24,000 nt of DNA, from positions 15,249 through 39,248 of the forward strand of contig JAFRIR010000042.1 of assembly GCA_017432685.1 (NCBI GenBank). The letters are read 5' to 3'. The notes beneath the pieces are model-generated. The model saw only the letters and a list, made by a program, of their open reading frames with translations. It was not told the DNA's origin and ran no database searches. Made by a program: the position numbers and the translations under genes. How positions within the stretch are numbered: the stretch's first letter is position 1; each line of letters starts with the position of its first letter. This stretch comes from Flexilinea sp. GTDB taxonomy: Bacteria > Chloroflexota > Anaerolineae > Anaerolineales > Anaerolineaceae. Below, one piece after another: positions 1-24,000 of this stretch.

Positions 1-3000
1 TTTTGTTGCCGGAACTAATCCTGTCTCTATCGCATCGCGGCTTTCCGAAATAATATTTTTCGGTATTTCACGATATCCATTGAAACCGGAATCCATTTTG
101 AATTCCTGCAAATCTGAAACAATATTTGATACGGATGACTCCGCTTCGCTGAATCCGCTGACCATTGTTTCGGTAAATTCAAGCGGTTTTGCCTGGGTGA
201 GCTGGGTTTCCACCTCTGTAACCAGGATTTCCGCGGCTTCTGCGGCTGCATCTGCAAATGGATTGTCTGTATCGCTTATCCCGTTCGCAGCGGTAATATC
301 ATACATTCTCTGCTGATATTCTTTTGCTAATTTCTCTTGTGCCTCATCTAAATCCAATTCACCCAGATACTCGCCGAATGTAGCAAACGGATTGTCACGC
401 ATAAATTCATCGAATCCATTTTGCAATGATCCGACAAATTCGACAGCATCTTTCGCGGATAATTCAAATTCGCCATTGGAAATAGATGACAGCATGTCAG
501 ATGTACTTCCGGCGGTCGTACCAATCTCGGTCAGTGTATCGCATAATTCTACGCCCTGCTGTTTGAAATAATATTCGGCAACGGCGATCTGCTCTTCCGT
601 GAAATCTTTTCGATGCAAATCAAAAAAGTCCATTGCATCTAAAGACTGTTTTTGATATTCTTCATACATCCATTCCGGCGTAAAGTCATAATAGTGTTTG
701 ACGTATTCCGATAAAGGTAATTCTCCGTAGCCGCCGTTCCCGGTATACCCAATGCCATCCAGGATTTGCAGCATGGCATTTCGCACATCGTTGCTTGCCC
801 AAAGTTCAGGGTAAGTCTTTTCCATGTAATTGACTAAATCCCAGCCATTCCAGGAATCGCCCTTACCTGCGGCGGTCATATTGCTGTCGAAGTTGTGCAG
901 CGTTACAAGGGCGTTGTCCACGGCTGCAATTCCGTATTTTTGTTTGTATTCCTGCGTCTTATCAAATTCTTTTTTGTGATCATCCCACCAGTTTACAATT
1001 GCATCCCCGCCGGGAATAATCGATCCAATGCCATGAATTACCGCTGTCAATACATTTGCAAACAGGTTTTCTATCGTGAGTATCAATGAATCGATCAACC
1101 TTTGACTGGCATCAGCAAGATTTGAATAATCGCCTTCCAATTTATCAAAATTACCTGAATATAAATCGACAAATATATCTTTGATACTGTCCAATAAATT
1201 GAATAATTCTCTGACATTCCCCATAATGTCTGTAGCCGCCTGCCCAATTCCTTTGATAGCGGGGGGAACAGCGTTTAATATCGCAGTTCCGACGATGGCA
1301 GCAATGATCCCGAGAAGTTCTAACGATCCCCTGAAATCTTCAATTGCTTCGTCATCAAAGATTTCCTCGAATTTTGTTCCTATTTTTTGAAGGGTTTCAG
1401 TAATTGAATCAACGATATCTTGAATCTTTTCCTGTAAATATTCAAGGCCCTGTGTGATTGTCTCTCTGTTTTCTTCGCCGAAGATATTTACCAGCACTTC
1501 GGTAATGCCGGATTGAAGTTCTTTTCCTAATTCTTCTCCGACAGCTTCTAATCCGCCTTCACCAAAGGCCTTTTTTAGATTTTGCGTAAATTCGGTTCCT
1601 ATGACCGAATCAGAAAAATCTATCAGCCCTTTTACAATGTTTTCGAGTATTCTGTGTCCGATTTCTTCGAATGCCCCGGCACGATCCCCGGATGTCAGCA
1701 TTTCATTGATTTGACCTGCAAAAACTTCACCATCCGCTCCGCCGCCACCGATCCATGTGATCAGACCATCCCAAATCTTAGTGCCGATGGTCGTTCCGAC
1801 ACCCGACCATCCATCTGTTTCAAAGGATTTATTCAATTCGTTTATGAATTCATTTACCCTGTTTTCAGCATCAGTACCGAACAGAATACCAACAACATCA
1901 ACAGCTCCCTGCTGTAATGCGGCTTCCCATGTTCCTTTGTTTTCATTTACGTATGTTTCTAAATCAGTTGTTATTTTATCGAAAACACCTGCTAATCCGC
2001 CGTTTTCGTAAGCATTGCCGATTTCATTGACATATTTTTCCGTGTCTGCAATTGCTTTTTCTGCGTTGGCTTTTGAATCTTCACCAAACAGGACGCCGAC
2101 AACATTAATCGCCCCGCTCTTTATCGCGTTGTACCATTCTTCTTTATGGGCAGCAACCAGATTTGTTATATCAGTGGTGATCTGTTCAAATACCCCGGTA
2201 AGACCTTCTTTTTTGTAGGTAACACTCAGATCCTTGAAATAGAGTTCAATAGCCGACAGATTCTTCATGAATGTCCGTCCGGCATCTTCCCCAAAGAATC
2301 CGGTGATCAGCTGTCCCGCATTTGCTTTGATTTTTTCGTAAGCTGTCAGGAAACTTTGTTCCAGATATTCCCCGATGTCGTCGCCAATCGTCCGTAATGC
2401 TCCTATTATTCCGCCTTCTTTATAAGCGGCCACAATTTTATCTTTGTACGCAACAATATCCGCAACGACGTTTTCGATATCGGTTTTTATTTTTGTGAAC
2501 ACGCCTTCAATTCCGCCTTCTTTGAAAGCGTTGATGATATCGGTGACGTATTGAACAGCCGGATTATGAGCAATGTTTATTTCAAACAGATTTTTGAACA
2601 TGGTCTTCATTCGCTGAATGATGCTGTCCAATTCTTCTGCTTTGATAATTCCTGACAAACCTTTATTTTTGTCCCAGGCTTTCAGAATATTTTTGTAGGC
2701 ATCGCTTGCGGATGTACTGATTTTCTCCCATACTCCGGACCATTTCTTCTGTTTGAATACAGCATACAGATCGGTAACATAATCCTTCAGTTTCCCGACC
2801 CGTTCCTGAATATGGAACAGGTTTTTATTCCATGCCAAACCCAGCGCGGCTCCGGCAACAGTAAGCCCGGCGACGGGGCTTGTCAGCAGATTTGTAAGTA
2901 ATCCGCTGATTTTTGATATCGTGCTTACAGCCATCGCCGCGGTGAATGCGATTCCAATTCCTTTGATGGCGTCAATGATTTTGTCCTTGTTCGTCAGGAA

Positions 3001-4236
3001 TTTATCAACATACACTTTTATGCTGCCTAATTTCTGAAGCCAGTCATCAGCAAATTCTTCACCGCCGAGATTTTTCAGAAAATATCTCGCCGCATCCAAT
3101 TTCAAAGATTTTCCGCTGAAGAAATCTCTCAAATTGTTGAGTGCACGCATCATATTGCCGTTTTCAAGTTCGGCGCCCAGCTTTTGCAGCGGTTCAATGG
3201 TCTTTTGCACCCAATTGTTTATATTTTGGCCCCATTGCGTAAACTGGCCGCCCGTCAGAAGTTCCATAAGGTATTCGATATACGGCTTCAGAGTTTTGGA
3301 TAATGTTTTTGATGCTTCCAGAAACAGGTCATTGAGTGCGTTGTCTTTAATATCACCCCAGGAATTCTTCAGCCCGCCGATTGTAGACGCCATTGCCTCC
3401 ACAGAACCGCCGTAATTTTCACTCGCATACTGTGACAATGCATCATAGAAATCCTGAATCTGGATTTTCCCGGATTTGACTGCATTATTAAACGCATTAT
3501 GATCCTCGATAACCATATTGTACTTTTTGCCGATAATGTCAAAAATGGCATTCATTTTGTCTCTGCCAAATCCATTATTGGCAAATTGATTCAAGTCCTG
3601 CTGAGTGATCTTACTTGTAGCTCCGGTCTGCGCAAGTGCCCTGGAAAAACCGCCCATCATTTCCTGTGTCATTCCAAGCCCGGAACCAAGTTCAAGAATT
3701 GCTTTTGTGGTTTTCTTTGTTGTTTCAATATTCTGTCCGCCGAGATTCGCATTTGTCATAAATGAATTGATGACTTCGGTATACTGATAAGGCGAAATCA
3801 AAGATATTTCTTTGAACCATGCCATCAGTTCATTTTTTTCTTTTTCTGCCTGCGCCATTGCACTCTGGTAACTTGATGCTCTGCCGGTCTTATACATCTC
3901 TGTAGCAACGATGGATTGCAGCTTCATTTCTGTGTTCTGCATATTTTCCATTTGAGCATATAATTGTTTGCCAAACTTTGAAACACGTTTATAGGCGTTT
4001 TCAAAGCCGTCGGCAATAAGATTTCCGGCTGCTACCAGACTTACACCCTTCAGCGCATTGTGCAGCTCCCCAACCGCGGATGACGTGCTTTTGATCGACC
4101 TTTCTGCATTCCCGCTGACAGAGAAGGCTTTATCCATCTGTGCGGCTGTAGACCGTACCTTCGCGGTCAGGTCGTCCAGTGCGCTCTCGAATTGTTTCGT
4201 ACTTGCATTGATGTCAATAACAACGTTGTCTGCCAT
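1..4236 (-). CDS. Phage tail tape measure protein, N-terminal 1412 codons (3' end lies beyond the left window edge)
   Basis: The minus-strand frame set by ATG 4236-4234 has no stop codon down to nt 1; I checked it triplet by triplet. An SD-like AAAGGAAG lies 8 nt upstream and an in-frame stop lies at 4249-4251. The translation starts MADNVVIDINASTKQFESALDDLTAKVRS. It contains a TP901-type TMP-core-like segment (MGGFSRALAQTGATSKITQQDLNQFANNGFG), a central hydrophobic stretch (GIGIAFTAAMAVSTISKISGLLTNLL...GAALGLAW) and tandem degenerate ~60-aa repeats (EGG[IL]xGVFxKIxTDIxNxV). It is absent from the ORF track because it has no stop inside the window. Confidence 0.85.
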   Translation of the reverse strand, partial: MADNVVIDINASTKQFESALDDLTAKVRSTAAQMDKAFSVSGNAERSIKSTSSAVGELHNALKGVSLVAAGNLIADGFENAYKRVSKFGKQLYAQMENMQNTEMKLQSIVATEMYKTGRASSYQSAMAQAEKEKNELMAWFKEISLISPYQYTEVINSFMTNANLGGQNIETTKKTTKAILELGSGLGMTQEMMGGFSRALAQTGATSKITQQDLNQFANNGFGRDKMNAIFDIIGKKYNMVIEDHNAFNNAVKSGKIQIQDFYDALSQYASENYGGSVEAMASTIGGLKNSWGDIKDNALNDLFLEASKTLSKTLKPYIEYLMELLTGGQFTQWGQNINNWVQKTIEPLQKLGAELENGNMMRALNNLRDFFSGKSLKLDAARYFLKNLGGEEFADDWLQKLGSIKVYVDKFLTNKDKIIDAIKGIGIAFTAAMAVSTISKISGLLTNLLTSPVAGLTVAGAALGLAWNKNLFHIQERVGKLKDYVTDLYAVFKQKKWSGVWEKISTSASDAYKNILKAWDKNKGLSGIIKAEELDSIIQRMKTMFKNLFEINIAHNPAVQYVTDIINAFKEGGIEGVFTKIKTDIENVVADIVAYKDKIVAAYKEGGIIGALRTIGDDIGEYLEQSFLTAYEKIKANAGQLITGFFGEDAGRTFMKNLSAIELYFKDLSVTYKKEGLTGVFEQITTDITNLVAAHKEEWYNAIKSGAINVVGVLFGEDSKANAEKAIADTEKYVNEIGNAYENGGLAGVFDKITTDLETYVNENKGTWEAALQQGAVDVVGILFGTDAENRVNEFINELNKSFETDGWSGVGTTIGTKIWDGLITWIGGGGADGEVFAGQINEMLTSGDRAGAFEEIGHRILENIVKGLIDFSDSVIGTEFTQNLKKAFGEGGLEAVGEELGKELQSGITEVLVNIFGEENRETITQGLEYLQEKIQDIVDSITETLQKIGTKFEEIFDDEAIEDFRGSLELLGIIAAIVGTAILNAVPPAIKGIGQAATDIMGNVRELFNLLDSIKDIFVDLYSGNFDKLEGDYSNLADASQRLIDSLILTIENLFANVLTAVIHGIGSIIPGGDAIVNWWDDHKKEFDKTQEYKQKYGIAAVDNALVTLHNFDSNMTAAGKGDSWNGWDLVNYMEKTYPELWASNDVRNAMLQILDGIGYTGNGGYGELPLSEYVKHYYDFTPEWMYEEYQKQSLDAMDFFDLHRKDFTEEQIAVAEYYFKQQGVELCDTLTEIGTTAGSTSDMLSSISNGEFELSAKDAVEFVGSLQNGFDEFMRDNPFATFGEYLGELDLDEAQEKLAKEYQQRMYDITAANGISDTDNPFADAAAEAAEILVTEVETQLTQAKPLEFTETMVSGFSEAESSVSNIVSDLQEFKMDSGFNGYREIPKNIISESRDAIETGLVPATK

Positions 4237-4270
4237 AATTCGATCTTCCTTTCAGATGGATTTCGATTAA

Positions 4271-4307
4271 TAAAAAAAGAAGACTGCCGTTTCAGAGCAG
4301 CCTTCTT
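4271..4307 (-). terminator. Rho-independent terminator hairpin in the leader of the tape measure gene (cassette A)
   Basis: The minus-strand RNA reads AAGAAGGCUGC-UCUGAAACG-GCAGUCUUCUU. This is an 11-bp stem (4277-4287 / 4297-4307) with one G.U pair that would be an A.C mismatch on the plus strand. It is followed by UUUUU. The hairpin lies 35-70 nt upstream of the ATG at 4236. Confidence 0.6.
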
Positions 4308-4330
4308 AGGGTCTTTTTTTCTCTATATCT

Positions 4331-4358
4331 ATTATATCATAACAGAGAATAAGAGCAA
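4331..4358 (-). promoter_or_regulatory. Candidate extended -10 promoter (TGATATAAT) with a weak -35, cassette A
   Basis: On the minus strand TGATATAAT occupies 4339-4331 and TTGCTC occupies 4358-4353, with a 16-nt spacer. The same 11-mer ATGATATAATA recurs at 15901-15891. There is no experimental support. Confidence 0.4.
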
Positions 4359-4454
4359 ATTTTCAGTCGTAGAAATATATATAGTTATTCGTTATTTTCT
4401 TAGCGTTTTTTTACTCATGCCGTCTCTTGCGCACTAATAAAACTTTGACATCAT

Positions 4455-4475
4455 CCCTCGGCTAAAGCACGTGGG
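4455..4475 (-). repeat. Solo IS200/IS605-type subterminal hairpin (GCTTTAGC core)
   Basis: The minus-strand sequence CCCACGTGCTTTAGCCGAGGG ATGATGTCAAAG aligns with both end hairpins of the TnpB element. The RE reads CCCATCGAGCTTTAGCTCGTGGG TACGTCAAGC and the LE reads CCTTGGAGCTTTAGCTCCGAGG ATGAAAGCTG. No adjacent transposase ORF is present. Confidence 0.45.
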
Positions 4476-4561
4476 CTTTCTTGTGGTAGTTCCGCAAAAC
4501 AGAATATCCCGTACTCAATAATGTTGTTTGTCTTATTCTTTCAACAACAATTGGTCATATC

Positions 4562-7500
4562 CTACACGCAGACATAATAAACTCTATTTGTTTCCAGTGA
4601 TGATGTTCCGGCAGTTAAATCTGTCGTTGATATAGAATAATAATTCGAGTAATTTCCACTATGCAATAGTTTATACCAAGTCGGTGCTGAAGCTGAAGAT
4701 GTTGCAGTTTTATATTCCCCGTACCCAACATACCAATCAGCCGTGCGGTGCAAATTTACGATATAAGATGCCAAATAATTGCTATGAGACGAAACAAAAC
4801 CGTTATACCATCCATTTGTTGGTCCGCCTGATGGGGCGGATTGGTCAAAAGTTACATATTTACTTAATGGCTGTGTCGTAGTAAAACTATAGCTTGATTT
4901 ATGCAAGTTTGTTGATGTACTTATTGTCCATGATTTTTTACTTCCAGCACTGGTTCCTGTTGTATCTCCTGTTAGCGTTACCGTTGCGTCAGAAGAGAAT
5001 TGCGTTGCAGTCGCAGCATTCCCCGTACAACTTGTTGAGGAACCGTCACAATTACCAGTTATGTTTGCTTCAAGTTTTCCCGTTGCACCATTCCAAGCAA
5101 TACTTCTTGCAAAACTATTCGTTGTACGACCTTTTTCCCCATATCCAATATACAACCTATCATCACTGGATGAATAAGTTGATATTGCTATTCTGCCATT
5201 TTTTGTCGGGCCACATATCCAACCACCATAAGTGTTTGCATCATCTGTAAGTGTTACAACAGAGCTGGTCAGACTGTTCACCCAGGTATTACTTCTGTAA
5301 CTTGATGTCATTGCTCCCGTCATCGTTCCGCCAGCCAACGGAAGATAACTGTGCGTATGGCTTGAAGCAGCCGCACCGATATTCGCCGGAGTGATCCCAA
5401 GATTCGTCCGTGCATTGGCGGCTGTTGTGGCGCCTGTGCCACCGTTTGTAATGGCGACGGTTCCGGTGACATTGGTTGCGTTTCCGTTGAGCTTACCGTT
5501 AAACTGAGCTGCATATACGTTTCCATTGCGACAATTGATGGAAACAGCGTTCGTTCCTGTGTACGTTGCTCCTGAACAACCGGTAGTAAATGACACACCA
5601 TACCAGGAATTAAACACGAGATTATTCAATGCACCACCGACACCGTTCGCAGCATCATTTGGTCCGTTATAAATAGAATTTTGTCCTTTGCTATTGAAAT
5701 TTAATGCTCCCGTCATCGTGTCGCCGGATTTGCTGACTTTTCCGCTCAGTGCCGTATCCATTTCCGATTCAGTATAATATCGATCGTCATGCGTGTGACC
5801 GCTGTCAGCCTTTCCCGACAGTCCGTCCTGGACAAACGCCGTTGTTGCAATCTGCGTTGTATTCGTGCCGGAAGCAGCCGTTGGAGCAGTCGGCGTTCCT
5901 GTGAAATTCGGCGAAACCAGCTGCGCTTTTGATTTCAGTTCATTTGCGATCTGCACGACCGTTGCCTCACTCGAATCCCATGCTCCAGCGGGATGGTCAA
6001 TTTCATACCGCCACAATTCGTTATCATAGATCACATAATCACCGATGGAATAGGTCACAGCATCACTGAACTGTGTCGCAACGGCATCATTGCTGATTTT
6101 CCCGTCAAGAGCATCTTTCAGGTCGGTCTGAGATGTGATATTTCCGAAAATCGCGCCCCAGTTCACAGCACTGACAAAATGTCCTTCGCTGTCAGCGATC
6201 ATCAGCCACGTGCCGTTCCGCCTTCCGTAATAATTCCCGTCAAACGGAGCATCGCTCTTTCCCGCCAGTGACCCGAGGTCTGAGACATTGGCTTTCCGTT
6301 TCAGCTCTCCGGCTGCTGTCACCGCTGAAACCAGTGTGCTGTCCCACGTTCCCTCCGCACTGTGGGGAGTTGTAAACCGATACAGTACGCCATCCTTCAG
6401 GACAAAGTCCCCCGCTTCATAATCCTGAACCGCAAAATTGTCGGCGACAATCGCCTCAACTTCCGAATCATCCCAGGGTGTGGATGTTACTTCATGTGCG
6501 GATGTAAAAATATAATAGGAATTGTCATAAACGCAGATATCCCCGACAGTGTAATCCTGCGTGCTGTCAAATTCACCGGCTGGAATTTCTTCTGCTTCCT
6601 CAGCATCAAAGGCGCCGGAACTGTGCGCGGATGTGAACTGATACAGGGCACCGTTATAAAGAACATAATCATCTACGTCATATGCCTGTTCACTGCTGAA
6701 TCCGTTGACAGACAATTGTGATACCTCATTATCATCCCAGGGCGTTTCTGCCGTATGGGAAGCGGTGAATAGATAATACGCATCCTCATACATGACAACA
6801 TCCCCGACAGCATATTCCGACGTATCGTCGAACAGCTCTGCTGTGATTTCCGTGACTTCATTTACATCAAAGGCGCCGGAGCCGTGTGAAGATGTAAATT
6901 GATACAGCGTATCGTTGTATATCACATAATCACCGATAGCATAGGATTCCTCGCTGTCAAATTCCTCAGCTGTCAGTTCCGATACGTCGTCATCGTCCCA
7001 CGGTGAATGCAGAGTATGCTCTGCGGTAAAGATATAATAGGCGTCCTGATATGTGACGATATCCCCGGCGGCATAATTCTGCGTGTCGTCAAAATCCTCC
7101 GCGGTGATTTCCGTGACTTCCGTATCATTCCATGCGTTCTGAGACGGGGAGGTGAATCGGTAGAAGGTATTGTTGTAGATACAATAATCCCCAACATTGT
7201 ATACGGCTGCCGGATCATATGCAGCGCAGAGATTCGGGTCAAAATCCAGATAGGCCATTTCGCCAAGGGCATCCATCTCCCCCTGCACAAAGGCAGTCGT
7301 CGCGATTTGCGTGCTGTCATCCCCGACAGCAGGGGTTGGAGCCGTCGGTGTTCCGCTCAGTGCAGGAGAGACCAGCGGAGCTTTTGCGTTCAGTGCGTTC
7401 TGCAAATCTGTTTGATTTGCAAGACTGCCCTGAATTTCGCCCCAGTCCAGATGGGTACCGGATTCAAAATAGATATACTCATCCTCATAAGAAGAATGGA

Positions 7501-8704
7501 TCCCCACTCCATGAGGCCCCTGCGGGATAGCAAAGTTGAGGATCGCCGCATAGGCTGTTCCCGAGTTCGTCACTCTCGCCTGTTCGCCGGAGGCAAGGGT
7601 CGTGACACTTCCGACACTGACCGTCGCTGCATCTCCTTTATCTCCCTTCGGTATGCCAAAATTGAACACGGCGTCATGACTGTCGCCCGAATTGGATACG
7701 GTCGGATTCGATCCTTCCGGGAGGACTGTAGCTGTCCCGGCCGTAATGGTCGCCGCGTCTCCCTTATCTCCTTTATCGACAATTCGCAGCCAGTATGTGG
7801 TGTTGGATAATGCAGTTTCCGCGGGAACATTGCGTTTGGCAAGGTATCCGTTCCCGGCATCATAGACTAAATCCAAACGGGTATATGCTATGGAATTTGA
7901 CCACACACCCACAGGATGGATAGCAATCTGTACGGATTCGGGATTGTCCAGTCCCGCGTTATTGGTCCAGCTGAGAATCCCCGCCTCATCAACGGACGGT
8001 TCATAGTACCAGCCCGCATCCAGGATGATCTCGTTACCTTCCGTGGCACTGTACGGGTCGGGGAGATACCTTGCCCCTGCCCCTGCTCCATTCGGGATGT
8101 AGAAATCGAAGATAGCATCGTTTACAGTCCCCCTCATGACCACACTTGCGGGCGTTCCCGCGGGTACAGTGGTCGTATTCCCGACCTGCACGGTAGCTCT
8201 GTCCCCCTTTTCCAGCACAAAGTCCAGAATCGCATCGTAAATTGTCCCGCGGTTTGTGACAGATGGAGACGATCCCGATGTCACATTTCCTACCCGAACG
8301 GTCGCCGCTTTCCCGTAATTCACGGAATTGGCGCAGATCACCCGCTCCATGAAAGCATCTTCGTATACGATGACAAAGAATGCCCGCATCCCGGTATACT
8401 GAAAGGAATATGTTCCGCTGATGTTTCTGCTCCATTCGGTCGATACGGCAAAGGCACGCCCTTCGTTGGTCATATACTGCACAAAGGCATAATGCTGATC
8501 CGTACAGATCTCTCCGTTCCGGTACAAGTCCATGGTCAGCGTCCCGTCAGGGACTCCTGTCATGGTAAGCCGCAATTCCCATACATCGCCATCTCTCCCC
8601 TGCGGGCCTGTCGCTCCTGTAGCCCCCTGTATGCCCTGTTTTGTGTACTGCATAACAATCGGGTTCTCGTTTACTTGAATCATGATCCCTGTTTTCTTTG
8701 CCAT
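4562..8704 (-). CDS. Large phage tail fibre / receptor-binding protein (~1380 aa)
   Basis: The ORF track gives 4562..8758. I prefer the internal ATG at 8704 (MAKKTGIMIQVNENPIV), which is preceded by GCGGGGTAAAA. The protein has a short collagen-like GxY run (GIQGATGATGPQGRDGD) and repeated beta-rich modules (TVxVGxVTxxxxxxxxVTNxGTxxDAIxxFxIPxG). It has 8 copies of a ~43-aa YxxGDxVxY...FTxxH...WD repeat. It also carries motifs common in phage fibres (GHTHDDRYYTESE, NGGTGATTAANARTNLG). Its C-terminus is homologous to that of the 555-aa fibre. The stop codon is TAG. Confidence 0.8.
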   Translation of the reverse strand: MAKKTGIMIQVNENPIVMQYTKQGIQGATGATGPQGRDGDVWELRLTMTGVPDGTLTMDLYRNGEICTDQHYAFVQYMTNEGRAFAVSTEWSRNISGTYSFQYTGMRAFFVIVYEDAFMERVICANSVNYGKAATVRVGNVTSGSSPSVTNRGTIYDAILDFVLEKGDRATVQVGNTTTVPAGTPASVVMRGTVNDAIFDFYIPNGAGAGARYLPDPYSATEGNEIILDAGWYYEPSVDEAGILSWTNNAGLDNPESVQIAIHPVGVWSNSIAYTRLDLVYDAGNGYLAKRNVPAETALSNTTYWLRIVDKGDKGDAATITAGTATVLPEGSNPTVSNSGDSHDAVFNFGIPKGDKGDAATVSVGSVTTLASGEQARVTNSGTAYAAILNFAIPQGPHGVGIHSSYEDEYIYFESGTHLDWGEIQGSLANQTDLQNALNAKAPLVSPALSGTPTAPTPAVGDDSTQIATTAFVQGEMDALGEMAYLDFDPNLCAAYDPAAVYNVGDYCIYNNTFYRFTSPSQNAWNDTEVTEITAEDFDDTQNYAAGDIVTYQDAYYIFTAEHTLHSPWDDDDVSELTAEEFDSEESYAIGDYVIYNDTLYQFTSSHGSGAFDVNEVTEITAELFDDTSEYAVGDVVMYEDAYYLFTASHTAETPWDDNEVSQLSVNGFSSEQAYDVDDYVLYNGALYQFTSAHSSGAFDAEEAEEIPAGEFDSTQDYTVGDICVYDNSYYIFTSAHEVTSTPWDDSEVEAIVADNFAVQDYEAGDFVLKDGVLYRFTTPHSAEGTWDSTLVSAVTAAGELKRKANVSDLGSLAGKSDAPFDGNYYGRRNGTWLMIADSEGHFVSAVNWGAIFGNITSQTDLKDALDGKISNDAVATQFSDAVTYSIGDYVIYDNELWRYEIDHPAGAWDSSEATVVQIANELKSKAQLVSPNFTGTPTAPTAASGTNTTQIATTAFVQDGLSGKADSGHTHDDRYYTESEMDTALSGKVSKSGDTMTGALNFNSKGQNSIYNGPNDAANGVGGALNNLVFNSWYGVSFTTGCSGATYTGTNAVSINCRNGNVYAAQFNGKLNGNATNVTGTVAITNGGTGATTAANARTNLGITPANIGAAASSHTHSYLPLAGGTMTGAMTSSYRSNTWVNSLTSSVVTLTDDANTYGGWICGPTKNGRIAISTYSSSDDRLYIGYGEKGRTTNSFARSIAWNGATGKLEANITGNCDGSSTSCTGNAATATQFSSDATVTLTGDTTGTSAGSKKSWTISTSTNLHKSSYSFTTTQPLSKYVTFDQSAPSGGPTNGWYNGFVSSHSNYLASYIVNLHRTADWYVGYGEYKTATSSASAPTWYKLLHSGNYSNYYSISTTDLTAGTSSLETNRVYYVCV
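5351..5485 (-). repeat. ~135-bp segment shared with the 555-aa fibre gene (direct repeat, copy 1)
   Basis: This aligns by eye with 10271..10404 and includes a 31-bp identical core, ccggagtgatcccaagattcgtccgtgcatt. It encodes NVTGTVAI(T/A)NGGTGATTAANARTNLGITPANIGAA. Confidence 0.7.
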
Positions 8705-8800
8705 TTTTACCCCGCAAGTTCGATGTAGTCGATATCTTTTATTCTGCAATAATGCCATAGATGGAATTTACCCCCATGGCATTTTTCGTGTTTCTTCCCG

Positions 8801-9133
8801 TTATTCTGCTTCCGGCGGGAATACATCCGTGATCCATTCAAGGCGATTCGCCATAATCCGCACGACAACTGTATGAACAAGGGCATCCGTGATTTCCGTC
8901 GCATTCTTCACGTCATCGTCGGAGACAAATAGTCCGGTGACAATGCGGATGGTATAGCTCGGGTCTTCCAGAATCATTCGAATTGCACGGCGGGACTGCT
9001 GCCGCAGCGTTTCTCCCTCGATGTTTTCCACACCGACGGAAGCCCAGTACCCCGCCCAATCGAGCAGTTCGATGGCAATCATCTGGTGTAATTCACCACT
9101 GTCATATAAATTCCAACGTTCCTGATTTGTCAT
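8801..9133 (-). CDS. Hypothetical protein, 110 aa (between the fibre genes)
   Basis: The ORF has a strong RBS (GGAGGAAAA-ATG) and is tightly packed with its neighbours. I recognise no family. Confidence 0.6.
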   Translation of the reverse strand: MTNQERWNLYDSGELHQMIAIELLDWAGYWASVGVENIEGETLRQQSRRAIRMILEDPSYTIRIVTGLFVSDDDVKNATEITDALVHTVVVRIMANRLEWITDVFPPEAE

Positions 9134-9157
9134 TTTTCCTCCAATTTGTTTATTTGT

Positions 9158-9994
9158 TTACAGTTGATTCATTGCCGTACATACTTCTTTGTGCTGAGCA
9201 GCAGTCAATGAGACGCTGTAAAAGGCAGCAGCTATAAGTGTCACATACGAATCTTTAGCTAATGTTTTTCTATCAAGTTGACCTGTAGCCCATTCATCCC
9301 AATTTGAGCGGGCTGAAGTTGTTGTTGCAGCATTCCCATTAATATAAAAAGTGGAATCACTAAATCCCACAACACCGCTTGCGCCGACTGCGGTACCAGA
9401 TCGGTAGTAGAAACGGTAACCACCATCTGCCCAATTTCCATCCCAACTATATATCAGAACTGGATTATTACTTGTTATAATATCTCTTCCCTCGCCGCTG
9501 GCAAATCCATCCAGGTCTAATACTGAACTAAGATATCGATTATAGGATGATCCACCCGGCCACGCTAAATTACAAGTACCGCTTGTTGGCCCACCTGAAA
9601 AACGTACAATGATAGTATTTATAGATTGAGCATTTAGAGTGTCGTTATTTAAAGACCAGCCTAAATTTACATTAGAGTATTTAACTGCATATCCAGATGC
9701 TGCTGACCAACCGCTTGCGACATTATTTTTCGTCAGCGTATATCCATGCCCGCTTCTATCGGATAATGCTTCCGTTTCGCTTGCCGCTCCCTTGAATTGA
9801 TACGCCGCCAAACAGTTTGACGACGCCACGCCTGTCGGGAGCCAGAAATCCGAGCTGTACACCAGCCGTGCAACCCCATTGACCCCGACATAGGCTTTTT
9901 TGACCTTCCGCGCAACCCCGCTGACACCGACGTAGATGTTTTTTACCTGCCGCGCGACCCCTGAGACGCCGACATATGTTTTTGGTCCTGCCAT
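9158..9994 (-). CDS. Tail-associated protein, 278 aa, with an N-terminal triple YVGVxGVARxVKK repeat
   Basis: The RBS is AGGAGGATT-ATG. The N-terminus has three consecutive ~14-aa repeats (TYVGVSGVARQVKN / IYVGVSGVARKVKK / AYVGVNGVARLVYS). A beta-rich C-terminal domain follows that may be lectin or LamG-like, which is a guess. The gene sits between two fibre genes. Confidence 0.6.
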   Translation of the reverse strand: MAGPKTYVGVSGVARQVKNIYVGVSGVARKVKKAYVGVNGVARLVYSSDFWLPTGVASSNCLAAYQFKGAASETEALSDRSGHGYTLTKNNVASGWSAASGYAVKYSNVNLGWSLNNDTLNAQSINTIIVRFSGGPTSGTCNLAWPGGSSYNRYLSSVLDLDGFASGEGRDIITSNNPVLIYSWDGNWADGGYRFYYRSGTAVGASGVVGFSDSTFYINGNAATTTSARSNWDEWATGQLDRKTLAKDSYVTLIAAAFYSVSLTAAQHKEVCTAMNQL

Positions 9995-10005
9995 AATCCT
10001 CCTTA

Positions 10006-11673
10006 TTATGAATATACGAAATAAACAGCATTTGTTGTTAAAGCAGAAGTACCTGCTGTAAGGTCTGTAGTAGAAATGGAGTAATCAGGTTTTGTCGCAA
10101 TAGCTGTGATACCGCAAACTGTTTTTAAATTTGCCGGAGAAATTGCCTGTATTACCTGACTGAATCCATCGCAAGGTTGCCAAGCACATAAATAACTTGC
10201 AGTGGTTGCTTCACCTGACCATTTCAAGCCTAATGTATATGATGAATTCGTGGCATCTTTCACACTGTTATGTGTGTGGCTTGTTGCAGCCGCGCCGATA
10301 TTAGCCGGAGTGATCCCAAGATTCGTCCGTGCATTCGCGGCAGTCGTTGCTCCTGTACCGCCATTGGCAATGGCGACGGTTCCTGTTACATTGGCGGCAT
10401 TTCCGCTGATGCTACCAGAAGCCGTACCATTCCACGACCAAACATTATTAACGCATTTTAATTGCGCCGTACCACTTGATGAGCCATTTCTTGTGATATA
10501 AAAATTTCCGCTATTGTTGAAAATTCCCCATGAATTAGCAGATGTACCAGAATCCCCGGTGTTATCTGCTCCGCATAATACTACAGTACACCAGTTGTTG
10601 TACATGTGAATGCGTATTCCTTCATTGTAATTTCCACTGGTTGGATTGATATTTACTATACCGAATGATTTTGCATTAAGCGTTCCTGGAAAAGTCGTAT
10701 TTCCGCTCGCATCAAGCAGTGTCAGCGTTCTTGTGACTGTAGAATAAACACCTGTATATTGCCGGACGTATATCGGCTCCGTTCCATCATCCGCCGTCGC
10801 AATCTCCATCCACCCGGCATTATTTGCAGTAGCACCTACCGCAACCCGACCATAATCATTTGAACCGCCAACTAAACGTATCTGTCTTGTCCCGGTGTCA
10901 CCGTTAGTGCTGAACAGCAAATCTCCTGTCAACGTACCGCCGGATAAAGGAAGTGCGCCCAAATTAGACAATGCGCCAGCCGCAGTCGTTGCTCCAGTAC
11001 CACCATTTGCAACGGCGACAGTTCCTGTGACATTAGCTGCTTTACCGGAATAATTGCCTGCCGTATCAATATAATAATTATTTGTTGTATTATTTCCTGC
11101 ATCGATATTTGCTTTTGTGCCGTAAGCAAAGGCAAAACTTTCGTTATCGTAATTTCCAATGGCCCAACCACCGCCGGTTTTTGTCTGAAAAGCCACAGCG
11201 GGAATCCATTGGCTGGTATTTAAAGTACCTTTTTTTACATAAATCCCTGCTTGTGTACCGCCAGTCCCCGCAATCCAACTTGTACCGCTCCCAGGACTTG
11301 ATACAATTGATCCTGTCATTGTGTCCCCGGTTTTACTGACCTTCCCGCCTAACTTTGTATCCGTCTCCGATTCAGTGTAATATCTGTCATCATGCGTGTG
11401 TCCAGTATCGGATTTTCCACTGCTCAACGCATTGAGTCCGATGCTCAACGCCTGTAATATTTCACTGATAGTAACCGTCCTGACTTCCGTGCTATCCCAT
11501 GCACCTGAATCATGCGCTGATGTGAATTGATATAACACGCCATCCTTCAGAACATAGTCTCCAACGGCATATTCTTCTTCAGGCGAAAATTCATCCGCTA
11601 TCGATGCTCTTGCTTTGGAATCGGCAAAATCTCTGTATACTCCGTCCCGTAAAGTTTTTGATATATCCGCCAT
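10006..11673 (-). CDS. Phage tail fibre protein, 555 aa (paralogue of the large fibre)
   Basis: The RBS is GGGAAGGAAA. It shares several elements with the 1398-aa ORF: one YAVGDYVLKDGVLYQFTSAHDSGAWD repeat, GHTHDDRYYTESE, two NGGTGATTAA motifs and the C-terminal YSISTTDLTAGTSxL motif. Confidence 0.8.
   Translation of the reverse strand: MADISKTLRDGVYRDFADSKARASIADEFSPEEEYAVGDYVLKDGVLYQFTSAHDSGAWDSTEVRTVTISEILQALSIGLNALSSGKSDTGHTHDDRYYTESETDTKLGGKVSKTGDTMTGSIVSSPGSGTSWIAGTGGTQAGIYVKKGTLNTSQWIPAVAFQTKTGGGWAIGNYDNESFAFAYGTKANIDAGNNTTNNYYIDTAGNYSGKAANVTGTVAVANGGTGATTAAGALSNLGALPLSGGTLTGDLLFSTNGDTGTRQIRLVGGSNDYGRVAVGATANNAGWMEIATADDGTEPIYVRQYTGVYSTVTRTLTLLDASGNTTFPGTLNAKSFGIVNINPTSGNYNEGIRIHMYNNWCTVVLCGADNTGDSGTSANSWGIFNNSGNFYITRNGSSSGTAQLKCVNNVWSWNGTASGSISGNAANVTGTVAIANGGTGATTAANARTNLGITPANIGAAATSHTHNSVKDATNSSYTLGLKWSGEATTASYLCAWQPCDGFSQVIQAISPANLKTVCGITAIATKPDYSISTTDLTAGTSALTTNAVYFVYS
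10271..10404 (-). repeat. ~135-bp segment shared with the large fibre gene (direct repeat, copy 2)
   Basis: See 5351..5485. The two copies are in the same orientation and share a 31-bp identical core. Confidence 0.7.
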
Positions 11674-11743
11674 ATATATTTCCTTCCCGGAATATACAGG
11701 CGCACCCGGAGATGATGCGCCGATATATCCGTATATATATCTA

Positions 11744-11752
11744 ATTATACCA
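11744..11752 (-). promoter_or_regulatory. Candidate extended -10 (TGGTATAAT) upstream of the 555-aa fibre gene
   Basis: On the minus strand TGGTATAAT lies ~70 nt upstream of the ATG at 11673 and downstream of the terminator at 11825-11854. There is no convincing -35. Confidence 0.35.
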
Positions 11753-11824
11753 AGTAATCACTATATATAGTTGTGTATATATCGATTATCTTTTGATATT
11801 ATATATCTGTCTTTCTCATATTAA

Positions 11825-11854
11825 AGAAAAACTCCGCCTCATATATAGCGGAGT
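11825..11854 (-). terminator. Rho-independent terminator after the IS-disrupted small gene
   Basis: The minus strand reads ACTCCGC-TATATATGAG-GCGGAGT followed by TTTTTC. It lies 30 nt downstream of the stop codon at 11884. Confidence 0.6.
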
Positions 11855-11883
11855 CGTGTCAATTTTTGCTTTGTTGTTTTCTT

Positions 11884-12089
11884 CTATACCTCAAACCACT
11901 CGTACGCTTCTCTGGTTACCGTCCGGACCGCCCCATCCCGATTAATGCCGACCACGATATCGAGCAGTTTCCCATCGATCATCGTCTTTCCGCCGATAAA
12001 GATTTCCGTCACCGCCGGGGACGAAAACGCCCGCATCGCTGCATCGAACAGCCTTAGGGTATTGGACAGCCAGATTTCCGAGCCATCGA
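11884..12089 (-). pseudogene. 3' fragment of a small phage gene split by the TnpB element
   Basis: The open frame reads ...LDGSEIWLSNTLRLFDAAMRAFSSPAVTEIFIGGKTMIDGKLLDIVVGINRDGAVRTVTREAYEWFEV*. The start of the 93-aa ORF in the track (TTG at 12165) lies inside the IS right end and is probably an artefact. Confidence 0.5.
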
Positions 12090-12300
12090 GCTTGACGTAC
12101 CCACGAGCTAAAGCTCGATGGGATTCTTTGAAAGAAGGTTGGTATTTAAGTCTCCACCTAACCAAAGTAGGTCAGGCCACCCTTATTCTTTGAGGGCTCG
12201 CCAAAAGCCCAATACACAGTTTTTCGTAATCGAAATTCTGCTTGCTTTTCCGTAAGATATTGGCACTGCCGTTAATGTCGGCATTCATGATGGTGCCATT
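12070..12300 (-). ncRNA. Predicted omega (right-end) guide RNA region of the TnpB element
   Basis: This call is by analogy with characterised TnpB systems, where the omega RNA overlaps the tnpB 3' end and the RE and reads into ~16-20 nt of flank. It contains the RE hairpin at 12100-12122. The extent is not determinable from sequence alone. Confidence 0.3.
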
Positions 12301-13664
12301 TTGACTTTTATACAATCCGCGGTAAATCCGTCTTCCTTTGAACTCGCCTAAATAAGGCTGTTCCGGCAAATAGACAGGCAATACATCTAAGTCAAGAAAA
12401 CTACTTTTTGAAGTATAGGATTCTTCCTGCTCGATATATTCCATACCGTATTTATCGCAGAGGTATTCAAGCTGCTGGCGAAGATCACCGTGAGGAATTT
12501 GTACAAAATTCTGGTTGTTTATTTTGCCCATATCGGAATTTTGTTTAATTCCCGGATTATATCCAAACACGATTTTTCCAATATCATGCTCAATACAGTA
12601 GTTGATAATGTACCTTGCAGTTTTTCTGATAGCGTCCTTTACCTGATTATTCCGTTTCTCTGTGATTTTGTTGATACGTTCCGTTGTATTTAGCTTTTGC
12701 TTCATAGATATAGAGCGGAGACGTGCAACTTCTTTGTTCCATTGGTGATTGATTGATTTGAGTTTACGACCGTCCACTATGAACGACGTCCCAATGGTAG
12801 TAATGCAGGCTGCTATATTGTCCACGCCGGGATCTATCGACAAAATATTGTTTTTATTTAGATGTAAATCCTCCGATACAGTTTTATATACATACTGAAT
12901 TTTGAAAACTTTACCGTGATTGCAAGGGAGAATCCGAACCTCTTTGATGACTTTGTCCTTTAGACGTTCTGGAAAAGGAATCAAGATTTCCTTTAAATCT
13001 GGATGAGCTGACCGGAAGGCTCTGCTCATAGGTACTTGAAAATATCCGTCACTGATTGATATTGCATTTTGAGACATTATCAGAGTGAACATACCACCCT
13101 TTTTGTGATAGTGTGGAATTTTTACATCGTGATAGCTGTATTCCCCTTTTTTACATTTCTTCAACAATTTGAAAAATGATTTAAAACTTCGATCCACAAC
13201 CTTCAATGTCTGCTGTGCAACACCCGCTTGCAGTAACGAATAGTTTTCGTTGGTCTTGCACTCATGGTAATTGTTTTCGTAAGTAAGAAATTTTTTTGAA
13301 TTGAAATAGCACTGTCGGATATTATAGAGAGCAACATTGTACAGATTATTGGAGTAGCGGCACATTTCCCGTAAAGCTTCGTACTGTATTTTGCTGAGCC
13401 CACGGATCACGTTGCTTTGTACTGCAAATGCTGCCATTTTTACTACCTCCTTCCATTTTAATTATTATATATTATTATACATTATTATTTAAATATCATA
13501 TGTATTTACTGATTTATTTGCGTTTTTATTTAATTTGCAGTTATTTATTTATAGCTATACATGAAGTCACCAGTACAACTTTACAGCATTATATAGAAAA
13601 TCAAAAGCGATAATCAGCTTTCATCCTCGGAGCTAAAGCTCCAAGGTTTTCAGCTTATTCAGAT
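12090..13664 (-). mobile_element. IS200/IS605-family element carrying only tnpB (IS1341-type, no Y1 TnpA)
   Basis: tnpB is flanked by related imperfect hairpins with a GCTTTAGC core, at 13625-13646 (LE side) and 12100-12122 (RE side). The boundaries assume IS608-like geometry (~18-19 nt 5' of the LE hairpin, 10 nt 3' of the RE hairpin). With those boundaries the flanking ORF fragments join in frame. Uncertainty is +/-20 bp. Confidence 0.65.
12172..13437 (-). CDS. tnpB: TnpB (IS605 OrfB-family RNA-guided endonuclease), 421 aa
   Basis: It has an N-terminal HTH_OrfB-like region (YEALREMCRYSNNLYNVALYNIRQ). RuvC-I is LSIDPGVDNIAAC (D202), followed by EESYTSK, and RuvC-III is NADINGSANI (D387). 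Length and motif order are typical of the family. The RBS is GGAGGTAGTAAAA-ATG. Confidence 0.9.
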   Translation of the reverse strand: MAAFAVQSNVIRGLSKIQYEALREMCRYSNNLYNVALYNIRQCYFNSKKFLTYENNYHECKTNENYSLLQAGVAQQTLKVVDRSFKSFFKLLKKCKKGEYSYHDVKIPHYHKKGGMFTLIMSQNAISISDGYFQVPMSRAFRSAHPDLKEILIPFPERLKDKVIKEVRILPCNHGKVFKIQYVYKTVSEDLHLNKNNILSIDPGVDNIAACITTIGTSFIVDGRKLKSINHQWNKEVARLRSISMKQKLNTTERINKITEKRNNQVKDAIRKTARYIINYCIEHDIGKIVFGYNPGIKQNSDMGKINNQNFVQIPHGDLRQQLEYLCDKYGMEYIEQEESYTSKSSFLDLDVLPVYLPEQPYLGEFKGRRIYRGLYKSQNGTIMNADINGSANILRKSKQNFDYEKLCIGLLASPQRIRVA

Positions 13665-13755
13665 GATTACACTTAAATTTCCTTATAAACCCATCGTTTA
13701 TGACCTTCCAGAGATTCGCCTCGAGAACATTTGGGTCTGGATAAGTATTAGTCAT
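13665..13755 (-). pseudogene. 5' fragment of the small phage gene split by the TnpB element
   Basis: The ATG at 13755 is preceded by TAA-GGAGGGGATC, so it is translationally coupled to the 124-aa gene. It encodes MTNTYPDPNVLEANLWKVINDGFIRKFKCN, then runs into the IS left end and stops after 10 more codons. Confidence 0.5.
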
Positions 13756-13765
13756 GATCCCCTCC

Positions 13766-14140
13766 TTATGCGATGTAACGTTCGCCAGAAATGACATCGA
13801 CGATTTCAGTCCCTTCGCCGAATGCAGCCCGCATTTCTGCCCTTTCTTCTGCGCTCAGCTCATGACGGGTGTTGCGGTACTCTTCCAGGAACCGATCCGA
13901 CTGCTCTTTTTCAGCCCTGATTGTGGCATCTGCGTCGAAGAAGAAGGCACAGTGACTGAGCATCTGAACGCATTCCAGTGGGAGATAATGACCGTTTGAC
14001 GCCCAATATGCAGCGCAGTTCCCATCCAGAAGGATCTCACCATTATCGGCCCGCTCCTGCATGTCAGCGATTTCGCGCTCGGCGTTGCGCTTCCAGTATT
14101 CGCCCAAAACCCCACTTAATTCTTTCTCGAAACGTGTCAT
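13766..14140 (-). CDS. Hypothetical protein, 124 aa (moron-like unit)
   Basis: The RBS is AAAGGGAGGCTGAC-ATG. A canonical promoter lies upstream. I recognise no family. Confidence 0.7.
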   Translation of the reverse strand: MTRFEKELSGVLGEYWKRNAEREIADMQERADNGEILLDGNCAAYWASNGHYLPLECVQMLSHCAFFFDADATIRAEKEQSDRFLEEYRNTRHELSAEERAEMRAAFGEGTEIVDVISGERYIA

Positions 14141-14186
14141 GTCAGCCTCCCTTTATTTGTCAGTTTTTTCTGTTCAACTATATATT

Positions 14187-14214
14187 ATTATATTCATTGT
14201 TATTTATTTGTCAA
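14187..14214 (-). promoter_or_regulatory. Consensus sigma-A type promoter (TTGACA-16 nt-TATAAT)
   Basis: On the minus strand TTGACA occupies 14214-14209 and TATAAT occupies 14192-14187. The -10 lies ~45 nt upstream of the ATG at 14140. Confidence 0.6.
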
Positions 14215-14249
14215 TATATTTATGCTTTATTATTATTCTCAAAAATAAT

Positions 14250-14274
14250 AAAAAAGACCTGAGAATACCAGGTC
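14250..14274 (-). terminator. Rho-independent terminator
   Basis: The minus strand reads GACCUG-GUAUUCU-CAGGUC followed by UUUUUU. Confidence 0.55.
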
Positions 14275-14377
14275 ACAATATACAATCGACATCACAATAT
14301 AAATATACATGAATTTCATCATAGGATAGATTCTAACGGATTTTATTTTGTCAGGTGGACAACTTTACCCTCGATAA

Positions 14378-14419
14378 GAAAAACCCCCGAAAATCAACGC
14401 TGTGCACTCAATTTCGGGG
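14378..14419 (-). terminator. Rho-independent terminator after the DUF4406-like gene
   Basis: The minus strand reads CCCCGAAA-(19-nt loop)-UUUCGGGG followed by G UUUUU. It starts 8 nt after the stop codon at 14427. The long loop lowers confidence. Confidence 0.5.
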
Positions 14420-14426
14420 TCTCCTG

Positions 14427-14741
14427 TCAGTCCTCATACAGCACATGCAATCCGTATGACTTCGCGACGAAATGTTCTGCCTGGCATCCCCGCGATTTGT
14501 TCCATCCCCGGCAGAAATACACCGTATCGCATTTGGACATTGTGCGGAGGGAGTTACTCAGATAGTAGATCCCGGTATTCTGTACGCCGATTTTTTCAGG
14601 GTCGATACTATGCGCCTCGAACAGCGTATCATCTACGGTGTAGCCGTTGTCAATAAGCCACCGCTTGGCTTTCCCCCTGACCGCAAGGATTTCTATTGTG
14701 CTAATCCCGTTCATCGGATGACAAATCATCGCCCGTTTCAT
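14427..14741 (-). CDS. DUF4406-like (nucleoside 2-deoxyribosyltransferase-fold) protein, 104 aa
   Basis: The C-terminal pattern CDTVYFCRGWNKSRGCQAEHFVAKSYGLHV matches the family hallmark xD-x-hhhhxGWxxSxGxxxExxxAxxxGhxV as I remember it. It overlaps the Gp15-like gene by 41 nt, so the true start may be an internal Met. Confidence 0.55.
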   Translation of the reverse strand: MKRAMICHPMNGISTIEILAVRGKAKRWLIDNGYTVDDTLFEAHSIDPEKIGVQNTGIYYLSNSLRTMSKCDTVYFCRGWNKSRGCQAEHFVAKSYGLHVLYED

Positions 14742-15405
14742 TGTTTTCCCCCTGACTCTTTCGTTTGTCTTTGCTTTTTCTGCTCAGATTTACCAGTGCG
14801 TTCTTCAGATTGTCTTCCTGCTTCTGCAGCTTTTCACTCTTTGGCAGCGCAAAATCCTTTTGCAATTTCTGCACCCGGTTCCTCTCCTCTTTCGGCATTT
14901 TCCCTGTCGTCTTTGCCTGCCGCGCCCCGACCACGAAATTTACCGATGTTGTATCCGACATCATCAGCCCTTCAAACAGGGTCAGGAACTCCCACCAGTG
15001 CATATACTCGATCTCCCACAGCCGGATATGGTAGAAAGACGCGAAGGAGCAGTAAATATAAGCGGAATCGTACACAAAATCAAAGGACGGCGGTTTTGGA
15101 TGTTCCTTGTCCCGTTCCTTTCGCTTTTTGGATGCGTCATTATCCACCTTGGGATATCCGCTGTAAAACTGCGCAACGGAATCAAGAAAGTCATCAGCCA
15201 GGATGTTCCCTTTCGGGTTTTCCTTTACCACAAGATCATACAATTCCAGAAATATTTTTGTCCGGTCTTCATCGGTTGCGACAGAAAACTCTTCCAGGAG
15301 ATACCCGGCTTTCATCCATGTGCGGAAATCCGTGTAGACATCATAAGGGATGCCGTCTACCACAATGGTATCGGGCATCCCGTCCAAAAGGATATTCTTA
15401 ACCAC
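14701..15405 (-). CDS. Phage_Gp15-family protein (tail assembly, normally adjacent to the TMP), 234 aa
   Basis: The N-terminus IVVDGIPYDVYTDFRTWMKAGYLLEE resembles the Gp15 signature (G-x-x-Y-x-h-x-TDFR). The C-terminal tail is Lys/Glu-rich. It has a GTG start with no clear SD; an alternative ATG lies 9 codons in. The stop is TAG. Confidence 0.6.
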   Translation of the reverse strand: MVKNILLDGMPDTIVVDGIPYDVYTDFRTWMKAGYLLEEFSVATDEDRTKIFLELYDLVVKENPKGNILADDFLDSVAQFYSGYPKVDNDASKKRKERDKEHPKPPSFDFVYDSAYIYCSFASFYHIRLWEIEYMHWWEFLTLFEGLMMSDTTSVNFVVGARQAKTTGKMPKEERNRVQKLQKDFALPKSEKLQKQEDNLKNALVNLSRKSKDKRKSQGENNETGDDLSSDERD

Positions 15406-15415
15406 AGCTTATAAC

Positions 15416-15817
15416 TTATCGGCGTTTCTTGCCGACCTGATTGGAACGGTCGATCATATCGATCACGGGCTTGGAACGCTGGGCCAGATTGTCCAGCTTT
15501 TGCAGCGTGTCGTTATATTCCTTATCCCGCATCTCCTGGTATTCCGTCTGATAGGCATTGTCCACGCCCTTGGCAATATAGTACATACGGTTCAGATTCT
15601 CCTTGTCGCGGTCATTCGGGAAGATCTGTTTCACCGCATCTTCACCGAGCAGGATTCTCACGATGTTGTAGCTGGCATCATATGAATCCATATGCTCGAT
15701 GTTATCATTGTGGGTCTGAAGCGCATCGTCCACAGCCTGGGAACGTTCGGCGATTTCATATTCTTCCCCGTCGATCCGCACGGAGACTTTTTTCGGCTTG
15801 TACGTCAAATCAATCAT
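15416..15817 (-). CDS. Putative tail assembly chaperone, 133 aa
   Basis: The RBS is GGAGGAAATAC-ATG. The call rests on size, acidic composition and position directly upstream of the Gp15-like gene, so it is mainly positional. Confidence 0.45.
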   Translation of the reverse strand: MIDLTYKPKKVSVRIDGEEYEIAERSQAVDDALQTHNDNIEHMDSYDASYNIVRILLGEDAVKQIFPNDRDKENLNRMYYIAKGVDNAYQTEYQEMRDKEYNDTLQKLDNLAQRSKPVIDMIDRSNQVGKKRR

Positions 15818-15840
15818 GTATTTCCTCCATATAGTTAAAC

Positions 15841-15875
15841 AAAAAAAAGACAGTTAGGATAATAACTGCCTTCTT
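15841..15875 (-). terminator. Rho-independent terminator hairpin, cassette B
   Basis: The minus-strand RNA reads (AAGA)AGGCAGUUA-UUAUCC-UAACUGUCU(UUUU) followed by a run of U. G.U pairs form only on the minus strand. It lies 33 nt after the regulator's stop and 25-60 nt before the ATG at 15817. Confidence 0.6.
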
Positions 15876-15891
15876 AGGGTCTCTGCTATGT

Positions 15892-15900
15892 ATTATATCA
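15892..15900 (-). promoter_or_regulatory. Candidate extended -10 (TGATATAAT), cassette B
   Basis: The 11-mer ATGATATAATA is identical to that in cassette A. It lies 9 nt upstream of the conserved box AGACCCTAAGAAGGC (15882-15868). There is no good -35. Confidence 0.35.
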
Positions 15901-15907
15901 TTAAATA

Positions 15908-16516
15908 TCAGCGGGGATCATTTCCCGCCGCATCCTGAGAACTTTTTTTCTTTTCTATCATCTTCCACAGTCTTTTGCGTTCGCTTTCATTATCCCATAG
16001 AAAATCGATAATGCCTTTTGATATGGGGAATGTCTTTCTCGCTTCGTTTCCGTACATCAGCCACTCCTTCCCAACACCGAATCCATCTTCGATTTTTTCC
16101 GCAACGCGATCTGATATTTTGCAAAAGCCTCTCTCGATTTTGCTGTAATGCTGTCTCGAAATCCCAATTTTTTCCGCAGCTTCAGTTTGGTTCAGCTGCA
16201 ATTTTTTTCTCACAGCTCTGAGACGGGCAACAGAGCCATCGGTATTCTTTGTTTCCAGAGAAGTCGGCTTCTCGGTAAATATTGGTTCACCGGTTCCGTG
16301 ATAAAACCATTCCGTATCAAGGTGGTATACTTCACAAAACCGGTCGAACCAGGATACATCTGCTTCTCTGCACCCGGTGATATATGTGCTGACGGTTGAA
16401 CCAGAAATTCCGGTCGCCTCTCCAATTTTTGCGTTGGTCAGATGCAAAACCCTTTTTACCGCCAGAATATTTGACTTGACCGGTTCGCTTATTATGGTGT
16501 ATTTGTTTGCTTCCAT
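15908..16516 (-). CDS. XRE-family transcriptional regulator with two HTH domains, 202 aa
   Basis: Two HTH_3-like segments are present: LTNAKIGEATGISGSTVSTYITG and LNQTEAAEKIGISRQHYSKIERG. Confidence 0.8.
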   Translation of the reverse strand: MEANKYTIISEPVKSNILAVKRVLHLTNAKIGEATGISGSTVSTYITGCREADVSWFDRFCEVYHLDTEWFYHGTGEPIFTEKPTSLETKNTDGSVARLRAVRKKLQLNQTEAAEKIGISRQHYSKIERGFCKISDRVAEKIEDGFGVGKEWLMYGNEARKTFPISKGIIDFLWDNESERKRLWKMIEKKKSSQDAAGNDPR

Positions 16517-16529
16517 AGTTTTCTTTCTT

Positions 16530-16555
16530 CCGGGAAATTATTATCAGTTTCCCGG
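16530..16555. promoter_or_regulatory. 8-bp perfect inverted repeat (CCGGGAAA-N10-TTTCCCGG) in the 5' region of the regulator gene
   Basis: Seen directly in the sequence, 14-39 nt upstream of the ATG at 16516. No U-run follows on either strand, so an operator or 5'-UTR hairpin is more likely than a terminator. Confidence 0.35.
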
Positions 16556-16588
16556 GTTCAGCGGATAAACCGCAGTACTGAATTATGT

Positions 16589-16882
16589 TCAGACTATTCT
16601 CATCTTTTCTAAAAACTCGTCTACAGACATACCGGCTTCTTCTGCAGCCTGTTCGATCGTAATTGTTTTTTTCTCAGCCAGATTTACGAGCATGAGAAGC
16701 TCCCCTTGTTCAAACCCTTGTTCAAGTCCCTCTTCTCGTCCTTCTTCTCGTTCCTTATTGCGTAAAAGTTCAAGTTGATATTCTTTGTCAAAATAACCAA
16801 ACATGATATTTGCTACCTCCTCATTTTTCAGGTATTCCTTCAAAACGTTTTTATCGCGGCAGATACGGATCGTTTCCATCAC
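16589..16882 (-). CDS. Hypothetical protein, 97 aa
   Basis: A clean ORF with a Glu/Gly-rich central repeat (EEGREEGLEQGFEQGE) and a short HTH-like C-terminus. I am not confident of any family. Confidence 0.55.
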   Translation of the reverse strand: MMETIRICRDKNVLKEYLKNEEVANIMFGYFDKEYQLELLRNKEREEGREEGLEQGFEQGELLMLVNLAEKKTITIEQAAEEAGMSVDEFLEKMRIV

Positions 16883-16924
16883 GGCCTTTTCAGTTCTTCC
16901 ATATAATGATTATGCTTATCTTTA

Positions 16925-17137
16925 TTAAAATTGCCGTGCCTTGTTTTGTGCGACAACAGCCTCAGCCTCTTCCCTTGTTGCGTACAGTCGGCTCTCGCGG
17001 ATTCGGGTTCCGCCCTCTCGTTCAGTGAAACGGATCGTCACGAAGCCGGAGATCGTCATGACAACGGTCGCTTCTTCGATGAAATGGGTGTTGGCTATGA
17101 GGTATACAGTGGTGCCGGGTTTGAATTTTTCGACCAT
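16925..17137 (-). CDS. Hypothetical small protein (~70 aa)
   Basis: The track ORF is 16925..17287. Its N-terminal 50 aa look non-coding (ICDSHLCIVVLKLSI). The internal Met gives MVEKFKPGTTVYLIANTHFIEEATVV.... There is no clear SD. Confidence 0.35.
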   Translation of the reverse strand: MVEKFKPGTTVYLIANTHFIEEATVVMTISGFVTIRFTEREGGTRIRESRLYATREEAEAVVAQNKARQF

Positions 17138-17354
17138 AATAGATAATTTTAGCACAACTATGCATAGATGACTATCACAAATTGACGGCTTAATAACGAC
17201 GAAAATTGCAAAAATGTGGTTGTAGTTTTCCCCCACGGATTTGATGATTTTTTTAGACATTCCAAACTGATGGTATAAGTCTTGCAAGGTTATATTGTAT
17301 GATAACTATCACGAAAGCAGACTATTATTTATGAAAAAAATCTTTCTCTCATAG

Positions 17355-20300
17355 TTGTTATTTTGTGTTGCTCTATTTCACCAAATCGCATTCGCCGATG
17401 ACGAGGATATTGTATCTTGGACAACTATGGGAGAACCAAACATAAACATCAAGTACAGAATTGACTCTGAGGGAACACTCCATTTTGCAAAGGGAGAGAT
17501 TCAGTCAACAGATGATCCGACGCTTATTAAAACATTTGATTATTCAGAGAATGAACTTTATCACAAAATTATAAAAGTACAAGCTGACGACAAGATCCTT
17601 GTCAGGAATAACGGTACAGCATCGCTGTTTGAAGGTTGTTTTAAACTCGCCGAAGCAGACCTCACGAATTTTGATCTTTTTGACCCATCAAACACAAATT
17701 TCAGCAAAATGTTTGAAGGTTGCACTTCATTACAAAAAATACTGATAAACCAATGGGATACATCAAATATAAACAATATGTCCTATATGTTTTACAACTG
17801 TCAATCACTGGAATCTTTAGATGTGAGCAATTGGGATACATCCAACGTAACCAATATGGAACACTTGTTTGCTAATTGCAAGAAACTAACAGTATTAGAT
17901 GTAAGCAAATGGAATACATCCAATGTGACTAACATGAGGTACTTATTTTTTGATTGTAGAAAACTGACAAAATTAGACGTGAGTAATTGGAACACCGCTA
18001 ACGTAACAGATATGTCTTATTTGTTTTATTATTGCAGTGGTATAACTGAATTAAATGTAAGCAGCTGGAATACATCAAATGTTACTGACATGCACTACTT
18101 ATTCACCCTCTGCTCAGAATTGACAGGAATAAATGTGAGCAGCTGGGATACATCCAATGTAACCGATATGTCAGGAATGTTCGCCTCATGCAGTAAATTA
18201 CAATCATTGGATGTCAGCAAATGGAAAACGGGCAGTGTGACGAATATGGCTTCTATGTTCCAATTGAGCCACGATCTGAGATTTCTGAATGTAAGTGGGT
18301 GGGATACTTCGAAGGTAACCGATATGTCAAGGATGTTCGATAATTGTCTCCAATTACAGGCATTGGATGTCAGCAATTGGAAAACAGGTAATGTCATGAA
18401 AATGAACTTTATGTTTGGCTCCTGTGAATCACTGACATCGTTGGATGTATCAGGGTGGGATACATCCAAGGTCACTATTATGAATCATATGTTTTACCTT
18501 TGCAAAAAACTTATCTCGATAAATCCCGGTAGTTGGGATACATCCGAGGTTACAAATATGACCTTCATGTTTTATTATACTGATCTCACTGAATTGGACA
18601 TGCACAACTGGGATACAAGTAAAGTCACAGATATGAATTCCATATTCAGATATGCTCCTCTTCAAAAACTGATTTTAGGAACGGATTTCCGATTCACTAT
18701 CAATCATTTCGACCTTTATCTCAACACAGGCTATTGGACATATATCAAAAAAGATGCAAACATTACATCTCACGTCGATTACGGAACTGAATATCTGTCA
18801 GCATATAATTCAAATAAATTCAGCCCGGCATATAACAATAACCCAGATACCATGGCTGGTACCTGGGTTCTCAATCCTGTTCCTGTCATAATCAACGGTG
18901 TGGATGAAACCCATATTTATGACAATTCTGATTTTTGCACACAAATCAACTATCGGTTATCCAGTACCGATGAGCGGTTTACAGATACACAGGCTGCACT
19001 CGTTACATACAGCGGCGAAAACCAGGTTTGCGGGAAAGAACCCGGGGAATACCCATATCATCTGGATGTTGAAAAATTTTCTTATACCGGCAGCGATTAT
19101 TACGTTTATTTCAAACTTGGGACGGACGGAAAGCTGCTCATAAACAATCCGACCTTAATGCTTACCATCACCGCCGCCAGCAGTTCGAAAACCTATGACG
19201 GCACGGCTCTTAAGGCGGAAAGCTGGACCAGCAGCGGACTGACAGAAGGGGACACGATCACCTCCGTCACCGTCACCGGCAGCCAGACAAATGCCGGAAG
19301 CTCCGCCAATGTTCCATCCGGAGCAAAGATCAAAAATCAAAATGGCGAAGATGTGACAGATAACTATACGATCAGCTATGTCAATGGCAAGCTCGAAGTA
19401 AACAAATTCAGCAATGTAACGGTGACTATTGTCGGTGAAAGCAACACGACCGATTATGACGGCCAGTTACATGAAGTGAATGGATATACAGCCAGTGCCA
19501 GTACGCCGCTCTACCAGACAACCGGAGATCGCCCGGATTTCTCGTTTACTGGTACAGCTTTTGCATCCCGAAGAGACTCCGGTACTTCTCCAATGGGCTT
19601 GAAACCTGAAATGTTCAGCAATACAAACACAAATTTTGAAACAGTGACCTTTCATGTTACAGATGGTTACCAGACAATCAACAAGATCAATGTAACTGTT
19701 ACGATCAAGGGCAACAGCGACACAACAGCCTATGACGGACAATCACACACGGTCAGCGGACATACCGCTACCGCAGATACCAATTTATATAACGTCAATA
19801 ACAGCTTCACTTTCACCGGTACTGCATCTGCGACACGTACCGACGCAGGCACATCACAGATGGGCCTATCCTCTGATCAATTCAGAAATGAAAATACTAC
19901 CAACTTCAACACTGTGAAATTTCTTGTGACCGATGGTTACTTGACAATCATCCCCATCGACACCACCGTAACCATTACCGGACACCATGCCACCGCTCCA
20001 TACAATGGTGAGAACCACACTGTCAGTGGATATGATGTATCCATCGGCAATCTTCTCTATTCTGAAACAGATTTTTCATTCAGCGGTACGGCTGAGGCAG
20101 AGCGTACAGAAGCCGGAACGACGAACATGGGCCTGACAGCAAACCAATTCGCGAACAAAAACCAAAATTTCAGGACCGTTAAATTCTCGGTGACGGACGG
20201 ATATCAGCAGATCACTCCGATCAATGCTGCCGTAAAAATAACCGGTCACGGTAATTCCTCTCCCTATGACGGAAATGAACACCGCGTGGAAGGATACGAT

Positions 20301-21896
20301 GTGCAAATCGAAACTCCGCTGTATAAGACAACGGATTTTACCTTCAGCGGCACAGCCGAAGCAAAACGAACTGACGCGGGGACCACACCGATGGGCCTTA
20401 CAGCAAGCCGCTTTTCCAATTCCAATCCAAACTTTGATGTTGTGACATTCAATATCACTGACGGTTACCAGACCATCACGCCCATGGAGGAAGAGATCAT
20501 CGTTACGATCAAAGGACATACAAATTCGGCTGTTTATGATAAAACCGAACACAGCACCTCCGGTTATGATGTAACGAGCTCGAATCCGCTCTATACAGAA
20601 GCTGATATATCCTTCAGCGGCTCTGATGAGACAAAATGCACCAATGCCGGAATCTGCAGTATGGGGTTGACAGCCGAGCAATTTTCAAACATCAATCCCA
20701 ATTTCTCAAACGTTAAATTCCAGGTAACGGACGGTTACCAGGAAATCACCGCTTTGGACGGAGTCACAGTGACAATCCATGGACATAACGATACAGAAGT
20801 ATATAGCGGTTCTCCGTATGATGTTGTCCGATATGATGTATCTGTTTCCAACCCGCTCTATACAGAAGCTGATTTCACTTTTAGCGGTTCAGATACACCG
20901 GCACGTACAAACACAGGCATGGCCATGATGGGATTGAAAGCCGAACAATTTACGAATATTAATCCGAATTTCACCAATGTGATTTTCAACGTAACTGACG
21001 GCAGTCTGACAATCATACCCAAGGATCTTTCGGACGGAACGATCCGGCTGATCCTCGATCCCCAACAGGTCATCTATGACGGTCAGGAACACACCGTATC
21101 TTACAGCGTATATGATTCCGAGCGCGGAGTTACACTGATCGAGTCCGTTGAATATGAACTGATACCTGAAGAGTCCACCTTGCAGGCCACTGAAATCGGT
21201 ATCTACACAGTTGTCGTGAGTGCAGATTATATCGGAGAAACAGACAGCAACATCACAACAAAGGCTGTCAGCGGACGGAATTACTCCGGGAGAGCCTCCG
21301 ATACTTGGCAGATCATTCCCAAACCGGCTGATAACACGATGACGTTCTTCCCGATTTTCGATGAAGGCGTCAGACTGCCGAACACAGGGTTACTGTCAAA
21401 TGACTCTGTTCTGTCTTCAATTGGCCAGACAGATCTGGATATCACCCACCTGGGAATGACGCTCCAGATTCCGAGTCTTGATGTCATTGCTGAAATTGTG
21501 CAGCTTCCTTTCGAAGGCAGCACCTGGTCTGTGGATAACTTGGAATATCGTGCCGGGTTGCTCAGCGGAAGTGCCATACCCGGTAAGGGGTACAGCATCA
21601 TCGCCGCACACAACACGCTCAATTCCAGTGAATTAGGACCCTTCGCATCGCTGTCCTCTATGAAGAAGACTGACACCATCTTCATCAATGACAAAAAAGG
21701 AATAATTCAGCAGTACACTGTTTATGAAAACACTCTTTTGGAACCGGATGATTTCAAAGGGATAGCTTCAATTGCAGAACAGAAACCAGGGGCACTGATT
21801 TTGGTAACCTGTGAGAATGAAAGCGTCAATGGGGAATACCTGAACCGGCGTGTTATTTTTGCCGAGCCACTATCCGAAAATTACGGTTCCCGCTGA
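17355..21896 (+). CDS. Giant surface protein: DUF285/BspA-type 25-aa repeats, then MBG-like repeats, then LPNTG, then a C-terminal sortase domain
   Basis: About 13 repeats of LxxLDVSxWDTSNVTxMxxMFxxCxx are followed by one classical MBG-like domain (KTYDGTALKA...YVNGKLEV). Six ~89-aa repeats follow (VTIxGxxxxxxYDGxxHxVxGY...FSGTAxAxRTxAGTxxMGL...VTDGYQxIxP). LPNTG lies at 21375-21389 and a sortase-like domain follows. The track start is TTG 17355. An ATG at 17331 is in frame but separated from it by TAG 17352-17354. Confidence 0.85.
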   Translation: MLFCVALFHQIAFADDEDIVSWTTMGEPNINIKYRIDSEGTLHFAKGEIQSTDDPTLIKTFDYSENELYHKIIKVQADDKILVRNNGTASLFEGCFKLAEADLTNFDLFDPSNTNFSKMFEGCTSLQKILINQWDTSNINNMSYMFYNCQSLESLDVSNWDTSNVTNMEHLFANCKKLTVLDVSKWNTSNVTNMRYLFFDCRKLTKLDVSNWNTANVTDMSYLFYYCSGITELNVSSWNTSNVTDMHYLFTLCSELTGINVSSWDTSNVTDMSGMFASCSKLQSLDVSKWKTGSVTNMASMFQLSHDLRFLNVSGWDTSKVTDMSRMFDNCLQLQALDVSNWKTGNVMKMNFMFGSCESLTSLDVSGWDTSKVTIMNHMFYLCKKLISINPGSWDTSEVTNMTFMFYYTDLTELDMHNWDTSKVTDMNSIFRYAPLQKLILGTDFRFTINHFDLYLNTGYWTYIKKDANITSHVDYGTEYLSAYNSNKFSPAYNNNPDTMAGTWVLNPVPVIINGVDETHIYDNSDFCTQINYRLSSTDERFTDTQAALVTYSGENQVCGKEPGEYPYHLDVEKFSYTGSDYYVYFKLGTDGKLLINNPTLMLTITAASSSKTYDGTALKAESWTSSGLTEGDTITSVTVTGSQTNAGSSANVPSGAKIKNQNGEDVTDNYTISYVNGKLEVNKFSNVTVTIVGESNTTDYDGQLHEVNGYTASASTPLYQTTGDRPDFSFTGTAFASRRDSGTSPMGLKPEMFSNTNTNFETVTFHVTDGYQTINKINVTVTIKGNSDTTAYDGQSHTVSGHTATADTNLYNVNNSFTFTGTASATRTDAGTSQMGLSSDQFRNENTTNFNTVKFLVTDGYLTIIPIDTTVTITGHHATAPYNGENHTVSGYDVSIGNLLYSETDFSFSGTAEAERTEAGTTNMGLTANQFANKNQNFRTVKFSVTDGYQQITPINAAVKITGHGNSSPYDGNEHRVEGYDVQIETPLYKTTDFTFSGTAEAKRTDAGTTPMGLTASRFSNSNPNFDVVTFNITDGYQTITPMEEEIIVTIKGHTNSAVYDKTEHSTSGYDVTSSNPLYTEADISFSGSDETKCTNAGICSMGLTAEQFSNINPNFSNVKFQVTDGYQEITALDGVTVTIHGHNDTEVYSGSPYDVVRYDVSVSNPLYTEADFTFSGSDTPARTNTGMAMMGLKAEQFTNINPNFTNVIFNVTDGSLTIIPKDLSDGTIRLILDPQQVIYDGQEHTVSYSVYDSERGVTLIESVEYELIPEESTLQATEIGIYTVVVSADYIGETDSNITTKAVSGRNYSGRASDTWQIIPKPADNTMTFFPIFDEGVRLPNTGLLSNDSVLSSIGQTDLDITHLGMTLQIPSLDVIAEIVQLPFEGSTWSVDNLEYRAGLLSGSAIPGKGYSIIAAHNTLNSSELGPFASLSSMKKTDTIFINDKKGIIQQYTVYENTLLEPDDFKGIASIAEQKPGALILVTCENESVNGEYLNRRVIFAEPLSENYGSR
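17619..18680 (+). repeat. Tandem 75-78-nt coding repeats (DUF285 / 26-residue surface-protein repeat type)
   Basis: The periodic motif WDTSNVTxM / MFxxC recurs about 13 times in the translation. Confidence 0.8.
19413..21023 (+). repeat. Six tandem ~268-nt coding repeats (MBG-like ~89-aa modules)
   Basis: Repeat starts are near 19413, 19689, 19960, 20226, 20490 and 20760. The total is 1611 nt, or 6 x ~89.5 aa. Confidence 0.8.
21462..21869 (+). other. Sortase catalytic domain fused in frame to its own LPNTG-bearing protein
   Basis: The motifs are LQIPSLDV, then PGKGYSIIAAHN (His), FASLSSMKKTDTIFI, LILVTCENE (Cys) and LNRRVIFAEP (Arg). The His-to-Cys distance is 67 residues and the Cys-to-Arg distance is 12-13. 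In S. aureus SrtA the H120/C184/R197 distances are 64 and 13. Confidence 0.75.
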
Positions 21897-22123
21897 AAGA
21901 ATTGGGCACTGAAACAGCCAATACCTATGATATATGGTACCTGAATCCGGGATCCTGTTCTGCATGGCACGTAATCTGCAATAAGTGTATTATCAGAATT
22001 ATTGATTTCTGACGTATATATCTATACGCAGTTTTCTGTCTGTGTCAATATTTTGACCATATTGAAGATTATGCAAATATCATTTTTGAAATTTCAGTCC
22101 TAAAATTGGAGGAAGGAATACAA

Positions 22124-23707
22124 ATGATCATGAACCGTATCTTTGACATTATCGCTCCAGTTATCACAGTTATCGCTGTACTGTACGTCTCGTTTTCCAT
22201 TTGCAAATCGCTGTGTTCGGAAAGAAACAAAGGACAATGGTATGGATTCTTTCCATACAGCAAAAGAATCCATAGAAACTCCGGTCTGTTTCTGTTAATT
22301 CCTCTTTTGGCCCTGGCATCATTCACGGCACCAGAGATGTCTGTATTTGCGGAAGGAACAAGCGATTATTGCGGTGACCCGGCAGAAAACGATGGCAAGA
22401 ACCTTATCTGGTCTTTTGATGATGCTGCCGGAACGCTCACCATCAGCGGCGAAGGAAAAATGCAGGAATCCAACTATCCGTGGAGTGACTTATCAAGTGC
22501 CATAGAAAATGTCGTTCTCTCTCAAGGCGTCACATCGATCGGACCGAGAGCATTTGCGGGATTCACAGGGCTGTCATCCATCAATATCCCGAGCAGCATA
22601 ACCCATATCGGAGCCAGTGCATTTGAAAATTCAGGGCTGAGAACCATCACCGTTGAACTTGAAAACCGAGGAACTCCGCTTGTTCTTGGAGAAAATACCT
22701 TCACAGGCACAAACACTTACGAAGCATCTATCAAAGTTCCCGGGTATCACAATGTAACCTTCAGCGTCAACCCCGATAATACCGGCTTTTCTATCGGAGA
22801 ATTCTTATTCGGAAACAGTGAACCCGACCCGGGGAGCGCACTGCTGAGATGGACAGACCGGACAGTACAAACTGAATTGACCGCGACAGGCGGAATTCCC
22901 AATACATACCAGGTCATTTTCGAAAAAAATGCTGCTGATGCTACCGGAACAATGTATCCGCAAACCTTTACCTATGACAAAGCGCAATCTTTGGACGAGA
23001 ATCAGTATATCCGTCCCGGGTATTCATTCACAGGATGGGCTGTTGAAGCCAAAGGCAACGTTGTTTATGCCGACAAATCAGAAGTCAAGAACCTCACTGA
23101 AAATCAGGATGGGATTGTACTGTTATATGCCAAATGGAAAAAAACCGGTTCCACTTCCGGAATGAATTTCTTCCGGCTCCGCAATGACTGTATTCTTCCT
23201 TCAACCGGTTTCTCATCACTGCGACCGACCACCCTGTCCTCACAGCCAATGAACCTGAGCTATAAGCCCACAGGATTGAGGATGATGATTCCCTCTCTGA
23301 ATGTGGACATGGAATTGGTATTCATACCGAGGGACAACAATTCCTGGGCAGTAGAATGGCTGGGAGATCGCGGAGGAATTCTTGAAGGAAGCGCCCTGCC
23401 CGGAGATGGATATAGTTTTGTTGCGGCACATAATACCTTAAACGACACTGAATACGGCCCGTTTGCGATGCTTGGCGCGCTGGAAGTGAACGACCTGATC
23501 ACCATCAACGGTAATGACAGGAATAATAAGACGCTAAAGACATTCCGTGTGTTTGAAAATACAATCCTGACACCGGATGACATGAAGACATTGGAAAAAA
23601 TTGCAGGAAGTGAAGAAAATACCCTTGTCCTGGTGACCTGTGAGAACGAGTCAGCAGAAGGCGGCTATCTGAACCGCCGGGTCATTTTTGCAAAGCCAGG
23701 AAAATAA
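22124..23707 (+). CDS. Surface protein: N-terminal hydrophobic segments, BspA-type LRR, Listeria-Bacteroides (Flg_new) repeat, LPSTG, C-terminal sortase domain
   Basis: GGAGG at 22109-22113 lies 10 nt before ATG 22124; the track start TTG 22106 is less likely. The LRR_5-like segment is GVTSIGPRAFAGFTGLSSINIPSSITHIGASAFENSGL. The Flg_new-like segment is YQVIFEKNA...RPGYSFTGWA...LLYAKWKK. LPSTG lies at 23195-23209 and a sortase-like domain follows. Confidence 0.85.
   Translation: MIMNRIFDIIAPVITVIAVLYVSFSICKSLCSERNKGQWYGFFPYSKRIHRNSGLFLLIPLLALASFTAPEMSVFAEGTSDYCGDPAENDGKNLIWSFDDAAGTLTISGEGKMQESNYPWSDLSSAIENVVLSQGVTSIGPRAFAGFTGLSSINIPSSITHIGASAFENSGLRTITVELENRGTPLVLGENTFTGTNTYEASIKVPGYHNVTFSVNPDNTGFSIGEFLFGNSEPDPGSALLRWTDRTVQTELTATGGIPNTYQVIFEKNAADATGTMYPQTFTYDKAQSLDENQYIRPGYSFTGWAVEAKGNVVYADKSEVKNLTENQDGIVLLYAKWKKTGSTSGMNFFRLRNDCILPSTGFSSLRPTTLSSQPMNLSYKPTGLRMMIPSLNVDMELVFIPRDNNSWAVEWLGDRGGILEGSALPGDGYSFVAAHNTLNDTEYGPFAMLGALEVNDLITINGNDRNNKTLKTFRVFENTILTPDDMKTLEKIAGSEENTLVLVTCENESAEGGYLNRRVIFAKPGK
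23282..23698 (+). other. Sortase catalytic domain, second fusion
   Basis: The motifs are MMIPSLNV, then PGDGYSFVAAHN (His), FAMLGALEVNDLITI, LVLVTCENE (Cys) and LNRRVIFAKP (Arg). His-to-Cys is 70 residues and Cys-to-Arg is 12-13. By eye it is roughly half identical to the domain at 21462-21869. Confidence 0.75.
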
Positions 23708-23751
23708 GCAAACGTATTCTGCTGAGTGTTTTCCCTTTGTCAAGAGATCAG

Positions 23752-23782
23752 GGACGTCCAAAAACAGAGGACGTCCTTTTTC
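23752..23782 (+). terminator. Rho-independent terminator after the 533-aa gene
   Basis: GGACGTCC-AAAAACAGA-GGACGTCC is followed by TTTTTC, 45 nt after the stop codon. Confidence 0.7.
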
Positions 23783-23849
23783 TTATTGTACGAATGATGT
23801 CAGGAGAGCGCCAATTGACAGTATCGGGCAGCATTTGCCCCATCTTGCA

Positions 23850-24000
23850 ATGGCAGAAAATCCATCCTATTCTGAGCCAGTGACCGGAGAAGGAACTCTG
23901 ATCATTCATGCTAAGTCACTTGAAGACAAAAGCATCAGTCTCAGCTTAAATCCGAAAGAAGTGAATTATGACAGGAAAGAGCACGAAGTGACTTATTCTG
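23850..24000 (+). CDS. Start or fragment of a third related surface-protein ORF (runs off the right edge)
   Basis: The frame is open from 23673 to the window end and the first ATG is at 23850. The translation ...SLEDKSISLSLNPKEVNYDRKEHEVTYS resembles DLSDGTIRLILDPQQVIYDGQEHTVSYS of the 1513-aa protein. No SD and no signal peptide are visible, so it may be a remnant. Confidence 0.3.
   Translation, partial: MAENPSYSEPVTGEGTLIIHAKSLEDKSISLSLNPKEVNYDRKEHEVTYS

Follow-up and report, generated by a model that had tools for sequence, protein, structure and literature searches.

The leader cassettes of the window

Two leader cassettes of common architecture lie on the minus strand of the window—the whole stretch of 24,000 nucleotides analysed here (Table 1). 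Copy A precedes the gene of a tape-measure protein (TMP), and copy B precedes a gp14-like ORF followed by a Phage_Gp15 gene. In both copies, the extended −10 element TGATATAAT, a spacer, the 15-nt box AGACCCTAAGAAGGC, a hairpin, a U-tract, an RBS, and the ATG follow one another. A −35 element is not recognisable upstream of the extended −10 of copy A. The tape-measure ORF runs past the window edge and comprises 2552 aa in the source scaffold; within its N-terminal 1412 aa, TMP_3 is the only domain match.

Table 1. Elements of the two cassettes and the genes that they precede, in window coordinates
Feature	Position	Strand	Sequence	Basis or remark
Copy A, cassette	4339–4270	−		
Copy A, extended −10	4331–4339	−	TGATATAAT	TG at 4339–4338, TATAAT at 4336–4331; read directly
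Copy A, spacer	4315–4330	−	AGATATAGAGAAAAAA	16 nt, purine-rich; predicted start site, placed from the −10 position, and first transcribed bases
Copy A, invariant 15-nt box	4300–4314	−	AGACCCTAAGAAGGC	per-position conservation across 45 copies
Copy A, predicted terminator hairpin	4277–4307	−	AAGAAGGCUGCU / loop / GGCAGUCUUCUU	folding and covariation
Copy A, U-tract	4267–4276	−	TTTTTATTAA	
Copy A, downstream gene: tape-measure protein	1–4250	−		PF20155 TMP_3 match; RBS AGGAAG at 4250–4245, ATG at 4236
Copy B, cassette	15900–15836	−		same element order as copy A
Copy B, extended −10	15892–15900	−	TGATATAAT	
Copy B, spacer	15883–15891	−	ACATAGCAG	9 nt; predicted start site, from sequence
Copy B, invariant 15-nt box	15868–15882	−	AGACCCTAAGAAGGC	
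Copy B, predicted terminator hairpin	15844–15875	−	AAGAAGGCAGUUA / loop / UAACUGUCUUUUU	folding
Copy B, U-tract	15834–15843	−	TTTGTTTAAC	
Copy B, downstream operon start	14701–15828	−		RBS GGAGG at 15828–15824, ATG at 15817
133-aa gp14-like ORF	15817–15416	−		first gene after copy B
Phage_Gp15 gene	15405–14701	−		domain match; follows the gp14-like ORF

A preliminary description had proposed these two loci, and its inventory of shared elements—an 11-mer, a 15-mer, a hairpin, a T-run, an RBS, and an ATG—could be located in full. The 11-mer ATGATATAATA lies at 4340–4330 and 15901–15891 of the minus strand, and each hairpin is followed by a T-run. Some of the dimensions change. The spacers of 16 or 9 nt are right when counted from the TATAAT hexamer and become 15 or 8 nt when counted from the 11-mer. 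The stretch between hairpin and ATG does hold the RBS, and its length of 25–35 nt is corrected to 40 nt (copy A) and 26 nt (copy B), measured from the stem end. Copy A had been drawn from position 4358, and bases 4358–4341 carry no conserved element.

The hairpin of copy A has 12 bp with one G·U pair and a loop of 7 nt (−16.2 kcal/mol, z = −2.3), that of copy B 13 bp with two G·U pairs and a loop of 6 nt (z = −4.0; MFE of the full 56 nt, −15.9 kcal/mol). The tails after the stems read TTTTTATT in copy A and TTTGTTTA in copy B; with a stable hairpin and a U-tract, both sites have the sequence properties of intrinsic terminators and are predicted as such. In copy A, the first 7 nt of the box are unpaired, and its last 8 nt are the base of the terminator 5′ arm. 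The opposite strand folds much worse—with −12.4 kcal/mol (z = −1.1) for copy A and −7.6 kcal/mol (z = −0.2) for copy B—because G·U pairs turn into A·C mismatches there. This bears out the earlier claim that the stems need G·U pairs present in the minus-strand RNA, and the further claim of a promoter followed within ~50 to 70 nt by a strong intrinsic-terminator-like sense hairpin just ahead of the RBS holds as well. A bidirectional terminator was considered and dropped, as the antisense strand folds poorly and has no U-tract.

How specific are these sites? At up to one mismatch, the 11-mer has a single further match in the window, with one mismatch and on the plus strand, and the 15-mer has no third match in the window even if 3 mismatches are allowed. 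By our arithmetic, about 0.3 to 0.5 exact 15-mer repeats are expected by chance in 24 kb; the exact repeat alone is hence not rare, and the composite cassette is far beyond chance. The covariance model R2, trained only on copies from other contigs with the window copies excluded, scores the sites of copies A and B at 55.5 and 48.9 bits (E = 1.5e-11 and 5.8e-10), whereas its next-best match in the window reaches 10.8 bits and is the antisense of copy B. A cmscan of the whole window against Rfam at E up to 1 gave no match at the copies and two weak ones elsewhere. A riboswitch was dropped as a candidate, with loops not conserved and no Rfam match, as was a leader peptide for want of a start codon. 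An IS200/IS605 end or TnpB-related element was dropped too, the TnpB gene lying at least 1.3 kb from either copy.

A cassette family in large uncultivated phages

A pattern search in related phages, as suggested by the preliminary description, finds that the cassette recurs there. About 45 distinct hairpin-bearing copies are present in roughly 35 metagenomic or viral contigs—from IMG/VR, metagenome contigs, and one Bacillota MAG contig. At least 11 of them reside in one 137-kb contig (IMGVR_UViG_3300021400_000128), and 3 in the examined 39 kb of the scaffold from which the window comes (127,966 bp); extending the scan of the 137-kb contig upstream by 10 kb adds no cassettes and no informative genes. 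Most copies were retrieved with box-containing patterns. A test free of this ascertainment is given by two close relatives (L014 and L015) that were retrieved by Gp15 protein homology: both bear the exact 15-mer before the gp14-like as well as the TMP gene, with a coding identity around the cassettes of only 64 to 67% (nt) and 47 to 71% (aa). Orthologues in relatives share 63 to 71% aa identity for the gp14-like protein and 50 to 61% for Phage_Gp15. The family is thus real, and the two window sites are members of a family of transcription-unit leaders. Among the more distant Gp15-bearing phages (L016–L036), whose tail genes are tightly packed, no cassette was found. Rfam has nothing at the unrelated-looking 15-mer matches in L042, L053, L065, and L073, and a literature search for the cassette sequence itself found no paper.

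The carriers form a clade of large (~128–137 kb) uncultivated siphoviruses of Bacillota. In the 185,579 species genomes of GTDB, one real match—a phage-like MAG contig—and three chance matches were obtained, and no integrated phage copy; hence, the cassette is not a host regulatory motif. Among GenBank phages, blastn gave no match, and tblastn with the large terminase of the relatives yielded only relatives below 55% identity, which makes this a clade without a cultured representative.

Within these genomes, the cassettes always have the same orientation as, and lie immediately upstream of, genes: nrdG, ParB-like, terminase, scaffold, head, major tail, chaperone, and tape-measure genes. Before genes such as those of the major tail, the chaperone, and TMP, the cassette is the only promoter-like signal. 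The hairpin 3′ arm is 14 to 40 nt away from the ATG across the family, and the terminator ends 8 to 14 nt before the SD of the first gene. A separate upstream terminator exists in only ~4 of 43 cassettes; therefore, the hairpin probably also ends the upstream operon.

Predicted promoter and transcription of the box

Extended −10 promoters consist of a TATAAT-like hexamer and a TG at −15/−14 (TRTG in Gram-positives), which renders the −35 element dispensable. The cassettes have such a hexamer and TG and are predicted sigma-A/sigma-70 promoters: T-12, A-11, A-9, A-8, and T-7 occur in 29/29 copies, G-14 in 25, T-15 in 19, and T-17 in 21 of these, giving the family consensus TRTGnTATAAT, and a −35 is not conserved across the 29 copies. 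Over the family, 6 to 28 nt separate the −10 from the box; no copy falls short of 6 nt, apart from one with an ambiguous overlapping hexamer. In 13 of 42 copies the distance equals this minimum of 6 nt, and in all 13 the box starts with A. Under a uniform distribution from 0 to 28 nt, the lack of any value below 6 nt has P of about 6e-5, and the limit held when the spacing was measured without a lower bound on copies fetched with promoter-independent patterns. Therefore, the box would always be transcribed. The 6-nt minimum could instead reflect the need for an A/T-rich discriminator. The box itself as a −35 element or T7-like promoter was dropped: the distance to the downstream −10 is variable, and too few bases are conserved upstream.

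The box as part of the predicted terminator stem

The box has the consensus (A/U/G)GACCCUAAGAAGGC over its 15 nt and is conserved in 42 to 45 of 45 copies at positions 2 to 15, an invariance that is partly inflated by ascertainment. It overlaps the 5′ arm of the hairpin by 8 nt, and the register of box and hairpin is constant in every copy. The predicted terminator has a family median of 13 bp and −17 kcal/mol, and at least 5 U are found among the 8 nt after the stem in 41 of 46 copies. In all copies, the hairpin begins at least 13 nt downstream of the −10 and thus inside the predicted transcript; the 7 to 29 nt that precede the stem hold no conserved pairing partner.

The covariation that had been noted between the stems of the two copies is confirmed family-wide. 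Paired cells make up 94.6% of the alignment, compared with 44 to 64% when the partner strand is slid, and 58 double-change cells are observed versus 20 in shuffles (0/500). At the stem top, 5 to 7 pair types occur per position. Of the two strands of the basal 8 bp, the 5′ one differs in a single row (L006:98, A to G and C to U), while the 3′ strand changes to G·U in 8 of 29 copies at each of two positions; the rare box variants are compensated (for example, AAGAAAGU...ACUUUCUU and AAGAAGGU...ACCUUCUU). Spacer, stem top, and loop differ between orthologous copies, whereas the 15 nt stay near-completely conserved. This pattern argues that the hairpin structure is selected in the sense RNA and that its 5′ arm is under an additional constraint. 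An antisense-RNA role was dropped: an independent reverse-complement box occurs neither in the window nor in the family loci scanned.

Cargo islands at the cassette edges

Homology to the relatives stops at 4339–4344 and 15882–15901—the 5′ edges of copies A and B—and immediately upstream lie cargo islands of about 10 and 12 kb, respectively. In these places, one relative has no cargo (L008), and two have different cargo (L002 and L005). The idea that the cassettes are module boundaries used for recombination receives circumstantial support from these breaks and islands, but cassettes do not flank the individual cargo genes. The promoters of cargo genes in the same genomes are box-less, of the extended −10 or the −35/−10 type, and stand in the conventional order of terminator, then promoter.

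Comparison with known antitermination systems

The preliminary description likened the cassettes to the PR′–tR′ arrangement of phage λ with its Q-type antitermination. λ Q loads via a DNA element in fixed register and a sigma-dependent −10-like pause, at one site per genome and for late genes only. A sigma-70/sigma-A-type promoter with an intrinsic terminator close behind is common to λ PR′–qut–tR′ and the cassette, and a short default RNA with a need for read-through is predicted here in addition. In contrast to λ, the only conserved element besides the −10 is transcribed, lying downstream of the predicted start at a variable 6 to 28 nt from the −10 and overlapping the terminator 5′ arm. A pause hexamer is missing: the spacers are not conserved, and TAAGAA of the box lacks the essential T at hexamer position 6. 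Instead of a single late operon, at least 11 cassettes per genome also lead non-late genes (nrdG, ParB-like, terminase, and head). With variable spacing, no pause element, and no restriction to late genes, the cassette is hence not Q-type.

A further parallel is the protein-mediated attenuation of Bacillota. For BglG/SacY/LicT–RAT, PyrR, TRAP, and HutP, the RNA target overlaps a terminator arm in the 5′ leader, and by analogy binding to the box with its 8-nt overlap would decide between termination and read-through. However, known targets of this kind are structured (RAT hairpin, PyrR binding loop) or repeated triplets in leaders of at least 100 nt that control one or few operons, whereas the cassette has a 15-nt linear box in a 45- to 70-nt leader too short to hold a cis antiterminator, recurs throughout a phage genome, and has no cognate protein family among the ~50 proteins scanned. 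A RAT-type alternative hairpin would require a conserved pairing partner, which the leaders lack, and a CAT-domain antiterminator; neither CAT nor PRD domains were found in the protein scans of window and relatives.

λ nut (boxA + boxB) and HK022 put comprise conserved hairpins or loops, which are not terminators, at two sites per genome, and make the polymerase processively resistant at distant terminators. The cassette resembles them as a promoter-proximal, transcribed linear box plus hairpin, for which a termination-modifying role is proposed by analogy. It differs in that its hairpin is itself terminator-like and its loop not conserved; known antiterminators have structured targets (RAT, boxB, and put), which a 15-nt linear target lacking a conserved loop does not resemble.

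Proposed mechanism

The cassette is probably a functional promoter plus a terminator gate in the 5′-UTR. Host sigma-A RNA polymerase would initiate at the −35-less extended −10, with the transcript beginning at the box or up to ~22 nt before it. The last 8 nt of the box would then form the 5′ arm of a strong intrinsic terminator, whose U-tract lies ahead of the SD. By default, most transcripts are expected to stop at the U-tract as ~45- to 70-nt RNAs; hence, expression of the operon would need read-through. The stop would act on transcripts started in the cassette and on those arriving from upstream.

How might read-through be granted? We tentatively prefer a promoter-proximal conditional terminator that is addressed via the transcribed box, a reading that we hold to be somewhat less likely than not. 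Hereby, one trans-acting factor would recognise the box in the nascent RNA and—by holding the 5′ arm—prevent the terminator hairpin. A single factor that reads the common box would thus open all cassette-gated operons, and the position of the cassette before most core operons suggests that one factor switches these on by overriding their stops. Against a box-reading factor speaks that the cassettes lead replication-type and structural genes, so that they define no simple temporal class. No box-specific factor would be needed if the polymerase, be it a modified host or a phage enzyme, were resistant to terminators in general. Pfam and PHROG scans of ~50 proteins of window and relatives, covering at most ~40% of any genome, show no antiterminator, sigma factor, or polymerase, and at this coverage Q-, RinA-, or ArpU-like genes were not seen either. 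The proteins scanned in the relatives comprise NrdD/G, ADP-ribosyltransferase, ADP-ribosylglycohydrolase, DarA_C, methylase, ParB-like, TnpB, M23 peptidase, and unknowns.

The genome-wide extension of box-addressed antitermination is "one key, many locks": the constitutive host promoter of each core operon is closed by a terminator with the same 15-nt address. We consider such a regulon possible but doubtful, and the same reserve applies to its key, a single sequence-specific RNA-binding antiterminator that opens all operons. If so, cargo genes inserted before cassettes would escape control, and the short RNAs, a dozen abundant species sharing one 5′ seed, could be functional in themselves.

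Alternative explanations

Cluster A mycobacteriophages likewise bear asymmetric 13- to 15-bp intergenic sites in tens of copies oriented with transcription, the stoperators, through which one factor (L5 gp71) exerts genome-wide control. In these temperate phages, the sites are recognised as DNA by an immunity repressor, a monomer with two domains. In L5, more than 20 asymmetric 13-mers are found in short intergenic spaces and promoters, and their orientation correlates with the direction of transcription (PMC9283540). The box could correspondingly be a DNA operator, where a phage repressor blocks the polymerase at the promoters or just behind them and keeps the genome silent, with the hairpin and U-tract as a separate terminator. 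The asymmetric, always co-oriented box with its multiple copies per genome fits this pattern, and the gene directly upstream of copy B codes for a 202-aa protein with two HTH regions. That protein, however, has no homologue in the relatives' DNA examined; a stoperator-type immunity repressor was not identified in the protein scans, at the coverage of at most ~40% of any genome, and there is no sign of a temperate phage, none being integrated in the GTDB species genomes. Moreover, stoperators are DNA sites without an obligatory promoter or hairpin partner, whereas the box is always joined to an RNA hairpin in one register and lies 6 to 28 nt downstream of a −10. A DNA operator leaves unexplained the exact 8-nt overlap with the 5′ arm in every copy, the compensated arm changes, and the fact that the box never overlaps the region from −10 to start. 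We regard it as unlikely.

Box and hairpin might also be a shared 5′-UTR module for mRNA stability, processing, or translation—for instance, an RNase J stabiliser, a phage or host RNase site, or a tag that tells phage from host mRNA—with termination incidental or partial. In Bacillus mRNAs, both SD-like 5′ stabilisers and 5′ hairpins are well documented. The element is the predicted 5′ end of every cassette-led mRNA and ends shortly before the SD, its 5′ arm AAGAAGG is a one-mismatch SD mimic and its 3′ arm CCUUCUU an anti-SD mimic, and the initial A of all 13 boxes at 6-nt spacing fits as well. Yet, a stabiliser needs no conserved U-tract, at least 7 unpaired 5′ nucleotides are unlike a protective 5′-terminal hairpin, and the SD mimic lies buried within a 13-bp stem, so that such a role has to be called improbable.

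According to a third alternative, the cassette is a constitutive insulator or attenuator and a recombination linker: the hairpin stops upstream transcription and trims the promoter output without any specific factor, and the conserved box and −10 are short homologies for module exchange. The model is given by the PeSLs (promoter-early stem-loops) of T4-type phages, composites of a promoter and a stem-loop that occur in many copies and, by recombination between these, create indels or mini-circles (PMC2839356, PMC4122927); their stem-loop lies upstream of, within, or just before the promoter start and stops upstream transcription (PMC2839356). The cassette is similarly a repeated intergenic host-type promoter with a stem-loop in a large phage, near indel and cargo hot spots. 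The ends of homology at the 5′ edges, the variable islands, and the rarity of separate upstream terminators all agree with this alternative. PeSLs, however, flank small early ORFans in hyperplastic regions and contain no invariant linear box, whereas the cassette precedes core genes, bears a fixed 15-mer, and places its promoter upstream of its own terminator, with the hairpin inside the transcript. Without a sequence reader, the near-complete conservation of the 15 nt is not explained; conversion tracts would not end at 15 nt, and orthologous copies, in genomes that are 64 to 70% identical, show randomised spacers, stem tops, and loops. Cargo genes without cassettes of their own speak against a linker, too. 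This alternative is distinctly unlikely.

It is very unlikely that the cassettes are primarily small-RNA genes, whose ~45- to 70-nt terminated RNAs act on host or phage targets, either to regulate them or as decoys. From each of a dozen strong promoters per genome, a short RNA would arise with the same single-stranded stretch at its 5′ end (seed AGACCCU), and a precedent is StxS, a regulatory sRNA that Stx phages make as their short PR′–tR′ transcript (PMC7547250). On the other hand, every copy is co-oriented with and immediately before an ORF that has no other promoter, which is unexpected for free-standing sRNA genes, and a complementary target or antisense copy was not seen in the DNA examined. 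As a by-product, such RNAs are compatible with box-addressed antitermination.

Finally, the box would hardly be a promoter or termination motif of a phage RNA polymerase of the YonO or two-barrel type, with the host promoter as a separate layer: large siphoviruses can encode such enzymes, as seen for SPbeta, where YonO transcribes the late genes (PMC5467207), and for phage P23-45, where promoter motifs are polymerase-specific and a set of terminators shares a conserved 26-nt motif (bioRxiv 10.1101/2022.12.01.518664), but the genome parts examined hold no polymerase gene, the N-terminal part of TMP included; only 7 to 9 conserved bases lie upstream of any plausible start inside the box, and the tightly conserved sigma-A −10 argues for the host enzyme as the user.

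Implications

On the practical side, operon starts and cargo (moron) insertion sites in this uncultivated phage lineage can be located precisely by means of the cassette, which the covariance model picks out almost free of background. Should the box serve as the handle of a conditional terminator, promoter, address, and terminator would together make up a very compact and portable gene switch of ~60 nt.

Late-gene control in Gram-positive phages is poorly understood. If box-addressed antitermination is true, a new class of sequence-specific antitermination factor would have to be sought in these phages. A single key for all cassettes would, if true, be the RNA-level counterpart of mycobacteriophage stoperator silencing—a large phage would use one address to control most of its core operons during elongation.

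Two cassettes in the window

The preliminary description had placed the same arrangement before the tape-measure gene (copy A) and the chaperone gene (copy B), and its account of sequence, folds, and downstream genes is correct save small counting differences. On the minus strand, the order of parts is identical at both copies (see table). Copy A is followed by the gene of the tape-measure protein (PF20155), copy B by a 133-aa ORF and then the Phage_Gp15 tail-chaperone gene. No further match to the 15-mer exists in the window, even allowing 3 mismatches. A lone exact 15-mer repeat in 24 kb is unremarkable; the whole composite is beyond chance.

A simple terminator scan of the window picks up both hairpins. 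The sense RNAs fold with −16.2 kcal/mol (z = −2.3) for copy A and −15.9 kcal/mol (z = −4.0) for copy B, the antisense RNAs more weakly with −12.4 (z = −1.1) and −7.6 kcal/mol (z = −0.2), because sense G·U pairs turn into A·C—in line with the earlier remark that the stems need G·U pairs of the minus-strand RNA.

Cassette parts and neighboring features, with positions in the window unless a source-scaffold stretch (L090, L092) is named
Feature	Position	Strand	Basis
Copy A extended −10 promoter element TGATATAAT	4339-4331	-	sequence
Copy A spacer, 16 nt, purine-rich	between −10 element and box	-	sequence
Copy A 15-mer box AGACCCTAAGAAGGC	4314-4300	-	sequence
Copy A hairpin, 12 bp; last 8 nt of the 15-mer open its 5′ arm	4307-4277	-	sequence
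Copy A tail TTTTTATT, then AGGAAG, then ATG	ATG at 4236	-	sequence
Copy B extended −10 promoter element TGATATAAT	15900-15892	-	sequence
Copy B spacer, 9 nt	between −10 element and box	-	sequence
Copy B box, identical to the copy A 15-mer AGACCCTAAGAAGGC	15882-15868	-	sequence
Copy B hairpin, 13 bp	15875-15844	-	sequence
Copy B tail TTTGTTTA, then GGAGG, then ATG	ATG at 15817	-	sequence
Tape-measure protein, 2552 aa	L092:14523-22181, continuing 4236-1
CBM_5_12 fibre-like protein, 1398 aa	4562-8758	-
CBM_5_12 fibre-like protein, 555 aa	10006-11673	-
Box-less extended −10 leader	11753-11699	-
TnpB-type protein, 421 aa (OrfB_IS605 and Cas12f1-like TNB domain)	12172-13437	-
Cargo promoter, perfect TTGACA-16-TATAAT	14214-14187	-
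Cargo terminator-like hairpins	~14413-14375, 14274-14256	-
DUF4406 (nucleoside 2-deoxyribosyltransferase-like)	14427-14741	-
Phage_Gp15	14701-15405	-
XRE-type protein, 202 aa; helix-turn-helix regions ~26-46 and 97-153	15908-16516	-
Sortase-domain proteins (1513, 527, 357, 1392 aa)	17355-21896 (+), 22124-23707 (+), on to L090:11565-17342

Occurrence in related phages

The promoter–box pattern, whose search in related phages had been proposed, recurs there. TATAAT-N(6-24)-GACCCTAAGAAGG yields 13 stretches in IMG/VR, and a promoter-independent pattern of box and 3′ arm yields 13 there and another 38 among metagenome contigs. In 185,579 species genomes, this second pattern finds one genuine contig of 2.6 kb in a Bacillota MAG, and the label of this single MAG points to a Bacillota host. 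With duplicates and evident chance matches taken out, there are ~45 distinct hairpin-bearing copies. On a viral contig of 136,915 bp, at least 11 fall into the stretch from 46 to 95 kb, while the adjoining 10 kb upstream hold no more. The window itself stems from a metagenomic scaffold of 127,966 bp, where 39 kb examined hold a third copy—with the box GAACCCTAAGAAGGC—before a major-tail-like gene. A covariance model (R2, alignment A2) trained solely on copies from other contigs assigns 55.5 and 48.9 bits to the window copies (E ~1e-11 and 6e-10, rough values for a home-made model); the next-best match in the window, the antisense of copy B, reaches 10.8 bits, and a search with filters off returns exactly two copies. 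The cassette is absent in remoter phages with a Gp15 chaperone at ~30% identity, no Rfam family matches it, no close GenBank phage was found, and a literature search retrieved no paper containing its sequence.

Conservation of the box and the hairpin

Position 1 of the box is A, U, or G, and at positions 2-15 the same base stands in 42-45 of 45 copies, a figure inflated because the box itself was the bait for most of them. Free of this ascertainment are two relatives fetched by Gp15 protein homology (L014 and L015), with a coding identity of only 64-67% (nucleotides) and 47-71% (amino acids). Both bear the exact 15-mer at both orthologous sites.

In the family alignment of 29 copies (A1), 94.6% of cells pair, versus 44-64% with the 3′ partner slid by 1-3 columns. 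Double-change cells number 58 versus 20 ± 3.6 in shuffles, of which 0/500 reach 58; the stem covariation claimed earlier is hence upheld. The five top pairs each show five to seven pair types. Among the eight pairs at the stem base, a single row out of 29 (L006:98) departs from the others on the 5′ strand, whereas the 3′ strand changes from C to U—making G·U—in 8/29 copies at each of two positions. Rare arm variants of the box are compensated: AAGAAAGU comes with ACUUUCUU and AAGAAGGU with ACCUUCUU. This asymmetry of the arms, together with the compensated variants, argues that selection acts on the structure of the sense RNA and that the 5′ arm is under a sequence constraint beyond pairing. 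A DNA operator is unlikely: the genome-wide, oriented, asymmetric site strikingly resembles L5 stoperators (PMC9283540), but its fixed overlap with an RNA stem and the compensated arm changes would be left unexplained.

The median stem has 13 bp and −17 kcal/mol, and at least 5 U lie within 8 nt past it in 41 of 46 copies. From the 3′ arm to the start codon it is 14-40 nt, so the U-tract runs nearly straight into the Shine–Dalgarno sequence. For a 5′-UTR module acting on stability, processing, or translation, the conserved U-tract would be needless, and we regard such a module as similarly unlikely.

All copies (e.g., 4307-4277 in the window) share a fixed 5′ arm AAGAAGG that equals a Shine–Dalgarno sequence with one mismatch. 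Complementary to AAGGAGG, the 3′ arm CCUUCUU mimics an anti-Shine–Dalgarno sequence and could instead pair with the real Shine–Dalgarno sequence 8-14 nt downstream. One stretch (L069:1052-1160) holds a −10 element, a degenerate hairpin-less box TGACCCTGAGAAGGC and, ~40 nt on, a complete box and hairpin; this tandem looks like a decayed duplicate cassette. The exact TGACCCTAAGAAGGC also occurs in another conserved context (CAACT-box-TGAAGAACTTCGGTACACTTGGCCTTTTTGGGC; L042:6045, L053:922, L065:1042, and L073:896, from other metagenomes), in a group with no TATAAT, U-tract, or Rfam match.

Promoter and spacing

Of 29 copies, 26 have TATAAT as their −10 hexamer and the others TAAAAT or TACAAT, with G at −14 (25/29), T at −15 (19/29), T at −17 (21/29), an A-rich region upstream, and no −35 element across the 29 copies. 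This is how sigma-A promoters of the extended −10 (TRTG) class look in Gram-positive bacteria. Measured without an imposed limit on copies fetched independently of the promoter, the hexamer-to-box distance spans 6 to 28 nt. It is exactly 6 nt in 13/42 and never shorter, one ambiguous overlapping hexamer aside (P ~6e-5 for no spacing below 6 under a uniform 0-28 nt model), and the box starts with A in all 13 copies of minimal spacing. Transcription usually starts ~7 nt past the hexamer; with such a presumed start, the first base of the box would fall on or after +1.

Genomic context and cargo

Every copy is co-oriented with its genes and stands at an operon start, 1-12 kb from the next. Among the first genes that follow are those for NrdG (radical SAM), DUF5662, and a ParB-like nuclease; for small and large terminase-like, head-morphogenesis, and scaffold-like proteins; and for the major tail, gp14-like chaperone, and tape-measure proteins. 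With such a mixture, the cassettes are not solely a "late" signal. An extra conventional terminator lies upstream in only ~4/43 copies, chiefly after the major tail gene, and thus the cassette hairpin probably doubles in most places as the stop for the preceding operon.

Along transcription, the source scaffold displays capsid genes, cassette 3, the major-tail-like gene, a conventional terminator, ~12 kb of cargo (four large sortase-domain/DUF285/LRR proteins, small ORFs, the XRE-type HTH protein), cassette B, the gp14-like and Gp15 genes, ~10 kb of cargo (DUF4406, a TnpB, two CBM5/12 fibre-like proteins), cassette A, the 2552-aa tape-measure protein, Dit, and Tal. At both cargo places, relatives carry other cargo or none, and nucleotide homology to them breaks off at the cassettes' 5′ ends (4339-4344 and 15882-15901). 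These break points, and the places where the cargo sits, are in keeping with a constitutive insulator or attenuator that serves as recombination linker, like the T4-type promoter-early stem-loops (PeSLs). However, a 15-nt island of identity in randomised flanks needs a reader, and PeSL stem-loops precede the start site; since the cassette hairpin lies within the transcript, the cassette is not a PeSL, and a linker role of this kind is quite unlikely.

Cargo genes have box-less promoters in the ordinary terminator-then-promoter order, as for a 124-aa ORF behind two terminator-like hairpins and a perfect promoter. A second kind of promoter-then-hairpin leader directly precedes the 555-aa fibre gene: a box-less extended −10 TGGTATAAT and, ~23 nt later, a G+C-rich hairpin GGCGCATC...GGTGCGCC with no U-tract. 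Both CBM_5_12 fibre genes are placed upstream of the tape-measure gene, not in the tail tip module, and have common repeats of 75-83% nucleotide identity (5352-5497 with 10271-10416; 5705-5815 with 11308-11418). The sortase-domain proteins, an unusual phage cargo, sit between the major tail and chaperone genes, three of four on the opposite strand, each joining a C-terminal sortase domain to DUF285, LRR, Flg_new, or DUF7379 modules. The TnpB-type gene lies between the Gp15 and tape-measure genes; several short metagenome contigs encode identical copies of its protein, and the 137-kb relative has an unrelated copy (L010:4340-5533). The DUF4406 gene overlaps the 3′ end of Phage_Gp15 by ~40 nt and is kept in this relative (59% aa identity). 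The TMP domain match is confined to residues 127-289 of the tape-measure protein, whose predicted length implies an extremely long tail.

A probable terminator gate and its possible reader

The sole promoter-like signal for the major tail, tape-measure, and further genes precedes a hairpin and U-tract that, judged by sequence, should terminate most transcripts; expression would therefore need read-through. All evidence comes from comparing sequences of uncultivated phages, and on it the cassette is probably a functional promoter with a terminator gate in the 5′-UTR. Four features—constraint on the 15-mer far above the need for pairing, its fixed register with the stem, its predicted full transcription in every case, and its variable distance from the promoter—suggest that it is read on RNA by a trans-acting factor competing with the terminator stem. 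Such a factor would bind the 15-mer and hinder the stem from forming, a box-addressed antitermination that we propose tentatively, with slightly less than even confidence.

As in lambda PR′-tR′, a constitutive promoter is shut by a nearby, here predicted, terminator, and this part of the preliminary description stands. Its Q-type arrangement does not: the cassette was tested for a fixed DNA site and a pause element, has neither, and hence is no member of the Q system. The putative target overlaps the terminator 5′ arm as in Bacillus-type protein-mediated attenuators, but the cassette is not a RAT system, since it lacks an alternative hairpin and the proteins scanned include none of the CAT type.

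An antiterminator gene was sought as earlier proposed, with no candidate among ~50 proteins scanned, in an analysis that covered only ~40% of any one genome. The XRE-type gene ends 7 nt before the copy B promoter, its stop codon lying within a hairpin (15930-15909); its product has no homologue in the relatives' DNA examined. In principle, a DNA-binding protein with two domains could recognise an asymmetric 15-mer. T4 modifies RNA polymerase by ADP-ribosyltransferases. The 137-kb relative encodes, interspersed with cassettes, an exoenzyme-type ADP-ribosyltransferase (L010:2074-2967), an ADP-ribosylglycohydrolase (6287-7072), and a DarA_C-domain protein (7091-7636), by analogy candidates for host-polymerase modification.

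The default output of the gates would be a set of short RNAs. Small-RNA genes are compatible as such a by-product (cf. StxS), but as the primary role they are very unlikely given the placement always before promoter-less ORFs. A signal for a phage RNA polymerase is highly improbable, as the sigma-A −10 is conserved and no such gene was seen in the parts of the genomes examined. Under box-addressed antitermination, presence of the factor would open all cassette-gated operons.

Follow-up and report, generated by a model that had tools for sequence, protein, structure and literature searches.

Can a sortase take the place of the membrane anchor on its own substrate? Sortase biology is built on a multi-turnover, membrane-anchored enzyme that is kept separate from its substrates, each held in the membrane by a tail of its own. 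In the 24,000 nucleotides of Flexilinea sp. DNA analysed here (contig JAFRIR010000042.1 of assembly GCA_017432685.1; the whole stretch is referred to below as the window), an LPNTG sorting motif is followed in the same reading frame by a sortase domain. The original prediction, made from the sequence of the window, proposed that such a protein would cleave itself at the motif and act as a single-turnover anchoring or ligation module.

Layout of the fusion genes and identity of the enzyme domain

The window holds genes 1 and 2 and the start of gene 3 (Table 1), for which no signal peptide was seen. An LPRTG-sortase gene in convergent orientation lies beyond gene 3 on the same contig, giving four fusion genes in a tandem cluster there. 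Artificial joining of two genes by a frameshift or assembly error, named at the outset as a way in which the prediction could fail, is ruled out. An independent Logan contig (L065, reported for two samples) matches the window without a difference across 10,351 bases, another (L066), assembled from a different sequencing run, is identical to it throughout their overlap, and the same layout recurs in hundreds of proteins from many assemblies. The left 16.5 kb of the window is phage-like, encoding a tape-measure protein, tail fibres, Phage_Gp15 and an XRE regulator. Carriage of the fusion genes as phage cargo was considered and rejected: no relative occurs in 2.9 million viral contigs, and most copies lie on long chromosomal contigs. 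The adjacency of the two regions is probably incidental.

Table 1. Features of the fusion genes, in window coordinates.
Feature	Positions	Strand	Basis and remarks
Signal-peptide start MKKIFLS (ATG and six codons), then in-frame TAG (17352-17354)	17331-17354	+	Translation and paralogue comparison
Gene 1 (fusion 1)	17355-21896	+	1513-aa ORF with TTG start; database protein P0095
DUF285/PARCEL (Liste_lipo_26) repeat region, gene 1 passenger	17613-18764	+	Pfam PF03382, 275 bits
Gene 1 stalk, repeated ~90-aa units (...YDG..H.V.GY...VTDGY..I)	19155-21330	+	Translation
LPNTG sorting motif, gene 1	21375-21389	+	In-frame translation; predicted scissile bond Thr-Gly
Gene 1 linker LLSNDSVLSSIGQTDLDITHLGMT	21390-21461	+	24 residues, non-hydrophobic; C-terminal part is β-strand 1 in the AF2 model
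Sortase catalytic domain, gene 1	21462-21869	+	PF04203; His 21609-21611, Cys 21810-21812, Arg-Arg 21846-21851
Gene 2 (fusion 2)	22130-23707	+	525 aa; database protein P0054; consensus-like member
LPSTG sorting motif, gene 2	23195-23209		Preceded by signal peptide, BspA-type LRR and Flg_new repeat; followed by consensus linker
Sortase domain, gene 2	23285-23698		
Catalytic residues, gene 2	His 23429-23431, Cys 23639-23641	+	Translation
Gene 3 (start)	23850-24000	+	303 aa, continues past the window; paralogous to the C-terminal ~300 aa of gene 1; LPATG and sortase

Gene 1 runs from the residual end of a signal peptide through DUF285/PARCEL repeats (NCBIfam TIGR02167, 380 bits over 12 stretches) and ~90-aa tandem repeats to the motif, the linker and the sortase domain. 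The tandem repeats form a stalk with VTDG[YS] at residues 768, 858, 946, 1124 and 1213 and have no Pfam match in the gene 1 protein. From composition, about 0.024 LPxTG motifs would be expected in this protein against the one present; because of this figure, and because its Leu lies at the site fixed throughout the family, 78 residues before the catalytic His, the LPNTG is not a chance occurrence. Translation confirms that motif and linker are in frame and that the linker is non-hydrophobic. The motif is not followed by a membrane segment: over 19-residue spans downstream, the Kyte-Doolittle mean peaks at 1.23, in β-strand 1 of the sortase domain, just as the gene 2 maximum of 0.99 lies in a β-strand of its own sortase domain. 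The basic tail is absent from both proteins, which end in LSENYGSR (gene 1) and GK (gene 2), and the distance from motif to end is 168 and 165 residues, respectively, against ~30-40 in a canonical sorting signal. The claim that the enzyme replaces the anchor of its own substrate therefore stands as a description of the layout, with a sortase domain where the hydrophobic helix and basic tail would be. The open reading frame does end without a transmembrane segment, as predicted, although 8 rather than 9 residues past ...FAEP, which is 27 residues past the catalytic Cys.

The C-terminal domain of gene 1 is a true sortase. PF04203 (peptidase C60; curated cut-off 26.6 bits) matches it with 62.5 bits over residues 1370-1505, and the same profile matches gene 2 (44.4 bits) and 66 of 67 relatives of the fusion family. 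The catalytic residues are His1419, Cys1486 and Arg1498/1499, with the spacings originally reported (67 residues from His to Cys, 12 or 13 from Cys to Arg), and His, Cys and the Arg pair form invariant columns in alignments of 30 and of 67 relatives. The AF2 model of the gene 1 module (mean pLDDT 86.3, pTM 0.85, with the barrel above 95 in most blocks) has the eight-stranded β-barrel fold of sortases. A Foldseek search with this model gave 119 PDB matches at E ≤ 0.001, with TM-scores of about 0.6; all 50 matches listed are sortases, led by class C enzymes and the lidded C. diphtheriae SrtA (E = 5e-10 to 1e-9). Judged from profile, invariant residues and predicted fold, the domain looks active.

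None of the NCBIfam sortase models (classes A-F and GN) reaches its cut-off: class F, the best-scoring class for gene 1, gives 32.8-37.7 bits (cut-off 166), class C 36.5 (160), class GN 22.6 (158), class D 21 (165) and class E 20.4 (160), and classes A and B give no match at E ≤ 0.1. The class F label that NCBI attaches to some members is a nearest-neighbour annotation, not membership. The membrane anchor of a canonical sortase is likewise missing, as up to 5300 aa of passenger precede the domain and 19-28 residues follow the Cys.

A recurrent family with a fixed motif-to-enzyme spacing

The combination of passenger, PxTG motif and terminal sortase recurs: at E ≤ 1e-30, profile searching retrieves 336 protein clusters. 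Among 143 newly retrieved cluster representatives from the top 150 profile matches, 135 carry [LMIFV]PxTG upstream of the sortase, and in 117 of these 135 the motif Leu lies exactly 78 residues before the catalytic His, a spacing that is likewise fixed in the genomic loci. Phe directly follows the motif Gly in 120 of the motif-bearing representatives, and linker positions occupied by Pro and Tyr are conserved at 90% or more. Residues after the Gly do not co-vary with the TCENE and TCEDE sub-clades, Phe being dominant in both. The module sits at the extreme C-terminus throughout the representatives, and the motif is not followed by a hydrophobic segment (19-residue hydropathy maxima have a median of 0.99). 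Apparent stand-alone enzymes, comprising "sortase only" database entries of 125-155 aa and three loci (L020, L024 and L046), proved to be frameshifts, runs of N or gene calls from a Met before strand 1.

All 64 loci come from assemblies labelled Flexilinea, Leptolinea, Anaerolineaceae or Chloroflexi/Chloroflexota, bar one record titled only "bacterium", and by this sampling the family appears specific to Anaerolineae. The host group is that of the filamentous Anaerolineae of gut and sludge. A single rumen MAG, RUG11948, contributes at least 15 loci and about 18 fusion genes, and three of the loci (L031, L062 and L064) belong to a cultured isolate, Flexilinea flocculi TC1. The neighbourhood was sampled as 665 kb of loci, the flanks of family members. 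All 81 HMM-matched stretches in this sample belong to fusion-type genes or to fragments of them, and almost every one lies at the very C-terminal end of its open reading frame. The same 665 kb showed neither a stand-alone membrane-anchored sortase nor a canonical LPXTG followed by a hydrophobic segment and basic tail. A conserved partner gene was not found in the sampled loci either, the largest "neighbour" cluster being made up of shadow ORFs antisense to the module. Within these loci, the fusion system looks autonomous.

These alignments show strong constraint on the motif and a geometric coupling between it and the enzyme. The structural model is compatible with such coupling. Residues 11-20 (DEGVRLPNTG) average pLDDT 86 with disordered sequence on either side, linker residues 26-33 falling below 50; with pLDDT taken as a proxy for docking, this pattern would be that of a peptide docked on the sortase domain. 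Class C sortases carry a lid in the N-terminal extension before β-strand 1. The family motif lies in the equivalent extension, and profile alignment to A. oris SrtC2 (8t28) places LPATGFSS opposite HVPTGAGSS, 27 residues before strand 1. The LPXTG might accordingly be a lid or pseudo-substrate that shuts the enzyme, or might be cut by a separate housekeeping sortase while the C-terminal domain serves in another role. Such a function is very unlikely, given that a lid has no need of a perfect sorting motif with invariant Pro, Thr and Gly and that an autoinhibited enzyme would need other substrates, of which the 665 kb yielded none. A stand-alone sortase for the housekeeping variant was not seen in the sampled loci, and neither variant would explain why large adhesins always terminate in the enzyme.

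The passengers belong to the usual sortase-anchored repertoire (BspA LRR, Flg_new, DUF285, MBG, Big_2, FctA, SpaA_2, SHIRT, lectins and a papain-like protease), and a hydrophobic N-terminus resembling a signal peptide is present in about 70% of the members that appear complete. In one sub-family (e.g., P0049, P0005 and L012), a secreted ubiquitin-like β-grasp domain (PF00240) is the sole passenger. The closest structural and profile matches of the enzyme, the pilin-polymerising class C sortases, raise the possibility of trans or mutual processing, in which the fused sortases would cut the LPXTG of sibling proteins and the passengers would be anchored or ligated to one another in fibres or a surface layer. 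Tandem clustering, with four genes on this contig, fits that scheme, as do a few pilin-type domains (FctA in two and SpaA_2 in one of 67 passengers). We nevertheless regard it as unlikely, because a trans reaction has no need of the fixed 78-residue spacing and conserved linker, the YPK pilin motif is found in 0 of 233 passengers, and the passengers, for all their extreme diversity, have no acceptor domain in common.

The nonsense codon of gene 1

An in-frame TAG, overlooked in the original prediction, interrupts the signal peptide of gene 1, which reads MKKIFLS-stop-LLFCVALFHQIAFA/DD across the codon. The paralogues P0091, P0119 and P0122 also start with MKK and continue through an unbroken hydrophobic region. 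Recoding of the stop codon was rejected as an explanation: read-through of TAG gains almost nothing elsewhere, and genome-wide recoding is unsupported because the standard code gives intact long open reading frames across the window. A nonsense mutation is favoured instead by the sequence comparisons. Downstream, the gene 1 linker differs from the consensus of the family, GF..(~9)..P.....Y, with Leu for Phe, Gly for Pro and Ile for Tyr. A nonsense codon in the signal peptide, together with three deviating near-invariant linker positions, makes gene 1 a poor exemplar of its family.

The position of the TAG suggests that this copy is either a recent pseudogene or poorly exported, and with the divergent linker also considered, the copy may be defective and the self-processing mechanism may be absent from it. 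Whether gene 1 is a decaying pseudogene, its LPNTG thus idle in this organism, is evenly balanced. The stop codon interrupts the signal peptide in its hydrophobic core and also appears in the independent contig L065, and the changed linker positions and the lack of support for recoding point the same way. The remaining 1513-codon frame is, however, fully open and its catalytic residues are intact, so any inactivation would be recent, and initiation at the TTG at 17355 or read-through could still yield a product. Decay of this kind would in any case bear on this one copy, not on the family.

A proposed self-processing reaction and its relation to known systems

The fixed spacing, the conserved linker and the high pLDDT of the motif are indirect evidence for cis cleavage between Thr and Gly followed by single-turnover anchoring, and each fusion protein probably carries the enzyme that attaches it. 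In the proposed sequence of events, the precursor would be exported via its N-terminal signal peptide, and the C-terminal sortase would fold with the LPXTG that precedes it in the chain seated in its substrate groove. Attack of the catalytic Cys on the Thr-Gly bond would then leave the passenger as a thioester on its former C-terminus. An amine of the envelope, most likely that of a peptidoglycan stem peptide, would resolve the thioester, anchoring the passenger covalently and freeing the spent sortase domain, with one enzyme molecule made per substrate molecule. On balance we lean towards the view that the C-terminal cell-wall sorting signal has here been rebuilt as LPXTG, a linker of ~25 residues and a complete soluble sortase domain, which together would constitute a self-contained sorting module. 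More tentatively, the enzyme may be a natural single-use sortase: made as a tag at the C-terminus of every substrate, it would take up its own passenger as a thioester and pass it on to an amine, of the envelope or elsewhere, with no membrane-bound machinery involved.

Two features count against this reaction. The usual sortase acceptor, lipid II, is membrane-bound, and a soluble sortase has no obvious access to it. In addition, the leaving Gly stays tethered to the enzyme after cleavage, which could favour religation over transfer. The variant in which the module is a covalent warhead against foreign targets has no specific support.

Cleavage could also serve release. Sortases hydrolyse their own acyl-enzyme if a nucleophile is absent, as is established for sortase A, and water could play that part here, the sortase acting solely as an autoprotease that frees the passenger to the medium or to a non-covalent site. 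The module has no membrane tether, which fits release. Engineered tags such as BISOP (PMC2901362) carry a sortase and LPXTG on one chain and undergo intramolecular cleavage, so the chemistry is feasible and such fusions do function as self-cleaving tags. Release as the natural function is nonetheless quite improbable: a simple protease site would suffice for it, which leaves an entire transpeptidase, its Arg pair invariant and its LPXTG strict, without a reason; proteins of the adhesin and stalk kind, such as these passengers, need anchoring elsewhere; and the absence of classical sorting signals from the sampled loci goes unexplained. The original prediction knew of no description of a natural system of this kind, and full-text literature yields engineered self-cleaving fusions only, a search for which most subscription journals lie outside coverage and in which absence is not proof.

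If self-processing by the fused sortase is correct, it would be a new principle of surface building in a single-membrane (monoderm) bacterium. A whole lineage seems to have exchanged the separation of enzyme and substrate for their fusion, with about 18 copies in one genome, and such an exchange would mean that covalent surface display is possible without co-localisation in the membrane. The arrangement bears on the identity of the acceptor, on whether a tethered leaving group keeps the thioester poised, and on the surface coat of these filamentous Chloroflexota, little-studied bacteria that abound in rumen and anaerobic digesters. In the β-grasp sub-family, transfer of the C-terminus from a Cys thioester to an amine would make an extracellular formal analogue of ubiquitin conjugation. 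The module would also be a self-contained, genetically encodable protein-ligation cassette; compact (~190 residues), natural and opposite in order to the engineered tags, it could become a tool for self-ligation or self-cleavage.

The fusion family shares with the canonical sortase pathway its enzyme superfamily, the His-Cys-Arg triad, the LPXTG motif and the kinds of passenger domain. It differs in that a single polypeptide comprises both enzyme and substrate, the sortase domain standing where the hydrophobic helix and basic tail would be, and in that the enzyme has no membrane anchor and, by implication, serves one substrate. Class C sortases give the best structural and profile matches and, like the fusion family, place a functional element N-terminal to β-strand 1; the fusion proteins, in contrast, have no DP[WFY] lid in the linker consensus, no membrane anchors and no pilin motif in their passengers, and their extension carries a true sorting motif. 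Class F, although the nearest NCBIfam class for gene 1, remains far below its cut-off. Engineered self-cleaving sortase tags such as BISOP reportedly run in the order sortase-LPXTG-target; they are artificial and made for release rather than anchoring, whereas the natural order here is passenger-LPXTG-sortase. The C-terminal autoprocessing (Hint) domain of Hedgehog excises itself via a thioester and, in one turnover, hands the N-terminal passenger on to a nucleophile, a logic like that proposed for the fused sortase but with an unrelated fold and attack chemistry, so that the likeness is one of analogy only. The PEP-CTERM/exosortase system and the T9SS C-terminal domain with PorU likewise place a C-terminal module on many diverse secreted proteins of one lineage and remove it as the passenger attaches to the envelope. 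There, processing is done by an enzyme that is a distinct protein of the membrane or outer membrane; in the fusion family, the enzyme is part of the tag.

The fusion genes of the window and their family

Gene 1 of the window was originally predicted to encode an LPNTG motif, a 24-residue linker, and a sortase domain in one reading frame, an arrangement borne out by translation and by a PF04203 match in a Pfam scan (residues 1370-1505; 62.5 bits versus a gathering score of 26.6). The catalytic residues are His1419, Cys1486, and Arg1498/1499, reproducing the predicted His-Cys and Cys-Arg spacings of 67 and 12/13. A single LPxTG is observed in the protein, against 0.024 expected from composition. 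As anticipated, no transmembrane segment follows the motif; the highest 19-residue hydropathy downstream, 1.23, lies in strand 1 of the sortase domain. The predicted tail requires a small correction: the protein terminates ...FAEPLSENYGSR, so that eight residues, not nine, follow FAEP.

The fusion is not an artefact of frameshift or misassembly. Neighboring genes are built alike, and an independent Logan contig, L065, carries genes 1 and 2 and matches the window without a difference across 10,351 bases. The two proteins correspond to the public entries P0095 and P0054, respectively. Gene 2 matches PF04203 at 44.4 bits and places its motif Leu 78 residues before His, as gene 1 does. L065 reveals two more fusion genes just past the window, gene 3 (LPATG) and a convergent gene with LPRTG, and the locus is therefore a four-gene cluster of the family. 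Gene 3, which lacks a signal peptide, is paralogous to the C-terminal ~300 residues of gene 1 and may represent a truncated duplicate or else a recombination cassette.

Features of the window and its continuation in Logan contig L065
Feature	Position	Strand	Detail
Phage-like tail module	1-11673	-	
Second fibre-like protein	10006-11673	-	
TnpB-like gene	12172-13437	-	OrfB_IS605 and Cas12f1-like TNB domain; between tail genes and regulatory region
ORF, 309 aa	14472-15401	+	No family match
ORF, 234 aa	14701-15405	-	Matches Phage_Gp15; chosen by Logan gene call
Split signal peptide, gene 1	17331-17396	+	MKKIFLS, stop (TAG, 17352-17354), LLFCVALFHQIAFA, then DD; translation
Gene 1 ORF	17355-21896	+	1513 residues, TTG 'start'
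Antisense 'shadow' ORF	21281-21694	-	Over sortase module
LPNTG motif, gene 1	21375-21389	+	Translation
Linker, gene 1	21390-21461	+	LLSNDSVLSSIGQTDLDITHLGMT, 24 residues; translation
Sortase domain, gene 1	21462-21869	+	From LQIPSLD onward; Pfam PF04203
Gene 2, 525 aa	22130-23707	+	Signal peptide, BspA-type LRR, Flg_new repeat, LPSTG, sortase domain; translation, Pfam
Gene 3, 303 aa	23850-24000, continuing in L065		LPATG; genes 3 and 4 span L065:10201-12255

A first search returned 47 relatives, and all that reach far enough upstream show LP[ANKSRE]TG with a linker of constant length. The proposed survey for this architecture, run as a profile search against 1.84 billion representative sequences, yielded 336 clusters at E<=1e-30. 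Among the 143 newly retrieved representatives within the best 150 of these clusters, 135 contain [LMIFV]PxTG, exactly 78 residues upstream of His in 117 of the 135, and Phe directly follows the motif Gly in 120; the C-terminal end falls 19-28 residues past Cys in proteins of 204 to 5518 residues. Linker Pro and Tyr positions are conserved at 90% and 94%. Many members also display a Cys-x-x-Cys ending one residue before LPXTG (CDECMLPATG in database protein P0005, CDRCSLPATG in gene 3), which might form a disulfide or metal site, and an aromatic FF(R/P)(L/I) patch ~10 residues upstream of the motif. At the site of this Cys pair, gene 2 has one Cys and gene 1 none.

When one genome per species was scanned, 64 family loci emerged, all in Flexilinea, Leptolinea, Anaerolineaceae, or Chloroflexi/Chloroflexota-labelled assemblies, apart from one record titled only 'bacterium'. 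The rumen MAG RUG11948 contains at least 15 loci (about 18 family genes), the MAG RUG13631 at least nine, one Flexilinea MAG seven, and the cultured isolate F. flocculi TC1 three; a scan of 2.9 million viral contigs returned no member. Source names, where given, are 'sortase', 'class F sortase', or 'LPXTG-site transpeptidase (sortase) family protein'.

Fold, apparent autonomy, and proposed mechanism of the module

Modelling the module with AlphaFold2 from a 30-sequence alignment gave a confident structure (mean pLDDT 86.3, pTM 0.85; barrel >95 in most blocks), which together with the PF04203 match confirms a sortase fold. The solved structures that it resembles most are those of class C sortases and of the lidded C. 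diphtheriae SrtA (E 5e-10 to 1e-9; TM-score about 0.6), and a profile search of PDB sequences gives the same picture; none is a close homologue. Every NCBIfam class model scores far under its cut-off (at best 37.7 versus 166 for class F and 36.5 versus 160 for class C), and the family is covered by none of the curated NCBIfam models.

In 665 kb from family loci, with the window added, a sample biased toward the flanks of family members, 81 of 81 HMM-matched stretches reside in fusion-type genes or fragments, almost always at the very C-terminal end of the ORF. The same sample contains no stand-alone membrane-anchored sortase, no ORF ending in LPXTG, hydrophobic helix, and basic tail, and no recurring neighbor gene, a pattern suggestive of an autonomous module. 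Apparent free sortase-domain ORFs were rejected as frameshifts or as adjoining runs of N. Antisense 'shadow' ORFs over the conserved module, in the window and in 19 loci, group like a conserved neighbor and constitute a trap for automated context analysis.

Several family features are consistent with an intramolecular enzyme-substrate pair. The precursor would be exported, and the catalytic Cys would attack its own Thr-Gly bond in cis to give a passenger-S-enzyme thioester; an envelope amine would then resolve the thioester, with loss of the spent sortase domain. We consider this complete route somewhat better than an even bet, given the invariant catalytic residues, the conserved scissile motif at fixed distance, the conserved linker, and the lack of a membrane anchor. 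Processing of sibling molecules in trans by the same domains seems unlikely. No separate enzyme or classical substrate is in view in the sampled loci, which also fits the cis route. In the model, DEGVRLPNTG has a mean pLDDT of 86 and flanking residues 1-3 and 26-33 fall below 50, as would be anticipated if this peptide were docked onto the domain. That the LPXTG serves as a lid or pseudo-substrate, or that a separate housekeeping sortase acts, is quite improbable. For the cis route, lipid II is a less plausible acceptor than mature peptidoglycan or some other polymer of the surface, since it is not obvious how a soluble enzyme would reach it. Self-cleavage ending in hydrolysis and nothing more is a slightly poorer prospect than processing in trans. 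Classical pilus polymerization is unlikely as a general role, as the YPK pilin motif occurs in 0 of 233 passengers.

Passengers, the state of gene 1, and the rest of the window

Pfam scans of 67 representatives identify passengers with LRR_5 (13/67), Flg_new (10/67), DUF285 (7/67), MBG_2 and Big_2 (4/67 each), Peptidase_C1 (3/67), FctA and Lectin_like (2/67 each), and SpaA_2 and SHIRT (1/67 each). A hydrophobic, signal-like N-terminus is present in 165 of 237 apparently complete members (about 70%), and a few carry lipoboxes. In one small sub-family (proteins P0049, P0005, P0010, P0011, P0013, and P0023; genomic locus L012:5635-6543), the passenger consists solely of a secreted beta-grasp domain of ubiquitin-like type (PF00240, 35.8 bits; also Rad60-SLD) directly upstream of CxxC-LPATG-sortase, with 59 member sequences in one cluster. 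A ubiquitin fold activated outside the cell as a C-terminal Cys thioester, if such it is, would be curious.

Gene 1 may itself be a recent pseudogene, judging from two features of its sequence. In frame, 24 bases upstream of its TTG 'start', lies ATG AAA AAA ATC TTT CTC TCA TAG; paralogues begin with MKK and an uninterrupted hydrophobic core, with a sense codon for a hydrophobic residue at the TAG position, indicating that the stop splits a signal peptide. The same base is found in the independent Logan assembly, and the TAG is likely a recent nonsense mutation; recoding is unsupported in the window. Three linker positions that are highly conserved in the family also differ in gene 1, which has Leu in place of the Phe after Gly, Gly in place of Pro, and Ile in place of Tyr. 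The family is better exemplified by gene 2.

The phage-like tail module elsewhere in the window includes a protein of >1417 aa with tape-measure domain PF20155 and a 1398-aa tail fibre in which a GxxGxxG stretch resembles collagen and CBM_5_12 repeats are numerous (109 bits). The fibre genes precede the tape-measure gene along transcription, an unusual order. Within 14472-15405, the plus and minus strands each carry one long ORF, and the two overlap.

Comparison with known systems

In line with the original prediction, the full-text literature, of which the searchable part is incomplete, yielded engineered self-cleaving sortase-LPXTG fusions only and no natural ones. The components are already known, namely sortase, LPXTG, and adhesin passengers, the last being the repertoire that Firmicutes anchor via classical LPXTG signals; what would appear new, within that literature, is the arrangement and the one-enzyme-per-substrate logic that it implies.

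Follow-up and report, generated by a model that had tools for sequence, protein, structure and literature searches.

Why should a protein carry a sortase sorting motif and a sortase domain side by side in one polypeptide? The question is raised by a gene of Flexilinea sp., a gut Chloroflexi bacterium, within a stretch of 24,000 nucleotides that we call the window. The gene, fusion 2, belongs to a cluster of four such genes beside a prophage-like region, and an initial annotation of the window had described it and its neighbour, fusion 1, as different surface proteins sharing one C-terminal ending. Here we examine the structure of the fusion 2 gene and its product, the conservation of the ending among relatives, and the reaction that such a tail might carry out.

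The fusion 2 gene and its N-terminal passenger

The features discussed here are collected in Table 1, with residue numbers following the 533-residue open reading frame (ORF) that was found mechanically between TTG 22106 and 23707. Translation was at first taken to begin at this TTG, but one of the ATG codons at 22124 and 22130 is probably the start; both lie downstream of a GGAGGA sequence at 22109-22114, and public gene calls give proteins of 527 and 525 residues. The relative of fusion 2 in NCBI is MBQ6503103.1, which is named 'leucine-rich repeat protein [Flexilinea sp.]'. The ORF ends in TAA (23705-23707), preceded by Gly-Lys, and the terminator-like hairpin behind it folds with an RNA free energy of -20.6 kcal/mol (z -3.6; none of 200 shuffled sequences was equally stable).

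Table 1. Features of the fusion 2 gene and of the adjoining fusion genes, in window coordinates.
Feature	Position	Strand	Description
Fusion 1 (paralogue)	17355..21896	+	DUF285/PARCEL-repeat passenger, LPNTG (21375-21389), 24-residue spacer (21390-21461), LQIPSLDV, sortase domain
Fusion 2 gene	22124..23707	+	Predicted secreted LRR protein ending in LPSTG, spacer and sortase domain
First hydrophobic segment	22148..22201	+	IIAPVITVIAVLYVSFSI, read from the translation; K/R-rich residues come next
Signal-peptide-like segment	22262..22351	+	KRIHRNSG, LFLLIPLLALASF, TAPEMSVFA, then EG; read from the translation
BspA-type LRR region of the passenger	22499..22717	+	Pfam LRR_5, residues 132-204, 44.7 bits (cut-off 27.7)
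Listeria-Bacteroides-type repeat, borderline	22907..23092	+	Pfam Flg_new, residues 268-329, 25.3 bits (cut-off 27)
LPSTG sorting motif	23195..23209	+	CTT CCT TCA ACC GGT; starts at residue 364, 170 residues from the C-terminus
Spacer of 24 residues	23210..23281	+	FSSLRPTTLSSQPMNLSYKPTGLR; 72 nt, mostly polar
Sortase catalytic domain	23282..23698	+	From beta1 (MMIPSLNV) to FAKP; Pfam PF04203, ~140 residues
Catalytic His442	23429..23431	+	CAT, in AAHN; invariant in alignments A1 and A2 and in 96/96 unique modules
Catalytic Cys512	23639..23641	+	TGT, in LVTCENE (TLxTC-like motif); invariant in the same three sets
Arg524-Arg525	23675..23680	+	CGC CGG, in NRRV; sortase catalytic Arg position, both invariant
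Intrinsic-terminator-like hairpin	23750..23785	+	GGGACGUCC, 9-nt loop, GGACGUCCU, then a U tract; directly 3' of fusion 2
Third fusion gene, 5' end	23849..24000	+	303 residues in full, cut by the window end

The two N-terminal hydrophobic segments that had been noted in fusion 2 are both there, and the hydrophobic segments of the protein are confined to this extreme N-terminus. The second has the n/h/c layout of a signal peptide, with V-F-A at positions -3 to -1 and a predicted VFA|EG site at residue 82, and looks like a cleavable one. Because of this, and because most relatives have plain signal peptides, the accompanying suggestion that the precursor could be tethered to the membrane by its N-terminus is doubtful, if a permanent tether is meant. 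The part of the protein that lies upstream of the motif, which we call the passenger, contains the BspA-type leucine-rich repeats (LRR) that had been recognized in it; the Listeria-Bacteroides repeat is borderline in Pfam and in NCBIfam (TIGR02543, 20.8 against 20.95).

The C-terminal module of fusion 2 has a sortase fold

Reading the sequence directly, LPSTG is followed by exactly 24 non-hydrophobic residues, then by MMIPSLNV, GYSFVAAHN, LVLVTCENE and NRRVIFAKP in this order, with the stop codon two residues on, all as first described. Cleavage is predicted to fall between Thr367 and Gly368. The Pfam sortase model PF04203 matches residues 394-531 with 44.4 bits (cut-off 26.6), and relatives score between 41 and 64 bits. 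The AlphaFold2 model of the domain has a pLDDT of 87.5 and a pTM of 0.86, and Foldseek searches with it recovered sortases of classes A-F at a probability of 1.00 and a TM-score of ~0.6, nearly all of them at less than 20% identity. The best matches are the lidded, pilus-polymerizing class C-type sortases 2xwg, 6bwe and 5k9a; by sequence, matches in the PDB are weak (best E 0.016).

None of the NCBIfam sortase class models comes near its cut-off with fusion 2. Against the class F cut-off of 166 bits (NF033748) fusion 2 reaches 22 and fusion 1 reaches 32.8, although NCBI gives one relative the name 'class F sortase, partial [Flexilinea flocculi]'. Class C (NF033745) reaches 21.1 bits against 160, and the protein ends two residues past FAKP, without a C-terminal helix; the marine class GN (TIGR03784) reaches 18.1 bits against 158. 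There is also no signal-anchor or transmembrane helix immediately in front of the catalytic domain, where we find the polar spacer, the LPSTG motif and a passenger of about 280 residues. The hydrophobic stretch of ~15-20 residues and Lys/Arg tail that would follow a classical LPXTG motif are absent from fusion 2 and from every other family member.

Neighbouring copies of the module

The C-terminal modules of fusions 1 and 2 are 46% identical (82/180 residues, E 2e-51), and the fusion 1 Sortase domain scores 62.5 bits in Pfam. Their spacers have the same length of 72 nt, as originally stated, but the view that they are unrelated in sequence holds only in part: they align without gaps, fusion 2 having the consensus residue at all conserved anchor positions (see below) and fusion 1 being a divergent outlier that lacks all four main anchors. 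Fusion 1 also has an amber codon within its signal peptide. Global recoding of TAG was considered as its cause and rejected, as TAG ends the tail-fibre and Gp15 genes and no other long ORF is altered by recoding. The third fusion can be followed on a locus that continues the window (L050), where LPATG and 24 further residues lead into VQIPSL and a terminal sortase domain; this copy has no signal peptide. Judged by these defects, fusions 1 and 3 look impaired. The apparent gene desert at 1-4500 of the window is merely a tape-measure ORF that runs past the window end.

The module terminates a large family of Anaerolineaceae proteins

Fusion 2 is one member of a large undescribed family that comprises hundreds of related proteins. 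In a sample of 142 representatives, one for each cluster at 50% identity, [LMIFV]PxTG lies 161-173 residues from the C-terminus in 139, and in these the module is always at the extreme C-terminus; since it recurs in so many independent clusters, the combination of motif and spacing is not due to chance. The passengers belong to unrelated families, with LRR, DUF285, subtilase, DUF6273, Cna-B and ubiquitin-family domains among them, and in the representatives they measure between 55 and 5350 residues when the signal peptide is counted. This bears out the proposal that the module has moved between different surface proteins. Signal peptides begin all ten full-length genomic copies that we inspected. 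In the 40 residues before the motif proline is enriched two-fold (9.2% against 4.9%), which suggests a Pro-rich stretch like that of wall-spanning stalks.

Conservation begins sharply at the Leu of LPXTG. Among 121 non-redundant relatives the Pro, Thr and Gly are 100% conserved and the Leu 86%, X is free, with Ala in 34% and no fewer than 13 kinds of residue in all, and positions upstream of the motif carry less than 1 bit. Invariant P, T and G around a free X are, at the level of sequence, the signature of a cleaved sortase motif. The His, Cys and Arg-Arg residues are present in every member checked (96/96 unique modules and both alignments).

The spacer is conserved in length and in sequence. 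It has exactly 24 residues in 121 of 135 representatives; among close relatives and genomic copies, each counted once, the figure is 80 of 96, and lengths stay within 20-26. The argument that identical lengths in two genes reflect selection thus survives much wider sampling, and spacer length is under constraint by this measure. Within the spacer, conservation is 0.94 for F+1, 0.85 for L+9, 0.91 for P+13 and 0.95 for Y+18, and 0.69-0.95 across all anchors, which in fusion 2 are F369, L377, P381, L384 and Y386. In the AlphaFold2 model the 10-residue blocks spanning LPSTG and spacer have pLDDT values of 77, 73 and 91 and no regular secondary structure, and just 18 coil residues separate the Gly of LPSTG from beta1. 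The pLDDT at the motif itself is moderate (73-81); in a ubiquitin-type relative it is 81 in the block that holds LPATG. Because the anchor residues are conserved and the model places the segment with confidence, we do not regard the spacer as a passive tether; it is probably an ordered segment.

All 42 substantial genomic matches are from Anaerolineaceae, and a second protein search with a distant member as query gave 19 relatives, none of which extends the family beyond this group. The cultured Flexilinea flocculi TC1 has two copies. A phage origin of the module was considered and set aside, there being no megablast match among INPHARED phages and no relative in IMG/VR viral contigs, and homologues occurring in chromosomal contexts such as beside rplJ/rplL.

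Proposed function of the module

Because hundreds of related proteins end alike, the module looks like a natural self-attaching tail. We propose, with a probability of roughly 0.6, that the last ~170 residues are an anchoring module complete in itself, which acts in cis and for a single turnover, an "auto-sortase". Sequences and models show directly how the module is built and conserved, that its catalytic residues are intact and that it has a sortase fold; that it is cleaved, that it works in cis, which acceptor it uses and that the enzyme is released are inferred. The precursor would be exported by its N-terminal signal sequence, and the spacer would wrap along the sortase domain so as to place the protein's own LPSTG in the active site. 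Attack of Cys512 on the Thr367-Gly368 bond would then leave the whole passenger on the enzyme as a thioester, to be resolved by an amine acceptor, most likely peptidoglycan or another envelope amine of the Flexilinea cell. The envelope of Chloroflexota is atypical and debated (PMC7332563). Resolution of the thioester would attach the passenger covalently to the surface and, after one turnover, free the sortase domain, whose new N-terminus would read Gly-Phe-Ser-Ser. If LPXTG is cleaved and the passenger anchored by its own domain in this way, the sortase domain would stand in for both the membrane-anchored housekeeping sortase and the hydrophobic, charged tail of a classical signal. A spacer constrained in length and in sequence is what one would expect if the motif is delivered in cis, and not if it is presented in trans. 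It counts against the auto-sortase that the leaving Gly would stay tethered to the enzyme after cleavage, so that re-ligation would be favoured; the merely moderate pLDDT at the motif and the impaired look of fusions 1 and 3 weigh against it as well.

The same parts could be used in other ways. The motif might be cut in trans, by a stand-alone housekeeping sortase or only by the domains of neighbouring molecules, with the fusion serving mainly to export an anchorless sortase. Sortases normally act in trans, genomes with up to 11 paralogues offer many potential partners, one relative (P0082) consists of a signal peptide and a sortase domain without LPXTG, and engineered fusions at high concentration react intermolecularly as well (PMC9985607). 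We nevertheless consider this unlikely: spacer length and anchors are tightly conserved, the module border is exactly the Leu of LPXTG, no hydrophobic tail is present that could retain a substrate within reach of a membrane-bound sortase, and classical signals (LPXTG, hydrophobic stretch and basic tail) were not found among 3240 ORFs in family loci that total 504 kb and, with one exception, come from Anaerolineaceae; only spurious short ORFs matched there. The sortase domain might instead be a C-terminal autoprotease, with water resolving the intermediate and the passenger freed unligated into the medium with the end ...LPST. A secreted protein requires no such release step, keeping a 140-residue transpeptidase with all its catalytic residues in more than 300 clusters would be costly if pointless, and the Pro-rich stalks before the motif suggest wall spanning; release alone is improbable on these grounds, even though sortase acyl-enzymes do hydrolyse when no nucleophile is at hand and engineered fusions show hydrolysis in vivo (PMC9985607).

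A slightly smaller chance attaches to a reading in which the LPXTG segment stays uncleaved over the active site, as a class C-like lid on a regulated sortase whose large N-terminal part recruits other substrates. The best structural matches are lidded enzymes, and sortases are known in which an N-terminal segment fills the active site in cis. Known lids, though, use DP[WFY]-type motifs where this family has a perfect substrate, the invariant T-G and free X have the look of a scissile site, the passengers comprise adhesin-like, enzyme and repeat domains whose families are unrelated, and it is always the sortase domain that forms the dispensable end of the chain. Self-cyclization or head-to-tail polymerization, in which the thioester would be resolved by the N-terminus of the passenger itself or of another copy to give circles or fibres, is what the engineered equivalent does (PMC9985607). 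It is favoured by the very small size of certain passengers, P0032 and the ubiquitin-type proteins among them, which have about 45-70 residues, and by the closest folds being those of pilus-polymerizing sortases; yet the sequences past the signal-peptide sites show no evident conservation of an N-terminal Gly or of a Lys motif like that of pilins, and passengers of up to 5350 residues are unlikely to circularize, which leaves only a slim chance for this outcome. The chance that we are looking at an artefact or dead gene, produced by mis-assembly, by a frameshift joining two genes or by decay, is negligible. The neighbours of fusion 2 are damaged, as described above, and at a few family loci (L026, L031 and L040) the genes are split into fragments. 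Against this, fusion 2 is an uninterrupted ORF with a predicted ribosome-binding site and terminator, its architecture is common to nearly all representatives, and several assemblies of independent origin contain the identical protein and the same fusion genes, with contigs reaching 157 kb, in agreement with the earlier judgement that the fusion is no assembly artefact.

In roughly 30 relatives the signal peptide is followed by a ubiquitin-family domain recognized by Pfam, and this in turn by LPAT|G and the sortase domain. These relatives invite a broader and rather unlikely reading, a little less likely than processing in trans, in which the module is an ATP-independent, single-use protein ligase that charges any fused passenger as a thioester, and the ubiquitin-type relatives form an extracellular ubiquitin-like conjugation system. 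The sortase Cys would then correspond to the E1/E2 thioester, the targets would be amines of the envelope or of foreign origin (host, prey or competitor), and the LRR version in the window would be an adhesin-anchoring form of the same device. With ubiquitin-family passengers, a sortase might drive ubiquitin-like tagging in the extracellular space.

Significance

Literature searches for natural substrate-sortase fusions, for sortases of Anaerolineaceae or Chloroflexi, and for bacterial ubiquitin combined with sortase returned engineered analogues only. The tail of fusion 2 looks like an architecture that has so far been built only by protein engineers, and we found no natural version reported. 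If the auto-sortase reading is true, it would add a third way of running the sortase pathway beside housekeeping and pilus sortases, one in which each substrate brings its own enzyme. It would explain how surface decoration is achieved in the filamentous Anaerolineaceae, a group with a poorly understood envelope, and it would provide portable anchoring with no need for a compatible host sortase, suited to variable, paralogue-rich surface genes adjacent to mobile elements. For biotechnology it would offer a naturally optimized, pre-organized self-ligating tag with an ordered 24-residue delivery arm, something that engineers so far approximate with flexible linkers. The reading is directly testable in the cultured F. 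flocculi TC1.

Comparison with known systems

The classical sortase pathway (classes A-F, MEROPS C60) shares with this family the enzyme fold, the His-Cys-Arg residues, the LPXTG motif with its free X, the (here predicted) N-terminal signal peptide of the substrate and, in many members, a Pro-rich stalk before the motif. It differs in that enzyme and substrate are here one polypeptide without a membrane anchor for the enzyme, that the sortase domain takes the place of the hydrophobic segment and basic tail, and that the auto-sortase reaction would be single turnover. In class C sortases and in the N-terminal appendage of Bacillus anthracis SrtA, a segment before beta1 folds over the active site in cis, as would be the case here, and class C enzymes are also the closest folds. 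The class C lid is a non-substrate that stays uncleaved, whereas the corresponding segment of the fusion family is a perfect LPXTG with invariant T-G.

In processing logic the proposed reaction resembles that of the Hedgehog Hint domain and inteins, where a C-terminal domain attacks the junction in cis, a (thio)ester is formed, a nucleophile anchors the N-terminal part and the domain is discarded. There is no homology, the domain here being a sortase beta-barrel, and the Hedgehog nucleophile is cholesterol, with no LPXTG involved. Type IX secretion likewise removes a folded C-terminal domain, cut off by PorU, and transfers the passenger to a surface polymer by sortase-like transpeptidation; in that system of diderm Bacteroidota, however, the removed domain is only a signal, the enzyme is separate and the folds are unrelated.

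The nearest counterparts are man-made. Self-cleaving purification tags of the form SrtA-LPETG-target have been engineered (PMC2901362), and in the engineered autocyclase, target-LPGTG-linker (7-19 residues)-SrtA, the thioester forms intramolecularly with first-order kinetics (PMC9985607, Commun Chem 2023). Both rely on Staphylococcus aureus SrtA and flexible Gly/Ser linkers, whereas the natural spacer is conserved and probably ordered. The autocyclase has the same order of passenger, LPXTG, linker reaching the active site and C-terminal sortase as fusion 2, and the distance from motif to beta1 is comparable (21-33 residues in the engineered proteins, 18 here), although the acceptor of the natural module is probably not the passenger's own N-terminus. 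That an engineered protein of such like architecture reacts intramolecularly supports the reading in which fusion 2 and its relatives act in cis.

The conserved C-terminal module

The sequence features that the initial annotation described in the gene under study (fusion 2) and its neighbour (fusion 1) are all present. In fusion 2 the LPSTG motif is followed by 24 codons, FSSLRPTTLSSQPMNLSYKPTGLR, and then by MMIPSLNV, GYSFVAAHN, LVLVTCENE, NRRVIFAKP, GK and a TAA stop. The accompanying interpretation is supported, with corrections to the spacer (below), the N-terminus and the start codon. Initiation had been placed at TTG 22106; it likely lies downstream, where GGAGGA precedes ATG 22124/22130, and the proposed N-terminal membrane tether is likely a cleavable signal peptide. 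A strong hairpin with a U-tract lies 3' of the gene (-20.6 kcal/mol, z -3.6). The residues just before the motif (23180-23194, RNDCI) include a single Cys.

The suggested check for further members revealed a large family and not a pair. A protein search with the C-terminal 195 residues of fusion 2 matched 95 proteins, which, where the N-terminus is complete, share the order signal peptide, variable passenger, LPxTG, spacer, sortase and end; a profile run against 1.84 billion cluster representatives had 326 matches at E<=1e-30. In the best 150 of these 326 the match reaches almost to the C-terminus, stopping a few residues short at most, in proteins of 141-5518 aa. The motif [LMIFV]PxTG lies 161-173 residues from the end in 139 of 142 new representatives, the three exceptions being single-residue variants (LPKMG, LLATG and LLETG). 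The His, Cys and both Arg are kept in 96/96 unique close relatives and genomic copies.

Conservation was profiled over 121 sequences filtered to <70% identity. All positions upstream of the motif fall below 1 bit, and the motif itself is strongly conserved (L 0.86, P 1.00, X 34% Ala and otherwise free, T 1.00, G 1.00, followed by F 0.94 and S 0.74); this jump indicates that the Leu of LPXTG is the first residue of the module. The claim that linker length is constrained held on wider sampling: counted by the same convention, the spacer has 24 residues in 121/135 representatives, the rest falling within 20-26, and in 80/96 unique close relatives and genomic copies. It is not, however, the plain tether first envisaged, but is probably ordered and carries conserved anchors (L+9 0.85, P+13 0.91, L+16 0.69 and Y+18 0.95) ahead of the beta1 motif h-x-I-P-x-L. 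Fusion 2 has every family anchor. On this conservation profile, we consider the "linker" to be a conserved element in its own right.

Several variants were observed. A CxxC pair stands at -5 and -2 from LPXTG in 21-27% of non-redundant members, e.g. FFRLCDECMLPATG. One relative, P0082 (173 aa), passes directly from signal peptide to sortase domain, with no LPXTG or passenger, and might represent the enzyme secreted on its own. Three others (P0076, P0086 and P0092) have unrelated sequence in place of the motif region and may be chimeric assemblies or degenerate copies.

Structure and classification of the sortase domain

The HMM match, catalytic residues and fold all place the domain in the sortase superfamily. 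An AlphaFold2 model of the module (186 residues, 24 aligned relatives) reached pLDDT 87.5 and pTM 0.86. Model residues 1-39, with LPSTG at 17-21, have no regular secondary structure, at pLDDT 77 for block 11-20, 73 for 21-30 and 91 for 31-40; beta1 begins at residue 40, leaving 18 coil residues between the Gly and the barrel. Foldseek hits with probability 1.00 and TM ~0.6 covered solved structures from each sortase class, A to F, and nearly all had sequence identity <=20%. NCBIfam class models all scored far below cut-off (class F 22 vs 166, class C 21 vs 160, class GN 18 vs 158).

Genomic context, hosts and passengers

Features of the window and of related loci. L050 is the contig extending the window to the right.
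Feature	Position	Strand	Remarks
Prophage-like region	1-16537	-	Left of fusions
Tape-measure protein	1-4251	-	Runs off window end
Tail fibre	4562-8758	-	1398 aa; CBM5/12 repeats, collagen-like Gly-X-Y
Second tail-fibre-like gene	10006-11673	-	
IS605-type TnpB	12172-13437	-	OrfB_IS605 and Cas12f1-like TNB domain; amid phage tail genes
Phage_Gp15	14701-15405	-	
HTH repressor	15908-16516	-	
Small ORF	16925-17287	-	120 aa; next to fusion 1, on its 5' side
Fusion 1	17355..21896	+	LPNTG at 21375-21389, 24 residues, LQIPSLDV
Fusion 2 ORF	22106..23707	+	Uninterrupted; read from sequence
Fusion 2 LPSTG	23195-23209	+	CTT CCT TCA ACC GGT; translation
Fusion 2 Sortase domain	aa 394-531		Pfam 44.4 bits, cut-off 26.6
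Fusion 2 BspA-type LRR			Pfam 44.7 bits
Fusion 2 Listeria-Bacteroides repeat			Borderline; Pfam 25.3 bits, cut-off 27
Third fusion	23849-24000, continued L050 10201-11112		303 aa; LPATG, 24 residues, sortase
Fourth fusion	L050 11638-12255	-	Convergent; LPRTG + 24
Ubiquitin-type loci	L001 3622-4527; L002 8338-9243; L003 7989-8894; L007 ~5614-6534		Proteins P0002-P0028

The third and fourth fusions on L050 make the locus a cluster of four such genes. The third lacks a signal peptide, and its N-terminal part is similar to the end of the fusion 1 passenger. The modules of fusions 1 and 2 are 46% identical, and the fusion 1 spacer keeps the usual length but is the only one with none of the anchors F, L, P and Y. 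Directly 5' of the fusion 1 TTG start, an in-frame ATG AAA AAA ATC TTT CTC TCA TAG (17331-17357) joins to it as MKKIFLS*LLFCVALFHQIAFA|DDED, a signal peptide broken by an amber codon. This TAG recurs in L050, and elsewhere in the window TAG is a normal stop; fusion 1 may be in decay, or its expression may rely on restart or read-through.

The prophage-like region had no nucleotide match in INPHARED, the module was not found in the viral collections searched, and other family members have ordinary chromosomal surroundings. The fusion genes of the window may be carried as cargo by the prophage or belong to the adjoining host DNA. In a Leptolinea MAG (L009 5351-5575), DNA 68% identical to the 120-aa ORF adjoins a fusion gene, which suggests a conserved neighbour of fusion genes.

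A scan of one genome per species gave 43 loci. All 42 substantial ones belong to Anaerolineaceae or uncultured Chloroflexi (rumen RUG MAGs, a goat MAG, Leptolinea, Flexilinea and cultured Flexilinea flocculi TC1, which has two copies), a taxonomic limit that is provisional given the narrow scan pattern; the remaining locus, from a Verrucomicrobia MAG, is a fragment of 16 residues. Genomes hold up to 11 paralogues. Passengers include DUF6273, subtilase S8, Flg_new, LRR_5, DUF285 and Cna-B-named proteins.

A Flexilinea sp. MAG encodes MBQ6503103.1 and MBQ6503102.1, which cluster at 90% identity with fusions 2 and 1 and lie on contigs 148-157 kb long. Their annotated names, LRR protein and BspA-family surface protein, are taken from the N-terminal repeats alone, so the sortase module is unflagged in databases. 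Their public starts (456 and 1489 aa) are at internal ATGs, with the signal-peptide regions lost; a further relative carries the name 'class F sortase, partial'. A minimal member (P0032, 234 aa; L004 10001-10705) has a passenger of only ~45 residues. Its gene is kept on six contigs, adjoining Wzy_C (O-antigen-ligase-like) and PMT_2 glycosyltransferase genes near rplJ/rplL, a context that may link it to envelope glycan assembly.

Some 30 proteins among the closest relatives, 285-311 aa long, combine a signal peptide, a Pfam ubiquitin domain, LPATG, 24 residues and the sortase. PF00240 scored 46.7-52.1 bits in 4/5 members re-scanned (cut-off 25.4), the domain aligns to ubiquitin residues 9-76 (E ~1e-6 per single copy), and AlphaFold2 predicts a beta-grasp fold at pLDDT >90.

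Proposed mechanism and comparison with known systems

We propose that the precursor would be exported, that Cys512 would be acylated in cis at Thr367, that the passenger would then be transferred to an envelope amine, and that the sortase domain would be lost. We infer that cleavage occurs, that it takes place in cis and that the acceptor is such an amine; the nature of the envelope in Chloroflexota is still debated (PMC7332563). A rival reading makes the LPXTG segment an uncleaved lid, and the top Foldseek matches are lidded class C-type enzymes. Four features taken together fit real cleavage: T-G is invariant and X free, the catalytic residues are intact, the enzyme is strictly terminal, and it takes the place of the usual hydrophobic tail. 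Processing could alternatively occur in trans; the fixed spacer length, conserved anchors and confident AlphaFold2 placement of the spacer fit a spacer that brings the motif into the active site of the same molecule.

Other rivals accept cleavage and differ in the outcome, namely hydrolytic release only, or cyclisation or polymerisation in place of transfer to the envelope. Indirect support for our proposal comes from a two-fold enrichment of Pro before the motif, as in wall-spanning stalks, and from the lack of classical sorting signals in 504 kb of family loci. An artefact is the last and least likely alternative, to be set beside a layout that recurs across the family. Should the passenger become thioester-linked to the module, the ubiquitin-type members would be secreted ubiquitin-like proteins positioned for loading on the sortase Cys without ATP.

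No account of a natural substrate-sortase fusion, or of sortases in Anaerolineaceae, emerged from a full-text literature mostly without subscription journals. The proposed auto-sortase is likened in its working to the sortase/LPXTG pathway. However, it has neither the membrane anchor that defines a typical sortase nor the hydrophobic segment and basic tail that define a classical sorting signal. Its logic resembles that of the Hedgehog C-terminal autoprocessing domain and of engineered self-processing sortase fusions. Among the latter, the autocyclase is built as target-LPGTG-linker-SrtA, with 21-33 residues from motif to beta1, and its thioester forms intramolecularly with first-order kinetics (PMC9985607). 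The natural fusions have the same order of parts, and by analogy this engineered system offers the strongest external support for our proposal.
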